Virus record (IMG/VR): IMGVR_UViG_3300020469_003050
Span: 124,001 to 188,000 of that record
Strand: one strand, 5' to 3'
DNA length: 64,000 nucleotides
Shown here: in pieces, positions 1 to 64,000 of the stretch
Numbering within the stretch: position 1 is the stretch's first letter
How the letters are laid out: every line of letters starts with the position of its first letter
The notes under the pieces: generated by a model
The model's database searches: none
The model's input: the letters and a program-made list of their open reading frames with translations, nothing else
What the model was told of the DNA's origin: nothing
Position numbers and translations under genes: made by a program

Positions 1-1172
1 GGACCAAGTTCTGGATCCATTGACTTTATATCTCTTGCTTTACATTTGTTTAAGATAAACAACTGTTCTTTCTCACTAAAGCTATCCCAAGGTTTGAACT
101 TCTCAGGTTCTCTCTTTTTATTCTCAATACAGTTTATTACAATATCATGAGTCCACTTTGGTACCATTGTTCTTAAACTTACTGGTTTTGTCTTTTCTGT
201 ATCTTCTCTCCAGATCCAACCTGGAAATTCTGCACACAATTCGAACACATTTTCTTTTCCCATTATTGCATGAAACGTTTCACGTGCCAGTGTTCTTCTA
301 TAAAAATGTCTAGGGTTTGGTACAAACTCAGTAATATGATGATGTAGATTTCTTAAACTTTCAGGATAGTGATTCATTTTTTTATTGAGTTTAGCTGGAG
401 TATCTTCTCCTGGCATTATATCCTGTCTTTGCCATACTGGTTCGTACACAGAATCCCATGCATCAACTCCCTTTGGTTGATAAGCCAATGGCTCACTGTA
501 TCTAGGAGAATATGTCCAGAGTACAAATAATCCTTTTGGTTTACCATATTTTTGGATAGCATGGACAACATTGTGCATCATGACATCATTACCTGTTCCA
601 CCTACACCTAAATTAATAACAGGTGTATTAAGTTTTCTACTTATTATTTGTCCTATAGTTTGCTCGTACTTGTTGCCTACGCCCATTACATGAGAGCATC
701 CTACAATAACATAGCTATTTTGCCAATCATATCGGTCGAAGTCTAATGGATTTCTAAAGCCTTCTTTGTTTAATCTGTATTCTACTTGATTGTCAGACCA
801 GTACCAATCAGGACCAATCTCTTGTTTTAGGTCTAACCATGTTTCTTTTTTATCTCCACCAAAGAACTCAGCTATCCAATAAGGATCTTTTCCCTCTGGT
901 TCAATACAAGCCCAATTAGTTTCAGGTGGGGGAGTAGGTGTATCTTCTACTGTTTTGTCTCTAGTACTTTCAATAGGTATTAACGCATTTACAGAACTCC
1001 AAAAGCCCAATTCAAAATCATTGATTGGCATTACGGTTGCATAACCCCAATCTTGTACCCTCATATAAAACCAAGGTCTTTGTTTCTTTAGATTAGGTCT
1101 ATCTGCCCAAGGGTTATCCCCTTGGTTCTTTACATACTCTTTGAATTTCAGATATTCTTCTTTTTTATTCAT
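1..1172 (-). CDS. SGNH/GDSL-like hydrolase-fold protein (partial, runs off the left edge)
   Basis: Hand translation from ATG at 1172 (MNKKEEYLKF...) is open to position 1. It contains YVIVGCSHVMGVG and INLGVGGTGND, matching SGNH blocks I and II. Not in the supplied ORF track. Confidence 0.7.
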   Translation of the reverse strand, partial: MNKKEEYLKFKEYVKNQGDNPWADRPNLKKQRPWFYMRVQDWGYATVMPINDFELGFWSSVNALIPIESTRDKTVEDTPTPPPETNWACIEPEGKDPYWIAEFFGGDKKETWLDLKQEIGPDWYWSDNQVEYRLNKEGFRNPLDFDRYDWQNSYVIVGCSHVMGVGNKYEQTIGQIISRKLNTPVINLGVGGTGNDVMMHNVVHAIQKYGKPKGLFVLWTYSPRYSEPLAYQPKGVDAWDSVYEPVWQRQDIMPGEDTPAKLNKKMNHYPESLRNLHHHITEFVPNPRHFYRRTLARETFHAIMGKENVFELCAEFPGWIWREDTEKTKPVSLRTMVPKWTHDIVINCIENKKREPEKFKPWDSFSEKEQLFILNKCKARDIKSMDPELG

Positions 1173-1182
1173 GTGTAAGTCC

Positions 1183-1211
1183 TTGACAATCTGGTCGAAT
1201 CATTATATACT
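1183..1211 (+). promoter_or_regulatory. sigma70-type promoter with CGAATC in the spacer
   Basis: TTGACA(1183-88)-N17-TATACT(1206-11). Confidence 0.55.
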
Positions 1212-1212
1212 A

Positions 1213-1220
1213 TATTTATG
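1213..1220 (-). promoter_or_regulatory. T4-like late promoter (CATAAATA)
   Basis: Reverse complement of tatttatg, about 40 nt upstream of the 1172 start. Confidence 0.45.
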
Positions 1221-1241
1221 TTCGTAGTTAAAGGGGAAAAC

Positions 1242-1272
1242 TTGACAACTATAAAAAAGGTGTTATTATAAT
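1242..1272 (+). promoter_or_regulatory. sigma70-type promoter
   Basis: TTGACA(1242-47)-N16-TATTAT with TGn extension; an overlapping TATAAT lies at 1267-72. Confidence 0.55.
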
Positions 1273-1275
1273 ATT

Positions 1276-2103
1276 ATGATGAATTCAGCAGAGGTATATG
1301 ATATGGAACATGTAGGTGGTAAACACACTCACTTTGAAAGAAACGTACTTTATCACCACAAGTATAATTTCCAAATAGATAATTCAGGTGTTGACTATAA
1401 AGATATTTTAGAACGTGAAGAAATTGGTTTCTCACGTGAGCAAGTTGTAGCGGCGGCTATTGTTGCCGATAGTTTCAATGAAGGTACATATGTAAAAGCA
1501 CAAGGTGGTGTTTTTGATTTTGCTGATACAAAACAAGGTAGTCGATATCTTCAAATGAAAATTCCGAATAAAGATATTCTTGTAGGTATTCTACATTTAT
1601 ATCCACATCTAATCGAAGATAAGCACATTGAAAGTGCAAAAGAAATTATTAAAGAACTTGAAATGGACTTCATGTTTAAAATCATGTCAGAAAAAATGAC
1701 AGAATTTGAAAGTGGCATTGCAAGTATACTGGCGTCTACAGATAAACTAGCCAAGCAATTTTGGGGTGTAGCCGCATATCTACCGACTTATGCAGTTAAG
1801 AAAGTATGGGAACGGGAAGTTACTGACCGTAGTGAAAACTCAGTACACATAACATCAACACGCAACGATGGTAAAGTGTTCATGGACATTACAGTATTGA
1901 AATCAAGTGCGAGTCAAACATATCCTGGTTTCAACGTATCTGCTATTTCTAGTGACGGCAATCGTGTAAGTTTCTTTAGTACTAAAAGTGGTTGGGAAGT
2001 AGATAAAGAATTTACGATTACTGCTAAAGTAAAAGGTCATGGTAATGTTTGGAATCAAGAACACATAGCAGAGACAAGGTTGAATTACGTAAAGGCTTTA
2101 TGA
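1276..2103 (+). CDS. hypothetical phage protein, possible C-terminal OB-fold
   Basis: 275 aa ORF behind a promoter. The C-terminus is beta-rich (...TITAKVKGH...ETRLNYVK). The fold guess is weak. Confidence 0.6.
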   Translation: MMNSAEVYDMEHVGGKHTHFERNVLYHHKYNFQIDNSGVDYKDILEREEIGFSREQVVAAAIVADSFNEGTYVKAQGGVFDFADTKQGSRYLQMKIPNKDILVGILHLYPHLIEDKHIESAKEIIKELEMDFMFKIMSEKMTEFESGIASILASTDKLAKQFWGVAAYLPTYAVKKVWEREVTDRSENSVHITSTRNDGKVFMDITVLKSSASQTYPGFNVSAISSDGNRVSFFSTKSGWEVDKEFTITAKVKGHGNVWNQEHIAETRLNYVKAL

Positions 2104-2195
2104 TTCCATTACTACTTACTCTTTGTTACTTAGGAGCAATATACGGTTTCGTATGTTTACTATTGTTACTTTGGAACAACGAAAACGTTAAATGA
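2100..2195 (+). CDS. 31 aa hydrophobic micro-protein
   Basis: MIPLLLTLCYLGAIYGFVCLLLLLWNNENVK; ATGA overlaps with both neighbouring genes. Confidence 0.5.
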   Translation: MIPLLLTLCYLGAIYGFVCLLLLLWNNENVK

Positions 2196-2317
2196 GAATA
2201 ATCTGTTATAAGTCACCAACTGATTACGTCACACACGATTTTCCAAAAGAAGAACTCAATGAAATATTAGACATATGTAAAGAACTTGATATCAAGTGGT
2301 ATGTCCTAGTATATTAA
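2192..2317 (+). CDS. 41 aa hypothetical protein
   Basis: MRIICYKSPTDYVTHDFPKEELNEILDICKELDIKWYVLVY; ATGA-coupled to the upstream micro-ORF. Confidence 0.5.
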   Translation: MRIICYKSPTDYVTHDFPKEELNEILDICKELDIKWYVLVY

Positions 2318-2339
2318 TAACGAAAGAATAAATACGACT

Positions 2340-2723
2340 ATGAACAAGTTACTAGTACACAAGCACCTGTTAATTCGTGCCGAGGTTAATGAGCCTCTAC
2401 AAAACAAAAACAAAGCAATTAAGTATTTGCGAAAGATGATTAAAGCCATTGGTATGAAACCAATGTATGGACCTACTGCATCTTATTGTAAGATGGAAGG
2501 CAATAGAGGTCTAACTGCTTTTGCAATTATAGAAACATCACATATTGCTATGCACATATGGGACGAAGTAAGTCCTGCACTATGTCAGTTAGATGTATAC
2601 ACTTGTTCAGAAATGGATCCTAATCAGGTTCTACCTTTCTTAGAAGTTATGGAACCTGCTAAAGTAGAATATAAATTCCTAGACAGAGAAAGTAAGTTTG
2701 AAGAAATATACTCAAGTAAATAA
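2340..2723 (+). CDS. speD: S-adenosylmethionine decarboxylase homolog (pyruvoyl-dependent, SpeD/SpeH class)
   Basis: GLTAFAIIETSHIAMHIWDE with self-cleavage SH site, QLDVYTC, and typical 127 aa size. Confidence 0.85.
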   Translation: MNKLLVHKHLLIRAEVNEPLQNKNKAIKYLRKMIKAIGMKPMYGPTASYCKMEGNRGLTAFAIIETSHIAMHIWDEVSPALCQLDVYTCSEMDPNQVLPFLEVMEPAKVEYKFLDRESKFEEIYSSK

Positions 2724-2769
2724 TTCAAACGTATACAGATTACTAAATCCCCAAAAGATAAGTATTAAT

Positions 2770-3543
2770 ATGAAAGAAGTAGTTTTAGTAACAGGTGGTT
2801 TCGACCCATTACATTCTGGTCATATAGAATACTTCAAGTCTGCCAAAGCACTAGGCGATGAACTAGTTGTAGGCATAAACTCAGATGAATGGTTAACTCG
2901 TAAGAAAGGCAGAGCATTTATGAACTTTGCTGAACGTAAAGCAATCATCGAGGCATTAGAAGTAGTTGACAAAGTTATAGACTTTGATGATAGTGATGAT
3001 ACTGCCAGTTACGCATTATATAAGATACAATCTATGTATCCAATCGGTACTAAGTTTACATTTGCAAATGGTGGAGATAGAGGTAATACTACAACACCTG
3101 AATACAAACAGTATGCAGAAATGCCATGGGTTAGATTTGAATTTGGTGTAGGTGGTACAAACAAAAGAAACTCTAGTAGTTGGATACTAAATGATTGGAA
3201 GACACAAAGAACTCATCGTACATGGGGATATTGGCGAGTACTTGATGATAAACAACCTAAGGTTGGGCAGAAGATAAAAGAACTAGTTATCAACCCACGC
3301 AAGAGTTTATCAAATCAAAAACATAGATATAGAAACGAATATTGGTATGTCCTAGAAGGAGATATCATGATTGAACTAGAATTTAACAAGAAAAAAGAAG
3401 CAATCTATCTGCGTCCACATGACACATTCTTAATACCTAAGGAATGTTGGCATAAAACAACGAATATTGGTGATGAACCAGCACATATTATTGAAGTACA
3501 ATATGGTGAAAGTTGTGAAGAATCAGACATTTTAAGAAAATAA
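2770..3543 (+). CDS. cytidylyltransferase-family domain fused to a mannose-6-phosphate isomerase type II-like cupin
   Basis: VTGGFDPLHSGH (HxGH) and FANGGDR; C-terminal RTWGYWRVL and SLSNQKHRYRNEYWYV. Start set at ATG 2770 rather than 2698. Confidence 0.85.
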   Translation: MKEVVLVTGGFDPLHSGHIEYFKSAKALGDELVVGINSDEWLTRKKGRAFMNFAERKAIIEALEVVDKVIDFDDSDDTASYALYKIQSMYPIGTKFTFANGGDRGNTTTPEYKQYAEMPWVRFEFGVGGTNKRNSSSWILNDWKTQRTHRTWGYWRVLDDKQPKVGQKIKELVINPRKSLSNQKHRYRNEYWYVLEGDIMIELEFNKKKEAIYLRPHDTFLIPKECWHKTTNIGDEPAHIIEVQYGESCEESDILRK

Positions 3544-3551
3544 ATCACTCC

Positions 3552-3587
3552 AAAAACTTGACAATATAACGATTCGTGTTATATTAT
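3552..3587 (+). promoter_or_regulatory. early promoter, CGAWTCG class
   Basis: AAAAACTTGACA-atataa-CGATTCG-tgt-TATATT, nearly identical to 43634-43669. Confidence 0.75.
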
Positions 3588-3617
3588 ATACATAATAAAC
3601 AAATAGAGAGGTTAATT

Positions 3618-5204
3618 ATGAATATGAAAACACTAATTGCTACAGTATCAATGATTGTAGCATTGACTACTTCATCGAATGCGATGGATGAAAGTCAATT
3701 TAATCAAATGAAAAAGGAAGGTATGATTACCACGTTTGGTAATTACGTTTCTACTAATAATAAAATAGATACTCCTTGGGGTTCTCATTATTATTTACCT
3801 AGTGATACATTCATGAAGAAAACACAAAGCGAATATAGTGAAGTGTTTTGGACTAATGGATTTGCTTGGGGTAACTTTAATGGTGATAATACTCCAGACT
3901 TGTTAATGGCATGGGAATTGCATACACAATGTCAAGGACAGATGTATGAAGATAAACATACTGGTACTTACTTTTGTCTTGCTGAATCATTAGACGACAA
4001 GAGAGGTATGTTACCATTCTCTATCTTTGAAGTTGATGCTAATGGTAGAGAAAGTTTAGACCATTTACTTATTAACGATGTTAGCATAGGTGCTAGAAAT
4101 TGTATGAGACCTATCGTAGCTGATTTCAATAGTGACGGTATAGATGATATCTATTGTGGAAGTGCATTCGGTGTTAAACATAATGGTAAGAGAACACATG
4201 GTGGTGCAGACTTTGTTTTCATTTCTAATGGAAAAGGTCAATGGATTAGAACTAAAGAAAAAGGTGATAACGTAAATAAAGAGCATGGCATTTACATGGG
4301 CTTCTCTCATGGTATTACAGCCGCTGATATTGATAACGATGGTGACATCGATGTTATTACTCCTCATATTAAATGGGAAAGTGTAAGAGGTGGAGGTAAA
4401 ATTTATTGTCATATAAATGATGGTAAAGGTAACTTCACTGTTAAGTGGTGTGCTGACCAGTTTGCTCATGCAGTTACAACAGGTGACTATAACGGTGACG
4501 GTCATGTAGACTTGATGGCTTCACATGGGTGGCATCAAAGTCCTGCTTACAAGCATAACAATTCTAAAAAGCATAACCAAACTGTAATCTTGTTTGGTGA
4601 TAGTTCAGGTAAGTTTGGTAAATCTAAATCAACTAAGAAGTGGTTATACCCAGAACCAGCATATGACATCTACGGTTCAGGTTACATGTTAACTGATGTT
4701 ATCGGTCCAGTATCATGGGACTTTGATAACGATGGTGATGTAGATATCGCAGGTTCATCAATTGGTCCTCTTTATGTCGGTGGTACTCATACAGTATGGG
4801 CTAACGATGGTAAAGGTAACTTCACTGTTGCAGACCAAGTTCCAATGATCCCTTCTCCTGACTTTGTTAAAACAAGAAAAGGATTTAAGAAGAACATCAA
4901 AATGGAAAGCAATCAATGGAATTCATTTTGTACTAGAAGTACGTTGATTGATGTTAATGAAGATGGTCTAATGGATATCTTATGTGATGCTTCTCCTCAA
5001 GACAAGCATGGTGGTTGGTTCTTTGTTAACAAAGGCGAACTTAAGTTTGAAAAAGTTTCTCCATACAAAGCATGGGAAAACGGTTGGGTTGACTACTACA
5101 CAAGTATATATGGTGGTCAAAACAAAAAGTTTGAAGGCTTCTCTGACCCTGATATGATGGCTCCTGGAGCAGGTTGGTACGTATATAAGTCAGACTTCAA
5201 ATAA
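3618..5204 (+). CDS. secreted FG-GAP/VCBS-repeat beta-propeller protein
   Basis: Signal peptide MKTLIATVSMIVALTTSSNA; six DxNxDGxxD-type repeats (NFNGDNTPD, DFNSDGIDD, DIDNDGDID, DYNGDGHVD, DFDNDGDVD, DVNEDGLMD); RBS AGAGAGG at 3605. Confidence 0.85.
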   Translation: MNMKTLIATVSMIVALTTSSNAMDESQFNQMKKEGMITTFGNYVSTNNKIDTPWGSHYYLPSDTFMKKTQSEYSEVFWTNGFAWGNFNGDNTPDLLMAWELHTQCQGQMYEDKHTGTYFCLAESLDDKRGMLPFSIFEVDANGRESLDHLLINDVSIGARNCMRPIVADFNSDGIDDIYCGSAFGVKHNGKRTHGGADFVFISNGKGQWIRTKEKGDNVNKEHGIYMGFSHGITAADIDNDGDIDVITPHIKWESVRGGGKIYCHINDGKGNFTVKWCADQFAHAVTTGDYNGDGHVDLMASHGWHQSPAYKHNNSKKHNQTVILFGDSSGKFGKSKSTKKWLYPEPAYDIYGSGYMLTDVIGPVSWDFDNDGDVDIAGSSIGPLYVGGTHTVWANDGKGNFTVADQVPMIPSPDFVKTRKGFKKNIKMESNQWNSFCTRSTLIDVNEDGLMDILCDASPQDKHGGWFFVNKGELKFEKVSPYKAWENGWVDYYTSIYGGQNKKFEGFSDPDMMAPGAGWYVYKSDFK

Positions 5205-5230
5205 GAATTAACTCTCTATTAAACTAAATT

Positions 5231-5258
5231 AGCCCGGCTTTATGTCGGGCTTTTTTAT
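5231..5258 (+). terminator. rho-independent terminator
   Basis: AGCCCGGC-tttat-GTCGGGCT followed by a T-tract. Confidence 0.85.
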
Positions 5259-5259
5259 T

Positions 5260-5267
5260 GATAAATA
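5260..5267 (+). promoter_or_regulatory. T4-like late promoter GATAAATA
   Basis: Same octamer as upstream of the structural operons; lies directly after a terminator and 26 nt before the ATG at 5294. Confidence 0.65.
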
Positions 5268-5293
5268 AAGTATGTAGTTAATAGAGAATTAAA

Positions 5294-5680
5294 ATGAAAA
5301 GAATTATTAAACTAGACCCAGATATAAATCCAATAACAGTTAAAGACGGTAGAGGTATAATAAGTACATTCTATCCACAAACAACTGATATCAAAGAGTG
5401 GAGTTATATAGTAACTCTCAAAGGGTCTGTAAGAGGACATCATCTACACAAAGAGTTTGACGAATATATTATGTTTGTAGAAGGCAGTGGCGTATATACT
5501 GAATTAACAGACGGAGAAGAACTCGTTACTCCTGTAGCAACTGGTGATTGTATCTTTATTCCTAGACTAACACCTCATACGTTTTACCCAACTTCTGATT
5601 CAAAAGCAATCGCTCTTATAACAAAGAAATGGAATGATTGTGATGAACCTTTGACAAGAGTAAACAATGAAGAAACGTAA
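5294..5680 (+). CDS. cupin, NDP-sugar epimerase/isomerase-like (RmlC/FdtA class)
   Basis: DGRGII, KGSVRGHHLHKEFDEY, IFIPRLTPHTF. Confidence 0.75.
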   Translation: MKRIIKLDPDINPITVKDGRGIISTFYPQTTDIKEWSYIVTLKGSVRGHHLHKEFDEYIMFVEGSGVYTELTDGEELVTPVATGDCIFIPRLTPHTFYPTSDSKAIALITKKWNDCDEPLTRVNNEET

Positions 5681-6893
5681 AAAGAATATCAGAATGATTT
5701 TAAATGAACGTACTACTTGTAGAGTATGTGGAAGTCCTGTAAAAGAATTACATGACTTTGGTAGAATACATATCAATGATTTCCCTACAACACCCGATGA
5801 TACTCCTGGCGAGGCACCAATGGTATTAGACCAATGTGAGGAATGTGAGTTAGTTCAACTTAGACATACAGTTAATCCAAAGATATTATATGGTGAACAC
5901 TATTGGTATGAGAGTGGATTGAATTCTAAACTAATGAATAACTTATTTGATATTGCAGGATACGTAAATGAGTATACTGATAAAGGCGATGTAGTATTAG
6001 ATATCGGTGCGAATGATGGTACGTTGTTAAGTGCGGTTAAGTCAGACAGATATAGAATAGGTTGCGAACCAGCACCTAATCTAATTAAGAAGTTAATGAA
6101 AAACTGTGAAGCAACTATAAACGATATGTGGCATTATAAACTAATGCAAGGAAAGAAAGCAAAAGTTATTACTGCTATTGGTATGTTCTATGATATGGAT
6201 AACCCAAATGATTTTATCTATAGTGTGAATGAAGCATTAACAGATGATGGCATATTCATTGCACAGTTAATGACACTTGCTCCTATGCTTAAAATGAAAG
6301 ACTTAGGCAATGTATGTCATGAGCATTTAGAATACTATAGTTATAAAAGTCTTGTAGAACTATATGAAACTAACGGTCTTGAAATCTATAAAGTAGTAGA
6401 GAACGATATACAAGGTGGAAGTTATCAACTATGGGCTAGAAAAAAGAACGAAGGCAGTATAGAATATTTTGAAGACTTATCTTCTTTAGAAACATTCTTT
6501 AAAGATGTAGAACGTAATGGTATGTTGTTAAGAACTGTATTACAAGATTCAAAATCAAATGGTAAAAAGAATTATGTATATGGTGCTAGTACAAAAGGAA
6601 ATACAATGTTACAGTTTTGGAAACTACATGATTTATTCGAAGGTGCCGCAGAAATACATCCAGATAAAGTAGGAAGATATACAGTTGGAACAGGCATACC
6701 TATTGTACATGAAGATGATGCAAAGAAAGATGCAGACTTATTCTTTGTCCCTAATTTTGGTTTCAAAGATATGTTTGTTGAAAAAGAAAGTGAATGGCTT
6801 GAACAAGGAGGAAGAATGCTCTTTGCAATGCCAGATGTTAATGTAGTAGAACACAAAGGAAAAAATGGAACAAAAGATAGTATACGTGACTAA
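5667..6893 (+). CDS. NDP-hexose 3-C-methyltransferase (TcaB9/EryBIII/NovU-like)
   Basis: Zn site CRVC...CEEC, YWYESG, VLDIGANDG, CHEHLEYYS, YGASTKGNT. Confidence 0.88.
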   Translation: MKKRKKNIRMILNERTTCRVCGSPVKELHDFGRIHINDFPTTPDDTPGEAPMVLDQCEECELVQLRHTVNPKILYGEHYWYESGLNSKLMNNLFDIAGYVNEYTDKGDVVLDIGANDGTLLSAVKSDRYRIGCEPAPNLIKKLMKNCEATINDMWHYKLMQGKKAKVITAIGMFYDMDNPNDFIYSVNEALTDDGIFIAQLMTLAPMLKMKDLGNVCHEHLEYYSYKSLVELYETNGLEIYKVVENDIQGGSYQLWARKKNEGSIEYFEDLSSLETFFKDVERNGMLLRTVLQDSKSNGKKNYVYGASTKGNTMLQFWKLHDLFEGAAEIHPDKVGRYTVGTGIPIVHEDDAKKDADLFFVPNFGFKDMFVEKESEWLEQGGRMLFAMPDVNVVEHKGKNGTKDSIRD

Positions 6894-7020
6894 AGAACAG
6901 ATAACTTGTATGGGAGAAGATGGAGACCACCCTAAAGTTTATTATACTCTTAAAAAAGGTGAAGCAGTTTGCGGATATTGTAATATCAAATACGTACTAG
7001 TTAAGGAGAAAGAAAAATGA
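6865..7020 (+). CDS. zf-CHCC zinc-finger protein (51 aa)
   Basis: MEQKIVYVTKEQITCMGEDGDHPKVYYTLKKGEAVCGYCNIKY...; C-x6-H-x13-C-x2-C pattern; RBS AAGGA; ATGA overlap with the next gene. Confidence 0.8.
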   Translation: MEQKIVYVTKEQITCMGEDGDHPKVYYTLKKGEAVCGYCNIKYVLVKEKEK

Positions 7021-7910
7021 AAATCGCAATAACAGGTGGGGCAGGATATGTTGGTTGTAGATTAAGTGAACAACTATTAAACAACGGACATGAAGTTATT
7101 TGTATAGATTGGTTAAAGTATGGAGTACAACCCATATTAAACATATTAGATAGAAAAGGATTTCATTTACACAAGATAGATATTTGTAGTCCAGAAGTAG
7201 AACCTATTCTAAAAAGTGCAGATGCAGTAATTCATCTAGCAGGTATTGTAGGCTATCCGTCATGTGAACGTGAGCCTGACTTAGCATATAGAGTTAACGT
7301 AGAAGGAACTAATAGAGTTATAGATGCTTCTGTAGGTAAACCTTTTGTATATGCAAGTACAGGAAGTGTATACGGTGAACTTGGTAAGACATGTGATGAA
7401 ACATGTGAGACTAATCCAATTAGTACATACAGTGTTTATAAACTTGATGGTGAAAAGAAATTAAAAGGAACTGATGCAGTTATACTAAGACCAGCAACTG
7501 CATTTGGTGTGAGTAATAGATTAAGACAAGACTTACTTGTTAATGACTTTACTTACAAAGCAATAGCTGAAAAGAAATTGGTCTTATTTGAAAAGCACTT
7601 CAAACGTACTTTCTTAAGCATTAACGACTTGGCACGTTCATTCAGATGGGCGTTAGAGAAATACGATATTATGAAAGGCGAGATATGGAATGTCGGTGAT
7701 GAAACTTTAAATCATACTAAGTTAGACATTGCACAGATTATTAAAAGCAAAGTCGATTATGAATTAATTATTAACGATGAATTATCTCACGATAAAGATG
7801 GCAGAGACTATTTTGTTGACTATACAAAAATTAGAAACATCGGGTTCACTGCTACCGAAACTCTTGAAGATGGTATTGATAGTTTAGTTAAGTTGTATCA
7901 CGCCGCGTGA
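7017..7910 (+). CDS. NAD-dependent epimerase/dehydratase (extended SDR)
   Basis: ITGGAGYVG, VIHLAGIVG, ASTGSVYG, YSVYK (YxxxK). Confidence 0.9.
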   Translation: MKIAITGGAGYVGCRLSEQLLNNGHEVICIDWLKYGVQPILNILDRKGFHLHKIDICSPEVEPILKSADAVIHLAGIVGYPSCEREPDLAYRVNVEGTNRVIDASVGKPFVYASTGSVYGELGKTCDETCETNPISTYSVYKLDGEKKLKGTDAVILRPATAFGVSNRLRQDLLVNDFTYKAIAEKKLVLFEKHFKRTFLSINDLARSFRWALEKYDIMKGEIWNVGDETLNHTKLDIAQIIKSKVDYELIINDELSHDKDGRDYFVDYTKIRNIGFTATETLEDGIDSLVKLYHAA

Positions 7911-8971
7911 TTTTTAACAACACTTGCAATCTTTTTTACGTCTTCTTCACGTAAATTAAACTGACCAGGTAAATGCAAACCTCTACTTGCTAGTTCGTCT
8001 GCTATTGGTGTAGGCGTTCTGTACTTTCTATGAAAAGGTTGATTACAAAGACTATCGTATACTGCACGACAACCTATACCTTCTGCACGTAGTTCTTCTA
8101 CGAGATTATCTCTTTTGCTTACTAGTATCTCTGGATACGTAGGTGTCTGATGTTCTAAATCTGTAGGGATAAAGTCTACTACTTTCTTTAAATGTTTACG
8201 ATACCATTTGAATAATTGTTTCTTGTGTTGTACGATGAATGGTAACTTCTTCATTTGTGGCACACCGAATGATGCTTGTAAGTCTGTGAATTTAAAATTC
8301 AATCCCATTACGTTATATACTTCTCCGACTTTAACTGTTCTGCCAAAGTTTTTTATAGCATGAATTTGTTTACTAATATTCTCATCATTAGTAACTATGC
8401 AACCACCTTGTCCTGTAGTAATAATCTTTGGTGCACCGAAACTAAATATTCCCATGTCACCCATAGTACCACAGTGTACATCATTGACTGTTTTACTTCC
8501 TAATGCTTGTGCAGAGTCTTCGATTACAATCTTACCACTCTCTCTTAGAGATTTAATTTTTTCTTCAACGTCTTTAGGATATCTACCATTGATTGCTGAT
8601 ACAAATATAACTCTACAATCTGTTGGTATCTTATCAAAGTTTATACAGTAATTGAATGGGTCAACATCTACTATTACAGGAACACCGCCCATTAATATTG
8701 CACCATTACATGTAGCCGCTTGAGTATATGCACTTACGGCAAACTTCTCTCCTGGCTTGATATTAGCTATCATAGAAGCACACAGGAGACCCGTAGTAGC
8801 ACTTGTTACCATGTGTGCATACTTGGCACCTGTATAGTCACATATAAGAGATTCTAATTCTCTGGTTTTATCGTGTTCCATAATCCACCCACCAGAGTTG
8901 ACGTAGTTATAAACACTCTCAATTTCTTCTTTCCCGTATACGGGATTCATGTGACTATTCTTTGTGAGCAT
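7898..8971 (-). CDS. DegT/DnrJ/EryC1/StrS PLP-dependent sugar aminotransferase
   Basis: VIEDSAQALGS, FSFGAPKIITTGQGG (PLP lysine), GLNFKFTDLQA. Confidence 0.93.
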   Translation of the reverse strand: MLTKNSHMNPVYGKEEIESVYNYVNSGGWIMEHDKTRELESLICDYTGAKYAHMVTSATTGLLCASMIANIKPGEKFAVSAYTQAATCNGAILMGGVPVIVDVDPFNYCINFDKIPTDCRVIFVSAINGRYPKDVEEKIKSLRESGKIVIEDSAQALGSKTVNDVHCGTMGDMGIFSFGAPKIITTGQGGCIVTNDENISKQIHAIKNFGRTVKVGEVYNVMGLNFKFTDLQASFGVPQMKKLPFIVQHKKQLFKWYRKHLKKVVDFIPTDLEHQTPTYPEILVSKRDNLVEELRAEGIGCRAVYDSLCNQPFHRKYRTPTPIADELASRGLHLPGQFNLREEDVKKIASVVKNHAA

Positions 8972-9920
8972 TTACAAAATTCTCCATCTTATGTTTTACG
9001 TGTTCGTAGAAAATCATATTTCCTTCGATACTTGGATGAACCCAATTAAATAAGCCTTTATCTTCTAATTGCTTCCAGACATCATATTGCTCATGTATGT
9101 AATCAATAATGCTTGGCTCAATGTTATTTTTCTTTATCGTTGAACCTTTCCACGACATTATTGGATTCATAATCAAAGACATAAGTTGTCTAGTACTTTC
9201 ACCAGGTCTCCAAGTGTATTTATCTAAATTGTGAGCCTGCATATGTTTTTCTATGTCTGCTTGTTTGATATAAATCTTCAATGTTTGATGTAAGAAGTCT
9301 GCACCTAAATTTGGATTCATACCTTTGATGCCTGCATGTTCACATAGTATATTCTGCCAACTAGGTTCTAATACTGTAAGATTTTCATATGGTTTAACAT
9401 CTTCATATGTTATATCTGTATGAGCGCCTAATATTCCAATCGGTACTTCTAAACTATTCATTGCCTCTAAATCTAAATGTAAAAGTTCGTTTCGTTGTTC
9501 TAACCAATCTGGGTTCTTAAAAAATCTATCAACCCATGATCCTACATTGATGCCCTTAGTTATTATTTCTGATTCTTGATAAGAGGGCCAACACATCTTT
9601 CTTGTTTCTTTTTCGTAATACAATCTTGCTATCGGGTCACACATAACCCAAATCACAGGTTTCTTCTTTACTTGATTAGAAATGTTTCCAGATGATAAAC
9701 ATCGTTGTACACAAGTTAAATTACCTATACCGTGAGTAGGTAACCATGCATGTCTCTTTTTGCCAAACGTATGATTAAATTCTTCTGCAAACATATCTCC
9801 TATGTTTATATCTTTTCCTTCACCGTCATTTCCTAAAGGTGTAGAATAACTTTGTACAGCCCAACTAGGACCTATGTAAATAATGTCGTTGTCGTATAGG
9901 ACATTATCTGATACAAACAT
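8955..9920 (-). CDS. SGNH-like protein
   Basis: IYIGPSWA near the N-terminus and NWVHPSIEGN at the C-terminus. The likely start is the ATG at 9920, just after the fcl-like stop; the ORF track extends to 9977. Confidence 0.5.
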   Translation of the reverse strand: MFVSDNVLYDNDIIYIGPSWAVQSYSTPLGNDGEGKDINIGDMFAEEFNHTFGKKRHAWLPTHGIGNLTCVQRCLSSGNISNQVKKKPVIWVMCDPIARLYYEKETRKMCWPSYQESEIITKGINVGSWVDRFFKNPDWLEQRNELLHLDLEAMNSLEVPIGILGAHTDITYEDVKPYENLTVLEPSWQNILCEHAGIKGMNPNLGADFLHQTLKIYIKQADIEKHMQAHNLDKYTWRPGESTRQLMSLIMNPIMSWKGSTIKKNNIEPSIIDYIHEQYDVWKQLEDKGLFNWVHPSIEGNMIFYEHVKHKMENFVNAHKE

Positions 9921-9921
9921 G

Positions 9922-10827
9922 TCATGCTTCTTGTGTTCCATTATCATAATACCACTTATATGTTTTGGCGAATGCATCTTCCATAGAGTATTTAGGAACC
10001 CACCCTAACTCTTTTAAACGTGAGTTGTCTATCGCTCTGTTTTTAATTCCTTCAGGTCTATCAGTATTGAACCAAAGTTTGCCTTTGTACCCACTGACTT
10101 TAATTAATAGTTCAGCTATTTCTCTAATAGAAATCTCAAAACCACTTGCTACGTTAACTGTATCATACTTGTCGTTGTTTAGAATTATATCCATTGCCTC
10201 AACTGCATCTTCAATATAAAGTATATCTCTGCTTTGATTACCGGAACCCCATATCTCAATACTGTCTGAATTGTTTTTACATGCATCGACAAACTTTTGC
10301 ATTAATGCACCTATGACATGTGCATGTTCTCCTACTCTATCGTGTGGTCCAAACATGTTTGTATTGATTGCAGTACGCCAATGTGTATCATACTTTTCAT
10401 TACTTGCTCTACATTGATACATACCCATTAGCTTAGGCAAAGCAGTTGGGAAGTAAGTAGAGTACGGTTCGCCTTGTAGTAACTGAGTTTCTTTATATGG
10501 TTGTTCGCCAATCTCAGGATAACTACATGTGCTTCCTTGTAGTAATACTCTATCTGTTCTTGCAAAACGACACGCCTCAAATATATTATTTTGAATTGTT
10601 AAGTTCTTAATCATTAACTCAAAACTCTTATCTAAGTCTTCTTGTAAGCCACCTACAGTAGCCGCATTTATAACTACGTGTGTGGGCTTCTTTATATGTA
10701 TGTCTTGTTTAGTTGAGATACGTGACGTATAGTTTGCATTTTGAGTATTGCCTCCTTCTGCATCAGGTATTAGTTTCTTATACCACGTTCCTACTAGTCC
10801 TCTATCTCCTGCTATATAGTATTTCAT
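9922..10827 (-). CDS. fcl: GDP-L-fucose synthase-like epimerase/reductase
   Basis: IAGDRGLVG, AATVGG, NLTIQNN, GSTCSYP, NMFGPHD, IWGSGNQSRDILYIED. Confidence 0.85.
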   Translation of the reverse strand: MKYYIAGDRGLVGTWYKKLIPDAEGGNTQNANYTSRISTKQDIHIKKPTHVVINAATVGGLQEDLDKSFELMIKNLTIQNNIFEACRFARTDRVLLQGSTCSYPEIGEQPYKETQLLQGEPYSTYFPTALPKLMGMYQCRASNEKYDTHWRTAINTNMFGPHDRVGEHAHVIGALMQKFVDACKNNSDSIEIWGSGNQSRDILYIEDAVEAMDIILNNDKYDTVNVASGFEISIREIAELLIKVSGYKGKLWFNTDRPEGIKNRAIDNSRLKELGWVPKYSMEDAFAKTYKWYYDNGTQEA

Positions 10828-13439
10828 TCATTCTTTTCCTTATGAATAATAAAGTAATTATTCATTTCTAAAGTTGGACAATGTTTAGTTGACTGAGGCT
10901 TCTGATGTCCTCTATGTTCGCTTTGCCATGTCGCAACGGTGCCTTGTTCATTTCTAAATCCATCAAACGATGAGTAAGCATATGGGAACGGTTGTATGAC
11001 TGCACTGCCGCCAACATTGAGTTGACTCATAATACACTTTGTAAAATAATGTATGTCATTAACATCATACGGTGCAAAGAATGTATTAGTATCTTTATTC
11101 TTGTCTACTACTTGCCATGCCTGTGATATGTTTCCATTTAGTAGTCTTACAATTTTATCTGTTTTCCAGAATACGTTTGACATATTCATAAGTATTATAT
11201 CATATCTTTCCGCAGAATCAAAGTCTTTTCCGTACATATTGTCGCTATTGTCTAACAAATCAAAAGGAGTCTGAGGCTCAATATGTATATCTGCTGGTTC
11301 TGTTATACCTAATGTCTTCCAAATAAGTTTAAGTTCATCAAGCGAATCACCTGCTTCTTTGTATGAGTTAGTAGAATGTACATTTGTAAATCCTTGACTT
11401 TTTAAGAAGTGAGGCATAAATCCAAAGTGTGTTCCTATATCAAGTATCTTAATATCTTTAGGTGCATAGTTTAATCCTAAGTTATCAAGTATCATACTAT
11501 GATTAACCCAATATGCAGACTCTAAAGATGACTCTAGGTATTGTGAATGTCTTTTTAGTTTCTTAGTTAATACTTTGTATTCTTTTTTATAAACGTCTTT
11601 GAATGTATCAAAGTATTGTTCAAACCCTACACCTATCTTTGCGATGTTGTGTGGTTTTCTAAATCTCCAAGAACCATATTCATTATACATTGTCCAATCC
11701 CATTTATAGTTTTCATCTACGAATAAAATTTCTTCTGGAGTTAATTGACGTGGAGTATGTATTTCTTCTTCGTATAATATATCTGCGATGCGCCTTCCTG
11801 AATCTCTGTGACCAAAATCATCGTTCCAATCTTTGCATCTTGCATAATAACCTTCACGATGTATGTCGTCCATATCAATAGTATAACAAACATTTAGGTC
11901 ATACATGTAACCAGTCTGTTCTAACAAGTCATTATTAACATCATCATTGTTTTCTAAGTAACTTGCGTATCTTTTATGAGGGTGTCTTGTAATCGCAATA
12001 GCTGGTATTTTAGATACGTTATCTAAATTATTTTTATCAACTAATCTATATGCAAGTCTAGGTGCAACTTTGTTTTTTATTGCACCGTCTAAATTTCCTG
12101 CTATAGGTATAATTATTGTATTTGTGTTTTCACTATACCATACATATTTTGTCTTTTCTCTTTTAACTTCTTCATCATCTGCTTTGTCTTCTAATTGAGG
12201 TTTGTAGTCTAATAAACTCAAAGACTTGAATGCATCTTTGTATACACTAGGTGTATATACATTTTTATAATGATTGTAGTTGTGTTCTAATATTTCTTGT
12301 AATTCTTTACTGTATGTTATTCCATTCTTTACGTCAACTGTATCTACAATTTCTTTTACAACATCAGTTATAGCATCTATTCTTTCTTCGTAAGCTAATT
12401 CATCATAGCTTTCATCCCAAAATTTATCAAACGTTTTGAACCCTAAGTTTTTTATATTTCTTAAATACTTTCTATCACCTACTATAATGAAAGGTTTCTT
12501 ACATAGTATTGCTTGTGAAAGTTTTTCACTTATCGAAACATACTCATCACTGTGCGTAAACTCTGTAATTAGTTCTACGTATGTTCTCTTTCTATATGGA
12601 AGTAATTCTTCTATTCTGTTTAAAGATGAACTTGCTAACCATTCGTCCCTCTGACAATTCATACTATATGGCAATTCTGTTTTATAATAATCCCATAATA
12701 TTTTATTAGCCATATCTTTATTATATACATCTGGTACTCTGCCGTATATTGCATTTACATCACTATCATATAGAGGATCACCTTCTCCTCTATTATTTGT
12801 ACCAAGAAAACTAAAGTAGAAATTATCTTTTATATTAACTTTCTTTTCTAACAACTTACTTAAAGTGTCAAGTCGATGTGGTCTAATTCTTTTATTAAGA
12901 AATAGAACGTGTTTGTTTGTTAACTCATCTTCTGAAAATTCCCATTTTTCGTGATACTCATTTGATACTTTGTTTTCTTCGTAATCTGAAAATCTTAAAG
13001 TACTAGATGAAACAGTCAAGTAATCTATTGATCCTTTTGGTTTTAGATGTTCATACATAGACCAATACTTTACATTCTTTGCATATGATTTAGTAGAATA
13101 AAACTTATCTATCTTCTCATAGTAACTAAATGGTATAAGTTCTGCACCCATATCGAATACAATACAAGTATTACCTTGCTCTAAATCTTTTGTGATAGAC
13201 TTGTCGTTCAATACTTCATCGATTAGTTTATCAGTAAGAGTTAAGTAATCATACCCATCAAATTCATCTTCATCAAAATACTTACATGCTATCCAAGGAG
13301 AAACAAAATAATATTTTTCAAACCTAACAGTAGGGTGTAACTCATCAACAAAGTTTTGATATAAGTCATAATGCTGAGGTTCGCCATGTATAGTTTTGAT
13401 TAAAGGTGAACGATTTATTATCCATTTATTATAGTACAT
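10824..13439 (-). CDS. 871 aa fusion: glycosyltransferase-like + sulfotransferase-like + class I methyltransferase domains
   Basis: N-part LFLNKRIRPHR...ISEKLSQAILCKKPFIIVG...LGFKTFDKFWDESYD; middle ITRHPHKRYASY...FVDENYKWDWTMY; C-part KILDIGTHFGFMPHFL. Confidence 0.6.
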   Translation of the reverse strand: MYYNKWIINRSPLIKTIHGEPQHYDLYQNFVDELHPTVRFEKYYFVSPWIACKYFDEDEFDGYDYLTLTDKLIDEVLNDKSITKDLEQGNTCIVFDMGAELIPFSYYEKIDKFYSTKSYAKNVKYWSMYEHLKPKGSIDYLTVSSSTLRFSDYEENKVSNEYHEKWEFSEDELTNKHVLFLNKRIRPHRLDTLSKLLEKKVNIKDNFYFSFLGTNNRGEGDPLYDSDVNAIYGRVPDVYNKDMANKILWDYYKTELPYSMNCQRDEWLASSSLNRIEELLPYRKRTYVELITEFTHSDEYVSISEKLSQAILCKKPFIIVGDRKYLRNIKNLGFKTFDKFWDESYDELAYEERIDAITDVVKEIVDTVDVKNGITYSKELQEILEHNYNHYKNVYTPSVYKDAFKSLSLLDYKPQLEDKADDEEVKREKTKYVWYSENTNTIIIPIAGNLDGAIKNKVAPRLAYRLVDKNNLDNVSKIPAIAITRHPHKRYASYLENNDDVNNDLLEQTGYMYDLNVCYTIDMDDIHREGYYARCKDWNDDFGHRDSGRRIADILYEEEIHTPRQLTPEEILFVDENYKWDWTMYNEYGSWRFRKPHNIAKIGVGFEQYFDTFKDVYKKEYKVLTKKLKRHSQYLESSLESAYWVNHSMILDNLGLNYAPKDIKILDIGTHFGFMPHFLKSQGFTNVHSTNSYKEAGDSLDELKLIWKTLGITEPADIHIEPQTPFDLLDNSDNMYGKDFDSAERYDIILMNMSNVFWKTDKIVRLLNGNISQAWQVVDKNKDTNTFFAPYDVNDIHYFTKCIMSQLNVGGSAVIQPFPYAYSSFDGFRNEQGTVATWQSEHRGHQKPQSTKHCPTLEMNNYFIIHKEKNE

Positions 13440-14686
13440 TAAATCAGACTCCTTTCTGCTTTAATACTATCTTTAGTTTTCTTAAATTCATGATTAGTTT
13501 TCTTTCCACAAAATATTGAACATGTTATTAATCGTTTATCTCTGATATCACGACTTTTAAAATTATCTGGCCATCTGCCTTGAAACATTGGACCGTTTAT
13601 TATATCTTTCAAACTATTATATTCCAAACTTATATTTCTTGTACCATATGAGTTAATGAAATCTTGCAACTGTGAAACTTCATATGAACTAGGATTAGCA
13701 TAGTATTTACTTGCAGTAAAACAACAAGGAAAAACTAAACCATCGTGACCTATAAAAATACCCTTTCTAGGTATAGCAACACAATGAATATCTGTTTGAC
13801 CTAATTCTATTTCATGAGGAGATAATGTTCTTTTGTTATCTATAATTTGTTTATCCATTCTGGGTTTCCAGAATGCTTTTGGATCATTAAATTTTTTAGC
13901 TAACTCATCTGGTTCAATCGATTGTTCTTCTGACTTAGTAAAGCCTGCATCTTTTAAGTATAGTTTAATTTCATTAGTATTTAAACTCTTATCTTGTTGT
14001 TCTATAAAGTAATCTAATTGACCATCATCTTTTAATACTTTCATCCAACTATTATATTTTCTACCATCTTCTGTAATAGGTTGATTAACAAATCCTAATG
14101 CCTCTTTAGCAAAGAACTGTAGCAACCCTATATCTACTGCTAGTTGTTTTGCTTCTTCGACTTGATGTTGGTTGTGCTTAAATACAAGAAACTCCCATTT
14201 GCCTCTGCCACCCGCTTTAACAAACCACTTCATTGCATTCATTATCTTTTTCCAGTGAGTTCCTCTTCTGTAAATATGATTTGTATCTTCAAGACCATCT
14301 ACACTAAAAGTTAAAATACATCCTTCATCACTAAACAACTTTCCTAATTCAGTCCAAAATTCTTCATTTCTACCACTAGCATTAGTATTCATTGTTACGT
14401 ATATTTTAGGATTTATACTTTTTATATATTTTAATATATTAACTAATTCTGGATTAGTCATTGCATCGCCGTAGTTTCCGCATAATTGTAAACCATATAA
14501 CTGAGCGATAAATTCATTTGGCAACCAAGATTTTAATCTATCTAGTGTTAGATATGTTTCTTTATAAGAAGTATTCTTTGGTCCTCCTTGTTGTCTACGA
14601 TTGCATATAGGACATTTGGCATTACAAAGACTGCTCATTTCTAAGTCTAAGTGTAGTATATCTTTGTAAAGATAAAGTAAAGACAT
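13439..14686 (-). CDS. radical SAM protein with C-terminal SPASM/twitch-like cysteines
   Basis: CNAKCPIC, LCGNYGD, FSVDG, YRRGT; C-terminal C...GLVFPCC...CSIFC. Confidence 0.9.
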   Translation of the reverse strand: MSLLYLYKDILHLDLEMSSLCNAKCPICNRRQQGGPKNTSYKETYLTLDRLKSWLPNEFIAQLYGLQLCGNYGDAMTNPELVNILKYIKSINPKIYVTMNTNASGRNEEFWTELGKLFSDEGCILTFSVDGLEDTNHIYRRGTHWKKIMNAMKWFVKAGGRGKWEFLVFKHNQHQVEEAKQLAVDIGLLQFFAKEALGFVNQPITEDGRKYNSWMKVLKDDGQLDYFIEQQDKSLNTNEIKLYLKDAGFTKSEEQSIEPDELAKKFNDPKAFWKPRMDKQIIDNKRTLSPHEIELGQTDIHCVAIPRKGIFIGHDGLVFPCCFTASKYYANPSSYEVSQLQDFINSYGTRNISLEYNSLKDIINGPMFQGRWPDNFKSRDIRDKRLITCSIFCGKKTNHEFKKTKDSIKAERSLI

Positions 14687-15873
14687 TAGAAATACTCCCT
14701 AAACTCAGGTAAATAATCTTTTATGTCCTGCTTTCTTATTTCATCTAAGTTCTTAGTATACTCAATCGCTTTTTGCCATTTATCTTTTCTATCAGGACCA
14801 CTAAACATTTTTTCAAATTCTCTTAGCTTCCAACTTTCAAACACGTTAGAAAATTTCTTATGTATTCTATCTCTCATTTCTTTTGGTAATACTGCTGGAG
14901 ATAATATATCTGGGTCGTATACATAATTGTGATGTACCCATACTCCATGTTGTCTATGAAAGAAATTATAAAAATCACCTAGTGTAGAGTAGTTCATCCA
15001 TGATACAGTCTGTGTTACATCAATCTCAAAGCCTTCTTCTTTCAGTCTTAAGAAGTTTTTAATAACTGAATCCCATTGTGTGGGATATCTTATGTAATGA
15101 TTTCTATCTTCTAAATCATCTATGCTACAACTTACTTTCACATGGTCAAACTTTTTCCACAGGTCTATAACTTTGTCATTCATGTTTGTCATGTTAATAT
15201 TATACCAAAGTTTTATATCTGTTTTTCCTAAATCTACTAGTCTTTCTAAAAATCTAAAGTGTTCTTTAATGAGTGTTGGTTCACCACCATTAATATAAAA
15301 TGTTTTTACTCTGTCACAATGTTGTAATAAGTCTTCCCAAAATCCATCACGCTCAGGCCATCTAAAGCCTTCCATCGTATCGTATGTTGTTAACTTAAAT
15401 GTAGTTTTCTTTTGTAGAGCATCGTAATCATTTCTCCACTTACTTGAACTTGCTGGATTACATGTACGACATGCTACATTGCATACATTACCTAATCTTA
15501 ATTCAACAAACTCTAGCTGAACATCTTTCATGAAGCCATCGCTATCAGTGGCTTCCCTAGCAACTTCTACAGTGTACTCAGAATAGTTTTTGATTTCTTC
15601 TGTTCTTTTAGAAGACATGCCTTTAGCTTCTTCGGCATAACAACGAATACATGCTTTAGGTTTTTTACCCTCTAACACTTCTAGTCTTGCTTTCTTATAG
15701 CTTTTGCTATTCATTGTATCAAACACGGTGTCACGGTTTAGATTATAAAATCTATCACCATCACGTGAACTACTCAACGAATTACGATGGTCAGCAACAC
15801 AACAATGTGTTACCCCACCATGCGGGTGCGTTGCAAGGTGTTGAAATAATAATGGACAAAAAGTATCGCTCAC
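14686..15873 (-). CDS. N-terminal twitch-domain radical SAM protein
   Basis: FCPLLF...HCC...CIRCY before CNVACRTC; FYINGGEP; CSIDD. Confidence 0.9.
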   Translation of the reverse strand: MSDTFCPLLFQHLATHPHGGVTHCCVADHRNSLSSSRDGDRFYNLNRDTVFDTMNSKSYKKARLEVLEGKKPKACIRCYAEEAKGMSSKRTEEIKNYSEYTVEVAREATDSDGFMKDVQLEFVELRLGNVCNVACRTCNPASSSKWRNDYDALQKKTTFKLTTYDTMEGFRWPERDGFWEDLLQHCDRVKTFYINGGEPTLIKEHFRFLERLVDLGKTDIKLWYNINMTNMNDKVIDLWKKFDHVKVSCSIDDLEDRNHYIRYPTQWDSVIKNFLRLKEEGFEIDVTQTVSWMNYSTLGDFYNFFHRQHGVWVHHNYVYDPDILSPAVLPKEMRDRIHKKFSNVFESWKLREFEKMFSGPDRKDKWQKAIEYTKNLDEIRKQDIKDYLPEFREYF

Positions 15874-15874
15874 G

Positions 15875-16687
15875 TTATAGCCATCCTAGTTGTTCTAATT
15901 TTGGTTTTAATTTTTCTTTTGTAAACATTTCATAACCTTTAATACTAGGATGATGACTTTCTTCAAACTTATCACCTCTACTTTCTGCATATTCTAGTAT
16001 ACTATCTTCTATATATTCTATTCCTAGTTGTTTAAACGCATCACATAATCTTTCTTTTGAATTCATTAAAGCCGTATCCCAACCAAATACTACTAAAAGT
16101 TTTGCATTGCTTAGTTTTATACCATGCAATACTGCTACTAAACTATACATTGTCCAAGGATTAATCCGTCTTCCTTCACCTAATAATGTATAAATCTCTT
16201 TTGGTTCACGTTTCATTCCAGACTTAATCCATTCATTACACGATGGATCAAATCCAAATGATGTGATATCACCATCGAATTTGTTTTTTATGTTTGTCAC
16301 AGAACCGGGTAGTTTCTTCAATTCTCTTTTCTTATACCCTTTACTAATATTGTCTCCCCACAAATCTTTATTAACATTGTTAATAGGTATAGTAAGTCTT
16401 CCAGGATTAGTTACTTGAAAAATTACTATGTCATTGCTTTTTATTTCTCCATCAAGTAAAGCACATGTATATTTTGCTATTGCACTATGAACACCTGAGC
16501 CTGGTATAGCCCAACTTTTCATTTCAATATTATTTGAATCCCATATGCATGGGTCAAAGTTTTCTATTGCTCCATTTCTTCTCCATACATGACCTGGTTT
16601 GATATCATGGGATAGATGGGTCCAATGATGTTGTGCAGTTAAGCTACAACCAAATGCTCTAATTCTTGTTTTCTTTTTAGCCATCAA
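15875..16687 (-). CDS. SGNH-like protein
   Basis: RAFGCSLT, AIPGSG, C-terminal SHHPSIKGY. Confidence 0.6.
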   Translation of the reverse strand: MMAKKKTRIRAFGCSLTAQHHWTHLSHDIKPGHVWRRNGAIENFDPCIWDSNNIEMKSWAIPGSGVHSAIAKYTCALLDGEIKSNDIVIFQVTNPGRLTIPINNVNKDLWGDNISKGYKKRELKKLPGSVTNIKNKFDGDITSFGFDPSCNEWIKSGMKREPKEIYTLLGEGRRINPWTMYSLVAVLHGIKLSNAKLLVVFGWDTALMNSKERLCDAFKQLGIEYIEDSILEYAESRGDKFEESHHPSIKGYEMFTKEKLKPKLEQLGWL

Positions 16688-17666
16688 TTAATTCTATGTG
16701 ATATATACCTGTACATTTCATAAGTTCAGACATCACTCCTTCTTTTGTTTTGCCTTCCATATTTAATTTTCCTAATTTAACTCTACCACTAGTAAACTCA
16801 GGTTTACTAAAGTCATAATACTGGTCAAGATTATTATTCTTAACCCACTTCGCTAACTCATCTATAGGATAATAAGGTTCTCCTTCATGTCCCCACCTCT
16901 TAAATCTCATTTCAAAACAAGTGTGAACTGTGTTTTGTTGAGAAAGTTTCTTTGTTGTTACTAAAGGTAAATCATTTGAGGCGTAACATGCCATTAAGTC
17001 TTTGCCAACTCTAAAGTAGTCAAGAGTCAAATCACCCCAATCATGATACACTGTAAAATTTTTGTAATCAGCTTCTTCTAGCGGTTCTTGTTGTACTGCT
17101 CCCATGCCGTCACCTCTAGTGACAACACGACACGTTCCAAAAAATTCTAGTTCAGGATCTTCGCCCATATGATATTCAAGGCCTTCCATAGAGTGAACTA
17201 GTTGATTAATTTCTTCTAACCAAACATAGATATCTCCATGCTCAATATATTCAAGAACTTCATTATCTTGTAAATGATTTGACTCATCTTCAAAGTATTC
17301 ATGCAATGCATTCAATTTATCTAATTCTGGATTAACTGAATTTACATCTAATACAAGTTTAGGGTCAACGTTGTTCACTATGTCAACTGTTTTCATTTTT
17401 TCAATTATCCAATTCATTCTATTCTTCATTTGAACAAATCTTCTTTTATCGATAGTTGGATAGAAGTTCCATGATGTTGACCATTCTCCATATGATTGAG
17501 TTTTCTTCATCAATCTAATAAATTTGTTTGTAGTACTACATCGTCTTGTTAAATCATAATCCATGACATAACGTTTGCTTTCGGGTATCTCTTTGACTGG
17601 TAAATACTTATCTCCTCTTAAAGGAGGTATCATCTTTTCCTGAGACATTGTTACTCTGAGTTTCAT
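16677..17666 (-). CDS. hypothetical protein in the radical SAM cluster
   Basis: Long ORF; likely start ATG 17666 forms an ATGA overlap with the upstream stop; no motif recognised. Confidence 0.7.
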   Translation of the reverse strand: MKLRVTMSQEKMIPPLRGDKYLPVKEIPESKRYVMDYDLTRRCSTTNKFIRLMKKTQSYGEWSTSWNFYPTIDKRRFVQMKNRMNWIIEKMKTVDIVNNVDPKLVLDVNSVNPELDKLNALHEYFEDESNHLQDNEVLEYIEHGDIYVWLEEINQLVHSMEGLEYHMGEDPELEFFGTCRVVTRGDGMGAVQQEPLEEADYKNFTVYHDWGDLTLDYFRVGKDLMACYASNDLPLVTTKKLSQQNTVHTCFEMRFKRWGHEGEPYYPIDELAKWVKNNNLDQYYDFSKPEFTSGRVKLGKLNMEGKTKEGVMSELMKCTGIYHIELIDG

Positions 17667-19093
17667 TTTCTTTCCTTTCTTGTCCACCACTCGTATAGTT
17701 CTGGATCTCGTTTGTAAATATCTTCCAAACGATATTGCTCTTGTCTAATTCTATCAAGTTGTTCCTGATAGTTTCTTCCATTGAAAAACTGTTGCTCATG
17801 TGTCTCAGGCCACTGTTCTTCAAATGTTTGCCTATCTTTCATACCTACTAATGTATTTACTAGAGTTTGTTGCTTAGGAGTTGCCCTTGGCTTAATATAG
17901 GCTAGTAAATCGTCTAAATGCCTATTCAATATATGCTTAGGCCATGCAAAAGGACTAAACACAATATCAGCATGAAAGGCGAACATAATCTTTGTTTCTA
18001 TTCTTACGTCTAATTCTAAACTTAAATCAAATAAATCTTTAATACTAAACATGCCGGGACCTGTAATAGTTAAGTCGAATAGCATCTTATCTTTACCACC
18101 TGGTGCCGCTAGTCCTTTCTTAAAGTTAGCTAACCACTCGTCCCATACAATACCTTTACGAATGAACTCTACGATATCACCTGTACCATCGATACTTGCA
18201 CACATTAACCAGTCTTTGAACTGAGGTAGATAATCAAATAATTCCATACCCTTAAATGTTGTACGAGACAAATTAGAGTTATATCTTAAGTGACAATTCT
18301 TTGCAGAACCATTAGCGACCATTTCTTTTAATGCCCACCAATGTATATCATACATAAGTGGCTCTCCGCCTACCCAATATATTTCTTCTACAATACCATC
18401 ACTAATTGCTTTCTTAAATTCTGGTTCAACAACTGTACGCTGAAACTTTACCATCTTCTGTTTTACAGTTGGTTGCATAAATGGTTGATGTTCAATCGAC
18501 CACATGTTGTGTTTCTTCTTTTCTGCTTCCCACGAACTTGATAATTGTTCACCACACATACGACATTTAAAGTTACATAAGTTAGAGTAACGATAGTCAA
18601 ATGATATAGCAGGCATTGTTGTATGACCGTCATCATCTGTCTTATCGAATGCTTCTTGTATCTTGTCTCTGAATAGTACACCAGTAAACCATTTACGATA
18701 AGATGATAGACTTAGAATATCGTCATTACAAACATCACATTGTGGAATACGTTCTCCAGACATTAGTTTCTTTCTAATATCTTTCATGTATTGAGAGTTC
18801 CAATGTTCATCTAATGATGTAGGATTAAAGTCATCTGCATCTGTTTTAGAATCTTTTACTTCACCATATCTTTCATCATTAGATGCATCGATATATTGTT
18901 TCTGAAACGAATGTTCTTCACGTGATGCACAACATAGTCTACGTTCACCTTGAGGAGATATATAGGTATGAGACCACGGAGCCATACAGAAAGTTTTGTT
19001 TTTACTTTCTTCTGCACAACTTCCGTCGCTTTTCCAGATAGGTATTATCTTCTTATTCAAGTGTATAGACTCCAGTTGATTCGTCATATTCAC
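17663..19093 (-). CDS. N-terminal twitch-domain radical SAM protein
   Basis: FCMAPW...LCC...CDVC before CNFKCRMC; YWVGGEP; ASIDG. The probable start is TTG at 19060 (GGAG upstream). Confidence 0.9.
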   Translation of the reverse strand: MNMTNQLESIHLNKKIIPIWKSDGSCAEESKNKTFCMAPWSHTYISPQGERRLCCASREEHSFQKQYIDASNDERYGEVKDSKTDADDFNPTSLDEHWNSQYMKDIRKKLMSGERIPQCDVCNDDILSLSSYRKWFTGVLFRDKIQEAFDKTDDDGHTTMPAISFDYRYSNLCNFKCRMCGEQLSSSWEAEKKKHNMWSIEHQPFMQPTVKQKMVKFQRTVVEPEFKKAISDGIVEEIYWVGGEPLMYDIHWWALKEMVANGSAKNCHLRYNSNLSRTTFKGMELFDYLPQFKDWLMCASIDGTGDIVEFIRKGIVWDEWLANFKKGLAAPGGKDKMLFDLTITGPGMFSIKDLFDLSLELDVRIETKIMFAFHADIVFSPFAWPKHILNRHLDDLLAYIKPRATPKQQTLVNTLVGMKDRQTFEEQWPETHEQQFFNGRNYQEQLDRIRQEQYRLEDIYKRDPELYEWWTRKERK

Positions 19094-19784
19094 GATTCCA
19101 TATTCTCGATTCCTTGATAGCTTTTTCTATGTCATCATAGTTTGTAATAATTTTAGTTTTGTCATCTTTAGATAGTTGTTTTGTAAGCCCATGTGGGTCG
19201 TTATCAATATCTATTATGTCACCTAAAGTTTCATAAGGATAAAAATGACATGTATACTTGTCTTTCATTTCTTCAACGACTCTGCTATAAGCCTGATGTG
19301 ATAAGTCAAATGTTTTTATATAATGTTCAATAAGTCCTTTATCTACTTCGAAAGGTTCGTATATTGCTTTCTTACGCTTTCTTACAACCCAATTACCTGA
19401 TTGTTCTGCGATAATAAAACTACAAATTGTATCTATCATATCATGTCTGAAACTAAAATGTAAATCAGTTACACCTGTTATCTTAAAGAAATTATGTACT
19501 TTAGCAAAATCAAATTCATAAAGTGCATACCTAGATTTTTGTTTCATGCCATCACGTAATCCACACATGATGTTCCACTTCATGCACCATTCTATTTCAG
19601 GATATTTTTTGTTTATATCAATCATCAAACCTAGGTACCAGTCATATTCATCATCATGAATTTCTGTTGACTCTAACCCATGCTCATAAAAATTAAATGG
19701 AGGTGTACATAAATTCTCTGCTATATGGTTACCAACAACGGTACTCCCAGTCCTTGCATTGTACATTACTAAGTGTCGTTTCAT
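19053..19784 (-). CDS. Stf0-like sulfotransferase
   Basis: YNARTGST (5'-phosphosulfate loop) and FRHDMIDTICSFIIAEQSGNW. Confidence 0.7.
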   Translation of the reverse strand: MKRHLVMYNARTGSTVVGNHIAENLCTPPFNFYEHGLESTEIHDDEYDWYLGLMIDINKKYPEIEWCMKWNIMCGLRDGMKQKSRYALYEFDFAKVHNFFKITGVTDLHFSFRHDMIDTICSFIIAEQSGNWVVRKRKKAIYEPFEVDKGLIEHYIKTFDLSHQAYSRVVEEMKDKYTCHFYPYETLGDIIDIDNDPHGLTKQLSKDDKTKIITNYDDIEKAIKESRIWNREYDESTGVYTLE

Positions 19785-21328
19785 TCAACTTTTACTCCTC
19801 CTAGTGCATCGTTTTCAGTATCCCAACCACCAACTTTTTCGTGAGCATCATCACCGCCTTCATAATCTTTTGTAGTAGCAGGGTCGCCTGCTCTGTCACT
19901 TACTTTGAATATTAATTCTTTATTTAAGATTTGCTCTCTGTTTGGTGCATCTGCCTTTAATGTTTCATACCAATCTGCGATAGGTCCTTTAAATACTTCT
20001 CTGAAATCATGTCCTCTTCGTACATCAAACTGAGAAAAGAATGCTTTAAAATCATTGTATAGTTTCGGAGTTTCTGCTGTATTCTTATGAGGTGTTTTAA
20101 CAATATCAAGATAATCAATTAATCTTTGGATACTTGCTTTCTCGCCTTCTGATAGTTTTTGTTGTGGTCTTTCTGTTCTAAACCATGCTTCTAGTTTATC
20201 TTTGTAAAATGTTTTTACAGTTTCTGGAAGTATTGCCGCACTTTGAAAAGATGGGAAACGCAAAATGTTAAGTGTCATAGTAGGCGCACGTTGTCCGTAT
20301 TCGTCACGCAAGTCTAACATTTCATCCATGAAATCTGTAATTGTAACTAAGCATAATGAGTTGATAGTCATCATCATGTGTAGCTTTTTTACATTTGATT
20401 CTTTTAATACACGATGAATATTTGATTTCCATAAATCGTAATCAAGTCCATCACGAATATATTCTGCTTGAGACTTAGTTGCTTCCATTGATGTATAGAT
20501 TTCAAAATTAGGAACGAACCAAGATTTCTCAATAAGTTTATCTAGTACTTTTGGTTTCTCAGGAGATAGATTAGAATTGATAGCGAAACGCATATTTCGT
20601 CCTCTATCAGGGTTTTGTTCAAACCAATCAAACAATCTCCATGTACCTCTATGCATAATAGGCTCACCACCTGTTATACGAATTTCTTCTAAGCAATCTG
20701 CTAAATCACTTTCCCACCATTTGTGGAATGCTTGAATATATGGATTGTCTTCTTCTTTCTTTGATACTGGTGCCGCCCATGGTGCATTATCAACAAAGTG
20801 ACCACGCCCATCTGATTGTATATTCTGATACGAACCAAACGTATTAATATCTTTAACCCATGCAGTTGAGAATGCAGGATTGCAATATGAACATTTTAGA
20901 TTACATGCTCTATCGAATGATATTTCAAGTGTACGTAAATTTACATTATCGTCCCATGGCATTTCCATGCTCTTATCAATATCCTCATCTTTGAAGATTT
21001 CAGTTTTGAATACACGGTCTGATATGTGGTCTTTGCCCATATCTTCAACTTTCCAACAGTATTCACATTCAGCAGGACGTTTGCCTTCTTGCATATGTTT
21101 ACGCATAAGTTTTTTATGCTTTGTGTTATGAATAGCACTTGGGTTATCTTTAATTTCTTCTAATGGGATCCAGTGACCAGGTGGGTGGTGACAACTAGCA
21201 GTCTGACCATGTCCTAGCCAGATTGTAGCATTGTACCACTTAGCCGCACAATAACTAGCACTCTTGCTATCTATCATACGTTCTTTATATTGATGGAGAG
21301 TTTCACCCTCCCAATGTTTACGACCCAT
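19781..21328 (-). CDS. N-terminal twitch-domain radical SAM protein
   Basis: YCAAKW...SCHH...CEYCW before CNLKCSYC; RITGGEP. Confidence 0.9.
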   Translation of the reverse strand: MGRKHWEGETLHQYKERMIDSKSASYCAAKWYNATIWLGHGQTASCHHPPGHWIPLEEIKDNPSAIHNTKHKKLMRKHMQEGKRPAECEYCWKVEDMGKDHISDRVFKTEIFKDEDIDKSMEMPWDDNVNLRTLEISFDRACNLKCSYCNPAFSTAWVKDINTFGSYQNIQSDGRGHFVDNAPWAAPVSKKEEDNPYIQAFHKWWESDLADCLEEIRITGGEPIMHRGTWRLFDWFEQNPDRGRNMRFAINSNLSPEKPKVLDKLIEKSWFVPNFEIYTSMEATKSQAEYIRDGLDYDLWKSNIHRVLKESNVKKLHMMMTINSLCLVTITDFMDEMLDLRDEYGQRAPTMTLNILRFPSFQSAAILPETVKTFYKDKLEAWFRTERPQQKLSEGEKASIQRLIDYLDIVKTPHKNTAETPKLYNDFKAFFSQFDVRRGHDFREVFKGPIADWYETLKADAPNREQILNKELIFKVSDRAGDPATTKDYEGGDDAHEKVGGWDTENDALGGVKVE

Positions 21329-22886
21329 ATTTACTCTCGTATTCTTCCTTAGCTTCGTTCCAGAAAGCAGTCATTTCGGGGAATGTTTCTAAGAAGTTTA
21401 ATCCCCTACGTTCATCATATTGTGAAAAATATTCATGAAAACGAATTAAATGATTACTTAAATCTTCATCACTCATATTTAGCCCTTGTTTGGCCCACGC
21501 CAAATCACGCTCAAGTTTTAATACTTCGTAATTCTTAAATCCTGTATACTTTCTGCCATATAAATCATTCTCTAATACATTGGCTTTCATAAAATCAATG
21601 TTATCTTGTATCATGTCTAGTAATTCTTGGTCAGCTAATTGAATGGTCATCCAGTCAGGATATCTTAGATAAGGAATGTCAAACCAAACTCTTTGTCTTT
21701 TCTTTCTTACAAATGGTGGGTGTTTAAATCCATCATGGTCAGGCGGTTGAATTATTTTATCTTCTTGATTTTCATATCCAAATTCTTCACGTAAGTCTAA
21801 TATCATTTGTAAGAACCCACGTAGATTTGGTATACTCAATAACTGAAACGTATTAATAAAAGAAATTTCTGTACCGTCAGTCTCACTTAACACTCTACGA
21901 CAATTCTCATATAGTGTATCAAAGTTTAAACCGTCACGCATATATTCTGCTTGTTTACCTACACCATCAACACTAACATACAAACTAAAATGCTTACATG
22001 CTGGTGCAACGTACCAATGATTTCCACTATCAGGATTAAATCTTTTTGGATCTTCCCATACACGAATTTCTTCTAGTGCTTTAATCTTATCAATAAACTT
22101 ATCCATTAACTTAGGACTTGGTGGAGACATGTTTGATGTAATACTCAAATCAAGAAAAGGATTTGGATTTTCATTTACGTAATCAAATACTTTAAATGTA
22201 TTGTTATCCATTAATGGTTCACCGCCTGTCATACGAAAAACTTTTAAGTCTCTGTATATCATTGGAAACCATTTCCAGAATGCTTCGATATAAGGATTGT
22301 CTTTACGTGCTACTTCAAGTGGCATAAGACCAGTCTTACGTAAGTAGTCTATATCATTATGACCTGTACCATTACTAAAACGAAATCCACCATGCTTCTT
22401 AACATCATCTTCCCATGCGGTACTTAGATGAGGTGAGCAATAACTACACTTTAGATTACATGCTTGATTGAAGTTTACTTCTACATAACGTGGTGTGATG
22501 TTATGATCCCATGGGTTGTTTACGACTTCGTCCCATGCATCTTTTACCCACCATTCACTTGAACGATAATGTCTATCACTCAGTCTACCACCCTTTGGGG
22601 CATCAGGTGCATCTTCAACATTCCAGCAATATTGACAACCTTCAGGACGGTCGCCGCATTTCATTTGCTTTCTTTCTTCTAACTTGAAGACTGTGTTGTG
22701 TAATGCATTTGGATCCTTTTTAAGTTCAGCTAAAGGAATCGGATGCGTTGGAGGGTGATAGCAACTGTGTGTTCTACCTTGTGGCAAATGCAAACTGACT
22801 TGTAACCACTTAGCCATACACATTGATGGCGAAAGAGAATTTAGTTTGTCTCTTGTTAATTGGGCATCATCGTCATAATTTGCCAT
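21318..22886 (-). CDS. N-terminal twitch-domain radical SAM protein (paralog of the 19781 gene)
   Basis: MCMAKW...SCYH...CQYCW before CNLKCSYC; RMTGGEP; VSVDG. Confidence 0.9.
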   Translation of the reverse strand: MANYDDDAQLTRDKLNSLSPSMCMAKWLQVSLHLPQGRTHSCYHPPTHPIPLAELKKDPNALHNTVFKLEERKQMKCGDRPEGCQYCWNVEDAPDAPKGGRLSDRHYRSSEWWVKDAWDEVVNNPWDHNITPRYVEVNFNQACNLKCSYCSPHLSTAWEDDVKKHGGFRFSNGTGHNDIDYLRKTGLMPLEVARKDNPYIEAFWKWFPMIYRDLKVFRMTGGEPLMDNNTFKVFDYVNENPNPFLDLSITSNMSPPSPKLMDKFIDKIKALEEIRVWEDPKRFNPDSGNHWYVAPACKHFSLYVSVDGVGKQAEYMRDGLNFDTLYENCRRVLSETDGTEISFINTFQLLSIPNLRGFLQMILDLREEFGYENQEDKIIQPPDHDGFKHPPFVRKKRQRVWFDIPYLRYPDWMTIQLADQELLDMIQDNIDFMKANVLENDLYGRKYTGFKNYEVLKLERDLAWAKQGLNMSDEDLSNHLIRFHEYFSQYDERRGLNFLETFPEMTAFWNEAKEEYESKYGS

Positions 22887-22892
22887 TAGAAT

Positions 22893-23873
22893 CTATTTGT
22901 CCCAACCGGTTTGCTTCTCTGTTGCTAATGGGTTGTTAACTCTTGGTGGGTTAGTGTAAACACGTTTAAAAAAAGATGCTACTTCTGGTGTTGGGTCACA
23001 TAATTCCATATCCATTTTATCTACTAAGATATCACCGATTTCTAAACATGCATCAAATAGTTTTTCATAATTCCATTCTACTTTTGTCTTTTCGCACTTC
23101 TGGTCTCCGCCTTGAAATTTAGGAAGCACTGTGTTATCAAAGTATTCTTTAAACCAGTCAAAGCTAGAAATGTTTGCTAGAATAAAATCAGGGTTAAGAT
23201 TTGTATCGTAACAACCTAATCTTGCACCGTAACATGCCCATATACCATTCTCTACATTTGCACCAATGTTCATCCATGTAATTAGACGTTCATAGTTCTT
23301 AGGCCATATACGTTTTTTAAATTCGTCTACTGGTACTTTCTTGCCTTCATCAAGTGACATTTTAGAACCTTCACGATAACCTGCACGAAAGGCTTGAAAC
23401 GGTGAGCCTGCATTATGTACTGTTGAATAAATGTTATTCATCTGAATATAATTTAAGTCCCAACAAAAATCTACTTTCTTTGTTTCGTCTACTGCGTTTT
23501 CATGTGTCTTCATATCTAATACAAGTTTCACTGGCCAGCATTTAATACCACCATTACCATATACTAGACCGTTTACTACATTCTTTGCAGACCAACTAAT
23601 AACTGAATTTTCTAAATCAGTACCAGCTGGAAATGTTAGTTCGATATCGAAAAACTTCTCATCTACGATATTATCACCATCAATAGTAACAAATCTTTCT
23701 GTATCACTTTGTCTTGCACATTCTTTGTGTGCGTTGTCAAATCCTTTGACACCATCTACTCTTTTTGCAAATGGAAATTTACTTATAATATCTGCCCAAT
23801 GTTCTTCTTTATTAGGCTCATCGTAACTTAGATAAAAAACATCTAATTCACCGATTTCTAGTTTGCTCATCAT
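22893..23873 (-). CDS. GT-A-fold glycosyltransferase-like protein
   Basis: DVFYLSYDEP...GVKGFDNAHKECA...FVTIDGDN (DxD). Confidence 0.55.
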   Translation of the reverse strand: MMSKLEIGELDVFYLSYDEPNKEEHWADIISKFPFAKRVDGVKGFDNAHKECARQSDTERFVTIDGDNIVDEKFFDIELTFPAGTDLENSVISWSAKNVVNGLVYGNGGIKCWPVKLVLDMKTHENAVDETKKVDFCWDLNYIQMNNIYSTVHNAGSPFQAFRAGYREGSKMSLDEGKKVPVDEFKKRIWPKNYERLITWMNIGANVENGIWACYGARLGCYDTNLNPDFILANISSFDWFKEYFDNTVLPKFQGGDQKCEKTKVEWNYEKLFDACLEIGDILVDKMDMELCDPTPEVASFFKRVYTNPPRVNNPLATEKQTGWDK

Positions 23874-24454
23874 GTTCTCCTGAATGAATATGTTTCCAGA
23901 AACTTCTGGGTATATAAACTTATACTGTATTTATTATATTCGAATTTAACTCTAGTTTCAGAACTCAATAACTTTGCGAACGGAATAGAGACTGTTTGTA
24001 TAATAAAATCTGGTCTGTTTTCATATGTTATGAAAAATGGGTGATGAGTTTTACCTGCAACTGTAACATTTTGATGTTCATCTACGTTTGCATTCTTTAT
24101 TACTTCTTTACTAGGAGAAAAGCAAAGTTCTGAACCATCCCATGTTACTGATATGTCACAATACTTTGTATCTGGCAAATTGTATAACTGAGTATCTTTG
24201 CTTCTTTGTTTTATATCTACCTTAGACTTAATAATCTCGTAAACAAATATATCATCTGTGCTTACAACTTTATAGTCTGAGAACTTAAAATCTCCAGTAA
24301 GAAAAGGTAATATAGCTTCCATAGAAAACCATGCACTCTTAAGTAATGGGTTATCTTCTGTTTGATTAGATGAAATACTAAGTATATCACCTGCATCATT
24401 GAAGTATACTACTCTTGCCTTTTCAGTTTCATGTGTGAACCCGGTGCTTCTCAT
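23870..24454 (-). CDS. hypothetical protein
   Basis: 194 aa ORF with 4-nt overlaps on both sides. Confidence 0.7.
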   Translation of the reverse strand: MRSTGFTHETEKARVVYFNDAGDILSISSNQTEDNPLLKSAWFSMEAILPFLTGDFKFSDYKVVSTDDIFVYEIIKSKVDIKQRSKDTQLYNLPDTKYCDISVTWDGSELCFSPSKEVIKNANVDEHQNVTVAGKTHHPFFITYENRPDFIIQTVSIPFAKLLSSETRVKFEYNKYSISLYTQKFLETYSFRRT

Positions 24455-25308
24455 ATATTCAGTGCCTTTTCATACATATTAATTTTTTCTTCTGTTAGCC
24501 ATTTCTTTTCAACGTAATGAAAAGGAAGTGACTGTTCGTAATTAGCTACACGAATTTTTAAGTCATGTGTCAACGTACTTGGTATACTATCTGTCCAAAT
24601 ACCTGATATCTTATTGTTAGGAATATTTTGAATATAACTTTTCATATGTACGAATGTAGGTACATCTTTAATATCATTATCAATAACTTCCTCTTCTAAA
24701 TCTAATAAACGTATAGCCAATGCATATGCCAAGTCTGCACTCATCCAGTCTTGACCTGTTCCTTTAAGAAATTTATCATAGTACACATTCCAATGAACCA
24801 TAATCAATTCAATCATTTTAAACAATTCGAATGCAGTATCAGATTCTTTAAAATACGTGAAGTTACTATATATGTTTGGTAAGTCTAATTGTGTAAATTT
24901 CTTACGATAATAATCGTCTGTTATTTGTTCATTTCTAAATGTCTTAACATGTGTACATGCCCAAACATCTTTCTTAGATAAATGTTCCCACCAATGGTCA
25001 ACAGGGTGTGTGAACAAAACATCTGTATCAAGAATGATAGTTTCTTTGAATGGTGTCATGTGTGGATACTTCCACTTGTTATGAATTTTCCATTTGTCTG
25101 CACCAGCATCATCATTCCATGGGATATCAACTATATGGTCAAACACTTCTTTGTGCTTACCAGTAAGTTGTGTTTTAGTATACTCATCAACGCATACACA
25201 AATTGCATTTTCTTTTTGTGTTGCTTTGAGTGATAAGGCTAAACCATATGCTTGAGTAAGATAATCATATGTACTATTCTGTGCTATGCAAATATATCCT
25301 CTACTCAT
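24451..25308 (-). CDS. GT8-like glycosyltransferase
   Basis: GYICIAQN...YLTQAYGLALSLK, TPFKETIILDTDVLF (DxD), VHMK. Confidence 0.7.
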   Translation of the reverse strand: MSRGYICIAQNSTYDYLTQAYGLALSLKATQKENAICVCVDEYTKTQLTGKHKEVFDHIVDIPWNDDAGADKWKIHNKWKYPHMTPFKETIILDTDVLFTHPVDHWWEHLSKKDVWACTHVKTFRNEQITDDYYRKKFTQLDLPNIYSNFTYFKESDTAFELFKMIELIMVHWNVYYDKFLKGTGQDWMSADLAYALAIRLLDLEEEVIDNDIKDVPTFVHMKSYIQNIPNNKISGIWTDSIPSTLTHDLKIRVANYEQSLPFHYVEKKWLTEEKINMYEKALNI

Positions 25309-26174
25309 AGAGTATCTCCTTGAGCCAATAGTTTATCTATATTACGTTCTATTGCAGACTTATTCATAATGTGTATATCTGTGTTAGTGAATCTAGCTAA
25401 TACATGTTCAGTTGTTTTCTCAGGCTTAGCACAATACATTATAATATCGTTGCTACTATTTACTCTAAAAATATCATCTAAATCGAAACTATTGTTTAGA
25501 TAGTCCATAGGTAGCGATGGTACGTTAGATGCTACTTGTCCATTTAAGATATGAACAGCCATTGAAAATGCAAAATCATTTCTGAATAATGTACCCGAAC
25601 AATTATACAAGTAGTAATAATACTTATAGTTTTCTTTTATGTGACTAACTAAAGTAAATAAGTTTTCAGTGTATTCAGATTTTCTAAAATAGAACACTGT
25701 TGCCCAATACATTGGTATGGAGAAATCATCAATATAGGATATGTTACCGCCATGTCTACCAGCAACATCCCTATATTGACAATTAATCATGAAGTCGTTT
25801 TCACTACCCCATACTTGGTCAAGTGTGTTACTCATTACAAAGTAATCACAATCGATAACCAAACTTTCTTCGTAAGGTGAGAGGTCATATATGTCGCTAC
25901 GTGACATATTGACAAAAGGTGCATACTGCGATTGGTTTGCAGTATCCTTAAATAGTCTTATATTACTATCTTGTTTTGATGCGGAAATAATAGTTCTATC
26001 GAAATACTTGTTTACTAATTCTTCATTATCTAATAATGACTCGTTGTTTGTAACTAAAGCAATTTCATCAAAACCTGATAAGTTCTTTCTAACATAACCT
26101 GCACATGTACATGCAATTTTTATGTAATCTAGTAACCCATTATTTGTCGCAAAGATTATAATTCCTTTGCTCAT
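25305..26174 (-). CDS. GT8-like glycosyltransferase (paralog of the 24451 gene)
   Basis: GIIIFATNN, SPYEESLVIDCDYFV (DxD), RNDFAFSMA, IHIMNK. Confidence 0.7.
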   Translation of the reverse strand: MSKGIIIFATNNGLLDYIKIACTCAGYVRKNLSGFDEIALVTNNESLLDNEELVNKYFDRTIISASKQDSNIRLFKDTANQSQYAPFVNMSRSDIYDLSPYEESLVIDCDYFVMSNTLDQVWGSENDFMINCQYRDVAGRHGGNISYIDDFSIPMYWATVFYFRKSEYTENLFTLVSHIKENYKYYYYLYNCSGTLFRNDFAFSMAVHILNGQVASNVPSLPMDYLNNSFDLDDIFRVNSSNDIIMYCAKPEKTTEHVLARFTNTDIHIMNKSAIERNIDKLLAQGDTL

Positions 26175-26557
26175 TAGATTTCCAAGACCTTCTCAATCTT
26201 ACGTGAACTACGTAACTTTTGATAGTCATTATAGTATTCATTGATAACTTCAAAATACAAACTAGAAATATCTTCTAGGAACTTAGTAGTATCTTCAATT
26301 TTAACTGGAATATCATTCTTATCAAGCAAGATTACTTCTGTCTTGCCTGCACTAACAATAGTACTCATAAATCCAATTAACTCTTGCGATACTTTAAATG
26401 TACCACCATAACTACTGTAACTCAGTAAATTCTGTGTTTTAACTTTTAGGTTGTTTTTATTAAGGTTGAAAGTCTGCATAGTGTTCGAAAACTCTAATGC
26501 TCTTTCTAGCCGTTCAAGTTCGGTACTTGAAGGCGTAATATTCTCTTTTTTTGACAT
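26174..26557 (-). CDS. hypothetical protein
   Basis: Likely start ATG 26557 (MSKKENITP) with RBS AAGGAG. Confidence 0.7.
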   Translation of the reverse strand: MSKKENITPSSTELERLERALEFSNTMQTFNLNKNNLKVKTQNLLSYSSYGGTFKVSQELIGFMSTIVSAGKTEVILLDKNDIPVKIEDTTKFLEDISSLYFEVINEYYNDYQKLRSSRKIEKVLEI

Positions 26558-26581
26558 GGTTATACTCCTTGTATTCTTATA

Positions 26582-26610
26582 ATAATACAAGAAAATAGGG
26601 CGTTTGTCAA
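26582..26610 (-). promoter_or_regulatory. sigma70-type promoter heading the minus-strand glycan/radical SAM operon
   Basis: Minus strand TTGACA-N17-TATTAT. Confidence 0.65.
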
Positions 26611-26613
26611 GCC

Positions 26614-27567
26614 TTAAAGTTGTGAAATGTGCGAAAATGTTGGGGAAGTGATTACTACACCATTACCTGATGCATCTTGGTCGTCTGCACGTAGCAAATC
26701 TAGTTGTACTGTTAGAGTTCCTGCTACGTAATCTGTCAAATTGAACGTACTTGTAGTGTAAGCATCAATAAAATCTAGCTTAAAATCTATAGCATTATTG
26801 CCATTTAGTCTAGCATATACTTCAAATTGGTTATTTGTATAGTATCCACTGCTACCATCACCGCCTGATTTTTCGTAGATTTTAGCATATGTTGATGTTA
26901 AAGATGTAAATCCTCCAGCTGGAGTACCTACACCGCCTGTCGCTTCTGTAAGATTATGACTTAGTTTTAATATACCGATATTAGAAAACATCGTTTGCCA
27001 ATCTACACTTTGCTTGTGTGATGCATCAACACCTGTTAATGATGTATCTATTCTTAAGTCACTGCCTGTATTAAAGAAATGTCTACGTGCATCTTCATCT
27101 GCAAATATAACAGATACTTCATAGTTTACGTTTGAACTCCAAGTGTGTACTGCGCCAGCACCTGGAACATCGAATGTTTTTGATGATGATATTTTGTTTG
27201 ACTCTGCCGTCATTTGTGCTATGTCAAAGTTTAATTTATTTGCACGAACATTGGTGATATCTACTTCTAAGTTCGGTAGCAATTTAATTATTTGTCCTGC
27301 AGAAGGAAACTCAGGGTCATTAGTATCTTCCGGTGAGTTGATAGTAGTGCCCTGATGTCTTCCTGCAAATTTTAAGGCAGTTAGGAGTAACTGCATATGA
27401 GAAGCATTAATTTTTGTGCCACTTGCTACGTGAGGGATAACGAGTTGGTCTTGACCATAACCTGAGTCGCCCGCACCAATTCCAACAATTTCGTTTATAT
27501 CATCTGCGAAACCGTTATAATCGGATGCTCGTATCTTTCCTCCTAAGTAGTAACTTTGTGGTGCCAT
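26614..27567 (-). CDS. virion structural protein (fibre/baseplate-associated)
   Basis: N-terminal IRASDYN...GYGQ; FADEDARRHFFNTGSDLRI is shared with the neighbouring paralog; S/T/G-rich. Confidence 0.6.
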   Translation of the reverse strand: MAPQSYYLGGKIRASDYNGFADDINEIVGIGAGDSGYGQDQLVIPHVASGTKINASHMQLLLTALKFAGRHQGTTINSPEDTNDPEFPSAGQIIKLLPNLEVDITNVRANKLNFDIAQMTAESNKISSSKTFDVPGAGAVHTWSSNVNYEVSVIFADEDARRHFFNTGSDLRIDTSLTGVDASHKQSVDWQTMFSNIGILKLSHNLTEATGGVGTPAGGFTSLTSTYAKIYEKSGGDGSSGYYTNNQFEVYARLNGNNAIDFKLDFIDAYTTSTFNLTDYVAGTLTVQLDLLRADDQDASGNGVVITSPTFSHISQL

Positions 27568-27601
27568 CTTATTAACCTATCTCTTTTCATTAGAAAATCT
27601 A

Positions 27602-28513
27602 TTAAGCTAGATTGTCTATTACCGTAAAACTTGGGTTCGAAATATTTACAGAACCCGCATCGGAGTTAGCTAACTTCAATGAATTGACTGTTACTGTAGA
27701 TGTGCCTACCACTTGGTCTGCACCTGTCCATGACCATGCTCCGCCATATCCTGAACCAGAATCTGACCTCGCTGTATGGGCATCTACCAATTTAATTTTA
27801 ACAAAAACTTGATTGGTATCTTTGTATGCTTCGATGCATATATAGTTTGAACTATAATCACTATCGTCTGCATATTCTTTTTTAATTTCTGTATAAGAAC
27901 CAGTTAAGTCTGAATATTTTTTACGTGTTGAAGAATCAACGTTAGTTGAGTCTGTTGGACGTACTGAAATTCTGTATGTTCCTAATTCTGCTGTTAATTG
28001 CTCCCATGAAGTTCCTTGCTGATTGTTAGTTGTATCATTGTGTGATGCAGTAACTCGGATTTCTCCGCCAGCTGAGAACCATGCATCCATATTGTTTGCA
28101 TCTGAGAATGTAACTCTTACGATTTGTATTTTCTCACCGTTCCAGTCACTCACTGTTTGTGAAGTTTCCTGTGTTACACTCATGTCCCAACCACTTGAAT
28201 TGTTCCAAGGATTATCAAAGTGGTCACTGATAGTTGAAGTAAAAGACGTTGCATCGTTAAAAAATTGCTCATCTTCAATTACATCACCAGCATTAACCGC
28301 CGTAAAAGGATTTGTAATGTTATAATAATTTGCTACCTTACTTGCCGCAGAAAAAATAGAATCTTGATATGCATCATCGATTGTATCACCTGCCGCAGGG
28401 TTGGCCGCTACCGTGTGACTTTGGTTATAGCCACCGTGAACACCTGTTCCGTTTAGTATCGAATTCAAGGTGTCTCTTAGTGTACTTAAGTCACTGTTTG
28501 ATATCACCGCCAT
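27602..28513 (-). CDS. virion structural protein, paralog of the 26614 gene
   Basis: GYNQ...FSDANNMDAWFSAGGEIRV; both proteins end in a similar xSPTF/NPSF motif. Confidence 0.6.
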   Translation of the reverse strand: MAVISNSDLSTLRDTLNSILNGTGVHGGYNQSHTVAANPAAGDTIDDAYQDSIFSAASKVANYYNITNPFTAVNAGDVIEDEQFFNDATSFTSTISDHFDNPWNNSSGWDMSVTQETSQTVSDWNGEKIQIVRVTFSDANNMDAWFSAGGEIRVTASHNDTTNNQQGTSWEQLTAELGTYRISVRPTDSTNVDSSTRKKYSDLTGSYTEIKKEYADDSDYSSNYICIEAYKDTNQVFVKIKLVDAHTARSDSGSGYGGAWSWTGADQVVGTSTVTVNSLKLANSDAGSVNISNPSFTVIDNLA

Positions 28514-28576
28514 GTTTTTACTCCTAAATTTGACTAGTCATTAAATTCTTAATCAAGAGATATTTCCGGATTTCTC

Positions 28577-29248
28577 TTAACTAAGTTGAATAGTTATCGT
28601 ATAATCTATTTCGATAGTCCTATTCGCTGACAATAACACAGGATGAAATGTTACATGTGTTAGCATCAGGGTCTTTGTTTCGTCTAATACGCCAGCATCT
28701 GTTACGCCAGCTAATAGACCAATTTCGTCAAATGTAAACGCCGCGACACTTTGGCTATGGGTATTGCTATCCGTTATTGGTAAATCAACACTTGGATCGC
28801 TTGTTTTGACCATTGCTTCGTATTTGTCGTGATCCAGCTTTACATTAAAATTAATCTTTGATGTGTTTTCTGGAATTGTAATTCCAGCTTCATCTTGTCC
28901 AGGATGAAATACTGTATTAGTAGTCTCCTGTTGATACGTCTTAGAATATAACTTTGAATTACTCGCAGTCATATCTAACTTGTCGTATGTTGTGAAAACT
29001 CTTGGAGAACGGTATGATAGTGTAGTAGTTGAATTACTACCGCCATTACCGAACGCCATCCAATTGATAAACGGTGATGTACCAGTACCATTGACACTTG
29101 TTGGTTGACCAGCAAGCCCACAGGCTAGTACATATGCCATATTACCTGGATGAATAGCATTTTTCTTGTCAACAAGTACTTTTCCTGTCTCAACATCTGA
29201 TATTTTGAGCATTCCCACTACTTGTGCTTGTATATTATCTTTAAACAT
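28577..29248 (-). CDS. baseplate-associated structural protein
   Basis: KNAIH...MAFGNGG...FDEIGL...MLTHVTFHPV...IDYTITIQ; preceded by a late promoter. Confidence 0.6.
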   Translation of the reverse strand: MFKDNIQAQVVGMLKISDVETGKVLVDKKNAIHPGNMAYVLACGLAGQPTSVNGTGTSPFINWMAFGNGGSNSTTTLSYRSPRVFTTYDKLDMTASNSKLYSKTYQQETTNTVFHPGQDEAGITIPENTSKINFNVKLDHDKYEAMVKTSDPSVDLPITDSNTHSQSVAAFTFDEIGLLAGVTDAGVLDETKTLMLTHVTFHPVLLSANRTIEIDYTITIQLS

Positions 29249-29273
29249 TTTTATCTCTCTTAGTAATCTTAAC

Positions 29274-29281
29274 TATTTATC
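29274..29281 (-). promoter_or_regulatory. late promoter GATAAATA
   Basis: Intergenic, 25 nt upstream of ATG 29248. Confidence 0.65.
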
Positions 29282-29301
29282 AAAATACCTTCCATATCAT
29301 T

Positions 29302-32300
29302 TTATATCCACTCTGGCTTCAATTTACCGTGCAACGTCATTTCAAGTGGCGTATCTAACGCATAAATTTTATTAGCAGTGCCAGGAGATATGTGTAATCC
29401 TGTATATAGACCTCTTTCGTCAATAGTAAGGTTTTGTGATGCTTTCTTGTTGTATGTCATAAATTCTATGATACCTGTTGTCTCATTCTCAAAAGCAATC
29501 AATTTCTTGTTCTTCTTAGATGCAGTTGTGAAGGATGCCGGAGTATTTACTACTAATGTCGTTCCATCGAATGTTGTAGCAGTCGATTCGGCTTTCACTT
29601 CTATTTTCCACCCACGACCAAACATATCATACACAAACATATAAGTCTTGTCATGTGTAGTTCTGGTATCGTCAGTGTATCTCTTGACTTTCACAGTTGA
29701 GGAATCTAAAAACTTAGGAAGAACTAAGCCAGTATCGAACCCACCTTCGTCATTTGTATTCTGATATCTTGTTCTTAATAGTCTTCCTTGCTCCCAAGTT
29801 CCATCTTCTATGTCTGGATAGTTATCTGCATCAATGATATTTTCATTTCCGCCTTCTAGTATGTCATCACTATAACGTGAATGATTACCAAAGTCAAGTT
29901 TAATTTTGTGTAATTCTTCTATATCTACATTTGTGTTTGCAACTTCGTTTTGATTGTAGTGTCTTCTCTTAGTTCTTATCTTAGTGTGATAAGGTTTAGC
30001 TTCATTAATATACTCTACAATATCTTCTTCACTATCACGTTGGTATATTGCATATTGTCTAAACTCTCTGTGGAATAATCTTATATCTATGTAACTTGAT
30101 TTGAATAACCAATCTGGATGTGACTTTTCAGTATACAAATAATTAATCATACCGAATATCATATTATTAAGAAGATAAGGTACAGGATAACCTCTCAATA
30201 AAGAAAATAGTTCTTGTATCTGAACACCCAATGCGTTTTCGTAATACTGTTCTGATGCTACGTCATTTTCTGGTTTGACAACATCTACATAAGATAAATT
30301 CAATGAACTATTAGACCTATTAACTAATCGTAGAACACCTTCATGTTCTGCATAGAATTCATTATGAGTTGGTAATTCTAATTTAAATGATTTGATTCCT
30401 TCTCTATATAATTTTAACATGTCAAATGTTCTTGTTTTAGATAGATAACCAAATCTTTTAATTTCTTTGTATTCGTCTTTTAGATACCAATCTTTCATAG
30501 ACATAGCTAATTCATCTGGGTGTATAAAATCTTTATAGAATGGGAAGTCACCTTTTAAAAATCTGTTACTCATTTCTTTATTCATAAGTGAAGAAAAGTT
30601 TTCTCTAGCACTTTGTAGATTTGTAAACCAACTGTTTGCTACAGGCTGTACTCTGTATACTCTAACTACATCATCAACTAATACAGTAACAGATGAAGCA
30701 ATTTTTAATTTTGCGTTGTTGGCATTTACTGAATCAATATCAAAACTAATATCTTTAGCATCAATTATTTTAGAATTCAATGTAGCAACTATATCGTTTA
30801 TCGTTGCATCATCGGTTCCTTCACCATATAATCCTGATAAAATTGGGAAAGGTATACTAGCAAAGTTAGGATCACCTAACATAGACTGTTCGACTAATTT
30901 TTGGTCATATTGTTGGAACGTTATACCTGCCAGGCTATCTACAAGTTGATTTAATATTTCTCCATCAACTGGTGAACTTGGTGCACCAAGGTCTCCGCCT
31001 TCCCTAATAAATTTCCAGTCAACATGTTTAGTATCTATATCTGGTGTTACTCTGTATTCAACTGTTGCTGATATCTTTTCATTTTCAAACACGTAAGCAT
31101 TATTGCTTATAATAATTTTATTAGCTGAGACTGGAATAAATTTATTATTAATGTCACCAGATTCAATTAGCATTTTTATTTCTGCGATACTTAGAGATTT
31201 GTTTCCAACAGGCTCATTACCAACTTCACTCCAATAAAAGTATTCAGTAATAGATTTATTTTTAATCGTATCAAAATAAACTTTAGTTGTGAATGTTGTA
31301 ATTCCTTCTGGGAGTTCCTGACTCTTTGTCCATTGTTTGATATTAATTTCTGAACCTGGAACTAACTTGCCCCAATATTTTGACACGTGTGCTTCTACTA
31401 AGTTTTTGTTCAAGTCACCGTAATCGTTGTATCTATAATAACGTGCAAGACTTGTATCCCACCAAATCTTTCCTAAATTCTCATCAAGCCACAATTCATT
31501 AGAACTTGTTTCATCATATCCTGCAGGATCTTCCCAAGTTATATAATCAATGTCTTTAACTGCTGTTCCTGGGAACTTTAAGTTTAGTGGATCGAATAAC
31601 TGATAGTTAAAGAAGTTTTCACCATCACGTAAAATCATACGTTTCATATAATCTACTTCAAGTGTATTTGCTTGTCTGTTTCTTATTAATAATGTTCCTG
31701 TACTATTTCTAGTTAAAATAGCCCAGCCTTCACCATCATAATCGTCTGCCCAAATTAATGCTTCTGAATTTAATCCTAAGTCAGTATAGAATTCATCAAA
31801 CTTTTCAAACCTAAAGAATGGAGTAAATCTCATAGACTTCCAACGCATTGCTTTGAAATTAGCATTACTTGTTACACTAGTATATTCTCTATACAATCCT
31901 AATTTATTTAACATAGCTTCTGTTGTTCCGCTAAATGTTAAACTAACATTACTTGATGTAAATACCATTCTGCCATCACTAGTGATGTTTGCAGATACGT
32001 CTGTTGATTGTGAGTTTATTTGGTCTTTGAATTCTGTTGCACTACTGCTAGTAGTTATAGCATTTGAATATGTTCCTACTGGTATACCTATGTCATTAAG
32101 TGGGTTACCAATTACATTTGTTAGAACAATACTAGATTGTGTACTTGTAATTTGTAATTGTCTTCCAGAAGTTCCTTTCGTAACTGTTACACCCGTAACG
32201 CCTGATAGTGCTTGATTTTCTATATCTTCTTTTATGTTTGTTAGAGAATCTACTGTAACTGTTGTAGATGAAAATCCTAATCTACTCATTGCTCCAGCAG

Positions 32301-35300
32301 TTACTTCTACGATTTCTAAAGTTGGATTAGAACTTGTAATCGATATTGCACCACCTGTTGCTGTTGCTGTCACTCCAGATAAAGCAGGAATAGAATTTAT
32401 TTGATTTACTACTGATGTTGATGTTGGTTCAGATGTTGCGTTGTATGTACCAGCACTCATTCCTAATGTCGTTAATGCAGTACCACCTAAGACCATTGTA
32501 TTGTTTGAACTTGCTATTGTTAGTATGCCACCTACTGATACAGTGGCTGTTATACCAGCGATTGTTGACAATTCTGTAGCAATGTTTTCAAACTTACTTG
32601 CTCTATAAGAAGTGCCTGTAGATAGACCTAAATCTTGTAATGCTGATCCTGATAATTCTAAAACACCAGAACTAGTTGTCAATACTAATTCATCATCAAC
32701 TGTTTTACTTGCAACAACATCTATACTATTTGTATTAATATTTGTTATAACTGCATCAACATCATCTCCTGATATTAATGATAACAGTGTTCCATTAATC
32801 TGTAGTGGTTTGTTTTGTGGTATCGTTGGTGCTAGTACTGTTCCTGTGACTGTTAAATCTGCGAAAGATTTTGTTACACTATCTACTATTACAGTTTCTC
32901 CAGCAGATATTGCCGTAGTTTCTGTTGCAGTAGAACTTTCACTGATACTAGATACGGCACTAAAATCAACTGTAAGTGTTGTGCCATTGATTGTGACTTC
33001 ATCATCTTTTTGAGAAGTTAAACCAGATGTTGCTGTTGCAGTTGTACCTCTAAATGTAACAAGTGTATTTGAGTTTTCTATTGTTCCGTTTGCCCCATAT
33101 ACAATCATCTGCATTCTTTCATTTGAAGAAACAACTGGATCAACTGTTGCTGATTCACCACCAATGTTTATTCCACTAGATGATGTTCCACTTCCTGGTA
33201 CATATGAGAATGTTGTTCCATCTATAACGAGACTGTCACCAGTAGATATAACTGGATTACTTACTGAGCCGATAGCTTCAACGCCTTGTTGTGATGAAGT
33301 TGGTACAAATAAACTATTACTTGTAGAACTATCAATCTCAACAATAAGAGGTTCGTAGTTTAATTCAAATACTAAGTATTCATAAATTAATATACCATCA
33401 ACTGTTTTTGTTCCGTTACTTACTAGATAATAATAATCAGCAACTTCGGGATCAATGGTTGAGTTTTTAATTTTTAAATATACAGTTTCAACTGTATCGA
33501 TTTCATTTGTTAAACCAATGTATAATTGGTTATCATCTGTTTCACCTATGTAGGCAATTTCTGCAACTTCACTTAATCTTCTTACGTCCCATTCTCTGTT
33601 AGGATCAAATTGAATCCATGCAGTATCGCCTTCATATAATGTTTCATTATTTAAATTTACTAAATCATATTCTGTTTTTACTGTGTGATTTACATCACTG
33701 CCGTCAACATATCCTGTAGTCTTTACAGGGTAATACTTTGGTATCTCTCTGAATACGAATGGTTGTGGAAGATTATCATATGAAATCGTATGTGGATCAC
33801 TTAAGATTTCAATAGTATTGACATCTTGTGATACTTTATATCCGTTGTTTAATTTTCCATATTCATTAATTTTTACTGCCCAAACATCTTGGTGTGTAAC
33901 ATCTTTATAGTTACTATTGTTGTTAATAATTCTATTGATAGCAGACTCAGTTCCTTTATGAGATAAGAATCCTTTATAAAACTCTAATGAACTTTCTCTT
34001 TCTATTCCATGATTTGAAAGATATGCTCTTTTGCTATAACCAATCTGTGAACCTTTAAGAGTGTTAGTTGAATCTAAACTTTGGTCAATAAGTGTATCTC
34101 TATAATATTTTGATTCTTCTGCGATAGTTTCAAAGTTTGGAATCAGTTCATCGCCGTATGTTAAATAACCATCTACTGTTAATGTACCGTCCCAATCGAT
34201 ATTTCTATTACAATCAATTTGCATACGTAAGTTTCTATTATGATTGTGAGGATCATATATAACATCGTTATAACTATCTACTCTGTCTACAACAAATGCG
34301 TGTTCAACATCTTTAATATCAATTTTCATTCCGTAAATCGGAACATCACTTCTAAAGTTTATTGTTTTGCCATCTGTCGTAAAGTTAATTGAAGTATTTG
34401 GAATTAATCTACCTGATGCATCGACTACACGATAAAAGTTTTTATGTGTTTCTTTTCTTACTGTTGCTACACCGTACGGTGCTGTAAAATTACCTGATAG
34501 TAACATAGGAGACAATGTAATAAAGTCACCTGGTTCATGTGTTTCTGAACTCCACTCTAAAAACTTTAATAGTAACTGTTCATAATTTATTGTGTTACCT
34601 TGTTCGTCTATATCTGTGAAACCCCAACCTATTAATTCTAAATATTTCTGATAGCCTACCATTAAGTGTGCAACATCATCTATTGAAGTTACTATGTCTC
34701 CATAGTTAAAAGATTTAATTGCATCATTTTGAAATTCTTTATACCCATATGCAGTGATAACATTAGTTGTAGGCCATTCTACTAATTGTTTCCAATCTTC
34801 AATGTTATCATCTAATAATGTTGTTGATGTATGTTCACGTAAACAAACATAAGCCTGACCTTGATATTTCATGTAACTGTCTTGTCTATAGAAATATCCT
34901 TCTTGCCATTCATTAAGATTCATTCTATCGCCTTTAGTACTGAATGCTTTTTCTCCAGAACTTCTGTCCCAATCCATAGCAAAGAATGTAGGATTTACTT
35001 CATCGTATCCTTGAACTCTATAACCAAAAGATTGTGTCTTAGGCTGTGAAATCATTACCCATGCTTGATAATCAAAATTTATAGCACCAGTAAATTCTGC
35101 CGTTGTTTGTCCGTCTAACTTTCTTTTATAATATTTTTTATCAGATTCGTTATATACAATATCGCCTGGTTTATATGAAGCAGTATTTCCTAATGCGTAT
35201 ATTGGATGTGCAGAATCCATTGAAACTTTTTCAATTACTATTGCACTGAAAAATTCACTTCTATTTGGTTCTCCTGAATGTATTACTAACTCATAATTGT

Positions 35301-38160
35301 CTTTAGGTATCTCTGTATACTTACTGTTAGACATAGAAGTGTTCTCTGCAAACAATCTAAAGTTGTTTACAAAACCACCCAATTTAGAACCTAATTTAAA
35401 TTCGTATTCTCTTTTTTGTAAAAGAATTTGAGAAGTGTTATGTCCTTCTCTGCTATTATTAATTTCGATTGTTCTATTAACTTCATCTTTGTATGTATGA
35501 AGAATTTTAAAAGGCTTAGTTAACATCATTAAAATAAACTGAGCAAAAGGATATTCACTTGAACGTCTCCACGCCATTTCAACTGGAGAACCGTCACCGA
35601 ATTCCCAATCTTCACTTAATCTACCTATATCATTGTTGCTAATCTGACCATTAAAAAATAAACTATTGATTGGACGCAACTGATTATTAGAACCAACTGG
35701 TACTGGAATATTTGAAATATTATAAGCTGTAAATAAACTATTCCAAAAAGTAGGGTCTGTAAAATCTGAACCATATGTTGTTCTAAAATTCTCAGGCTCT
35801 TGTGATAGTCCTACTACTTTCCAAGGTTCTTCAAGTGGATTATCTGTATTATAAGCAAACTCAAATATACCACGCCAGTTTCCCGGAGATGTTGCATCGT
35901 AATTTCTATAGTTCCATGACTTCCAATCACTGACATCATATGTAGTATTTTTTAAATCATCTATGTTGTTTCTAATCATCCACTTTTTAAAGAAAGGATA
36001 CATTGTGTAGTTCTTCTCAGAATTGCTCCACTCTCCGCTATTTGCAGATTGATAAACTCCGTAATTAACATAGTCTAGTGTTGTTCTTTCAATATTCTTA
36101 TCTAAGTTATTCCAAATAAAAGTTTCGAACATCAACATAATTGAATCTGTTCTATCACCGTATGCCGCCATTAATGATCCGTCATGACCTCTAAGAAAGT
36201 TTACATTGCTAGAGTAGTTTTCGTCTACTACTATTTCAGGCTTATACGCAGGATTTAGTTTTAAATAAGTTGAACTTGGTGGAATGAATGCTTCTTTAAT
36301 ACTGTCGTATCTTCTTACTATAATTGTACTAGTGCTTGGTATATCTTCTTTAAATGTTATTTCATTACCTGTATCAGATATTGTATAATCAACATCTAAT
36401 CTTTGTAATACATTATCTTTAAATACTGATACTGCCCTGTCTTCTCCGAAAGGTAATATTTCTGATGGGACAACTTGTTCTTTAGCATTAGGTGTAATAG
36501 TCATTTCTGCTTCTTGGAAATGAGAAAATATTTCACCATGATTAATCATGTCAAGTTTGTCAAATATACTGATGCTATCTCTCTTAGATAAAGAAATAGT
36601 ATTAAGTGCTTCTTCAAGTATTAATAAATCTGATTTAGATGTACTGCCTGCGCCATCTAAGATTTCTCTTATTGTAGTTACTAGTTTATTTTTGTAACCT
36701 TGATATGTTGTAGATAAAAACTCAACTGCTTTGATTGGGTCATAGTCGTCCCTAGTCAATGCAAAGAAGGCATCTTTTACATCAACTGAGTTTGTAACTA
36801 ATACACTTCCTCTGTTATTAAATGTAGTTGTAATACCTGTTGCTGTTAATTTTCTAAAATTGTTAAAACCGTTTGCATCTCCCGTAAGACCAGGTGTAGT
36901 TTCTACTATTCTTAAAAAGTGTTCGTAAACTAATGAATAAGATAAATTTGTGTTTGTGTAAGTTTTATTATCAACGTTAAATTCTAATGAATGATGCAGT
37001 CTTTGAAAACCAGTGTCACCGTCGTTTACTACAGGACTGTTTGTACAGTAGTCAACGTATACAAAACCTTCTGGTGCATTGTTCAAAGTTATAATATTAT
37101 TAGTAACATCAACTGTGTAGTTAGTTGGATTATTTGTATCTGAGTTAAGTCTTTGTAATTTTATACCATCAATATATACATCTATTGCATTTTCACTTTG
37201 AGGTGCTTGTGATAATGTTAATGATGTTCCTGCTTCTCTTCCAAACTCTTGTCTAAAATTTCTATAAGGAAATATAGTATCAATATAGATTGGTTGTACT
37301 TGACCATCTACATCAAACTGTTGGTCGTCTGCCATGTCGATATTGAATTGAAACTCACTGATATAATCACCAGCAACCATTAACGGGACAAACCCTAATT
37401 CTTGGTCTGCATTATATAGTGTACTGTCGCCTAATACATATGAAAATATTTTTGCATTTGTATCAGTCACTATACCATCTTTGTCGTATACTTTAAATGT
37501 AGGAAATTCCCAATCTGTACCAGCTACTTTGGCTAAACTATCATTACTAAGTTCAAGTCTACTATCAAATTCAATGATAGGTCTTTTTGCTTGTTCCATG
37601 TATTCACTACTATCTTCTGTGATAAGATTTTTAATATCGTCATAGTGATACCATTGATTTTCGTTTGCCCACCAGTTGTCTACTGCGAATAAATTTAATT
37701 GGTCTCTGCCAATAGTAACGTAATGTTTTTTAGTACTACCAGTTATAGATGTGTCGAACCCTGGCTTAATCCAATAATACATTTCAAAGTTAATAAACTT
37801 ATCTAAATGAATTGGAATATTAATTGTTTTCTTTTTTGTATCGAATAATCTTCTGTGGTCGTTTGTTAATGCACCTTTATTGAATAATGCATTAAGCATA
37901 TCTTCATAGAATACTTTATCATATGTACTAGCATAGACTGGTTCTAATCCGTAATTTTCACGATTGAATGCATGTGGAGGGAAAGTTAGATAGATATCGT
38001 TTTCTCTGTTTATTCCCTTTTCTTTTCTACCTACAAATGCTCTAGTTTTCTCAACTGAGCCTTTAGAGAATGCTCGTTCCAGTGTACCTTCAAAGATAGT
38101 TTCTAATTCACTATTCTTTAAATGTCCTGGAAGAAAGTCATAAATTTTATTCTTAGCCAT
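29302..38160 (-). CDS. giant (2952 aa) virion/baseplate structural protein
   Basis: Coupled to the gp6-like gene; AKPYHTKIR and WWD/YYRY-type motifs typical of jumbo-phage baseplate proteins; internal S/T-rich repeats. Confidence 0.65.
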   Translation of the reverse strand: MAKNKIYDFLPGHLKNSELETIFEGTLERAFSKGSVEKTRAFVGRKEKGINRENDIYLTFPPHAFNRENYGLEPVYASTYDKVFYEDMLNALFNKGALTNDHRRLFDTKKKTINIPIHLDKFINFEMYYWIKPGFDTSITGSTKKHYVTIGRDQLNLFAVDNWWANENQWYHYDDIKNLITEDSSEYMEQAKRPIIEFDSRLELSNDSLAKVAGTDWEFPTFKVYDKDGIVTDTNAKIFSYVLGDSTLYNADQELGFVPLMVAGDYISEFQFNIDMADDQQFDVDGQVQPIYIDTIFPYRNFRQEFGREAGTSLTLSQAPQSENAIDVYIDGIKLQRLNSDTNNPTNYTVDVTNNIITLNNAPEGFVYVDYCTNSPVVNDGDTGFQRLHHSLEFNVDNKTYTNTNLSYSLVYEHFLRIVETTPGLTGDANGFNNFRKLTATGITTTFNNRGSVLVTNSVDVKDAFFALTRDDYDPIKAVEFLSTTYQGYKNKLVTTIREILDGAGSTSKSDLLILEEALNTISLSKRDSISIFDKLDMINHGEIFSHFQEAEMTITPNAKEQVVPSEILPFGEDRAVSVFKDNVLQRLDVDYTISDTGNEITFKEDIPSTSTIIVRRYDSIKEAFIPPSSTYLKLNPAYKPEIVVDENYSSNVNFLRGHDGSLMAAYGDRTDSIMLMFETFIWNNLDKNIERTTLDYVNYGVYQSANSGEWSNSEKNYTMYPFFKKWMIRNNIDDLKNTTYDVSDWKSWNYRNYDATSPGNWRGIFEFAYNTDNPLEEPWKVVGLSQEPENFRTTYGSDFTDPTFWNSLFTAYNISNIPVPVGSNNQLRPINSLFFNGQISNNDIGRLSEDWEFGDGSPVEMAWRRSSEYPFAQFILMMLTKPFKILHTYKDEVNRTIEINNSREGHNTSQILLQKREYEFKLGSKLGGFVNNFRLFAENTSMSNSKYTEIPKDNYELVIHSGEPNRSEFFSAIVIEKVSMDSAHPIYALGNTASYKPGDIVYNESDKKYYKRKLDGQTTAEFTGAINFDYQAWVMISQPKTQSFGYRVQGYDEVNPTFFAMDWDRSSGEKAFSTKGDRMNLNEWQEGYFYRQDSYMKYQGQAYVCLREHTSTTLLDDNIEDWKQLVEWPTTNVITAYGYKEFQNDAIKSFNYGDIVTSIDDVAHLMVGYQKYLELIGWGFTDIDEQGNTINYEQLLLKFLEWSSETHEPGDFITLSPMLLSGNFTAPYGVATVRKETHKNFYRVVDASGRLIPNTSINFTTDGKTINFRSDVPIYGMKIDIKDVEHAFVVDRVDSYNDVIYDPHNHNRNLRMQIDCNRNIDWDGTLTVDGYLTYGDELIPNFETIAEESKYYRDTLIDQSLDSTNTLKGSQIGYSKRAYLSNHGIERESSLEFYKGFLSHKGTESAINRIINNNSNYKDVTHQDVWAVKINEYGKLNNGYKVSQDVNTIEILSDPHTISYDNLPQPFVFREIPKYYPVKTTGYVDGSDVNHTVKTEYDLVNLNNETLYEGDTAWIQFDPNREWDVRRLSEVAEIAYIGETDDNQLYIGLTNEIDTVETVYLKIKNSTIDPEVADYYYLVSNGTKTVDGILIYEYLVFELNYEPLIVEIDSSTSNSLFVPTSSQQGVEAIGSVSNPVISTGDSLVIDGTTFSYVPGSGTSSSGINIGGESATVDPVVSSNERMQMIVYGANGTIENSNTLVTFRGTTATATSGLTSQKDDEVTINGTTLTVDFSAVSSISESSTATETTAISAGETVIVDSVTKSFADLTVTGTVLAPTIPQNKPLQINGTLLSLISGDDVDAVITNINTNSIDVVASKTVDDELVLTTSSGVLELSGSALQDLGLSTGTSYRASKFENIATELSTIAGITATVSVGGILTIASSNNTMVLGGTALTTLGMSAGTYNATSEPTSTSVVNQINSIPALSGVTATATGGAISITSSNPTLEIVEVTAGAMSRLGFSSTTVTVDSLTNIKEDIENQALSGVTGVTVTKGTSGRQLQITSTQSSIVLTNVIGNPLNDIGIPVGTYSNAITTSSSATEFKDQINSQSTDVSANITSDGRMVFTSSNVSLTFSGTTEAMLNKLGLYREYTSVTSNANFKAMRWKSMRFTPFFRFEKFDEFYTDLGLNSEALIWADDYDGEGWAILTRNSTGTLLIRNRQANTLEVDYMKRMILRDGENFFNYQLFDPLNLKFPGTAVKDIDYITWEDPAGYDETSSNELWLDENLGKIWWDTSLARYYRYNDYGDLNKNLVEAHVSKYWGKLVPGSEINIKQWTKSQELPEGITTFTTKVYFDTIKNKSITEYFYWSEVGNEPVGNKSLSIAEIKMLIESGDINNKFIPVSANKIIISNNAYVFENEKISATVEYRVTPDIDTKHVDWKFIREGGDLGAPSSPVDGEILNQLVDSLAGITFQQYDQKLVEQSMLGDPNFASIPFPILSGLYGEGTDDATINDIVATLNSKIIDAKDISFDIDSVNANNAKLKIASSVTVLVDDVVRVYRVQPVANSWFTNLQSARENFSSLMNKEMSNRFLKGDFPFYKDFIHPDELAMSMKDWYLKDEYKEIKRFGYLSKTRTFDMLKLYREGIKSFKLELPTHNEFYAEHEGVLRLVNRSNSSLNLSYVDVVKPENDVASEQYYENALGVQIQELFSLLRGYPVPYLLNNMIFGMINYLYTEKSHPDWLFKSSYIDIRLFHREFRQYAIYQRDSEEDIVEYINEAKPYHTKIRTKRRHYNQNEVANTNVDIEELHKIKLDFGNHSRYSDDILEGGNENIIDADNYPDIEDGTWEQGRLLRTRYQNTNDEGGFDTGLVLPKFLDSSTVKVKRYTDDTRTTHDKTYMFVYDMFGRGWKIEVKAESTATTFDGTTLVVNTPASFTTASKKNKKLIAFENETTGIIEFMTYNKKASQNLTIDERGLYTGLHISPGTANKIYALDTPLEMTLHGKLKPEWI

Positions 38161-41100
38161 TGCTTGTTACATCCTCGCCTTGAAGTTCTGATGTTGAAAT
38201 TGCTGAAATGCATTTGACATTTTCTGATGTAGTAACACTTAAGAAAATTTCATTTGGTTCACTAGTAATACTTAGTAAGTCTGTAAACTCACTAGTAGAA
38301 AATTTAGGTGTTATAACGACACTTGCAATATAATCTCCAAGTTGTTGATGTAAGTATGATGCTAATTCTGAGAAGTAGAACGTATCGCCAAACTCCCAAT
38401 TATCAAGTGCAAAGTATTCATTTACTTTAGATGATACGGCTGTTTTAACTTCACTGTCTGTGTACGCAGTTCCTGATTTTTTAACAACTTTAAAAGATGC
38501 TTGATTTTCAGGAGTAGCATATGCACCAAACAAGTATTTAAACTTAACTGGTATGTATGATATATGGTCTGCGATTGCTGACTTGGGTTCAATACCACCC
38601 ATTAGAGATTTCAATTCAAAATTATTAGGCGCTACTGGAATTTCTGTTTTAAATCCACCAGCTATCCATTGATTGACTCGTCTTACATAATCACTTGTAA
38701 GAACATACATATCAACAATATTACTTGTACTAGGATCAATTCTTTTGTCTATGTCTGCATAATGATCCCATCTGTAACTCATAAACTTATCTTCAACAAA
38801 ACTTTTTCCATCTACAACTGCATACTCTGAGTCACCATAGTACATTACACTATTAGGACCAGTTACTACTTCATTATAAACAAATGATGTTGTCCATATA
38901 CCTGCTTGATATAGATACCATGAATTATTATCAGTGTTAAACCATAAAGTATAATCTGGACTTTGTACTGCGGGTGCTATAGTATTATTTGATGCCGGGC
39001 CAGCTGTTGCTGTTTTTGCCGCTCGGTGTAATGTTATGTTAAGAGTTGGTTCGATATATGACTCTTGTACGAATTTAGAAATTAATATATTATTTTGTGC
39101 ATCTGTAGAGTTAAATATATTTAATATTCCGTATGGATTTCCTTTTGTATCAAGTGTAAGTAGTTTAACTTTACGTGCATCATCATAACCAGTATTGATT
39201 CTAAAATCATCATAAACATATGCACCAGTAGTTGCATAAGATGATGTTTGTGTTTCAACACCTTTTGCTACTTCGATTTCTGCAATAACTTTTACACTAA
39301 AGTCATCTAAGTCTGTAGTTGCACTTCCGTCACCAATGAATATATTATATAAACTTCCTACGCCTGGATCTATAGTCCAGAAAATAATTTTATATGCATT
39401 GCCTGAACCAGCTACTAATTCTAAATGTTCGTTATCAATTATATTATCATTAGCATCTTTGATAATCATATTGAATTGCGTTATAGATTCTGTAGTTGAG
39501 AAATTAAGTTCACCATATGCAAGTTGTCTAAACCTAACATCATTAGGTATATTGTCTGCACTAGTTATACCGTCACCGCCTGTTCCGTCTGCTAATACTC
39601 CCCAATTTTTGAAAGGATATGTAAACGTAAACAAATTAGTGTTTGTATCAAAGCCAGTAATAAAATCTTTTTGTACACCTGTCATACCAAACGTAGCACT
39701 TGTTGAAGTTTCTCCTGTTGGTAATGCACTAATATCAATCCATAAGAAATTGTTTGTCGTAGGTGCTGTACCAAAATATGCCAATGAAGGCAGACCTTTA
39801 AATCCGTATGTGTTTTCTAAGTTAGTACTTGTTACAGTACTAAACGATGCTTCTGCGTTTGCTACTGCGGCCGCTGATGTGTCAGTTACGATAGGTATAG
39901 TATCTGATGAAATAAATGTTTCAGTTGATGAATTCACTGATGAACCAGTTTCGATACTTGTAACGTTTGCAATAAATTGTGATATATCTGCAACTTCAAG
40001 TGTTATAGTATACTGTGGATCTGCACCGATAATATTCTCATTAGCGGCTGTCGGACTTGTGACCGAACCATCAGGTAAATCATATGTAATACCTACTGGA
40101 GATACTAATTGATGTGTATATTTTGTTGGAGTAAGTGGGTTATCTATATTAACAGAAGTAGGATCTATAAGTTCAAGGTTGTCTTTTGCACCTGTGTGTC
40201 TGTATACTGCATTAAATGTTCCACCACCTGTTCCATTGCTTTGGAAACCAGTAACTGGTGCGTAACCGATTGTTACGATATCATTATATTTTGTATCTGG
40301 TAGAACATTTAAAGAACCACCATCATAATAGTTAATTAGAATTTTATCTCTTTCAGCAAGATTTGTTTCATTGTCTACGATAATATTTTTGTTACCATAA
40401 TAAAATTTAACTTGGTCATAGCTTTCGAACACTACTCGCTTTCCAGTAAATTTAGCAGTGTACATGGCTTCACTTGCACGTATACCTGCATTATATTTAA
40501 ATTCTAAACTAATCTTAGATGATATATCAACTACACCATCCCAAATTTTCCACGTCCATAAATCTGTTGCGTTATCTCTTAAATCATAATATAAAGTGAA
40601 TGTTGAAGCATCATCAACAATCTTTTGTTTGACATCTGAAATTTCTGTAATTCCTAAACCTGCATCTTCGATAAACTTAGTTCTATATCCTCTTATAGCA
40701 GTTTTTACAGTACCATCTTCTGGTATAATTTTATCTAATACAACTGAACTTGGATCTACTGATAGTCCTGATGTATCTGGACTTACTACTCTAACAACAC
40801 GTGCATGATACTCAGTACCCGATGTGCCTACTAAATGTAAGTAGTCTCCTTGTGCTACACCCCATGGTGCACCTGAGGCACCGTCAATTTGTAAATTATT
40901 TAAGTCACTTTTAGTATAAGATTCATTTATAACTCTATTTGCACTAACATCATTTTTATATAAGAAGTGATACTTGTTAAACAATGATGCGTGTCCTAAT
41001 GCTCTTGACATTTCGTTTCTAACAAAGTCATCTGCATCACCACTGTTTCTATTGAAGAACAAAGCAACACTCATTGGTTCATCTTCGACAAATACAGAAC

Positions 41101-42550
41101 CGTCCGTACCTGTAATACTTAGATTTGAATGATGTCCTGTAACATCGTCCATTTCAAAGTAACGAGAATTACCTGCAAAACTTGTGTTAACTGATTTTAA
41201 TTTTTTTACAATGTTATTACCTAGTGTTAAAGGATAAACATTATAGTCTTGTGCGTTAACCATTCTATCTTGTGAATAGTATGCCTTCTGTGCAATTCTT
41301 CTTACACTTGTAAATGTTTCACCTGCAAAGTTTTCACCAAAGTCTTTGGTGCTTGCCATAGTAATTGATAGTCTGTATGTTTTATCATCTGCGCCTACAT
41401 ATGGAATAGATATAGCAACGTTATCAATATCGCCTGATTGAATAGAAAAGTTTTCATTTGAAACTGTTCTGAACCATGCTCTATAATCTCCAAATGCCGC
41501 ATTACCAAATATCCCATCTGGATATCTTAATTCTATTGTATTGTTTGTACCTGTTGTTATGTGTACAATATCACCTGAACCTGTTCTTAAAGAATTATAT
41601 ATTGCAGTTTCACGTGTATCATTATCAACTTTAGTAACATCTGATTTGTATAATAAATTTGAATCTAACTTGTGTAACCAAACATCTGTGTTAGAAACAT
41701 TTTCATTTGTAATTGCTTCTACTCTGTTAGACATTTTCACGCCATAAGAAAAGTTTTCAAATTCTAATGTTCCTGCTTTTGCTAAAACAAAGAAACCTGT
41801 TCTGTCTGATGCGGGACCTAGATTATCATTTCTATTAATAAGTGTGAAATTTTTATCATTCAGTGGAGCACCTTCTATGATTTTATCATTCTCAAAACTT
41901 GCTCTTACTGCCTCAAATCTTCTATTCGCTCCTGCTACATTTGTTGTAAATGCATACGCAATAGATTTTGATGAAAGTGATTCATTTATTTCGTACAGAT
42001 AATTTTCTACATTACCAACTGTTAAACTTGCACTAGGATCTTGAATTTTTGTATTTTTATTGAAAGAAGAATTTAGAATTGTAGTGAATTTTTCATACCA
42101 ATCTACATCGTTAGAGTCGTTCCAGTTTACAACGACACCGGCGAGAGAATTACCTTCGTTGTCTGCAACATCTTCTGTAGTAGTTACGCTTGTGATTTTC
42201 ATCATACCACTTGCATTGATTGGTCTTGTTTTTATATAACCAAGTGTTCTTGCCATACGCAAAATACTTTCACGGCGTTCAGCCGTATCCATAAAGTTTT
42301 CACGTGTGTTCATGTCATTTCTAAATGCTAGTGAATGACCTAAGTATGCTACAAGGTCTAAAATCGCAATGAATTCAGAACTTGCTATAAAATCATTAAA
42401 TTTTTCTGGATATGTCTTATTGATGTACGCAAGTAAACTTTCACGTATTGTATCGAAATCATAAGACTTCAAACTCACGTTACTGAAAGCAGTATATACA
42501 CTGGTCCAGCTTTCACTTGCAAATAAGTTATCTACTCTTTCTTGACTCAT
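38153..42550 (-). CDS. gp6: baseplate wedge subunit, T4 gp6-like
   Basis: DFDTIRESL...FNDFIASSEFIAILDLVAY...ENFMDTAERRESILRMARTLGY; QDRMVNAQDY. Confidence 0.85.
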   Translation of the reverse strand: MSQERVDNLFASESWTSVYTAFSNVSLKSYDFDTIRESLLAYINKTYPEKFNDFIASSEFIAILDLVAYLGHSLAFRNDMNTRENFMDTAERRESILRMARTLGYIKTRPINASGMMKITSVTTTEDVADNEGNSLAGVVVNWNDSNDVDWYEKFTTILNSSFNKNTKIQDPSASLTVGNVENYLYEINESLSSKSIAYAFTTNVAGANRRFEAVRASFENDKIIEGAPLNDKNFTLINRNDNLGPASDRTGFFVLAKAGTLEFENFSYGVKMSNRVEAITNENVSNTDVWLHKLDSNLLYKSDVTKVDNDTRETAIYNSLRTGSGDIVHITTGTNNTIELRYPDGIFGNAAFGDYRAWFRTVSNENFSIQSGDIDNVAISIPYVGADDKTYRLSITMASTKDFGENFAGETFTSVRRIAQKAYYSQDRMVNAQDYNVYPLTLGNNIVKKLKSVNTSFAGNSRYFEMDDVTGHHSNLSITGTDGSVFVEDEPMSVALFFNRNSGDADDFVRNEMSRALGHASLFNKYHFLYKNDVSANRVINESYTKSDLNNLQIDGASGAPWGVAQGDYLHLVGTSGTEYHARVVRVVSPDTSGLSVDPSSVVLDKIIPEDGTVKTAIRGYRTKFIEDAGLGITEISDVKQKIVDDASTFTLYYDLRDNATDLWTWKIWDGVVDISSKISLEFKYNAGIRASEAMYTAKFTGKRVVFESYDQVKFYYGNKNIIVDNETNLAERDKILINYYDGGSLNVLPDTKYNDIVTIGYAPVTGFQSNGTGGGTFNAVYRHTGAKDNLELIDPTSVNIDNPLTPTKYTHQLVSPVGITYDLPDGSVTSPTAANENIIGADPQYTITLEVADISQFIANVTSIETGSSVNSSTETFISSDTIPIVTDTSAAAVANAEASFSTVTSTNLENTYGFKGLPSLAYFGTAPTTNNFLWIDISALPTGETSTSATFGMTGVQKDFITGFDTNTNLFTFTYPFKNWGVLADGTGGDGITSADNIPNDVRFRQLAYGELNFSTTESITQFNMIIKDANDNIIDNEHLELVAGSGNAYKIIFWTIDPGVGSLYNIFIGDGSATTDLDDFSVKVIAEIEVAKGVETQTSSYATTGAYVYDDFRINTGYDDARKVKLLTLDTKGNPYGILNIFNSTDAQNNILISKFVQESYIEPTLNITLHRAAKTATAGPASNNTIAPAVQSPDYTLWFNTDNNSWYLYQAGIWTTSFVYNEVVTGPNSVMYYGDSEYAVVDGKSFVEDKFMSYRWDHYADIDKRIDPSTSNIVDMYVLTSDYVRRVNQWIAGGFKTEIPVAPNNFELKSLMGGIEPKSAIADHISYIPVKFKYLFGAYATPENQASFKVVKKSGTAYTDSEVKTAVSSKVNEYFALDNWEFGDTFYFSELASYLHQQLGDYIASVVITPKFSTSEFTDLLSITSEPNEIFLSVTTSENVKCISAISTSELQGEDVTSNG

Positions 42551-42553
42551 TTT

Positions 42554-42910
42554 TTATTCTCTCTTTAAATCTATCGTAAGTGTGATAGGCTCTTTTTCAG
42601 GTAAAACCGCTACACTGATAGAGGCTGTGACTGTATGTTCACCTTCAGTTAAGTTGATGTTCTCTAAATTCACTCTAGGCTCATCACTGATGATGTTTGT
42701 TAAATCTTCTTCAATAAGTATTCTTGTGTTAGGAGTCAATGGTTCGAATATCATATCATGTATGATAGACCCATAAGTAGGCATCATCACTCTTTCACCT
42801 TTACGGGTCATGATATGATTCATTAAATCTTCGACAACTAACTCTTTTCCAGTTAGTGTGTGATTGATTGCCTGTTTATTTTTAGTACTAAAACCTATAA
42901 ATCTTGCCAT
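42554..42910 (-). CDS. gp25: baseplate wedge subunit, gp25-like
   Basis: DLMNHIMTRKGERVMMPTYGS...FEP...EPRV. Confidence 0.9.
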   Translation of the reverse strand: MARFIGFSTKNKQAINHTLTGKELVVEDLMNHIMTRKGERVMMPTYGSIIHDMIFEPLTPNTRILIEEDLTNIISDEPRVNLENINLTEGEHTVTASISVAVLPEKEPITLTIDLKRE

Positions 42911-42936
42911 TATATACTCTCTTTACTTATTAAGAG

Positions 42937-42944
42937 TATTTATC
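42937..42944 (-). promoter_or_regulatory. late promoter GATAAATA
   Basis: Upstream of the gp25-gp6 operon. Confidence 0.7.
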
Positions 42945-42970
42945 ATTGTATAAACTTCGAACTTTTAGTA

Positions 42971-42999
42971 TTGACTTTTTATTTCATTTACTATATAAT
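42971..42999 (+). promoter_or_regulatory. sigma70 promoter of clpP
   Basis: TTGACT-N17-TATAAT. Confidence 0.75.
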
Positions 43000-43038
43000 C
43001 TATCATAATCATAATAAAAACGGAGAATAAATAAAAGT

Positions 43039-43635
43039 ATGCCTAATTTAGTACCAATGGTCGTAGACCAAACTGCAAATGGAGAACGTAGCTTTGATAT
43101 ATTCTCTCGTTTGCTTAAAGAAAGAGTTATATTCTTAACAGGTGAAGTAAATGACTATCAGTCAGACTTAATCTGTGCCCAATTTCTATTCTTAGAAGCA
43201 GAAAATCCAACAAAAGATATACATTTTTATATCAATTCACCAGGTGGGGCTGTCACAGCCGGCATGGCGATATATGATACAATGCAATTTATCAAACCAG
43301 ATGTTTCAACAATGGTTTTAGGTCAGGCATGTTCTATGGGTTCTCTCTTAGCAAATGCTGGAGCTCCAGGTAAAAGATTTATGCTACCTCATGCAAGACA
43401 TATGATACATCAACCAAGTGGTGGCGCAGGCGGTCAAGCAACTGATATGGAAATCCAAGTAAAAGAAATTCTAAAAGTTAAAGAAAGTCTGACTAATATC
43501 TATGTAAAACACAATTCAAAAGGTAAGACTTTTGATGAATTACATGCTGATATGGAGAGAGATAAATTCATGGGTCCAGAAGAGTCACTAGAATATGGCT
43601 TAATTGACGAAATTCTTAACGAAAGACCGGCGTAA
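43039..43635 (+). CDS. clpP: ATP-dependent Clp protease proteolytic subunit
   Basis: [28 protein letters not shown] (Ser), MIHQPSGG (His), ERDKFM (Asp). Confidence 0.97.
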
Positions 43636-43667
43636 AAACTTGACAAAATAGCGATTCGTGTTATATT
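43634..43667 (+). promoter_or_regulatory. early promoter, CGAWTCG class
   Basis: TTGACA(43640)-aaatag-CGATTCG-tgt-TATATT. Confidence 0.75.
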
Positions 43668-43691
43668 ATTATCTTAACTGAGAGATAATAA

Positions 43692-44663
43692 ATGATAAAA
43701 AAATTAGTAATTGCTAGTCTATTTCTGTCTTCATCTGCATTCGCAGATAGCTATGGATATAGCTACAAAAATCTTACACATATAATGGATAGTAAAACTG
43801 CAAACATGATGCAGTTTTCAGATAACTCTAAACACATGCCACGTGAACGATTACAGTTTGGTAACTTTCACGGTCGTGATGCATTAGAAATTACATTAAA
43901 ACAATCTGATATAGGTAGCATCGGTGATGCTGGTCGTGATATGGGTTGGGGTAATGCTCAACGTATTCAAATACGTGAAAAAGAATATAAACGTGAAATG
44001 TGGGACGGAAAAGAATACTGGTATAAGTTATCAATGTTCATGCCTAAGAATTTAGGAAGTAATAATCATACAGTTAGTTTGTTTGATTTGAAATTAAGAA
44101 AAAATAAACAAGAAGGTACACAAGTATTTTCATGGAATATCACTAATGGTGAATTAGGTTTTCAACTTGAAACTGGTGACTGGTTATGTTGGACACGTAA
44201 AATAGACGGTGGGGCAAATCGTAAACAATGCTCTTTTAAAGATAATTTTATTTCAATACCAAAAGACAACTATCGAAACAAATGGGTCGATGTTGTTATG
44301 CAAATCAATATGATTAAAGGAAAAGAAATATTTCGTGTGTGGGCAAACGATGAACTAATATTATCATTTGCAGGCGATATCAATCCTTTTGGTCGTGAAT
44401 TGGGATTTAAGTTTGGATTATATAGACATCATATGACTACTAAATTAGAAGATGATGTTGCATATTATTCTGATATCAAACGAGGCAAATCTTGTTCTGA
44501 TTTGAATGTAAATTGTGATAAGTTTATGAATGATTTTTCTGGTCTAGGTGCATTTAATATGCAGAAAGTATTACATGTAGAGAAATATGTAGAAAAAAAT
44601 GGACCTAAACTAAGATTTAATGATATTTGTTATAAAAAAGAGTGCGAAAACTTGACAGAATAG
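43692..44663 (+). CDS. secreted polysaccharide lyase-like (beta-jelly-roll) protein
   Basis: Signal peptide; ALEITL...QRIQI...KEYWYKLSMFMP...NKWVDVVMQI...VWAND...FKFGLYR. Confidence 0.7.
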   Translation: MIKKLVIASLFLSSSAFADSYGYSYKNLTHIMDSKTANMMQFSDNSKHMPRERLQFGNFHGRDALEITLKQSDIGSIGDAGRDMGWGNAQRIQIREKEYKREMWDGKEYWYKLSMFMPKNLGSNNHTVSLFDLKLRKNKQEGTQVFSWNITNGELGFQLETGDWLCWTRKIDGGANRKQCSFKDNFISIPKDNYRNKWVDVVMQINMIKGKEIFRVWANDELILSFAGDINPFGRELGFKFGLYRHHMTTKLEDDVAYYSDIKRGKSCSDLNVNCDKFMNDFSGLGAFNMQKVLHVEKYVEKNGPKLRFNDICYKKECENLTE

Positions 44664-44679
44664 CGAATCGTAGTATAAT
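44648..44679 (+). promoter_or_regulatory. early promoter, CGAWTCG class
   Basis: TTGACA(44652)-gaatag-CGAATCG-tag-TATAAT. Confidence 0.75.
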
Positions 44680-44709
44680 ATACTTATATTGAATGAAAGA
44701 GAGGACTAA

Positions 44710-45057
44710 ATGACTACATATCAAGAAGTTGCAAACGAGGCAAAAACACAGGCTGTACAAGCAGTTGATACATTTTTCAATGATGTTTTAAAAGGCGAAG
44801 ACCAATATGCATGTGGTTTTGCATGGGTTACTGTTTATCCTGAAAACAAAGGTAACACTAAACTTGGTAAAGCAGAACGTAGGGGTTTAGAATCTATTGG
44901 ATTTAGTAAAGACTGGACAGGCAAGGCTTGGCAGTTGTGGAATCCAGGTGAGTATCGAGGTCAAAACATTGACGCCAAAGAAAAAGGTGCAGAAGTTTAT
45001 GCTCAAGTAATGAAATCATATGGTTTCAAAGCATATGCTGGTTCAAGGTTAGACTAA
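44710..45057 (+). CDS. hypothetical phage protein
   Basis: Own promoter and RBS GAGAGG; ACGFAWV...QNIDAKEKGA...YAGSRLD. Confidence 0.75.
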   Translation: MTTYQEVANEAKTQAVQAVDTFFNDVLKGEDQYACGFAWVTVYPENKGNTKLGKAERRGLESIGFSKDWTGKAWQLWNPGEYRGQNIDAKEKGAEVYAQVMKSYGFKAYAGSRLD

Positions 45058-45093
45058 AAAACTTGACAGATTCGAGAATCGTGTTATTATAAT
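45058..45093 (+). promoter_or_regulatory. early promoter, CGAWTCG class
   Basis: TTGACA(45063)-gattcg-AGAATCG-tgt-TATTAT. Confidence 0.75.
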
Positions 45094-45116
45094 TACATAA
45101 TCAAAGAGAGGGAACT

Positions 45117-45464
45117 ATGAAATTTAAACTATATCAAATTCATCTTACAGATGCAGAAGTTGACAAAGTTAATGCTGAAGGACATAATAGTGTTCCTAAG
45201 CATCTAACTAAGTTGGATATGTCTTTCGCTAAAGACGAAGTAGGTTCATTAGCTAAAAAGGCAATGGATAATAATTGGTACACTCATGTATCAAACATTA
45301 CTGCTGACGGTTTAGAAAACGTGTTTGAAATAGGTAACATTGGTCCAGAAGAAAACATTGAGCGATTGGCTCCTATGTATTCTGTTAGTGTTAGTGACGT
45401 AGTTGAAAATGAAGATGGCGAACAATTTGTTTGTGCATCAATTGGTTGGAAGGAGGTAGCATAA
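45117..45464 (+). CDS. hypothetical protein, YodL-like
   Basis: FKLYQ...LENVFEIGN...YSVSVSDVV. Confidence 0.55.
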   Translation: MKFKLYQIHLTDAEVDKVNAEGHNSVPKHLTKLDMSFAKDEVGSLAKKAMDNNWYTHVSNITADGLENVFEIGNIGPEENIERLAPMYSVSVSDVVENEDGEQFVCASIGWKEVA

Positions 45465-45712
45465 TGGCTGTAGTTCAAAAAAGTAATGTTCGTAATTTCG
45501 TAATTGATTTAGATGGCTCGGCTGGCAATGCCTTCTATCTATTAGGTTCTGCACAAGGATTGTGTAACGACCTCGGTCTTGATGGTAATCAAGTTATTGA
45601 AGAAATGAAATCTGGAGATTATATAAATCTCATAAAAACATTTGACAAATATTTTGGAAGTGTTGTTACTTTAGAAACAAACAATAAAGAATATTTAGAG
45701 GCTTTTAACTAA
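45464..45712 (+). CDS. hypothetical phage protein
   Basis: TAATG overlap and RBS GGAGG give start 45464; IDLDGSAGNAFYLLG...EMKSGDY. Confidence 0.7.
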   Translation: MAVVQKSNVRNFVIDLDGSAGNAFYLLGSAQGLCNDLGLDGNQVIEEMKSGDYINLIKTFDKYFGSVVTLETNNKEYLEAFN

Positions 45713-46343
45713 AGCCAGGAACAAAACTCCACATCTTAGAAGTTTTAATTTTCATGGCGGCTAGTTTTTCATCGAACTGGCCGTTATTCTTTTTTATATT
45801 AGTCTGAATTTCATCCGTAATATCATACCACTTTTCATTATTGATTAATGCAATAATAGGATGTTTTTCAATTTTGTCAACACCTTCATTGTAAAAGTAA
45901 TATAACAATGCATCGAATTGTGGTTGAGATAATTCTTTCTTAACAAACTTTTCTAAAACATTTCCTACATTACGTAATTGCTTTTCTAATATAAAGTTTG
46001 CCATTTGTTTAGTAATCTTTTTTGTAGATATATCTATTCTTTGTGATGCAACTGTTATAAACCCATAACGTAATTCTGTATTCGTTACTTGATATCCATA
46101 ACCTAATATATTATCTTTCATGTCTAATGTTGGTGTGCTTGTATCTATAATTGCATTCTTGCTCATTTCACTGAATACTAAATCAACTACAGGAAATACA
46201 GTTAATCTAACATGAGATAAGATATAAGTTGGTTCACCAGTTGCTTTATATCCTGTGCCTAAGTAGGTACCATTAGGAGTTACAACATTCAACGGAAGCT
46301 GAATATAATTTAATAACGAACCTTTTCTCTTATCAAATAACAT
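45705..46343 (-). CDS. GH24 lysozyme-like protein, catalytic residues apparently lost
   Basis: ILGYGY, LSQPQFDALLYYFYNEG, LINNEKW retained; the FEG/catalytic Glu segment reads IIDTS. Confidence 0.6.
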   Translation of the reverse strand: MLFDKRKGSLLNYIQLPLNVVTPNGTYLGTGYKATGEPTYILSHVRLTVFPVVDLVFSEMSKNAIIDTSTPTLDMKDNILGYGYQVTNTELRYGFITVASQRIDISTKKITKQMANFILEKQLRNVGNVLEKFVKKELSQPQFDALLYYFYNEGVDKIEKHPIIALINNEKWYDITDEIQTNIKKNNGQFDEKLAAMKIKTSKMWSFVPGFS

Positions 46344-48190
46344 TATGATAACCTCACTGCGGTTGTTCCTGTTACAGAAGAAGTATCTGCTACATTGTAT
46401 GAACGTTTTAATATGTATGCACCACGTTCTACACTAGCGGCTGAGAAGTGCATCGGATCCCATGGCGCACTCCAGTTACCACCCCAACCTAAACCATGTC
46501 GAGCGGCTATTTCACCTACATTTAATGGGAAGTCACAACCTTTGTCAACGCCTCTAGTTACTCCAGGATTCCAACCTGATGGTCTAGTTTTTGCATATCC
46601 ATTTGGTGCATATGCATTAATATCTATAGCGGCTCCCATTGCATGGAAGCTAGGTCTTGAACCACCTCTTTGATTTCTATTACAGTATCCACCTAATGTT
46701 CTTATCACATATCCTGTTGCTTCTAAATCATCAATCAGTCCTTGGAAGTTAGCTTGGAATATTTCTGCAACTTCACAACCAACACCATTACTTGAACGTA
46801 TAGTTGCTAGACCTTCTCCAGGCGGTAGACCAGGAACATTTTCAGTTGATTGGTTGCCCTGATTTGCGGCATTAACTTGCCCTTCTGCACTAGTAGGGTC
46901 TTTAGCAATTTCGTTTCCTGCTTTTTGTGAATCAGTTGTTGCACCTGGGGTAGACCCATCTGCGGCTTTTTGTACTGTTTCTGTTCCACGTAAAAACGGT
47001 TCGTGTGTTGGTATCTTAGGTATGATACTTTCGTCTATTTGTGTATTTTCTAAATTCTGTATATCTGGTTGTGCGGCTAATGGTATATCAAAAGCGATAG
47101 AAGCCATAGGACCGTTAAGATGTAGTTTTCCATTTACTGTACTAACATACATATTTGTTTCTACTTTTTGATGCAATGCTCCTCCACTTTCTAAAAACGT
47201 AGAGCCTTTTGTTTTTGTATGATATTGATTTCCTACATTCAAGTTGTAGTTGTCACCAGTTCTTACATTAATCTTTTCACCTGCTTCAAGGTTTATATTT
47301 TTATCTGCACGTAGATTGAAATCTTTTTCAGTACGAACAGACATACTACCTTCAGCATAAACCATTACTTCACCGTCAGCACCTATCTCTACCCAACCAG
47401 AACCTGAACTATTAATTGCATATACAAAATCATTTGTACCGTCAACAATAACTTGTGCTCCTGAACCAGTAGAAATTCTTATCTGATTAGGGTGAATAGT
47501 TCCATCGTCTCCAACAGACCCATCGTCCATTGTAATACCATTGCCACCCGGTGTTGTCCAGCCGTATACTTTTGATGATTGTGTTGTATCATAGTTTGCA
47601 TCACGTAATGGACTTGCAGTAGATTGGCCTCTTTTATTATCTGAGAATATACCTTGATTTGCAGTGTTAACATTTCTATTTGAATTTGCTTGGTCTTGTT
47701 CGTCTATGCTTTGTAAATCTTCTAATTTAGTTGGTGTTACTTTCGCAACTTTGACATCTTTTGCTATGCCTTCTCCCATACCAGAACCGTCTGCATTGGC
47801 AACTCCTGCCGCTCCACCCGATACTGTTCCAGGAATTTCTTGTGCTACTGCGAACCAGTAACCTTCGTTTAGAACTCCGTTGTCCGCAAAGAATACTAAT
47901 ATAGTAACTCCACCATCAGGCGGAACAGAAAACATTCCGTATGAACCTTGCTTATTAGAACCACCAAAAGGACTTGCATACATAAAGTACATTGGTTCTT
48001 CTGGGTCTCCTCCAAGTTTAGGTACATAGGCCGCTATACGTCCTCTGCCTTCAGGATCAGGCTTATCTGCTACAGTAATGGCTTTATATATACCACTTTT
48101 AATATTCTGTAAAATAGGATTCTGCTGGTCTTTTACGTTCTTTAAAAGAGACTTAGCAAGACTGTTACCTATCATAGTTTCTTTAGCCAT
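46343..48190 (-). CDS. gp5: gp5/VgrG-like central spike fused to a C-terminal M15 peptidase
   Basis: DPEGRGRIAAYVP OB-fold, SYGMFSVPPD, TPGGNGITMDD; C-terminal SFHAMGAAIDIN...WGGNW...DPMHF. Confidence 0.8.
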   Translation of the reverse strand: MAKETMIGNSLAKSLLKNVKDQQNPILQNIKSGIYKAITVADKPDPEGRGRIAAYVPKLGGDPEEPMYFMYASPFGGSNKQGSYGMFSVPPDGGVTILVFFADNGVLNEGYWFAVAQEIPGTVSGGAAGVANADGSGMGEGIAKDVKVAKVTPTKLEDLQSIDEQDQANSNRNVNTANQGIFSDNKRGQSTASPLRDANYDTTQSSKVYGWTTPGGNGITMDDGSVGDDGTIHPNQIRISTGSGAQVIVDGTNDFVYAINSSGSGWVEIGADGEVMVYAEGSMSVRTEKDFNLRADKNINLEAGEKINVRTGDNYNLNVGNQYHTKTKGSTFLESGGALHQKVETNMYVSTVNGKLHLNGPMASIAFDIPLAAQPDIQNLENTQIDESIIPKIPTHEPFLRGTETVQKAADGSTPGATTDSQKAGNEIAKDPTSAEGQVNAANQGNQSTENVPGLPPGEGLATIRSSNGVGCEVAEIFQANFQGLIDDLEATGYVIRTLGGYCNRNQRGGSRPSFHAMGAAIDINAYAPNGYAKTRPSGWNPGVTRGVDKGCDFPLNVGEIAARHGLGWGGNWSAPWDPMHFSAASVERGAYILKRSYNVADTSSVTGTTAVRLS

Positions 48191-49196
48191 TGTTTATTTT
48201 CCCATTTGCCTCAGCTATTTTGTTTGCTAATAGTTTCATACTATTATGATCCCAATGCCCACATTCTAATCTTCCTGACATTCCAGCTTCATGTGTTGCC
48301 TTAATATGAACTACTTTTCTATCTGGTTGATTCATTTCTTCTAGGTATTTATATACTATATCCCAATCAGATTCATGGTCGTTCAGTTGTTGAAAAAATC
48401 CAATAGTGACAAAAATAATATTCCAGTTTTTAGCAAGTGTTAACCAATTTAGTCTTCTTATAATTATTTCTACATTTTTTATAAAAGCATTTGCAGGAAC
48501 ATTAAGATGTAAATTGTGTGAAGAATATGCTTGTTGTAATGCCTCATTGGACTTTCTCTCAAAGTTTTTATAATTATTTTGAAAAATATATAATTCTTCT
48601 GAAAGTTTATCCCACGTTTCACTATCGTTGGGCAATGGAGACATACCTAAATCCGGTGGTTCATTGACTTTAAAATCCCATCCTCTTAATGTATCACCAT
48701 AAGCAGGGTAGGAAGGCTTTGCTAAAGAAGGCTGTATTAGATTCATATACCATGCATGTCTATATATAGAAGATAAACTTATAACAATAGTTTTTGTTTG
48801 ACTAGACTTTTCTTCATTAGTCCATTGTTCAAGTCTTCTCATTATTGATTCATTTCCTGAACCTGGTTTAGCTAAGTTTATATAATAGATACCATCGTAA
48901 TTATATTTTCTATTCAAAATATGAGACAGACACCATTTCTTTGGCAACCCATCACCGAACATAAAACTGTCACCAAATATAGGAAGTATTTCACCTGTAT
49001 ATGTCTTAAATCTGTTTAAATCAGTTCTAGTAGGCCATGCGTTTTCCCATTGCTCTCCTTTTCCTTCAGGATCATATTGAGGGTCTACTTTATAAGGAGA
49101 CAGATATGTTTTCTTGTCCCAAGGTAATTCAGGCCACTCTCGTATTAGTTTACTAAAGCAAGAATATTCAGATGTGTCTTGTGATTTAACTGTCAT
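48183..49196 (-). CDS. SGNH-like protein
   Basis: IFGDSFMFGDG, INLAKPGSGNESI, C-terminal CGHW. Confidence 0.65.
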   Translation of the reverse strand: MTVKSQDTSEYSCFSKLIREWPELPWDKKTYLSPYKVDPQYDPEGKGEQWENAWPTRTDLNRFKTYTGEILPIFGDSFMFGDGLPKKWCLSHILNRKYNYDGIYYINLAKPGSGNESIMRRLEQWTNEEKSSQTKTIVISLSSIYRHAWYMNLIQPSLAKPSYPAYGDTLRGWDFKVNEPPDLGMSPLPNDSETWDKLSEELYIFQNNYKNFERKSNEALQQAYSSHNLHLNVPANAFIKNVEIIIRRLNWLTLAKNWNIIFVTIGFFQQLNDHESDWDIVYKYLEEMNQPDRKVVHIKATHEAGMSGRLECGHWDHNSMKLLANKIAEANGKINNG

Positions 49197-49204
49197 ATCA
49201 TATC

Positions 49205-52200
49205 CTATGGCGTTGGTGGGTTAACAACTACAAAATCACCTTCATTATATTTGACGGTCATTTTTAGTGGTCCACCTTCTTCATCATTACTAATATCGTT
49301 AACGTCTCCGACACCTCTATTTGGAGATATAGCAACGTCTGGATATTCGTTTGATATTGTTTGTTTAATATTTTTACTGTTTAATCCTGGTTTATAATAA
49401 TCAAATGAATTAGGTGCCGCAGTACCGTCTACTAATCCAAAGTGTGTAGCAGGGTCTGTGACTGTTACTTCTTGTCCACTTGAGTTTGTATAAGTTATAG
49501 GACCTATAGCACTAAAGTCTAATACTTCCTCAGTCATTGTTACCCCTCCGACTGTTTCAGTTATTGTTGCTCTTGGTGCCGCTTCGGCTTTTTCTATTAA
49601 TTCATTGTATACAGAAGTAGCACTGTTATATTGATTGACTTGTGTTTGTGATATTTGCCCATTTGCTACTGCACCTTCTACATTGTTAATAGCAGTTCCA
49701 CCACTATCGCCTAATGTTTCTACTACAGGAATAGGTGCATTCTTATTTGGTGCTTTAATAGGTTTAGTTACTTTTTCGTATGTAACATCTCCGCTGGCAT
49801 CTTCTACTGCAATTACACCTGTTGTTACACCTTCACTAGTATCAAGGTCACTTCTTAATTGATTTACTTCTGCTTGTAATACTTCTGCTTTTGCTCTATC
49901 TTTATTTCTTCCATAGTTTCCTGTAAAGTAAAAACCATTATCAATATCGTCATTAAGTTCATCTAACTCTGACTCTTTAGATGTTAGTACTTCTAATTTT
50001 TTCTGGTCTTTTACACCTTGAATTGCATCGCCTCTAATACCAGATGTTGCATTTTCTGTTATAGTGTCTATAGATTTTTCTATAGTTTTAACTTCTGCAT
50101 ATTCTTGGTCTGTTAAATCATGTAACCCTCTGCCATCAATTATATCTTGTGCTTCTTGATTCAATGCAGAAACTTTATCAGCCTCGTTGGCAGTCAATGT
50201 TCCGCCTTCGACATTAACATTATAACTTCTAGGCATTCTTCCGGAAGCATATGCATCATGACTTGAAGAAAATCCTAAGTTATTAAGTTCAACGTCACCA
50301 TCAAGAATTGCATTTGGTCCGTCGACACTATTTGCTTTTTCGGTATTTGTTGCCGTCCCGTCTGCATCAACTACCTCTAAGTTATCCATAATTGATAACG
50401 GTTCTTTTTTGATATCATCGTTGCCTTTAACATATCTTTCTGATTCAATTCTATTTGCATCATTGATTGCATCTAATTCATTTTGGTCTACTCCAGTAAC
50501 GTTTGTTCCTATTGTTGCATTACCTGATGCCTCAAGAGCATGGTCTATCTCTGCCATAGTTTGTGCAGAAACAATGTAACCATTATCTATTGACTCATTG
50601 TATGCATTACGTGTTGACTCTGCTACTGAATTGTTTCCTGTTTGATAATCATCTGCTAATCTTTTTGCGATATCATTTGCAGATTGTTGTACTGCAACAC
50701 AAGATTGTTGATGTCCTAATGCACATAGACCCTCTGCCTGTTGTCTAGCAAGTGCTAACTGTTTTGCAACTGATTCATTTGGTACTGCATAATCGTTTTG
50801 GTTTGAAGGTTCAAGAAAGTTGGTTGTTGCATTTTGTAATGCCATGACCGCATGCGGACCTGTTGCTGATACATCGACTATATATCTATCGCCTTCTGGA
50901 GTAACTCCTGTACCTGCTCCCGCTGGTGCGACTATATCATCTGCAAATTCTTTTGCTTCTATGTCTGCTTTTTCATTTGGATTTTCTAATCCGTTCCCAG
51001 GATCATTAACTCCTAGTAACGGTTGAATTTCCATTTGTGCTACATCTAAATTTACTAACTCTGGTTCTGGTGCATCTAATGTTGCATCTATTTTTACAAA
51101 TTCTTCTGCGGCTGGTAATTTAACTAAACCTAATGTTTGTGTAAATAATCCACCACTAAAAGAACTAATAACAGATTGTACAGAATACACACTAGTTATT
51201 AATCTTGTCTTTTTTATACCATCATAATTTTCTGAATCTTGTCCTACACGATTTGGATCATTTAAAAATACATCTTCTGCTTTATCAGAAACTAACATAA
51301 GATAGTTACAACCATTAATTTTAGAAAGATGCATCTTATAATCTTCAAGGGAATTCTTATTACCAAACTTTGCTTTCTCCATAGAAGGAGACAGAATACT
51401 ATCTACCCAATATGGGTCACCCTTAATTGTCATATTAACATTCAACATACTTAAGTTATTATTTCTGCCTTCATAATATTTTTCCATTGCAACTTCAATG
51501 TTTTCTTGGTCTGGTGATTTAATAACATTTAAGTTAGTAGGTTGTGACAACATAGACTTTGTAATACGTGAAAAGTTAATTGGGTTTTCTACAAGTGCTT
51601 TTAGTAAACTAGAAAACTGGTCTTTGCTTAACTTATTAATCATTTCTTTATCTAGGTCTTCTGAAAGTATAAGTTCTTGTCCTTCACTGCCAGGGAATAA
51701 ACCAAGTTCATTCCAATTATCGCCTATCATATTTGTACTCTCAATAATTTTAGTTGAGTACAAATGTCCTAATGCTTCACGCATAACTTCATTTTGGGTT
51801 ACTTCGTTTTCTTTTTGGTCTACTAATGTTTGATTAAGGTCTGTTCTTGTCTCTTGAATTTGATTGTGAAGTTTGTTGTAGTTTTCACGTACTTCGCCTT
51901 TGAAAATTTCATTAATGATTTCGTATTCTTCTGAATCCTCATCAAACATTTCTAACATTTGATTTGCATCTGCGTTTTCAATAGCATTTAATATATCTGC
52001 TACGTTTGAATCAACTGCATTGTCTGGACCAGTAATTCTTCTTTTAACTCTTTCTTTGAATTCGTTTTTTATTTCGTTATTCAAATCATCAAATCTTTTT
52101 TGATATTGATTTGATGCAGTTTTCAGCATCTTAATGCCATCTTTTAATCCAGTTGCTTGACCTTCTAATTCTGTTAATTTTTGTTCTGCCCTTGAATCAA

Positions 52201-54082
52201 TTTCATTTCTCCAATCACCAACAGTTTCTAAAAAACTATTTGCCATATAAGCATCACTAGGAAGCACATATGCTTTTTGTAATTGATTTGATAGACTAAT
52301 AGTTAAATCTAAAATATGTTCGTTTCTGCCTGTATATTGATAATAATATCTTTTATTACAATGACCTTCTAAAAATACTGAACTTAATATCTTTGCCGTT
52401 TGTTCTGTTAGTTTTGCACTGTGTAATTGATTTTGAACAATTAATGCTTTTTGTACAGTAAGAAAATATGTAACTTCATATGTTTGTTTGCTAGTTAAAA
52501 CATTATAACCGCCTAACTTAGGTCTTGCGTGTGGTAAAATTCTAAACAAGTTACTCAACTTTGGTTTTTCGTCTGTCAATGCTTCTCTTATTTCTTTAGA
52601 GTTTAAACATATGCTTTCTATTGCATTATATATAGATGAGCCGGGTGTTATGACACCTGTTTGTTGTCCTATTTTTACTGAATTCTTTTTTGATGTTTCA
52701 TTATTGCCTGAGGCTTTATTAGCCTCATCTGGTGAAGTCATTTGTCCTTGTGCAAACATTTGTTTGAAGTTATCATCCATTTCAAACTTATAATCGTTTA
52801 TAAATTCTGAGTCTCCAACTATTGACCTTTCGACTACTTTTTCATTTAATTTTTTGAAAAAGTTTTCTAATGTTTCTTGTAATGTATCAGCAACATCAAA
52901 CTCAAAGTTGTATTCCATTTGTGATAAATCTGAATCTGCAATAACTTTATCATTTACTATTGTTCCATCGATAACAAGATTTGTTCCTTTTGATTCTGTG
53001 ACAGATTGTAATTCATTATATTTTGTAATTACGAATGGGAATATTTTTGTTGCTGGTAAATTCTTTACTACGTTTCCATCATTATCATATCCTTTAAAAC
53101 GCACCTTCATAAAGAATGTTGCATTTTGTAAATCAGGATATCCACAAATTAAAATACTATTGTTTAGCATATCAGGAAGTGATGTTCCGCCAACTTGTGA
53201 AATTGTAAATTGTAGATTAGTGGCAGTGCCTGCCATCTTTGATGCAGTAGATGTGCCTTGTCCGACACTGGTTACTGTTAAGTCTGTAATGTTTAATTCT
53301 GTTGTTATTCCTGTTCTTGCAATCGTAACCACGTTCATATCATTTGTAGGCCAAGCATCATTTACAATGTCGTCCATCATTTGTGGTGTTTGCTCGTATG
53401 CAAGAAATTTATTTGCTTCTTGTTGATTAACAATAAACAAATCTAAATTATAAGTATAATGTTCAAATGCATCTAATTCGTTTTCCCAAAACAAATTTTG
53501 TGCTTCCATGTTTTGAATTAGTTCAGCTAGACTGGCAGATGATTTAATTGCATTTCGTTTTTTATCTTCAATATCTGATATGCCTTCTACTTCTGGTTCT
53601 TGTATTACTTCTCCATTAGATATTAGTTCTCGTTGGTCATCATCGTCAATAACAGGAACGCCGTCTGGTTGAGTACCGTACGCCATACCTAATCCGCCTT
53701 CAATACTGTCTCCGAAATAATCTAATGCTTCTTGTCCGCCTTCTTTTTGGATCATAGCCGAAACCATTTTTTCTGCTAGTTCTGGATTAGCAGATAAATC
53801 AATGGAAGCATCTTTATCTATTCCCATTTTTGATGCAACGAAGTCTACATAACCAGTAGTATCATTTTCGTTAGGTGGAGCCCAACGTTGAATTATTCCT
53901 TCAACTGTGTTTAGTCCGTGTTTGTCTTGATAAGTTTCTAGTGTTCTACCTAATGCTCTAACACCATGTTCTGGTGTGGCAAAAGAAACAAATGCGCCAT
54001 CGTCACCTGTCTTACCTTTCCAAGCAGTAGAGTTTGTTCTAATATTGCCTGGGTTATTATTTCTTACACTTCTAACTGCCAT
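49205..54082 (-). CDS. baseplate hub-like protein with an N-terminal lysozyme-like (NNPGNI) domain
   Basis: VRNNNPGNIR...FATPEHGVRAL...RWAPPNEN; hub-type YTYNL, YYYQYTG, MTIKGDPYW. Confidence 0.65.
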   Translation of the reverse strand: MAVRSVRNNNPGNIRTNSTAWKGKTGDDGAFVSFATPEHGVRALGRTLETYQDKHGLNTVEGIIQRWAPPNENDTTGYVDFVASKMGIDKDASIDLSANPELAEKMVSAMIQKEGGQEALDYFGDSIEGGLGMAYGTQPDGVPVIDDDDQRELISNGEVIQEPEVEGISDIEDKKRNAIKSSASLAELIQNMEAQNLFWENELDAFEHYTYNLDLFIVNQQEANKFLAYEQTPQMMDDIVNDAWPTNDMNVVTIARTGITTELNITDLTVTSVGQGTSTASKMAGTATNLQFTISQVGGTSLPDMLNNSILICGYPDLQNATFFMKVRFKGYDNDGNVVKNLPATKIFPFVITKYNELQSVTESKGTNLVIDGTIVNDKVIADSDLSQMEYNFEFDVADTLQETLENFFKKLNEKVVERSIVGDSEFINDYKFEMDDNFKQMFAQGQMTSPDEANKASGNNETSKKNSVKIGQQTGVITPGSSIYNAIESICLNSKEIREALTDEKPKLSNLFRILPHARPKLGGYNVLTSKQTYEVTYFLTVQKALIVQNQLHSAKLTEQTAKILSSVFLEGHCNKRYYYQYTGRNEHILDLTISLSNQLQKAYVLPSDAYMANSFLETVGDWRNEIDSRAEQKLTELEGQATGLKDGIKMLKTASNQYQKRFDDLNNEIKNEFKERVKRRITGPDNAVDSNVADILNAIENADANQMLEMFDEDSEEYEIINEIFKGEVRENYNKLHNQIQETRTDLNQTLVDQKENEVTQNEVMREALGHLYSTKIIESTNMIGDNWNELGLFPGSEGQELILSEDLDKEMINKLSKDQFSSLLKALVENPINFSRITKSMLSQPTNLNVIKSPDQENIEVAMEKYYEGRNNNLSMLNVNMTIKGDPYWVDSILSPSMEKAKFGNKNSLEDYKMHLSKINGCNYLMLVSDKAEDVFLNDPNRVGQDSENYDGIKKTRLITSVYSVQSVISSFSGGLFTQTLGLVKLPAAEEFVKIDATLDAPEPELVNLDVAQMEIQPLLGVNDPGNGLENPNEKADIEAKEFADDIVAPAGAGTGVTPEGDRYIVDVSATGPHAVMALQNATTNFLEPSNQNDYAVPNESVAKQLALARQQAEGLCALGHQQSCVAVQQSANDIAKRLADDYQTGNNSVAESTRNAYNESIDNGYIVSAQTMAEIDHALEASGNATIGTNVTGVDQNELDAINDANRIESERYVKGNDDIKKEPLSIMDNLEVVDADGTATNTEKANSVDGPNAILDGDVELNNLGFSSSHDAYASGRMPRSYNVNVEGGTLTANEADKVSALNQEAQDIIDGRGLHDLTDQEYAEVKTIEKSIDTITENATSGIRGDAIQGVKDQKKLEVLTSKESELDELNDDIDNGFYFTGNYGRNKDRAKAEVLQAEVNQLRSDLDTSEGVTTGVIAVEDASGDVTYEKVTKPIKAPNKNAPIPVVETLGDSGGTAINNVEGAVANGQISQTQVNQYNSATSVYNELIEKAEAAPRATITETVGGVTMTEEVLDFSAIGPITYTNSSGQEVTVTDPATHFGLVDGTAAPNSFDYYKPGLNSKNIKQTISNEYPDVAISPNRGVGDVNDISNDEEGGPLKMTVKYNEGDFVVVNPPTP

Positions 54083-54088
54083 TATATA

Positions 54089-54382
54089 CTACTTCATGTT
54101 ATCTAACTGGTTCTTGCTAGGTATTTTTATTTTTGTTCCTGCCGTAAAATCATTTATTGGGTCCTGTATAATATCAGGATTTCTTTTAGCAAAAATCCAC
54201 CAGTATTTTGAAGTACCATATAATTCGTAACTGCATAAGTCAGGTCTGAGATTATAAGTTTGTGGTATTGTGTAAGTTTCGTCTAATGCACTTCTTTGTA
54301 AAAATACGGGATTTTGTATATCCAATACTTTATTTTTTAGAACAGTAGTCTTCTTCCACGGAGAAGTTGGATCATAAGCCAT
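54089..54382 (-). CDS. gp53: gp53-like LysM-fold baseplate protein
   Basis: YNLRPDLCSYELYGTSKYWWIFA...GTKIKIP. Confidence 0.8.
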   Translation of the reverse strand: MAYDPTSPWKKTTVLKNKVLDIQNPVFLQRSALDETYTIPQTYNLRPDLCSYELYGTSKYWWIFAKRNPDIIQDPINDFTAGTKIKIPSKNQLDNMK

Positions 54383-54948
54383 TATACATACCCCTTATTA
54401 GCTAAATTTCCACTTAAATAATCTTGCATATTAAAGTTTTTTCTAACATTCTTTGGAGAATATGTAGTTGTTAATGACATAACAAACATATTCTGTACTG
54501 GAACTCTTGCACCATTTGTTTCAACATAGTCGATATCTGAGTCTAAGTTCCATGTAAAATCTCTTATTAAAACAGGAACATTTTTATAGATGCCATGTGC
54601 ATCTAATCTCAATATTGGTGGGGGAAGACCAGCATTATCTGATTGCATTCCAAAGTCCATTTTCAATGCGCCTCTTAAGAAGTTAGCCATTTGCAATACA
54701 GTTTGTGCCTCACTTGTACTACGAACAATAACTGGAGCAGTCATGTTAAATTCAGTATTTGAAGACATATCGAATGCTCTTTGTTGAAAATTAGTGTGAG
54801 ATAAGTCATAGGAACTGTATCCAGTACTCGTTAATACTGTGATTGTTGGTGTATATGGGAACTGAATAGTGTTCAATCCAGATGCACTTAATCGTCCACT
54901 AGGGTCTCTTAGTGATACTGGTTGTTGTGTTGCATACATATTGTCCAT
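54382..54948 (-). CDS. tail tube initiator/baseplate protein (gp48/gp54-like)
   Basis: IQFPYTPTI, PPPILRLDAHG...KNVPVLIRDF. Confidence 0.65.
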   Translation of the reverse strand: MDNMYATQQPVSLRDPSGRLSASGLNTIQFPYTPTITVLTSTGYSSYDLSHTNFQQRAFDMSSNTEFNMTAPVIVRSTSEAQTVLQMANFLRGALKMDFGMQSDNAGLPPPILRLDAHGIYKNVPVLIRDFTWNLDSDIDYVETNGARVPVQNMFVMSLTTTYSPKNVRKNFNMQDYLSGNLANKGYV

Positions 54949-54968
54949 GTTTAACTCCTTCTTTGTTG

Positions 54969-54976
54969 TATTTATC
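54969..54976 (-). promoter_or_regulatory. late promoter GATAAATA
   Basis: Upstream of the hub/spike operon. Confidence 0.7.
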
Positions 54977-55017
54977 GTTACTTAAACTACGAAGTTTAAA
55001 AATAAGTATTTTAGCAC

Positions 55018-55046
55018 TTGACATTGGGTTTCAGATGTATTATAAT
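55018..55046 (+). promoter_or_regulatory. sigma70 promoter
   Basis: TTGACA-N17-TATAAT (exact consensus). Confidence 0.85.
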
Positions 55047-55071
55047 TAATAATATTAATAGGAGCAAAACC

Positions 55072-55944
55072 ATGGCACGTAGAGGTCAAAATTATTTAAA
55101 CAATAAAGATATGCTTAAAGAAATTCATATCTCTAAATCAAACTTTTGTTGGTTTGAAGACAGAGAAACACATCATCAATATGATGTTATCTTAGACGAT
55201 GTAAGTGAAATTCATAAAGCAGAAGAACAAGCAAGAACCAATCGAGCAAATAGATTACAAAAAGCCGCTTGGGACTTAAATGAAGATAAAAAGAAAAGAC
55301 AAGTAGACTTTGCAGTAGATCCAGCATCTTTCGATAAAGAATTGTTGGTTTTCAGAGTTATGACTTTCGACCATATTCCAGATGAACCTGGTCGTAAAGC
55401 AAACCCAAAGTCTGTCGCAGACCACAAAGTAAAGCTACATTTCCCACCATATAAACATTATGTTATTGATGGCAAAAAGACAAGAGAAGTAGCATGGTCA
55501 CATTACAACAAAGACAAAGAATTTGATTTACGAGGCGGTAAGATTACGGCAACGTTAGCCAATATGTACATCAAATTAGTTGAGCGTTATTCTCAAAGAA
55601 GTAACTGGAGAGGCTATACGTATATCGATGAAATGCGTGGACAAGCACTTTTACAACTTGCACAAATTGGATTACAATTCAATGAAGCAAAAAGTGATAA
55701 CCCATTTGCATATTATACGGCGGCTGTAAACAATTCATTTACACGTGTTCTAAACACTGAAAAGAAAAATCAAGGTATTCGTGATGACCTATTAGAGAAA
55801 TCAGGTCAGATGCCAAGTTGGACTAGACAATTAGAACATGAAATGAAATCTCAGGAAAGATGGCAAAAAGTAATTAAAACAAGAATTACTGATGAACAAA
55901 TTCCAACAGAAACTATCAAAGAGATTTACGCCGACAATGACTAA
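55072..55944 (+). CDS. gp55: late transcription sigma factor, T4 gp55-like
   Basis: NYLNNKDML...NWRGYTYIDEM...FNEAKSDNPFAYYT; true start ATG 55072 with RBS GGAG. Confidence 0.85.
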   Translation: MARRGQNYLNNKDMLKEIHISKSNFCWFEDRETHHQYDVILDDVSEIHKAEEQARTNRANRLQKAAWDLNEDKKKRQVDFAVDPASFDKELLVFRVMTFDHIPDEPGRKANPKSVADHKVKLHFPPYKHYVIDGKKTREVAWSHYNKDKEFDLRGGKITATLANMYIKLVERYSQRSNWRGYTYIDEMRGQALLQLAQIGLQFNEAKSDNPFAYYTAAVNNSFTRVLNTEKKNQGIRDDLLEKSGQMPSWTRQLEHEMKSQERWQKVIKTRITDEQIPTETIKEIYADND

Positions 55945-56953
55945 TCTATTTAAAAAAGCCGCTTGGTTCACTGATATACATTATGGTATGCGTAACAACG
56001 CACGCCAACATAATATCGATTGTGATGAATTCATAGACTGGTTTATTCAAGAAGCTAAAGCTAAAGGTTGCGAGACTTGTATCTTTGGTGGTGACTGGCA
56101 TCATAATCGTGCTAGTTTGAATATCTCAACTATGAAGTATAGCCTTGCAGGTTTACGAAAACTTAATAATTCGTTTGAAAAAGTTTACTTTATTTTAGGT
56201 AATCATGATTTGTTTTATCGTGAAACACGTGATGTAAACTCAGTAGAGTTTGCAAAAGAATTACCTAATATAGTTCTAATCGATGATAAACTAGTTGAAG
56301 GCGATGTAGCATTGACTAGTTGGTTAGTTGGGGATGAATGGAAAAAGATACCAAAGATAAAAACAAAATATATGTTCGGACACTTTGAACTTCCAACGTT
56401 CAAATTAAATGCGATGGTAGAAATGCCAGACCATGGTGGACTAAAAAGTGAAATGTTTGAACATCAAGATTTTGTTTTCTCAGGACACTTTCATCATCGT
56501 CAAGTAAAAGGCAACGTGATATATACAGGTAATGCATTTCCACACAACTTCTCAGATGCAGGAGATGATGAACGTGGTTGGATGTTCTTAGAATGGGACA
56601 AAGAACCGGAATTCTTTGCATGGCCTGATGCTCCTAAATATAAAAATATCACGTTGTCTACACTACTTGAAAATCCATCGAAGTACTTGTTACCTAAAAC
56701 AAGTGCAAGAATAACACTTGATATAGACATTACATATGAAGAAGCTACGTTCATTAAAGATACGTTTGTTGAAGCATATGACTTACGAGACATTGCATTA
56801 CAGCCAATGAAGAACAGTGAGCATGAAAGCGACACTGGTGCTGAAATTCATTTTGAAACAATCGATGAAATTGTAATTTCACAATTAAACTCTATTGATG
56901 ATAATGGTAGCTTTAATAAAAAAGTTCTTGTTGAACTATATCAGAATTTATAA
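55937..56953 (+). CDS. gp47: Mre11/SbcD-like recombination nuclease (gp47)
   Basis: FTDIHYG, GGDWHH, LGNHD, FGHFE, FSGHFH. Confidence 0.93.
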   Translation: MTNLFKKAAWFTDIHYGMRNNARQHNIDCDEFIDWFIQEAKAKGCETCIFGGDWHHNRASLNISTMKYSLAGLRKLNNSFEKVYFILGNHDLFYRETRDVNSVEFAKELPNIVLIDDKLVEGDVALTSWLVGDEWKKIPKIKTKYMFGHFELPTFKLNAMVEMPDHGGLKSEMFEHQDFVFSGHFHHRQVKGNVIYTGNAFPHNFSDAGDDERGWMFLEWDKEPEFFAWPDAPKYKNITLSTLLENPSKYLLPKTSARITLDIDITYEEATFIKDTFVEAYDLRDIALQPMKNSEHESDTGAEIHFETIDEIVISQLNSIDDNGSFNKKVLVELYQNL

Positions 56954-56954
56954 T

Positions 56955-57560
56955 ATGAAAAAAGATTTATATGTATTAATCACAGGGAACAAGTACTATG
57001 GGCTTTGCAAAGCGATATGCAATCTTTTTGATAGTGTGGATAATATTAGTTATCGCACTGCTAGTCGTACAAATGATTGGTCGTTAGATAAGAATTCTGA
57101 ACAAGAAAGATTGGCTGAGTATTTTGTCAATGAAGGGTTTGATATCTTCATTAACAATTCAGCATTATGGAAATTTCACCAGATAATGATTGCAGAACAT
57201 GTTTATAATAAATGTGTAGAAAAAGAAAGGTCTGCACATATTATTAATATAGGTTCTACTGCCGATACAGGTGTAAAAGGTAGAACATGGAGATATCCAA
57301 CAGAAAAGAAAGCACTAAAAGATTATAATCGTGATTTAACATACATGACAATGGGAGGTTCTAATATCAAATCAACACTGATATCACCGGGTAGTTTAAC
57401 AACACCAAGTGTAATGAAGAAACATCCTGATAGAAAGTTCTTAGATACAGAGTATGTAGCTGAGTTGATTTTATGGTTGATTAATCAACCAGATTATGTT
57501 AATATTAATGAAATTTCTGTAGATCCAATACAGACAGGAATATACGCAAGAGAGAGGTAG
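56955..57560 (+). CDS. short-chain dehydrogenase/reductase
   Basis: LITGNKYYGL, DIFINNSA, IINIGST, YPTEK (YxxxK), ISPG. Confidence 0.85.
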   Translation: MKKDLYVLITGNKYYGLCKAICNLFDSVDNISYRTASRTNDWSLDKNSEQERLAEYFVNEGFDIFINNSALWKFHQIMIAEHVYNKCVEKERSAHIINIGSTADTGVKGRTWRYPTEKKALKDYNRDLTYMTMGGSNIKSTLISPGSLTTPSVMKKHPDRKFLDTEYVAELILWLINQPDYVNINEISVDPIQTGIYARER

Positions 57561-57564
57561 ACGT

Positions 57565-59382
57565 TTGTTAAAAATTAAGAATATAACGGTCCGTAACTTT
57601 ATGAGTGTTGGGAACGTAACACAGGCAGTAGACCTGGAACGTGACAACTTAACACTTGTATTAGGTAACAACCTAGACTTAGGTGGTGATGGTTCTCGTA
57701 ACGGTACGGGTAAAACTACACTCATCAATGCATTATCATATGGTATGTATGGTAACGCACTTACCAATATTAGAAAAGATAATCTAATTAATAAGACAAA
57801 TGGTAAGAACATGATTGTTACTATTGACTTTGAATTTAACGGAAGTCAATACAGGATTGAACGTGGACGTAGACCTAATGTATTTCGTTTTATCAGAGAC
57901 GGTATCGATTTAAACGATGGCGGTGGTGATGAAGCACAAGGTGAAATGAGACAAACTCAAACAGAAGTTGATTCTATTATTGGTATTTCTCATTCAATGT
58001 TCAAACACATTGTTGCACTTAATACGTACACAGAACCATTTCTTTCAATGAGAGCAAATGACCAACGTGAACTAATCGAAGAACTATTAGGTATTACTGA
58101 ATTGTCTCGTAAAGCAGAGGCACTTAAAGAAGTAATCAAAGAAACAAAAGACCAGATGAAAGACGAAGAATACAGTCTTAAAGCAAAAGAAGATGCAAAC
58201 ACTCGTATTCTAAAAAGTATTTCAGACATTGAACGTAGACAACGTATCTGGAAAGATAAACACGAAACAGAATTAAAAGAATTAGAGTCAGCCTTAGAGG
58301 CGTTATCTCATGTAGACATCAAACAAGAGATTGCTAATCATCAACTATTAAATGAATTTACCGAAAAGAAATCTAAGTTAGATGAAGCACAACGATGGGT
58401 TGATAGTATCAATACTGATAATCAAAAATTTTCCGATTTAGAAACAAGAGTTATTAGTGATATAGAAAAGATTAAAGACCATAAATGCTTTGCATGTGGA
58501 CAAGAAGTACACGATAGCAAACAAGAAGAAATTCTAAAAGAAAAAGAAGAACTATTAGGTGAAACTAAATCTCATTTAATGGAAAATGCAACTAAGTTAG
58601 AAACACATACATCAGTAATTAGTGAAGTAGGTGAACTTGGTAATAAGCCTACAGTATTTTATGATGATTTAAATGATGCATACGAACATCAAAACTCAGT
58701 TAGTATGTTGAAAGAACAAATCGAAACTAAAAAGAAACAAGAAGATCCTTATACTGAACAGATTAAAGAAATGCGTGAAAGTAGTTTAGAAGAACTAAAT
58801 TACAATACAATGAATGCACTTGTTTCTTATCGTGAACACCAAGACTTCTTAATGAAACTATTAACAAATAAAGATAGTTTTATTCGTAAAAAGATTATTG
58901 ACCAAAACTTATCTTATCTAAACACACGTTTAGAAAAGTATCTTGATAGACTAGGTTTACCTCATGAAGTTAAATTTATGAGTGACTTAACTGTAGAAAT
59001 TACAGAGTTAGGTCGTGAACTAGACTTTGACAATCTATCAAGAGGTGAACGTAATAGACTTATTTTAGGTCTATCATGGGCTTTCCGTGATATATACGAG
59101 TCACTATATAGCACTATTAATGTTCTATTTGTTGATGAACTTATTGATAGTGGAATGGATACGAACGGTGTCGAATCATCACTAGCAGTTCTTAAGAAAA
59201 TGCAACGTGATAGAAATCGCTCTATCTTTTTAGTATCTCATAGGGACGAATTATATGGTCGTGTGACTAATGTTCTTAATGTGATTAAAGAAAACGGCTT
59301 TACTACTTTCTCACAAGAGGATGCAATAGAGGCGGAAACAAATGAAATGACTAAACCACAAGAAGGAGTACCAAATGTCTGA
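57565..59382 (+). CDS. gp46: Rad50/SbcC-like recombination ATPase (gp46)
   Basis: RNGTGKT Walker A, CFAC zinc hook, LSRGE signature, FVDE Walker B. Confidence 0.95.
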   Translation: MLKIKNITVRNFMSVGNVTQAVDLERDNLTLVLGNNLDLGGDGSRNGTGKTTLINALSYGMYGNALTNIRKDNLINKTNGKNMIVTIDFEFNGSQYRIERGRRPNVFRFIRDGIDLNDGGGDEAQGEMRQTQTEVDSIIGISHSMFKHIVALNTYTEPFLSMRANDQRELIEELLGITELSRKAEALKEVIKETKDQMKDEEYSLKAKEDANTRILKSISDIERRQRIWKDKHETELKELESALEALSHVDIKQEIANHQLLNEFTEKKSKLDEAQRWVDSINTDNQKFSDLETRVISDIEKIKDHKCFACGQEVHDSKQEEILKEKEELLGETKSHLMENATKLETHTSVISEVGELGNKPTVFYDDLNDAYEHQNSVSMLKEQIETKKKQEDPYTEQIKEMRESSLEELNYNTMNALVSYREHQDFLMKLLTNKDSFIRKKIIDQNLSYLNTRLEKYLDRLGLPHEVKFMSDLTVEITELGRELDFDNLSRGERNRLILGLSWAFRDIYESLYSTINVLFVDELIDSGMDTNGVESSLAVLKKMQRDRNRSIFLVSHRDELYGRVTNVLNVIKENGFTTFSQEDAIEAETNEMTKPQEGVPNV

Positions 59383-59632
59383 TTTTAAAATGGTTCATAA
59401 GCCACATAAAATGTTAGAATGGCTTGAAGGTGAATGCACTGAATGGGCTCATGGCATAATCAAAGAACATTTTCAAGTAGAAGATACTGATACATTATCT
59501 AAGGAACAAATCGAAGAAGTTATTGCTGAATGGGAATTACTAGCCGATAGTCCAAGTTATGATTTCTTGTCAATGGGTTTCAGAAACATAATTAGTTCGT
59601 GGGAAAATGAACACGATGATTATTTAATTTAA
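59375..59632 (+). CDS. hypothetical protein
   Basis: RBS AAGGAG; overlaps the gp46 stop. Confidence 0.65.
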   Translation: MSDFKMVHKPHKMLEWLEGECTEWAHGIIKEHFQVEDTDTLSKEQIEEVIAEWELLADSPSYDFLSMGFRNIISSWENEHDDYLI

Positions 59633-59644
59633 AAGGAGTATAAC

Positions 59645-59821
59645 ATGAGTATACATGAACAAATCGTACAACAATACGAAAACTATTTAAGTGAACATGC
59701 CGCATGGGAAGACAAGGGCGTTAAAGCCGCGGCCGCTAGAGCAAGAAAGGCTTTAGGTGAAATTGGAAAACTTACAAAAGAAAGACGTAAAGAAATCCAA
59801 GAAAAGAAAAATAATATGTAA
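59645..59821 (+). CDS. histone H1-like Hc1-family small protein (58 aa)
   Basis: MSIHEQIVQQYENYLSEHAAWEDKGVKAAAARARKALGEIGKLTKERRKEIQEKKNNM; RBS AAGGAG; missed by the ORF track. Confidence 0.7.
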   Translation: MSIHEQIVQQYENYLSEHAAWEDKGVKAAAARARKALGEIGKLTKERRKEIQEKKNNM

Positions 59822-59828
59822 AAAGGTG

Positions 59829-59857
59829 TTGACAAGGCTTTCTGATAATGTTATTAT
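59829..59857 (+). promoter_or_regulatory. sigma70 promoter
   Basis: TTGACA-N17-TATTAT with TGn. Confidence 0.75.
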
Positions 59858-59863
59858 AGAGTC

Positions 59864-59927
59864 ATAATAAAAGATGCAAAGTGTCTCCTCTCAACCTCTC
59901 TCATCTAACTGAGCATCTTTTTTTATT
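59864..59927 (+). ncRNA. candidate small RNA with a C/U-rich anti-Shine-Dalgarno loop
   Basis: Directly after a promoter; 9 bp stem AAAAGATGC/GCATCTTTT encloses CTCCTCTCAACCTCTCTC; ends in a T-tract; no ORF. Confidence 0.5.
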
Positions 59928-59947
59928 CTCACACAGAGAGCAACACA

Positions 59948-59980
59948 AACCCGGCACTTCTGTGTCGGGTTTTTTTATTT
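59948..59980 (+). terminator. rho-independent terminator
   Basis: AACCCGGCAC-ttct-GTGTCGGGTT followed by a T-tract. Confidence 0.8.
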
Positions 59981-59995
59981 AGAAAGAGTCCGAAA

Positions 59996-60187
59996 ATGCA
60001 TAAGCCCGTTGATAAAAATAAAATTAAAGAAGAAGAAAAAGAAAAACTAAATAAACAAGTACAAGAATTTTTAAACAAAGGTGGAAAGATTTCCATCATG
60101 CCTGAAGGCGCAATCACAGAAGAAGGCCAACTGAATTATAAATTCAGACGTGGAAAGAAAAAGAACACAACTAATGAAAAAACGTAA
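59996..60187 (+). CDS. SutA-like RNA-polymerase-binding small protein
   Basis: KLNKQVQEFLNKGGKISIMPEG resembles the SutA EEFLxxGGKV motif. Confidence 0.55.
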   Translation: MHKPVDKNKIKEEEKEKLNKQVQEFLNKGGKISIMPEGAITEEGQLNYKFRRGKKKNTTNEKT

Positions 60188-60371
60188 ATTACTTAGTGGA
60201 GAAGAAGTAATTGAATTAGAACGTGCAACTACGTTAAAAGTTTACACAAAATGTCCTAACAAATACAAACTTATCGATATGGAAACAGGCGAAGAATATA
60301 TCGGTATTGATTCAGAAAACTCTCATTGGGACAAGATAGAAAAGAAAGTTTCAAAGGATGGCGAAACCTAA
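60174..60371 (+). CDS. hypothetical protein
   Basis: TKCPNKYKLIDMETGEEYIG; start at ATG 60174. Confidence 0.65.
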   Translation: MKKRKLLSGEEVIELERATTLKVYTKCPNKYKLIDMETGEEYIGIDSENSHWDKIEKKVSKDGET

Positions 60372-60591
60372 AGTACAAGGATGGGAATTCGATGTAGATG
60401 ATATACATTGGATTGAACATTCCCTTTCATATAGATTAGGAAGACTAATCAAACGTGAAGGCTTAGTTGAAAAAGAAACCAGTCGTTTAGCAATACAATC
60501 AGAAATAAAAGTCATAAGAGACTTGCAAGGTAAAATACATCATCAAAAGAATTTCTATAGACCCACTAAAGGGGTTTATGTTAGCGGTTAA
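60358..60591 (+). CDS. hypothetical protein
   Basis: 77 aa ORF overlapping the upstream stop. Confidence 0.6.
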   Translation: MAKPKVQGWEFDVDDIHWIEHSLSYRLGRLIKREGLVEKETSRLAIQSEIKVIRDLQGKIHHQKNFYRPTKGVYVSG

Positions 60592-60637
60592 CTTAACAAC
60601 GTTGTTAAGTTAGAGACATTTTTCCATAAATATTTGT

Positions 60638-60868
60638 ATGAAAGTGATTATGATTATTGTCTTTATCCTTGCCTCCGGAGAGCAGATTGTGCCTCAAGGT
60701 TGGGAGCCAAGACAAATGACTTCAATAGAAGAATGCCAACGCAAAAAATCTGCGGCTGTAGAATTTATCGAATACGGTATTTCTAATGGTCAGTTACCTA
60801 AACAATATATTGGGTACAAAGTTAGTTGTGTTGTACAAGAGATAGATATATTATCTCCGGAGAAATAA
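60638..60868 (+). CDS. small exported protein
   Basis: Hydrophobic N-terminus, two Cys; CATAAATA late-type promoter at 60625-32. Confidence 0.6.
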   Translation: MKVIMIIVFILASGEQIVPQGWEPRQMTSIEECQRKKSAAVEFIEYGISNGQLPKQYIGYKVSCVVQEIDILSPEK

Positions 60869-60869
60869 A

Positions 60870-60998
60870 ATGTTTAAGTGGCATAAAAAACAAACAGAAT
60901 ATTGGCAAAATAAATTTAATGTAGATTCATATACTATGATGTGGATAGCCTATGTTAAAGGCCTAATTATGGGTTTACTTATTGCTTGGTTTATTTAA
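60870..60998 (+). CDS. 42 aa membrane micro-protein
   Basis: MFKWHKKQTEYWQNKFNVDSYTMMWIAYVKGLIMGLLIAWFI; RBS GGAG. Confidence 0.55.
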   Translation: MFKWHKKQTEYWQNKFNVDSYTMMWIAYVKGLIMGLLIAWFI

Positions 60999-61521
60999 TA
61001 CCTTCAATGCAGTGACGTTCAAATACGTCTGAATTGTACTTCCAAAATTCTTCTGCACTTGTTAGTATCCAACAACCATTCTTCTCAGACTTGTAAGTTA
61101 CACTAATCGGTGAACGCCATCCGAGTCCATTCATACGGTCTTGAAACGCAACATAAGTTCCTATACGATTAAATTTCATAAAGATAATGTTAACATCACT
61201 ATCTTCTGCAATCTCCATAGTTTGTACAATCCAGTCCTCCAAAAGAGGAATTTTTTTATCATACAATAAATGGTGCCAAGGGAATTCTTTATAAAACTTA
61301 CACTCACAGTTAAAGTACTTCCAGTTATCAGGAGGTATAATATCTCCTTTAAAACCTCGTACTTGTCCTTCGCTTAAGTTAGTTGCTCTATGGAAATTAC
61401 TTCCACCTATAAATGCTCCAGAATTAGGGACACGTACAAAACTACCATTATATTTTTCACTTAGAAATTTTGCTTGTTCTCTTTCATATCCAGAACCCTT
61501 AGATTTGCTTTTACTTGGCAT
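60991..61521 (-). CDS. PD-(D/E)xK nuclease, Holliday junction resolvase-like
   Basis: SKGSGYEREQA...RVPNSGA...KGDI...ECKFYK. Confidence 0.8.
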   Translation of the reverse strand: MPSKSKSKGSGYEREQAKFLSEKYNGSFVRVPNSGAFIGGSNFHRATNLSEGQVRGFKGDIIPPDNWKYFNCECKFYKEFPWHHLLYDKKIPLLEDWIVQTMEIAEDSDVNIIFMKFNRIGTYVAFQDRMNGLGWRSPISVTYKSEKNGCWILTSAEEFWKYNSDVFERHCIEGIK

Positions 61522-61621
61522 ATGTTTAATCTCTTTTCATTATAAAAGGTCTAAAGACCTAATCCCAATTAATATTCATTCGTTAGCACTCATTCATATT
61601 AATCGGTATTTCTATTTCTTT

Positions 61622-61650
61622 ATTATATAACATTAATTGGTATAAGTCAA
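61622..61650 (-). promoter_or_regulatory. sigma70 promoter
   Basis: Minus strand TTGACT-N17-TATAAT. Confidence 0.7.
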
Positions 61651-61659
61651 ATGATATTA

Positions 61660-62135
61660 TATTATGAGTCTCTGTCCCGTGAAGAAGCCATAATTGCCCT
61701 GTTGCCAGGACAATTAAAAAATGGCTGTACAGAAAATCTTGTCTTATCTGTCCCTTGCTCATCGCCTCTATGTCTAAGTTAGTCGCTAGTTACGACGGAG
61801 TCGGTTGACGATCCCTCCTTAACTTAGTATTGCATCTTTCGATTCAACGGCACCCTTTATAATCCACATAGATAGAAACTATAAAAAGCAGATAGTGTTA
61901 TAAAAACCTATCATCGGTAATATTATACTAGTCAACCATGTTCTTTAGGAACCATGGCTGTTTTATGATTATGAATACTCTTTGTGGTTTACGAGAAGAA
62001 TGTCAGAATTCATCCTGACTAGTCCGACGGCAAACACTACGTTTGCAGTCTCAATCCCGTGTCGGCAACCCGACAAACGATTCCACTATGTATGCTGAGA
62101 TATTAGTCATTCCCTTTTCCTATTCGCCGAGATAT
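61660..62135 (-). ncRNA. candidate large structured non-coding RNA (~480 nt)
   Basis: GC-elevated, no credible ORF, at least eight stems, GCAA and GAAA tetraloops and G-U pairs that work on the minus strand. Confidence 0.6.
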
Positions 62136-62161
62136 ATATTAGATTGTATTAGTTTTATTAG

Positions 62162-62401
62162 TTATAGTATTGGCATTCCTGCCTTTTTACTCATTTCAAA
62201 ATTCTGGTCAATAATCTCATTCAGATGTTTGATATGATTCACTGGCATTTCATGAAGTTCTGAGATAGAAACCCCACCCCTCATGTACCAAGATAATTGT
62301 AACAGATTCTTATGTACCTTGTCAAGTTCTTTTTCAAACTTTTTTTGTTTTTCTGCAATTTCTTCACCGCTGGCGGTTGCTAGCCAGCCTAGGAAAAATT
62401 T
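62162..62401 (-). CDS. -1 frame extension of the gp26-like gene (gp51-like module), no own upstream start codon
   Basis: FLGWLATASGEEIAEKQKKFEKELDKVHKNLLQLSWYMRGGVSISELHEMPVNHIKHLNEIIDQNFEMSKKAGMPIL*; entered via the A_AAT_TTT heptamer. Confidence 0.6.
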   Translation of the reverse strand, partial: KFFLGWLATASGEEIAEKQKKFEKELDKVHKNLLQLSWYMRGGVSISELHEMPVNHIKHLNEIIDQNFEMSKKAGMPIL

Positions 62402-63222
62402 GCAGGATTAATCTCTATATTAACTTTTTGTACATGGTCGCATTCTGGACATTTAAATTCAAAATTGTTTAACGCTTCTGGCTTTTTAGCTATGTCTTTA
62501 ACTCTTTTATCCATATTTGTAACTACTGATGTAGGAACATTAGCAAGAAATTCAATAATTTGTTTCTTGTCAGTGACCTCACCTTCTGGTGTTTCTATCT
62601 TATCGATAGTCTCTGAAATCAAATCAACATTGTATTCAGCTACACGTTTGAAACTTTTGTAAAACTTTTTCGCAAGTTCCAACTCATCCTTATCATTAGT
62701 AATATCATTTTTGACATTATTAACGATTCGCTGTTCTTCAAGCTGGATAAGAGCAACCCGTGTAACACTTTCTAGTGTTGGTGGTCTCATATGGATTGTT
62801 AAATTTTCATATACTACAGGCTCAACCTTATTAATTTCAGGGAACTTGTTTAGTACAAAATCGATATCAATATTGAAATCATTCTTATTCTCACACTCTT
62901 TACATGTATGAGTATATGTGAGATTACTACCGTTTGTTGCGTATTGAATAGCCATATAAAGTGCTTCTGCATCAATGTTGCATAATTTTCTTGCATCTTT
63001 GATACTAGGAACACAACTTTCTATTAAAGAAATCATTGCCTCACCATTAAGAAGTGCATCTGGATTACGCATTGTAATCTCATCGATAGCAGTCATAGGC
63101 ATAACGCCCACTTCTTCAATAATAGTTTGGTCTATTTCTGGGTTAAATTTACCTTTAGTTGGTAAACTAACATATATAGCTGGCTTTCTAAAGTACTTAG
63201 TTAGCGGGTTATCGGTCATCAT
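62389..63222 (-). CDS. gp26: baseplate hub/tail assembly chaperone, T4 gp26-like
   Basis: NPLTKYFRKP...LPTKG...MTAIDEI...PDALLNG...CKEC...CPEC. Confidence 0.75.
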   Translation of the reverse strand: MMTDNPLTKYFRKPAIYVSLPTKGKFNPEIDQTIIEEVGVMPMTAIDEITMRNPDALLNGEAMISLIESCVPSIKDARKLCNIDAEALYMAIQYATNGSNLTYTHTCKECENKNDFNIDIDFVLNKFPEINKVEPVVYENLTIHMRPPTLESVTRVALIQLEEQRIVNNVKNDITNDKDELELAKKFYKSFKRVAEYNVDLISETIDKIETPEGEVTDKKQIIEFLANVPTSVVTNMDKRVKDIAKKPEALNNFEFKCPECDHVQKVNIEINPANFS

Positions 63223-63236
63223 TAATTCCTTGGATT

Positions 63237-63244
63237 GATAAATA
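63237..63244 (+). promoter_or_regulatory. late promoter GATAAATA
   Basis: Upstream of the tape-measure-like gene. Confidence 0.6.
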
Positions 63245-63288
63245 CACTTATAATAAACTTTAAGTGGTTATATACGTATATTTAGATG

Positions 63289-63317
63289 TATTATAAACTA
63301 CGAAGTTTAACTTGTCA
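63289..63317 (-). promoter_or_regulatory. sigma70 promoter for the gp26-like gene
   Basis: Minus strand TTGACA-agttaaacttcgtagtt-TATAAT (N17). Confidence 0.8.
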
Positions 63318-63331
63318 AGAGGTATTTTGTA

Positions 63332-64000
63332 ATGGCTGAAGGAAATGTGTATATTGAAGGTATTGATCCTTCGATCCCTGGTTGGGCAACCGAAACTACG
63401 ATGTCCCAAATACGCCAAATACTGGCTGGTTTAGCCGCAGACCAAGGCGCAACTAATAAAGCATTAGACCAAATGAAAAATAGTGAAGGTGGGGATGCCC
63501 AAAAAGCATATAAAGTTTTACATGATACATTGGGAGAAGTTAGACAACAAGGTGCTAAAGAACAAAAAGCTAACCAAGAAGAAAAGAATGATAGAACAAG
63601 GTTAGCTGGACAAAATACTAAAATAGCAGGATACTTTGAACAACTTATAAAACAAAGCGAAATATCAAATGAAATTGCCAGAAGTTCAGCCGAAAGAGAT
63701 AGAGAACAATTTATAAAGAAAACAACTGGTCAAAATCCAAATATCACAGAAGAAATGGCAGGTATGGAATTTGATAAAGAAAAACTTAAGAAAAACTTTG
63801 AAGATGTTAGTGCCGCAGTAGGAAAATCTGCAATCGGTATTTTAGCAAGTACAGGCATGATTAATAGTTTTATGGGCCAACAAACAGAAGACAGATTTAA
63901 TATGGCCCAAGAAATTAGACAGTCAGGTTTAATGGCAGGTTTTGATTCTGTGACTGCTAGTCTTTCAGAAATGTCTGGAATGATTAATGAAAATAACTTT
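63332..64000 (+). CDS. tape-measure-like protein (partial, runs off the right edge)
   Basis: MAEGNVYIEG...WATETTMSQI...; open for 223 codons; helical A/Q/E/K-rich; RBS AGAGG. Confidence 0.6.
   Translation, partial: MAEGNVYIEGIDPSIPGWATETTMSQIRQILAGLAADQGATNKALDQMKNSEGGDAQKAYKVLHDTLGEVRQQGAKEQKANQEEKNDRTRLAGQNTKIAGYFEQLIKQSEISNEIARSSAERDREQFIKKTTGQNPNITEEMAGMEFDKEKLKKNFEDVSAAVGKSAIGILASTGMINSFMGQQTEDRFNMAQEIRQSGLMAGFDSVTASLSEMSGMINENNF

What the first reader, a model, noticed from the sequence alone, without database searches (positions are those of the whole stretch)
59829..59980. Candidate ~60 nt sRNA whose loop is complementary to the phage's own GAGAGG ribosome-binding sites
Seen: a strong promoter is followed by a 9 bp stem with a 35 nt loop containing TCTCCTCTC and AACCTCTCTCAT, then a T-tract, then a second terminator, with no ORF. 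AACCTCTCT is the exact complement of the RBS AGAGAGGTT at 3605-3613, CCTCTCT of those at 44698 and 45105, and TCCTCTC of 44699-44705; all three genes carry CGAWTCG promoters. Established: C/U-rich anti-SD loops are the targeting element of alphaproteobacterial AbcR and cuckoo sRNAs. Inference: a phage sRNA that shuts off early or host translation.
Basis: partly seen in the sequence, partly recalled or inferred. Interest (0 to 1): 0.7.

Follow-up and report, generated by a model that had tools for sequence, protein, structure and literature searches.

The report
Conserved small RNA gene in jumbo phage
A 342-kb uncultivated marine jumbo phage and its relatives carry a self-contained gene for a roughly 115-base non-coding RNA whose hairpin loop, rich in C and U and unchanged across the relatives, probably pairs with ribosome-binding sites, but neither its targets nor its transcript have been shown.

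Summary
A near-consensus promoter (59829-59857) is followed by a 9-bp stem with a 35-nt loop, a U-run, a small second hairpin and a strong terminator, and no ORF is conserved.

Homologues occur in relatives whose SbcC is 74-100% identical. The stem covaries (9 of 14 pairs compensatory, 0 of 500 shuffles reach this). A 23-nt loop block (59881-59903) is nearly invariant, while the promoter spacer, flanking-gene synonymous sites and the flanking genes themselves change. It is therefore an autonomous RNA gene that matches no Rfam family.

Two corrections:
- The U-run after the first hairpin is not conserved, so the conserved unit is about 115 nt, not 60.
- GAGAGG ribosome-binding sites are a minority class; AGGAG-type sites dominate.

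Overall complementarity to start regions does not exceed that of composition-matched shuffles. It is enriched at ten promoters carrying CGAWTCG in the spacer, whose leaders use AGAGAGG(UU) (Fisher 4e-4; shuffled loops P=0.02). That promoter and RBS class is found only in relatives that carry the RNA. Metatranscriptome contigs gave no discrete transcript.

Best reading: a trans-acting sRNA with an anti-Shine-Dalgarno-like loop. This mechanism is inferred, not shown.

The parts
59829..59857 (+). Sigma-70-type promoter of the RNA: TTGACA, 17-nt spacer, TG-extended TATTAT. The predicted start is near 59864.
   Evidence: Scores 11 of 12 plus TG. The -35, TG and -10 are kept in all 18 distinct homologues while the spacer sequence diverges freely.
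59864..59926 (+). Stem-loop 1: outer pairs 59864-59867 with 59923-59926, main 9-bp stem 59869-59877 with 59913-59921, and three inner pairs 59880-59882 with 59908-59910.
   Evidence: MFE and centroid structures agree. Covariation on 18 homologues: 94% of cells paired, 9 of 14 pairs with compensatory changes, 0 of 500 shuffles as high, slid controls 38-58% paired.
59881..59903 (+). Near-invariant 23-nt CU-rich loop block with two anti-SD-like motifs (UCUCCUCUC and AACCUCUCUCA). This is the presumed functional, seed-like element.
   Evidence: Identical in all 15 versions of alignment A1. Among relatives chosen only by SbcC similarity, the exceptions are a CU insertion (L015-L017) and one divergent loop that keeps UUCUCUCU (L024). 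The block is unpaired in the predicted fold.
59918..59924 (+). U7 run after stem-loop 1. It is a possible weak first stop in this phage only.
   Evidence: The run is interrupted in most relatives, and the terminator scan does not call it.
59927..59939 (+). Small stem-loop 2 (UCUC, ACACA loop, GAGA), containing a conserved ACAGAG or ACGAGAG box.
   Evidence: Predicted in the MFE structure. The purine box is present in all homologues, but the helix differs between subgroups and its covariation was not established.
59947..59980 (+). Rho-independent terminator: 11-bp GC-rich stem, 4-nt loop, U7. This is the likely 3' end of the ~115-nt RNA.
   Evidence: Called by the terminator scan. Present at the same position in every homologue with different, self-complementary stem sequences.
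3558..3620 (+). Candidate target 1: CGATTCG-spacer promoter, short leader, RBS AGAGAGGTT (3605-3613) and the ATG of a secreted FG-GAP repeat protein.
   Evidence: 9-nt exact complement of AACCUCUCU. The RBS is identical in two orthologous loci of relatives. Pfam FG-GAP match.
43640..43694 (+). Candidate target 2: CGATTCG-spacer promoter and leader with TGAGAGA before the ATG at 43692.
   Evidence: 7-nt complement.
44652..44715 (+). Candidate target 3: CGAATCG-spacer promoter, RBS AGAGAGG (44698-44704), ATG at 44713.
   Evidence: duplex -13.6 kcal/mol. The ortholog in a relative keeps AGAGAGG.
45063..45121 (+). Candidate target 4: promoter with GAGAATCG in the spacer, RBS AGAGAGG (45105-45111), ATG at 45119.
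   Evidence: Orthologs in relatives have GAGAGAGG or AGAGAGGTT.
57551..57567 (+). Candidate target 5: RBS AGAGAGGT before the TTG start of the SbcC-like gene.
   Evidence: 9-nt complement GAGAGAGGT (duplex -19.3 kcal/mol).

Best explanation
The locus is an autonomous gene for a trans-acting small RNA of about 113-117 nt (about 59864 to 59976-59980). In this phage there may also be a ~60-nt form ending at the U7 run.

Host sigma-70 RNA polymerase would start at a near-consensus, TG-extended promoter. The RNA folds into a long AU-rich hairpin that presents about 25 unpaired, G-poor nucleotides, followed by a small second hairpin and a Rho-independent terminator.

The near-invariant loop carries two anti-Shine-Dalgarno-like motifs. 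UCUCCUCU is the complement of the phage's common AGGAGA-type RBS. AACCUCUCU is the complement of AGAGAGGUU. I infer that the loop base-pairs with purine-rich ribosome-binding regions of mRNAs and blocks 30S binding.

The best candidate targets are the phage's own transcripts from promoters with CGAWTCG in the spacer, whose leaders use AGAGAGG(UU). This would give delayed negative control of that gene set. Host mRNAs may be additional or alternative targets.

Shown here: the gene anatomy, the covariation, the loop conservation, and the autonomy from flanking genes. Inferred: transcription, pairing, the direction of the effect (repression), and the identity of the targets.
For: - Promoter, hairpin and terminator are as described.
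- The loop 21-mer is exact in 20 IMG/VR contigs. There are 18 distinct homologues.
- Stem covariation: 9 of 14 pairs compensatory, 0 of 500 shuffles reach this.
- The loop is near-invariant while synonymous sites of the neighbouring Hc1-like gene and the promoter spacer vary. Five versions have a different upstream gene.
- Two versions have a fresh promoter right after the terminator.
- No conserved ORF.
- The phage RBS repertoire is purine-rich: AGGAG is 19-fold and GAGAG 12-fold enriched upstream of starts.
- Leaders of the CGAWTCG promoter class are enriched for complementarity of 7 nt or more: 5 of 10 against 27 of 409 (Fisher 4e-4; P=0.02 against shuffled loops).
- The class and the AGAGAGG RBS are present in RNA-bearing relatives (16 promoter sites and 13 RBS sites) and nearly absent in relatives without the RNA (0 and 1).
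- Orthologous leaders keep AGAGAGG(TT).
- Duplex energies are -13.5 to -19 kcal/mol.
- The nearest cultured relative, PA5oct, depends on host RNA polymerase (PMC7318152).
Against: - No transcript evidence. Metatranscriptome contigs stop before the promoter, or belong to relatives and run through the terminator into the next gene.
- Complementarity to all 415 start regions is not above composition-matched shuffles.
- The longest phage match (11 nt) is lost in the closest relative although the loop is unchanged.
- The ten class leaders are partly paralogous cassettes, so the effective sample is small.
- The co-occurrence with the RNA separates only two clades, about one evolutionary event.
- Twenty-three invariant nucleotides are more than a usual 7-12-nt seed needs. 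This hints at a partner other than assorted RBSs.
- A generic anti-SD RNA would also hit the phage's own AGGAG sites.
- The host is unknown.
Confidence: 0.45

Rival explanations
1. The RNA is a protein-binding decoy or scaffold. The invariant single-stranded pyrimidine tract would be recognised by a host or phage protein that binds C/U-rich RNA, such as ribosomal protein S1, Rho, a cold-shock protein, an RNA chaperone or a nuclease. The RNA would titrate or recruit that protein rather than pair with mRNAs.
For: All 23 loop nucleotides are fixed, more than a base-pairing seed normally requires. No conserved extended complement was found in the phage. The exact 18-mer occurs in 185,579 species genomes only at chance level: 18 hits observed, about 17 expected by my own estimate. 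General RBS complementarity is explained by composition alone.
Against: No candidate partner has been identified. The order of letters in the loop fits the class-specific RBS better than 98% of shuffles, which a purely compositional pyrimidine-binding site would not need. The divergent L024 version keeps only the CUCUCU core.
Confidence: 0.2
2. The main targets are host RNAs (mRNA leaders or a host sRNA), not phage genes. The phage would use the RNA for host takeover, and the matches to its own RBSs would be incidental.
For: The RNA sits among likely takeover genes: an Hc1 histone-like protein upstream (Pfam E 1.6e-11) and a protein with a weak SutA RNAP-binding domain downstream. Strict loop conservation across diverged phages would fit a conserved host sequence. 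Known phage sRNAs mostly act on host transcripts (review PMC12197685, abstract only, listed).
Against: The host is unknown, so this could not be tested. No exact 18-nt complement exists in the species genome collection beyond chance, though shorter pairing was not examined.
Confidence: 0.2
3. The element acts in cis as a leader, attenuator or antitermination element for the downstream gene. Under this reading the promoter serves the gene at 59996, and the hairpins and terminator set how much transcription reads through.
For: In this phage only 15 nt separate the terminator from the next start codon, and there is no promoter in between. One contig from an RNA library, belonging to a relative, runs from the loop through the terminator into the next gene.
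Against: The downstream gene differs among relatives. Two lineages place a separate consensus promoter after the terminator. A loop sequence fixed across different downstream genes is not what a gene-specific leader would show.
Confidence: 0.08
4. There is no functional RNA. The conservation would reflect a DNA-level site (a protein-binding or polypurine-polypyrimidine tract), a tiny peptide, or a chance arrangement.
For: CU-rich 20-nt windows are not rare in this genome: 49 on both strands. A promoter-like site also lies on the minus strand at 59880-59853.
Against: Compensatory changes in the stem are an RNA-level signal. Promoter and terminator are conserved around the element. No synonymous-type variation occurs in the loop, and indels break the frames. 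By my reading of the sequences, the minus-strand promoter-like site is not kept in relatives.
Confidence: 0.04

Closest known systems
Cuckoo / CcsR sRNAs of Alphaproteobacteria (Rhodobacter CcsR1-4, Sinorhizobium NfeR)
   Same: They are small RNAs whose hairpin loops display C/U-rich anti-Shine-Dalgarno sequences and that often sit next to a small protein gene (PMC8034643). Here too a CU-rich anti-SD-like sequence lies in a hairpin loop next to a 58-aa gene.
   Different: Cuckoo RNAs have two hairpins, each with CCUCCUCCC in the loop. This RNA has one large loop with two different motifs (UCUCCUCUC and AACCUCUCUCA) and no CCUCCUCCC. It has its own promoter, is encoded by a lytic-type jumbo phage, and gives no Rfam match.
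Betaproteobacteria toxic small RNA (Rfam RF02278)
   Same: It is a short RNA of 57-92 nt with a terminator (lengths and terminators from PMC4603805). It gave the lowest E-value among the sub-threshold Rfam matches (0.018). From my own knowledge of the family, not checked here, it also has pyrimidine-rich loops.
   Different: The score is 22.3 bits against a gathering score of 50, so this RNA is not a member. That family is chromosomal in Burkholderia and relatives, and its native function is unknown.
AbcR1/2, RsaE/RoxS, RepG and Yfr1 (bacterial sRNAs with C/U-rich seeds)
   Same: They share the working principle: an unpaired C/U-rich loop or linker pairs with G/A-rich ribosome-binding regions and blocks initiation. 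Yfr1 is also marine and has an ultraconserved CU-rich single-stranded core. All of this rests on my own knowledge of these families.
   Different: There is no sequence or covariance-model similarity. Those RNAs are encoded by cells, not phages. This loop is longer and carries two motifs.
T4 RegB endoribonuclease
   Same: It has the same proposed outcome. In a phage of the wider T4-like supergroup, early messages are inactivated by an attack on their Shine-Dalgarno sequence (RegB cuts GGAG). This rests on my own knowledge.
   Different: RegB is a protein nuclease. Here the proposed agent is an RNA acting by pairing. No RegB search was done in this genome.
ncRNAs of Pseudomonas phage PA5oct
   Same: PA5oct is the nearest cultured relative (SbcC 51% identical). 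It uses host RNA polymerase and expresses four ncRNAs, two of them very abundant (PMC7318152).
   Different: The PA5oct ncRNAs are 236-619 nt and lie at other genome positions, not next to its SbcC gene. They have no reported CU-rich loop. No homologue of the present RNA was found in the GenBank phage collection.

Membership tests
Trans-acting base-pairing sRNA (general class) | Own promoter and Rho-independent terminator bounding a short non-coding unit | tested here: met
   The promoter scores 11 of 12 plus TG, and the terminator has an 11-bp stem plus U7. Both are kept in 18 homologues while the surrounding sequence diverges. No conserved ORF.
Trans-acting base-pairing sRNA (general class) | Conserved secondary structure supported by covariation | tested here: met
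   94% of cells paired, 9 of 14 pairs with compensatory changes, 0 of 500 shuffles as high, slid controls 38-58% paired.
Trans-acting base-pairing sRNA (general class) | Conserved single-stranded seed region | tested here: met
   The 23-nt block 59881-59903 is near-invariant and unpaired.
Trans-acting base-pairing sRNA (general class) | Conserved complementarity to defined target mRNAs | tested here: inconclusive
   Not above composition-matched shuffles genome-wide. Enriched at CGAWTCG-class leaders (Fisher 4e-4, shuffled loops P=0.02) and kept in orthologous leaders. The longest match is not conserved.
Trans-acting base-pairing sRNA (general class) | Discrete short transcript in vivo | tested here: inconclusive
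   Contigs from eight public runs (seven RNA libraries and one of unrecorded type) show no discrete RNA. Such libraries and assemblies do not retain small RNAs reliably.
Cuckoo / CcsR RNAs | Two hairpins, each with a CCUCCUCCC loop motif (PMC8034643) | tested here: not met
   The motif is absent. There is one large loop with two other CU motifs, and no Rfam match.
Betaproteobacteria toxic small RNA (RF02278) | Covariance-model score at or above the family's gathering score | tested here: not met
   22.3 bits against a gathering score of 50.
Any Rfam 15 family (including AbcR, Yfr1, marine IMES and GP20 motifs) | Match at the gathering score | tested here: not met
   No matches in the whole 64-kb window. 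All matches at a permissive E-value are far below threshold and lean on the terminator.
Cis-regulatory leader / attenuator | Constant linkage to one downstream gene with no intervening promoter | tested here: not met
   Downstream genes differ, and L091 and L024 have a separate promoter after the terminator.
RNA anti-CRISPR (solitary CRISPR-repeat mimic) | Loop or stem sequence matches a CRISPR repeat found in arrays in bacterial genomes | tested here: not met
   The exact 18-mer gives 18 single, scattered hits in 596 Gb. By my own estimate that is the number expected by chance (about 17). None is repeated within a locus. Only exact matches were tested.

The most novel reading that the evidence does not exclude
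A family of marine jumbo phages uses an RNA to switch off a promoter-defined set of its own genes. Under this reading, transcripts from the CGAWTCG-spacer consensus promoters carry a private ribosome-binding site, AGAGAGG(UU). The phage sRNA, made from an equally strong promoter, accumulates and masks exactly that site. This would be an RNA counterpart of T4 RegB's attack on early Shine-Dalgarno sequences, with the RBS dialect and the RNA having arisen together in one clade.
Probability: 0.25. Interest if true: 0.8.

Novelty: new member of a known kind. Interest (0 to 1): 0.58.

Why it matters
Few regulatory RNAs are known from virulent phages, and to my knowledge none from uncultivated marine jumbo phages. 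The literature searches here turned up none of this kind.

This RNA has unusually clean comparative support: a conserved promoter and terminator, a covarying stem and a near-invariant loop. It also comes with a concrete, testable target hypothesis, namely a distinct RBS type tied to a distinct promoter type.

If the hypothesis holds, it shows a phage timing its own gene expression by masking a private ribosome-binding sequence with an RNA. It would also add a new RNA family to annotate in viral metagenomes. Even if the targets turn out to be host RNAs or a protein, the 23-nt invariant loop marks a strongly constrained phage-host interaction.

Tried and rejected
- **Rfam:** no match at gathering thresholds over the whole window. 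A permissive search of 59780-60050 gave only sub-threshold hits that lean on the terminator.
- **tRNA/tmRNA scan:** none.
- **GenBank phage collection:** blastn of the locus found no match.
- **Paralogues in the 342-kb genome:** the covariance model found none. The only other hit (E 0.5, window 5200-5258) is an ordinary terminator.
- **More distant relatives** (SbcC 57-60% identical): no homologue by covariance model or by a promoter-plus-CU-loop-hairpin scan.
- **Exact 18-mer of the loop in 185,579 species genomes:** 18 scattered hits, which I estimate to be the chance number. This gives no host copy, no perfect host target and no CRISPR-repeat origin.
- **Extended complements in the phage:** three sites of 11 nt or more, about the number I estimate by chance. 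Two lie on RBSs, at genome positions 4723 (13 nt) and 218216 (11 nt).
  - The 218216 site is not kept in the closest relative.
  - The 4723 gene belongs to a very widespread family with no close relative available.
- **RNAduplex of the loop against 415 start regions, and counts of exact matches:** neither differs significantly from composition-matched shuffled loops.
- **Public RNA runs (two read-laying runs):**
  - Contigs from three runs of one sample and a fourth run cover the SbcC 3' end and the two small genes and stop at 59711-59812.
  - Runs chosen with the RNA itself hold only relatives' versions, and one of those contigs reads through the terminator.
  - This is neither support nor refutation.
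- **Loop-independent pattern search (stem plus SL2 box) in IMG/VR:** The only true homologues had the same loop.
- **RBS search in small fragments of divergent-loop lineages:** too little sequence to say anything.
- **Minus-strand promoter-like site at 59880-59853:** by my reading of the sequences it is not conserved in relatives, so I rejected it as chance.
- **Coding readings:** the 33-codon GTG frame on the + strand is broken by indels in relatives. I rejected a 16-codon frame on the minus strand because the loop shows no synonymous variation.

Full report
**Context.** The window is bases 124001-188000 of a 342,607-bp IMG/VR virus record with direct terminal repeats, rated complete, at about 34% G+C. 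The flagged locus lies just downstream of SbcD- and SbcC-like recombination nuclease genes. The SbcC protein is 51% identical to that of Pseudomonas jumbo phage PA5oct and 42-47% identical to those of the Atu_ph07, Phosso and Vibrio 2.275.O jumbo phages. PA5oct relies on host RNA polymerase (PMC7318152). Hundreds of uncultivated relatives exist in IMG/VR. The runs that hold this sequence are labelled marine, seawater or hydrothermal-vent metagenomes.

**The observation.**
- Promoter: TTGACA at 59829-59834, a 17-nt spacer, TG at 59849-59850 and TATTAT at 59852-59857. It scores 11 of 12, the best promoter-like site in the surrounding 3 kb.
- First hairpin: from about 59864 the RNA would fold with a 9-bp main stem (59869-59877 with 59913-59921). 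Four outer pairs extend it and three inner pairs narrow the loop, leaving about 25 unpaired nucleotides at 59883-59907.
- 3' elements: a U7 run, a 4-bp second hairpin (59927-59939) and an 11-bp GC-rich terminator with U7 (59947-59976) follow.
- Stability: folding is far more stable than for shuffled sequence, z = -6.4 for the whole unit and -4.3 for the first hairpin alone.
- Coding: the only + strand ORF is a 33-codon GTG frame, and single-base indels in relatives break it.
- Known families: no Rfam family and no tRNA matches.

**Comparative evidence that it is an RNA gene.** The 21-nt loop core occurs exactly in 20 IMG/VR contigs. Loci chosen only by SbcC similarity give an unbiased sample. 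Every examined locus whose SbcC is 74% or more identical carries the element. Loci at 57-60% identity do not.

Eighteen distinct versions were aligned to a covariance model. On the first hairpin:
- 94% of cells form pairs.
- 9 of 14 pairs show compensatory double changes, for example GAUGC/GCAUC to GAAGU/GCUUC to GGAAGU/ACUUCU.
- None of 500 column shuffles reaches the observed values.
- Sliding the partner columns drops pairing to 38-58%.

The 23 nucleotides 59881-59903 behave in the opposite way:
- They are identical in all 15 versions of the first alignment.
- In the unbiased set they differ only by a CU insertion in L015-L017 and in one divergent lineage, L024, which still keeps UUCUCUCU.
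- In the same sequences the promoter spacer is scrambled while the -35, TG and -10 stay put. Synonymous sites of the upstream gene change freely, and the terminator stem changes by compensating substitutions.

The unit is also mobile relative to its neighbours:
- Ten versions follow a 58-aa gene and five follow other genes.
- The downstream gene varies.
- In L091 and L024 a second consensus promoter follows the terminator.

Together this identifies an autonomous, selected, non-coding RNA gene.

**Corrections to the description.**
- The U-run after the first hairpin is continuous only in this phage and its closest relatives. Elsewhere it reads UUUAGUAUU or UUUAUUAUU, and the terminator scan does not call it. 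The conserved unit therefore ends at the second terminator and is about 113-117 nt. A ~60-nt species is at most a local by-product.
- The phage's general ribosome-binding site is the ordinary AGGAG/AAGGA/GGAGA type (19-, 14- and 15-fold enriched upstream of starts). GAGAG-containing sites are a minority, 25 of 415 genes, though they too are enriched 12-fold.

**Targets.** AGAGAGGTT at 3605-3613 and AGAGAGG at 44698 and 45105 are each correctly spaced before an ATG. Taken as individual matches they are not remarkable.
- Against 415 predicted start regions, the loop makes exact matches of at least 7, 8 and 9 nt in 31, 11 and 4 cases. Loops shuffled with the same composition average 25, 7 and 1.8, giving P of 0.15-0.25.
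- Duplex energies tell the same story.
- The longest complements in the genome are 13 nt at genome position 4723 and 11 nt at 218216, both on ribosome-binding sites. I estimate that this many matches would arise by chance.
- The 218216 site is disrupted in the closest relative although that relative's loop is identical.
- No perfect 18-nt complement or copy exists in 185,579 species genomes beyond my chance estimate of about 17 hits.

One signal does stand out. The 'CGAWTCG promoters' are a sharply defined class: AAAACTTGACA, six bases, CGAWTCG, then TGnTATAWT. That is a consensus sigma-70 promoter with a palindrome in its spacer.
- Ten occur in the genome, all on the + strand.
- Their short leaders mostly end in a GA-repeat ribosome-binding site, AGAGAGG(UU). 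That is the complement of the loop's second motif, AACCUCUCU.
- Five of the ten automatically delimited start regions have 7 nt or more of complementarity, against 27 of 409 other genes (Fisher P = 4e-4). By eye it is six of the ten leaders.
- Only 2% of shuffled loops do as well on this class.
- In relatives the promoter class is present in four of five RNA-bearing contigs (16 sites in 572 kb). It is absent from five contigs of the sister group that lacks the RNA (0 sites in 683 kb).
- AGAGAGG-N3-9-ATG sites show the same split, 13 against 1.
- Orthologous leaders keep AGAGAGG(TT) while the sequence upstream of it drifts.
- The genome itself has eight such sites in front of ORFs of 78 codons or more, including the SbcC-like gene, against two for the reversed pattern. 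Predicted duplexes are -13.5 to -19 kcal/mol.

Two caveats apply. The leaders are partly duplicated cassettes, and the presence/absence pattern separates two clades, so it counts as roughly one evolutionary event.

**Transcript evidence.** Public metatranscriptome assemblies hold parts of this region.
- In four RNA runs (three from one sample), contigs identical to the window cover 58941-59812. That is the SbcC 3' end and the two small genes, and they stop before the RNA's promoter.
- Runs selected with the RNA sequence itself contain only relatives' versions. One 151-nt contig from a vent metatranscriptome runs from the loop through the terminator into the downstream gene of a relative.
- Assemblies of standard libraries neither retain small RNAs nor give ends, so this is uninformative either way.

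**Mechanism.** The supported part is the gene: a strong host-type promoter, a structured RNA, a terminator and a selected single-stranded loop.

The inferred part is that the loop pairs with purine-rich ribosome-binding regions. It carries the complement of the common AGGAGA-type site (UCUCCU) and of the class-specific AGAGAGGUU (AACCUCUCU). This is how cuckoo/CcsR RNAs work (PMC8034643). From my own knowledge, AbcR, RsaE/RoxS, RepG and Yfr1 work the same way.

I put 0.45 on this reading overall and about 0.25-0.3 on the specific version in which the CGAWTCG regulon is the target. Alternatives:
- A protein decoy (0.2). The length of the invariant block argues for it.
- Host targets (0.2). Untestable without a host.
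- A cis-acting leader (0.08). The variable downstream context argues against it.
- No RNA function (0.04). The covariation argues against it.

**Relation to known families.** It works like the C/U-rich-loop sRNAs but belongs to none of them. It lacks the CCUCCUCCC motif and two-hairpin layout of cuckoo RNAs. It scores 22 bits against RF02278, which needs 50, and it matches no other Rfam model. It is not homologous to the PA5oct ncRNAs by position or size, and no homologue of the locus was found in the GenBank phage collection. I class it as a new family within a known kind of regulator, found in a setting (virulent-type marine jumbo phages) where such regulators are hardly documented.

**Verdict.** Interest is moderate to high because the gene is certain, the family is new, and the target hypothesis is specific and cheap to test.

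Noticed in passing
window 3558-3586, 43640-43668, 44652-44680, 45063-45092; genome positions 48160, 48882, 236948, 337736, 340307, 340525: Ten near-identical consensus promoters (AAAACTTGACA, six bases, CGAWTCG, TGnTATAWT) carry a 7-bp palindrome inside the spacer. All are on the + strand. The class is conserved in close relatives and absent from the sister clade. The palindrome looks like an operator or a promoter-class mark.
   Followed up: partly
window 59645-59821 (+): The 58-aa protein just upstream of the RNA matches the Chlamydia-type histone H1-like protein Hc1 (Pfam PF07432, E 1.6e-11). Its C-terminal part (59762-59815) appears in several metatranscriptome contigs at higher depth with different flanks, so the motif is widespread in these waters.
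   Followed up: partly
window 59996-60187 (+): The 63-aa basic protein right after the terminator has a sub-threshold match to the SutA RNA-polymerase-binding domain (26.8 bits against a 29.3 cut-off). This hints at an RNAP-directed takeover factor and a gammaproteobacterial host.
   Followed up: no
window 59880-59853 (- strand): A promoter-like site (TTTGCA, 16-nt spacer, TATAAT; 10 of 12) overlaps the RNA's own -10 on the opposite strand. By my reading of the relatives' sequences it is not kept, so it is probably chance.
   Followed up: yes
genome 4132-4722 (- strand; locus L123:236-823): This 196-aa protein has a hydrophobic, signal-peptide-like N-terminus. Its RBS and spacer are a perfect 13-nt complement of the 5' part of the loop (AGAGGAGACACTT, then ATG). 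It belongs to a very widespread viral family, with more than 600 IMG/VR matches at 50-70% identity and no Pfam domain.
   Followed up: partly
window 29302-42550 and 49205-54082 (- strand): There are three very large ORFs of 2952, 1465 and 1625 aa. They were not examined.
   Followed up: no
window 5229-5258 (+): The terminator after the FG-GAP gene has nearly the same stem as the RNA's terminator (CCCGGC...GTCGGG followed by a T-run). This explains the weak second covariance-model hit.
   Followed up: yes
loci L107, L110-L113 (genome contigs): Five of the 18 chance-level genome hits for the loop 18-mer are in Stahlbacteria or WOR-3 metagenome-assembled genomes. This may reflect a conserved sequence in that lineage, and I saw no sign that it is related to this phage.
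   Followed up: no

Follow-up and report, generated by a model that had tools for sequence, protein, structure and literature searches.

What occupies the 640 nt that separate a phage baseplate-hub gene from a nuclease gene in the window, the 64,000-nt stretch of large-phage DNA analysed here? We find that the gap encodes a large, intricately folded non-coding RNA on the minus strand, which matches no described RNA family and is conserved across a wide group of uncultured large phages. It probably does something important, although its function is unknown. An initial annotation made from the sequence alone had proposed a large structured phage ncRNA on this strand, possibly of a new family, and comparative evidence supports that proposal.

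The hub-nuclease gap is non-coding and matches no known RNA family

The window is AT-rich, about 33% GC, and densely coded. Its longest gap is the 640-nt stretch 61522-62161, the next longest being 236 nt. The genes that bound it, in minus-strand order, are as follows.

62389-63222, minus strand: upstream, a gp26-like baseplate-hub gene (Pfam T4_baseplate, E = 1e-18).
62162-62407, minus strand: an 81-codon open frame in the -1 frame relative to the hub gene, without a start codon of its own.
60991-61521, minus strand: downstream, a 176-aa PD-(D/E)XK endonuclease, or 'resolvase' (PDDEXK_15, E = 1.5e-23).

The hub gene appears to use a programmed -1 frameshift to reach the 81-codon frame. A canonical slippery heptamer, A_AAU_UUU (62395-62401), lies 1-5 codons before the stop and is followed by a GCUGGC...GCCAGC hairpin (62369-62388), and both are conserved in all relatives. 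The frameshift would add a conserved 81-aa extension (..KFF..WL..AS.EEI...WYMRGGVS..) that has no Pfam match. In distant relatives and in Sinorhizobium phage Phosso the same peptide is a separate ATGA-overlapping ORF. The true non-coding gap therefore starts at 62161, and the upstream gene is a hub gene with a conserved frameshift extension, not a tail chaperone as such, as had initially been annotated.

Stop codons occur in all frames of the gap, and no ORF in it is conserved among relatives. GC content, initially described as visibly higher than in the surroundings, is only modestly raised (0.36-0.40 against about 0.30-0.35 nearby). A single-sequence fold is weakly better than shuffles (z = -2.2 on the minus strand and -1.25 on the plus strand), which on its own would not be convincing. 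Covariance-model searches of the whole window against Rfam 15 (4227 models, including ROOL, GOLLD, OLE, HEARO, raiA, RNase P, tmRNA, group I/II introns, 6S and the ribozymes) gave no hits at gathering thresholds, and a permissive scan of 61400-62500 at E<=10 gave only four noise hits at 11-17 bits, none of which lies on the RNA core. ARAGORN found no tRNA or tmRNA gene in the window, and blastn against 50,697 cultured phage records gave no match. Searches of the literature found only the general class of large ornate RNAs, namely GOLLD, ROOL and OLE (PMC12286853), and an unnamed catalogue of more than 10,000 viral RNA candidates, some of them 'upstream of resolvase genes' (PMC10690425), overlap with which could not be assessed.

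Covariation supports a conserved, pseudoknotted RNA

Protein-anchored and motif searches recovered the same intergenic element, at the same locus, from more than 60 marine viral or metagenome contigs, yielding 38 distinct full-length core sequences in about 13 clades. The contigs are 160-370 kb where long enough to tell. A looser two-anchor pattern, CGGGATTGA...CTTCTCG, returned mostly chance hits, and three loci found with a 22-nt hairpin pattern (L200, L220 and L222) proved to be chance matches, as did all five bacterial-genome hits. Hence no bacterial genome or prophage among the GTDB species representatives carries the RNA. The gap is as conserved as the flanking genes, with 67-69% DNA identity where the resolvase is 58-69% identical in protein.

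The elements of the RNA, listed in the 5' to 3' direction of the minus strand, are given below.

62134-62161, minus strand: three tandem CUAAUA(N) repeats, spaced 9-10 nt, directly after the extension ORF stop.
62097-62114, minus strand: a tentative short 5' hairpin (GGGA/UCUC) presenting a conserved CUAAUAU loop.
61984-62086, minus strand: the 5' domain, in which GUGG/CCAC closes a multi-helix junction with hairpins Pc (62060-75), Pd (62030-46) and Pe (62002-19), joined by the invariant strands CGGGAUUGAG, GCCGUCGGACUAG and CUUCUCGUAAA.
61933-61960, minus strand: hairpin Pf (CAGCCAUGG.UUC / GAA.CAUGGUUG) with the conserved loop YCUAAAGR.
61891-61912, minus strand: hairpin Pg (GAUAGGUU / AAC.CUAUC).
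61852-61889, minus strand: hairpin Ph (GCUUUUUAUAG / UUAUAAAGGGU), whose loop holds the 5' strand of the pseudoknot (UCUAUGU, 61866-72).
61775-61848, minus strand: GAAA-capped hairpin Pi (61829-48), preceded by invariant GUGCCGUUG and followed by a three-way junction of Pj (61822-26 with 61775-79), Pk (61797-818, invariant GGRAUCGYCAACCGAC) and Pl (61782-96).
61767-61773, minus strand: the 3' strand of the pseudoknot helix (ACAUAGA), pairing with 61866-72.
61729-61754, minus strand: hairpin Pm (loop CAAG) and repeat A (GGGACAGA, 61747-54).
61691-61716, minus strand: hairpin Pn, an 11-bp, nearly invariant stem with a GNAA tetraloop.
61671-61678, minus strand: repeat B (GGGACAGA), a copy of repeat A just 3' of Pn.

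RNAalifold on 23 sequences of the whole core gave 70 pairs, 27 of them with compensatory changes. We then modelled the two domains separately. In the 3' core (model R1, alignment A8), 98.7% of cells are paired, against 31-45% when partners are slid, and 16 of 31 pairs have double changes, which 0 of 500 shuffles reach. In the 5' domain (model R2, alignment A9), 99.5% are paired, against 36-49% when slid, and 10 of 19 pairs are compensatory, again reached by 0 of 500 shuffles. Within the 5' domain, CGGGA/UCUCG (62055-59 with 61992-96) is favoured over UCG/CGG, because a distant subfamily (II, below) has CUCC/GGAG at the same places.

Compensatory changes affect 5 of 8 pairs in Pf and 6 of 8 in Pg, where the clade of locus L050 has a wholly different CUAG/CUAG stem. 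Hairpin Ph is misaligned by MAFFT, but it forms in every clade from a different, complementary sequence. The Ph loop pairs with a strand 90 nt downstream to give an H-type pseudoknot that crosses Ph and encloses the GAAA hairpin and the three-way junction (5 of 7 pairs compensatory, 98.6% paired). Pn is 99% paired, and its closing pair covaries from U-A to C-G (17 against 21 sequences). Repeat B copies the 5' strand of hairpin Pm, and the two repeats change in step in every marine clade, which we cannot explain. Alternative pairing of repeats A and B with the Pn 5' strand fits the marine family partly, but not subfamily IV. In the short 5' hairpin, ACUAAUAU is at least 90% conserved, and subfamily IV has a well-covarying hairpin with an AGCUAAUAUCG loop at the equivalent place, although the stem in the marine family is weak. 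Between Pf and Pg (about 61913-61932) lies a variable expansion site, at which the window clade has no hairpin, the L030 and L050 clades have one GUGCA/UGCAC-type hairpin, the L038 clade has two in tandem and the L035 clade has a long insertion. About 40% of core positions are invariant across clades whose flanking proteins are 50-70% identical, and many of these are unpaired junction nucleotides, as expected for tertiary structure or bound partners.

Frequent conserved G-U pairs, many of which would be C.A on the other strand, fix the RNA strand as minus, as initially annotated. Most of the helices proposed in that annotation were likewise confirmed by position and by covariation, namely GTCGG/CCGAC (62061-74), GCAAAC/GTTTGC (62030-46), GTCAG/CTGAC (62002-19), CAGCCATG/CATGGTTG (61933-60), the GAAA-capped stem (61829-48), the three-way junction closed by TAAGT/ACTTA (61775-826) and the GCAA-capped hairpin (61691-716). 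Others were not supported in relatives: AATC/GATT and TCTCA/TGAGA are not conserved, AGCCAT/ATGGCT is only 70% canonical, and the long-range ACTAGT pairing becomes an A.C mismatch in most clades. The pseudoknot and the 3' module described below had been missed. We also rejected a terminal helix CAUA/UAUG, which shows only one-sided changes and competes with the covarying closing pair of Pn, and a Pc-Pk loop kiss, GGUUG/CAACC, which is lost in two clades. Strings resembling RNase P CR-I/CR-IV had no Rfam support, and the two parts of a possible 11-nt GAAA receptor (CCUAAAG and UAUGG) are not conserved together.

Extent of the putative transcription unit

The unit appears larger than first annotated, extending about 120 nt further 3'. 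A consensus scan and comparison of clades suggest the following boundaries, although the promoter, terminator and transcript ends are inferences from sequence.

62296-62325, minus strand: a putative sigma-70-type promoter (TTGACA, 18 nt, TGnTACAAT) embedded in the 3' part of the gp26-extension ORF.
61565-61606, minus strand: hairpin 2, an 11-bp stem enclosing GA-AU-GA / GA-AU-GA (two tandem G.A pairs) and a short capped helix.
61542-61560, minus strand: an intrinsic-terminator-like hairpin, AGGUC-UUUA-GACCU, followed by UUUUAU, the likely 3' end of the RNA.

The promoter had been suggested as possible in the initial annotation, and conservation supports it. TTGAC, the TG of an extended -10 and TAnnnT are kept in 12 diverged clades, although they lie on synonymous positions of codons that are minor in this genome (GAC 29%, CTT 16%, CTG 2%), and the element matches the window's other early-type promoters. 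However, a simple search found no comparable promoter upstream of the RNA in the distant subfamilies. The CUAAUA repeats that follow the ORF stop, present in 3-6 copies in other clades, are absent from other intergenic regions of the window. Their role is unexplained, and a reading as late promoters was dropped, since the late-type motif of this phage is GATAAATA. That T4-late-like motif, GATAAATA/TCTAAATA, occurs in three promoter regions (42911-43038, 54949-55017 and 63223-63300) that share a palindrome, AAACTTCGWAGTTT, placed about 8 nt upstream of it. At the hub gene the palindrome lies in the spacer of a TTGACA...TATAAT promoter, and it looks like a shared operator at early/late switch points.

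After the core of about 450 nt and a variable AU-rich spacer comes the 3' module. Hairpin 2 is unique in the 64-kb window and is conserved in all subfamilies whatever the neighbouring gene. In the window clade the spacer carries a second, near-consensus sigma-70-like promoter (61622-61650, minus strand, TTGACT-17-TATAAT), also present in close relatives (TTGACA) but not in other clades, which could drive early expression of the resolvase through hairpin 2.

Distant subfamilies and independence from neighbouring genes

A profile of hub proteins recovered 584 or more related viral loci, of which 80 were kept. All 26 loci whose hub protein is at least 48% identical carry the RNA just after the hub extension on the same strand. 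Loci with 31-37% hub identity (subfamilies II-IV) gave weaker covariance-model hits on the opposite strand, at E from 2e-5 to 0.02 with filters off. A broadened model, R3, then reached E from 1e-11 to 1e-3 for subfamilies III and IV, R1 and R3 detecting there the domain of Pi and the three-way junction, while R2 links subfamily II through the 5' domain. By inspection and BLAST, nearly all of these loci hold a 500-600-nt RNA with the hallmarks GAGACUGC-hairpin-UUGCCGU.GGA, the Ph/pseudoknot arrangement, GCCGUUG, a Pk hairpin with a CAAC loop, a Pn-like hairpin flanked by a co-evolving direct repeat, hairpin 2, and an intrinsic terminator of different sequence, formed by GC hairpins plus U runs at the same position. 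Subfamily IV alone shows 28 of 75 compensatory pairs. It keeps the pseudoknot as UUAGCGU/ACGCUAA or CAGCAG/CUGCUG, and an analogous repeat of about 24 nt flanks its Pn.

In these distant phages the RNA lies downstream of the nuclease gene, instead of upstream, and convergent with the hub gene. The nuclease is PDDEXK_15 in some clades and a SegE-type GIY-YIG endonuclease (Pfam PF19835, E about 1e-32 to 1e-35) in others (at the loci L274, L275, L283 and L295), and the same swap occurs within the marine family (for example at the loci L049, L050 and L054). The SegE-type gene is either a homing endonuclease parked beside a highly conserved RNA gene or a non-orthologous replacement of the resolvase. 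An element that keeps its own 3' module and terminator-like hairpin while its orientation and neighbours change is most probably an independent gene rather than a leader or a 3' UTR. In the marine family, however, the RNA always follows the hub gene on the same strand, and co-transcription as a long 3' UTR is possible there.

We conclude that the RNA founds a new family, in fact a superfamily across a major lineage of large phages, with no detectable relation to any described RNA. Large, highly structured RNAs with conserved tertiary-looking cores are rare, and almost all have turned out to be ribozymes or central RNP components. Conservation of this one across phages whose neighbouring structural protein has diverged to about 30% identity implies a long-standing, selected function in a largely uncultured group of large (160-370 kb) phages from oceans and other habitats, for which it also provides a new marker, and possibly a new principle of how big phages use RNA.

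Possible modes of action

We favour the view that this is an autonomous non-coding RNA gene, a reading to which, in the absence of expression data, we give a probability of about 0.6. Host-type RNA polymerase would most likely start at the conserved promoter inside the end of the extension ORF, perhaps with a contribution from read-through of the late hub mRNA, and stop at the hairpin plus U run at 61542-60, giving a primary transcript of roughly 0.6-0.75 kb. That the element is a genuine structured RNA is close to certain, and that it is autonomous and trans-acting is likely. That it is a protein-binding scaffold, as opposed to a ribozyme or an RNA-only assembly, is our best guess but remains tentative. 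The candidate protein sites are the reiterated single-stranded CUAAUA motifs, the two co-evolving repeats and the tandem-G.A hairpin, and the invariant junction nucleotides would hold a precise tertiary fold. No partner protein is identified, no RNA-binding gene is seen to co-vary with the RNA, and the repeated motifs could serve RNA-RNA contacts instead. On this view the RNA probably serves a core step of the phage cycle rather than regulating a neighbouring gene. Phage phi29 pRNA is precedent for a phage-encoded structured RNA that works in trans as part of a protein machine with a core role in virion production, although pRNA is about 120-174 nt with a different fold and acts on the portal, and there is no similarity and no evidence of a virion or assembly role here. 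Protein-sponge RNAs of the CsrB/RsmZ type also carry reiterated short motifs, and the Pe loop GGAUGAA resembles a CsrA/RsmE site, but there is only one GGA hairpin loop and the bulk of the RNA is a rigid conserved fold rather than an array of repeated hairpins.

A ribozyme, either trimming itself out of the polycistronic or promoter-proximal transcript or acting on another substrate, is unlikely but not excluded. The size, the pseudoknotted core and the many invariant unpaired junction nucleotides are typical of large ribozymes, the primary transcript from the inferred promoter would carry about 125 nt of coding sequence that would have to be removed, and the duplicated motif just 3' of Pn could mark a processing site. 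However, no ribozyme family in Rfam matches even at E<=10, and the hammerhead-like CUGAUGAG seen in one clade is not conserved. The strand order of the 3' core does match P3/P7/P3'/P8/P7' of a group I intron, running from helix 5' strand through pseudoknot 5' strand, helix 3' strand and GAAA hairpin to pseudoknot 3' strand, and T4-like phages do carry such introns. Yet there is no P4-P6 equivalent between the Ph and pseudoknot strands, whose 5' strands are separated by only 3-9 nt, there is no RF00028 hit, and there is no exon continuity, since the extension ORF ends in a conserved stop and the downstream gene has its own start. In distant relatives the RNA stands alone between convergent genes. 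An RNA-only homo-oligomer built through intermolecular loop or repeat contacts seems less likely still. ROOL (RF03087) and GOLLD (RF01998) are likewise large (about 0.5-0.8 kb), ornate, multi-junction, pseudoknotted RNAs of phages or prophages, of unknown function and found by comparative genomics. Cryo-EM has shown that such RNAs form multimers (PMC12286853), and repeat B of subfamily IV (AUCUAGAU / AUCUGGAU) is self-complementary, as a dimerisation site would be. But the marine repeats (GGGACAGA) are not self-complementary, no homology to ROOL, GOLLD or OLE was found, the likeness to GOLLD/ROOL drawn in the initial annotation is one of size only, the helix layout differs from that of ROOL and GOLLD, and the RNA is not near tRNA genes, of which the window has none, but at a fixed hub/nuclease locus of large myovirus-like phages.

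Regulation in cis is similarly doubtful, whether as a giant leader controlling the resolvase or as a 3' UTR stabilising or regulating the hub mRNA or its frameshift. In its favour, the RNA lies in the window between the two genes on their strand, hairpin 2 and the last hairpin sit 20-85 nt before the resolvase start, and a catalogue of viral structured-RNA candidates reports motifs upstream of resolvase genes (PMC10690425). In T4, RNA structure probably also lies immediately upstream of a Holliday-junction resolvase gene, gene 49 (endonuclease VII), but as a single hairpin masking the ribosome-binding site. Here the unit is about 600 nt, its core of about 450 nt far exceeds known leaders, a terminator-like hairpin separates it from the downstream gene, and the whole unit is unchanged in clades where that gene is replaced and has reversed orientation relative to both neighbours in subfamilies II-IV. 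A degraded or unconventional coding region, or a DNA-level element such as an origin, a pac site or a homing-endonuclease target, might be suggested by the module boundary and by the adjacent SegE-type gene, but is effectively refuted by the compensatory, strand-specific pattern of substitution. More speculatively, and with little weight placed on it, the RNA could be an ancient, essential catalytic or architectural subunit of a machine specific to this phage lineage, such as a partner of the hub extension protein or of the recombination/packaging nucleases next to which it is always encoded. This would make it a second example, after phi29 pRNA, of an RNA built into phage morphogenesis or DNA processing, or else a new class of large ribozyme.

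Cultured relatives

The nearest cultured phages by hub protein, at 27-34% identity, are the jumbo phages Phosso, Atu_ph07, PA5oct and the Rak2-like group. Covariance-model and nhmmer searches of Phosso, Atu_ph07, PA5oct and SCTP-2 gave nothing significant. However, we noticed in Phosso (PV764938.1, locus positions 5330-6250, minus strand of the locus) an unannotated, GC-rich, ORF-free stretch of about 0.9 kb next to its PDDEXK resolvase, which is 39% identical to the window's. This stretch has many hairpins and ends in a clear hairpin-2 look-alike (..GUC AUGAGUUUACGAAUGA ACAC..) plus a terminal hairpin, and it may be a culturable-phage counterpart of the RNA, although homology is not shown here or in PA5oct. 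In Pseudomonas phage PA5oct (NC_071039.1), whose four published ncRNAs lie elsewhere in the genome (PMC7318152), the 2.2 kb between the hub and resolvase genes (locus 1167-3357) holds no obvious large RNA, but only 39-50-aa 'hypothetical' ORFs and one antisense 150-aa ORF, together with a hairpin-2 look-alike followed by a strong terminator (locus about 2275-2330, minus) and a second look-alike on the other strand at about 2468.

What the first reader, a model, noticed from the sequence alone, without database searches (positions are those of the whole stretch)
62162..62401. Candidate programmed -1 frameshift fusing gp26-like and gp51-like modules (lambda G/GT logic in a T4-like phage)
Seen: the gp26-like ORF ends GCA AAT TTT TCC TAG, containing the canonical X XXY YYZ heptamer A AAT TTT (62401-62395). 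Six nt downstream is a GC-rich hairpin GCTGGC-tagcaacc-GCCAGC (62388-62369), anomalous in this AT-rich genome. The -1 frame is closed by TAA two codons upstream of the heptamer, stays open for 77 codons, and has no ATG/GTG/TTG until the middle of WYMRGG. Slippage would give a ~353 aa product alongside the 277 aa one. The gene lies head-to-head with the tape-measure-like gene. Established: long-tailed phages make G and GT tail chaperones by -1 frameshifting, whereas T4 g26 and g51 are treated as separate genes. Inference: gp26/gp51 here are a frameshift-linked chaperone pair.
Basis: partly seen in the sequence, partly recalled or inferred. Interest (0 to 1): 0.8.

Follow-up and report, generated by a model that had tools for sequence, protein, structure and literature searches.

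The report
Frameshifted tail-chaperone gene in a jumbo phage
A marine giant phage very probably makes a short and a long version of its T4 gp26/gp51-type tail-assembly protein from one gene by letting ribosomes slip back one base. The signal is real and strongly conserved, but the principle is already known for phage tail chaperones.

Summary
The gp26-like ORF (63222..62389, minus strand, 277 aa, Pfam PF12322) ends GCA AAT TTT TCC TAG. It carries an in-frame A_AAT_TTT heptamer, a 6-nt spacer and a GC-rich hairpin. The -1 frame is open for 79 codons, and its only start codon lies 35 codons in.

Comparative evidence for -1 ribosomal frameshifting is strong:
- All 160 related loci in two separate samples carry an in-frame slippery heptamer at this spot.
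- The wobble bases the heptamer needs are invariant even where the amino acid changes.
- The -1 peptide is conserved from the slip site onward, without a conserved start codon.
- The hairpin is kept by rare synonymous codons.
- 18 natural relatives encode the predicted trans-frame protein as one uninterrupted ORF.

T4 gp26 and gp51 are both PF12322 proteins. The extension aligns weakly with the extra C-terminal tail of gp51. So the short product corresponds to gp26 and the long product to gp51.

The idea is not new. Vladimirov, Gautam and Davidson (2022), which I could not read, reportedly identified the T4-like tail chaperone genes. Two citing papers show that it treats short/long gene pairs and poly-T slip signals.

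Verdict: a real, well-supported new member of a known kind, and unannotated in four reference jumbo-phage genomes. No product has been observed.

The parts
62389..63222 (-). Zero-frame gene for the short product: a gp26/gp51-family (PF12322) protein of 277 aa with two CxxC pairs.
   Evidence: ORF. (PF12322, 68.3 bits against a cut-off of 24.5). (PHROG 150, baseplate hub). (invariant C107, C110, C258, C261). (AlphaFold2 pLDDT 85.6).
62395..62401 (-). Slippery heptamer A_AAT_TTT in the X_XXY_YYZ register of the zero frame.
   Evidence: It is present in-frame in 80 of 80 marine relatives. In 47 of 47 distinct junctions the preceding codon ends in A (GTA, GCA or ATA), Asn is AAT and Phe is TTT. 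Background use is 36-61%, 67% and 70%.
62389..62394 (-). 6-nt spacer TCCTAG, which contains the zero-frame stop TAG.
   Evidence: In relatives the stop lies 10, 19, 22 or 46 nt after the heptamer start, while the spacing from heptamer to hairpin stays at 5-7 nt.
62369..62388 (-). GC-rich stem-loop GCTGGC-8 nt-GCCAGC, the likely frameshift stimulator.
   Evidence: A stem is predicted in 47 of 47 distinct junctions. The 3' arm uses Ala GCC in 39 of 47 against 5.9% background, and Ser AGC in 35 of 47 against 9.2%. The 3' arm relocates in 8 sequences where the amino acids differ. Fixed-register covariation is weak, with a double change at 1 of 6 pairs.
62162..62401 (-). -1-frame extension: 79 codons from the heptamer, 77 of them new residues, ending ...AGMPIL followed by TAA. 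It forms the C-terminal module of the 353-aa long product.
   Evidence: It is exactly 79 codons long and conserved from the slip site in all marine relatives. It is found fused in-frame to PF12322 in 18 natural proteins. It aligns weakly with the gp51 C-tail. In the fused homologue it is predicted as helices at 256-331.
62353..62405 (-). Extended stem in free mRNA in which the heptamer and spacer pair with the downstream GAAGAAATTGCAG (EEIAE codons). Its role is unknown.
   Evidence: -24.8 kcal/mol, z -4.8. At least 4 heptamer bases pair downstream in 28 of 47 relatives, with mean z -3.3.
62296..62325 (-). Internal sigma-70-like match TTGACA-18-TACAAT inside the extension. It is probably a by-product of conserved LDK...LLQL codons.
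   Evidence: 11 of 12 matches, but the count for the region equals the shuffle expectation. (at least 9 of 12 matches in 33 of 47 relatives).
63290..63318 (-). Perfect sigma-70 consensus promoter match TTGACA-17-TATAAT upstream of the gene, within the 109-nt divergent intergenic region.
   Evidence: 12 of 12 matches. Not tested further.
63332..64000 (+). Start of the divergently transcribed 745-aa gene, which runs off the window. It is a possible tape measure protein.
Evidence: No Pfam or PHROG hit. The nearest named Atlas clusters are tape measure families PF20155 and PF10145 at 0.91-0.92, which is a lead only.

Best explanation
One gene makes two tail-assembly proteins.

Most ribosomes translate the PF12322 (T4 gp26/gp51-family) ORF to its TAG and release a 277-aa protein. 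A fraction pause with tRNA-Asn and tRNA-Phe on A_AAU_UUU, held up by the GC-rich hairpin that begins 6 nt downstream. They slip back one base onto AAA_UUU and continue in the -1 frame for 77 more codons, giving a 353-aa protein with the same N-terminal domain plus a helical C-terminal module.

The pair corresponds to T4 gp26 (short) and gp51 (long), and functionally to lambda gpG and gpGT. The shared domain would chaperone the tape measure or hub. The extension on the minor long form would supply the second contact needed to start tail assembly.

What the sequences show: the signal, its conservation, the conserved -1 peptide, natural fused equivalents and family membership. What is inferred: that slippage occurs, its efficiency, and the chaperone role of each domain.
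For: 1. Signal conservation. An in-frame A_AAT_TTT occurs in 80 of 80 marine relatives. An in-frame T_TTT_TTC occurs in 80 of 80 loci of a second sample found through the extension, and in Phosso, Atu_ph07, PA5oct and 121Q.
2. Synonymous and wobble constraint. In the marine clade the base before AAT is A in 47 of 47, and the codons are AAT and TTT in 47 of 47. In the second clade the codon supplying the first T encodes 7 different amino acids but ends in T in 70 of 70.
3. The -1 peptide is conserved from the slip site. It is always 79 codons long in the marine clade. A -1-frame stop often lies 0-2 codons before the heptamer. The first start codon varies from +12 to +120 nt, and an ATG at the junction occurs in only 11 of 80.
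4. Natural fusions. 18 of the 150 listed hits to the extension profile are 319-351-aa proteins with the extension at the very C-terminus, starting at profile position 2-3. All 8 tested carry PF12322. The one junction I checked at DNA level (P0129) reads AAT CTC TTT CGT, with no slippery site.
5. Hairpin. It is predicted in 47 of 47 junctions, is maintained by rare codons and has a relocating 3' arm.
6. T4 gp26 and gp51 are both PF12322 proteins. The extension aligns collinearly with the gp51 C-tail (probability 74%, E 2.7e-5).
7. Three of four fused loci with enough context have a second, short PF12322 gene directly upstream. This is the two-gene solution seen in T4.
8. Published framework, through paraphrases of Vladimirov et al. 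2022.
Against: - No direct evidence of the trans-frame protein exists. No mass-spectrometry or ribosome-profiling data were available.
- The RNA-library contigs do not cover the junction.
- The efficiency of A_AAU_UUU in the unknown host is unknown.
- Formal covariation in the hairpin is weak, and part of the stem's conservation could reflect the W-L...A-S residues.
- The second clade has no universal downstream structure (mean z -0.38).
- The gene is not next to and co-oriented with the tape measure gene as in lambda, and the neighbour's identity is only a lead.
- No similarity to classical TAC families appears in Pfam, PHROGs, PDB sequences or Foldseek.
- Homology of the extension to the gp51 tail is marginal (probability 36% in the unbiased comparison).
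Confidence: 0.85

Rival explanations
1. The downstream module is a separate small protein made by its own initiation. This could be translational coupling or termination-reinitiation at the zero-frame stop, or a near-leaderless 40-aa MRGG... peptide from the internal promoter-like site.
For: Phosso, Atu_ph07 and 121Q have an ATG overlapping the stop (ATGA or TAATG). 76 of the 150 listed hits are stand-alone ORF calls of 60-80 aa. The TTGACA-18-TACAAT match at 62325-62296 scores at least 9 of 12 in 33 of 47 relatives.
Against: In the window, and in most relatives, no ATG/GTG/TTG lies between the heptamer and WYMRGG. The junction ATG occupies a variable residue (M, I, V, L, G, A, Q, R, T...) and occurs in only 11 of 80. 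PA5oct has no start codon anywhere in the -1 ORF. The conserved Ile codon of EEI is ATT, ATA, ATC, GTA or CTT, so it is not a conserved AUU start. The 35 conserved codons upstream of the ATG would go untranslated. Natural fusions and gp51 show the module attached to PF12322. The promoter-like count equals the shuffle expectation.
Confidence: 0.07
2. The frame change happens in the RNA: RNA polymerase slips on the T run and adds a base, so a subset of mRNAs encode the fused protein directly.
For: The second clade and the cultured jumbo phages have runs of 6-7 T. The title of Vladimirov et al. [quoted passage not shown]
Against: The window has only 5 T. The invariant A and AA upstream of the T run (47 of 47) matter for tRNA re-pairing, not for polymerase slippage. 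A hairpin conserved 6 nt downstream is the classic ribosomal stimulator. Selection for slippage would favour TTT TTT, yet the second Phe codon is TTC. No indels were seen in RNA-library contigs, though contigs drop rare variants and do not cover the site.
Confidence: 0.05
3. The frame break is an assembly or sequencing error in a homopolymer, or the gene is a decaying pseudogene of an originally fused gene.
For: Fused versions exist in other lineages, and homopolymer runs are error-prone.
Against: The same arrangement is present in four independent IMG/VR contigs with a 100% identical protein, in 47 distinct junction sequences, and in finished genomes of isolates. Both frames show purifying selection, and the signal itself is under synonymous constraint.
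Confidence: 0.01

Closest known systems
Lambda gpG/gpGT and the conserved -1 frameshift of tail assembly chaperone genes in long-tailed phages (Levin, Hendrix and Casjens 1993; Xu, Hendrix and Duda 2004, cited).
   Same: There are two products with a common N-terminus. The long one is made by -1 slippage on an X_XXY_YYZ heptamer a few codons before the stop. The -1 ORF has no start of its own. The role is in tail morphogenesis.
   Different: There is no detectable sequence or fold similarity to classical TAC families. The N-domain is about twice as large, with two zinc-ribbon-like CxxC pairs. The gene is divergent from, not directly upstream of and co-oriented with, the putative tape measure gene. 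In this clade a compact conserved hairpin follows the heptamer.
T4 gp26 (baseplate hub subunit) and gp51 (hub assembly catalyst). [quoted passage not shown]
   Same: The family is the same, PF12322. The short product is collinear with gp26 and the long product with gp51. The junction motif F-x-LL-x-x-P-D/E-E-I and the tail motif M-x-P-x-E-R are shared with the gp51 C-tail. The divergent arrangement next to other tail and hub genes is also shared.
   Different: T4 uses two separate paralogous genes. T4 gene 26 ends GAG TTC TTT GAG TTA CTA TAA with no heptamer and no extension. The extension here is about 30 residues longer than the gp51 tail and contains the WYMRGG motif, which gp51 lacks. The homology is only marginally significant.
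Jumbo myophages Pseudomonas PA5oct, Escherichia 121Q (Rak2-like), Agrobacterium Atu_ph07 and Sinorhizobium Phosso.
   Same: These are the closest cultured relatives, at 29-32% identity. Each has an in-frame T_TTT_TTC at the homologous place and a homologous -1 ORF. Synteny with the roughly 750-800-aa structural protein gene is shared in Phosso, PA5oct and 121Q; in Atu_ph07 the upstream neighbours are small ORFs.
   Different: They use T_TTT_TTC rather than A_AAT_TTT. Three of the four have an ATG overlapping the stop. None is annotated with ribosomal slippage. PA5oct leaves the -1 ORF unannotated, and Atu_ph07 annotates only a 40-aa ORF starting at the WYMRGG ATG.

Membership tests
Programmed -1 ribosomal frameshift site | In-frame slippery heptamer X_XXY_YYZ | tested here: met
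   A_AAT_TTT lies at 62401-62395. It is conserved in 80 of 80 relatives, with invariant wobble bases.
Programmed -1 ribosomal frameshift site | -1 ORF that overlaps the site, lacks its own conserved start and is under protein-level selection | tested here: met
   The extension is 79 codons long, is conserved from the slip site, and has start codons that are variable or absent.
Programmed -1 ribosomal frameshift site | Stimulatory RNA structure 5-9 nt downstream | tested here: met
   A 6-bp GC-rich hairpin starts 6 nt downstream. It is predicted in 47 of 47 junctions and shows strong synonymous-codon bias. Covariation is weak. There is no universal structure in the T_TTT_TTC clade.
Programmed -1 ribosomal frameshift site | Trans-frame protein actually produced | not testable with these tools
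   No proteomic or ribosome-profiling data were available, and the RNA contigs do not cover the junction. Natural in-frame fusions are indirect support only.
T4 gp26/gp51 family (Pfam PF12322, T4_baseplate) | Significant match to the family profile | tested here: met
   68.3 bits against a cut-off of 24.5, E 1e-18. Also PHROG 150 and BFVD fold matches to gp26/gp51-type proteins for the fused homologue.
T4 gp26/gp51 family (Pfam PF12322, T4_baseplate) | gp51-type C-terminal tail on the long form (precomputed PF28602 in gp51 homologues) | tested here: inconclusive
   hhalign places the extension on the gp51 tail with probability 36%, or 74% against the trimmed tail. PF28602 is not listed for the fused relatives and is not in the Pfam copy I could scan.
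Tail assembly chaperone pair (lambda G/GT type) | Short and long forms sharing the N-terminus, with the long form made by -1 frameshift | tested here: met
   This holds at the level of gene architecture and conservation. The products themselves have not been observed.
Tail assembly chaperone pair (lambda G/GT type) | Gene lies immediately upstream of, and co-oriented with, the tape measure gene | tested here: not met
   The gene is head-to-head with the 745-aa ORF. That ORF is tape-measure-like only by Atlas features.
Tail assembly chaperone pair (lambda G/GT type) | Sequence or fold homology to known TAC families | tested here: not met
   There is no TAC family hit in Pfam or PHROGs, no PDB sequence hit, and no Foldseek or VIA-align match above noise.
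Tail assembly chaperone pair (lambda G/GT type) | Binds the tape measure and tail tube proteins, and is required for tail assembly but absent from virions | not testable with these tools
   This rests on T4 genetics for gp26 and gp51 and on Vladimirov et al. 2022, known here only through paraphrases.

The most novel reading that the evidence does not exclude
The window's clade, the T_TTT_TTC clade, the fused-gene lineages with a tandem short paralogue, and T4 with divergent gp26 and gp51 would together document repeated switching between three ways of making a TAC-N/TAC-NC pair. On this reading the frameshifted single gene is the ancestral state of the T4 hub chaperones. The marine clade would have compensated for a weaker A_AAU_UUU heptamer with a dedicated hairpin, embedded in a longer stem that sequesters the slip site in free mRNA and may tune the ratio of the two products. 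If the 2022 paper did not cover jumbo phages or this stimulator, these parts would be new.
Probability: 0.3. Interest if true: 0.6.

Novelty: new member of a known kind. Interest (0 to 1): 0.45.

Why it matters
The finding gives a concrete and very widely conserved example that the enigmatic T4 hub proteins gp26 and gp51 follow the same short-plus-long logic as lambda G/GT.

It also shows that several reference jumbo-phage genomes (PA5oct, 121Q, Atu_ph07, Phosso) lack the long product in their annotation.

It offers cultivable systems in which the ratio of the two forms, and the roles of the PF12322 domain and the extension in building long contractile tails, can be tested.

For the field of recoding it adds a clean natural series: the same protein made by frameshifting, by a fused gene plus a duplicate, or by divergent paralogues.

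Tried and rejected
- **Near DNA match in the phage collection:** none.
- **Solved structures by sequence**, for both modules: only noise.
- **Fold searches.** Foldseek against PDB and Swiss-Prot found nothing. VIA-align wide gave only helical-hairpin matches at Z of 8 or less, within the stated noise.
- **Extension against whole T4 gp51 as a single sequence:** BLASTP E 0.88, hhalign probability 0.6-9%. This was rejected as a test because it lacked power, and I replaced it with a family profile.
- **The search for related loci with the 40-sequence extension alignment:** I repeated it with 12 sequences.
- **Rfam and tRNA scans around the site:** nothing.
- **Metatranscriptome contigs.** The phage is present at 100% identity in four RNA libraries, but the contigs are short, low in depth, and none crosses 62210-62460. 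They say nothing about transcript continuity or T-run heterogeneity.
- **Literature.** The primary paper (Vladimirov et al. 2022) is not held, so what it reports about frameshifting in relatives is known only from two citing papers.
- **Pseudogene or assembly-error reading:** rejected on the comparative data.

Full report
**The observation**

On the minus strand, the 277-aa ORF 63222..62389 ends GCA AAT TTT TCC TAG.
- The heptamer A_AAT_TTT occupies 62401-62395 in the X_XXY_YYZ register.
- Six bases later comes GCTGGC (62388-62383), an 8-nt loop, and GCCAGC (62374-62369).
- The -1 frame is closed by TAA at 62410-62408. It is then open for 79 codons to the TAA at 62164-62162.
- Its first ATG/GTG/TTG is the M of WYMRGG, at 62284.
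- A -1 slip would give ...INPANFFLGWLATAS... and a 353-aa protein.

Every detail in the finding is correct.

**What the gene is**

The ORF matches Pfam PF12322 (T4_baseplate; 68.3 bits against a cut-off of 24.5) and PHROG 150, baseplate hub. No phage in the reference collection is close at DNA level.

By tblastn the nearest cultured relatives, at 29-32% identity, are jumbo myophages: Phosso, Atu_ph07, PA5oct and the 121Q/Rak2-like group. Identical or near-identical copies lie on marine IMG/VR contigs of up to 342 kb. The window therefore comes from an uncultured marine jumbo phage.

The surrounding genes are a gp46-like SbcC ATPase, a PD-(D/E)XK endonuclease, and a divergent 745-aa ORF that starts at 63332.

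**Conservation of the signal: first sample**

I collected 80 IMG/VR loci with the gp26-like protein, at 49-100% identity, which give 47 distinct junction sequences.
- All 80 have the in-frame A_AAT_TTT.
- The zero-frame stop wanders: it lies 10, 19, 22 or 46 nt after the heptamer start.
- The -1 frame always stays open for exactly 79 codons from the heptamer. It encodes KFF[LQRH][GS]WL.[TS]AS..[ED]I...WYMRGGVSI...PIL.
- The first ATG in that frame is usually the M of WYMRGG. So about 35 conserved codons lie upstream of any start codon.

Synonymous sites tell the same story:

| Site | Observed in 47 junctions | Background use in the same genes |
|---|---|---|
| Codon before Asn ends in A (GTA 37, GCA 5, ATA 5) | 47 of 47 | 36-61% |
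| Asn codon is AAT | 47 of 47 | 67% |
| Phe codon is TTT | 47 of 47 | 70% |

**Conservation of the signal: second sample**

I retrieved a second set through the extension rather than the upstream gene. The extension profile led to an alignment of more distant members.
- All 80 of the loci kept have an in-frame T_TTT_TTC at the end of a zero-frame ORF, typically about 280-330 codons where the locus holds all of it.
- Nine of ten such upstream ORFs sampled are PF12322.
- A -1-frame stop often lies 0-2 codons before the heptamer.
- The first start codon lies anywhere from +12 to +120 nt.
- An ATG at the junction (FFR-M-RLL) occurs in only 11 of 80.
- The codon that supplies the first T encodes N, S, T, L, R, D or A, yet ends in T in all 70 distinct sequences. 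This is hard to explain except by selection on the heptamer itself.

The four cultured jumbo phages have the same T_TTT_TTC and a homologous -1 ORF. PA5oct has no start codon in that ORF at all, and the ORF is unannotated. None of the four records annotates a slippage product.

**Natural fusions**

I searched the extension profile against 1.84 billion representative proteins and got 155 hits.
- Eighteen of the 150 listed are proteins of 319-351 aa. In each, the extension sits at the very C-terminus and begins at profile position 2-3, which is exactly the slip junction.
- All eight that I tested carry PF12322 at the N-terminus.
- Their junctions mirror the predicted trans-frame products. For example, ...DLDFCNLFRAKLVSSDEQQI... 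compares with ...DPSHFF|RVMLLQSSPEEI... in 121Q.
- At DNA level the one junction I checked (P0129) reads AAT CTC TTT CGT, with no slippery site.
- AlphaFold2 models one of these proteins confidently as a single unit (pLDDT 89.9, pTM 0.84). The extension forms helices at 256-331.
- In three of four fused loci with enough context, a second, short PF12322 gene sits directly upstream. One of these loci is a 327-kb contig with the same portal, 783-aa ORF and SbcCD synteny as the window.

Lineages without the frameshift therefore make the short and long forms from two genes.

**Relation to T4**

T4 gp26 (208 aa) and gp51 (249 aa) both match PF12322 end to end, with E-values of 8.8e-64 and 3.9e-52. 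gp51 has about 48 extra C-terminal residues. T4 gene 26 ends GAG TTC TTT GAG TTA CTA TAA and runs straight into gene 25. It has no heptamer and no extension.

The extension shows nothing against gp51 as a single sequence. Against a 17-member gp51 family profile, the best hhalign hit falls on the gp51 tail (E 3.7e-4, probability 36%). Against the trimmed tail it reaches probability 74% and E 2.7e-5 over 56 collinear columns. These columns include the junction motif LL..P[DE]EI and the motif Y..SIM.M.P.ER.

I take this as probable but unproven homology. The short product corresponds to gp26 and the long product to gp51.

**The RNA element**

- All 47 distinct marine junctions fold into a stem that starts 5-7 nt after the heptamer. 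Mean free energy is -12.1 kcal/mol for 40 nt, and mean z is -2.5.
- Fixed-register covariation is weak. One of six pairs shows double changes (G-C to A-U in three sequences).
- Codon choice in the 3' arm is strongly biased. Ala is GCC in 39 of 47 against 5.9% background in the same genes, and Ser is AGC in 35 of 47 against 9.2%.
- In eight sequences where the amino acids differ, the 3' arm reappears a few bases further on.
- In free mRNA the heptamer itself pairs with the downstream EEI codons to form a longer stem. In the window this stem is -24.8 kcal/mol with z -4.8. It is present in 28 of 47 relatives. Its role is unexplained.
- The T_TTT_TTC clade has no universal downstream structure (mean z -0.38). 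This fits a more slippery heptamer that needs less help, but that reading is inference.

**Rival explanations**

*Independent initiation.* This is contradicted by the missing or non-conserved start codons, by the conserved codons upstream of any start, and by the fused homologues. The internal promoter-like match (62325-62296) is partly conserved. However, it lies in conserved codons, and such matches are no more frequent in this region than in shuffled sequence.

*Transcriptional slippage.* This is unlikely for a run of five T. It also does not explain the invariant A bases upstream or the hairpin. It cannot be excluded for the clades with 6-7 T.

*Assembly error or pseudogene.* This is excluded by recurrence in independent contigs and in finished genomes.

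**Prior knowledge**

Full-text searches found no paper that describes a frameshift in a baseplate-hub or gp26 gene of jumbo phages. Two papers do cite Vladimirov, Gautam and Davidson (Virology 2022; 566:9-15):
- One says that some T4-like phages carry a short gene and a longer fused gene instead of frameshifting.
- The other says that poly-T sequences are known -1 signals in the TAC-N genes of T4-like phages.

I could not read the paper itself. By my recollection, which I could not check, the genes it names are gp26 and gp51. The concept of a short TAC-N and a long TAC-NC form, sometimes linked by a frameshift, is therefore published. What may be new is the breadth across uncultured jumbo phages, the A_AAU_UUU-plus-hairpin variant, and the missing annotation in reference genomes.

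**Limits**

- No product has been observed.
- RNA-library contigs contain the phage but do not cross the junction.
- Calling the 745-aa neighbour a tape measure rests on Atlas feature similarity at 0.91-0.92 and on the structural-protein annotation (note: ESI-MS/MS) of its PA5oct homologue.
- No similarity to classical TAC folds could be shown.

**Verdict**

It is a new member of a known kind. My confidence in the frameshift mechanism is about 0.85.

Noticed in passing
window 63290-63318 (minus strand): A perfect sigma-70 consensus match (TTGACA-17-TATAAT, 12 of 12) sits upstream of this tail-morphogenesis gene, in the 109-nt divergent intergenic region shared with the 745-aa ORF. This is not what one would expect of a T4-type late gene.
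   Followed up: no
window 62353-62405 (minus strand): In free mRNA the slippery heptamer and spacer pair with the downstream GAAGAAATTGCAG (EEIAE codons). This extends the hairpin into a stem of -24.8 kcal/mol (z -4.8). The same pairing is predicted in 28 of 47 relatives. Its function is unknown.
   Followed up: partly
L098 51-2051; L181 4172-6008; L182 411-2389: Lineages whose PF12322 gene is fused in-frame to the extension carry a second, short PF12322 paralogue directly upstream in tandem. This is the two-gene equivalent of T4 gp26 plus gp51.
   Followed up: partly
L003 (PA5oct) 3331-3558; L002 (Atu_ph07) 3433-3555: There are reference-genome annotation gaps. PA5oct leaves the homologous 75-codon -1 ORF unannotated. 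Atu_ph07 annotates only a 40-aa ORF that starts at the WYMRGG ATG. Phosso and 121Q annotate it as a separate hypothetical protein.
   Followed up: yes
window 61985-62130 (minus strand): The intergenic stretch downstream of the extension folds into three hairpins, and a terminator-like stem with a T-rich tail lies at 62019-62002. The overall fold is not significant (z -1.3). There is no Rfam or tRNA match.
   Followed up: partly
window 62210-62460: In all four marine metatranscriptome libraries that hold this phage at 100% identity, the assembled contigs stop short of the junction region. This may be an effect of low complexity or low depth, and nothing can be inferred from it.
   Followed up: no
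window 60991-61521 (minus strand) and 57565-59382 (plus strand): A PD-(D/E)XK endonuclease (PF24608) lies next to the chaperone gene here and in L182 and L183. A gp46-like SbcC ATPase lies nearby here and in L181, L183, 121Q and Atu_ph07. Recombination genes are therefore a recurring neighbour of this tail gene.
   Followed up: no
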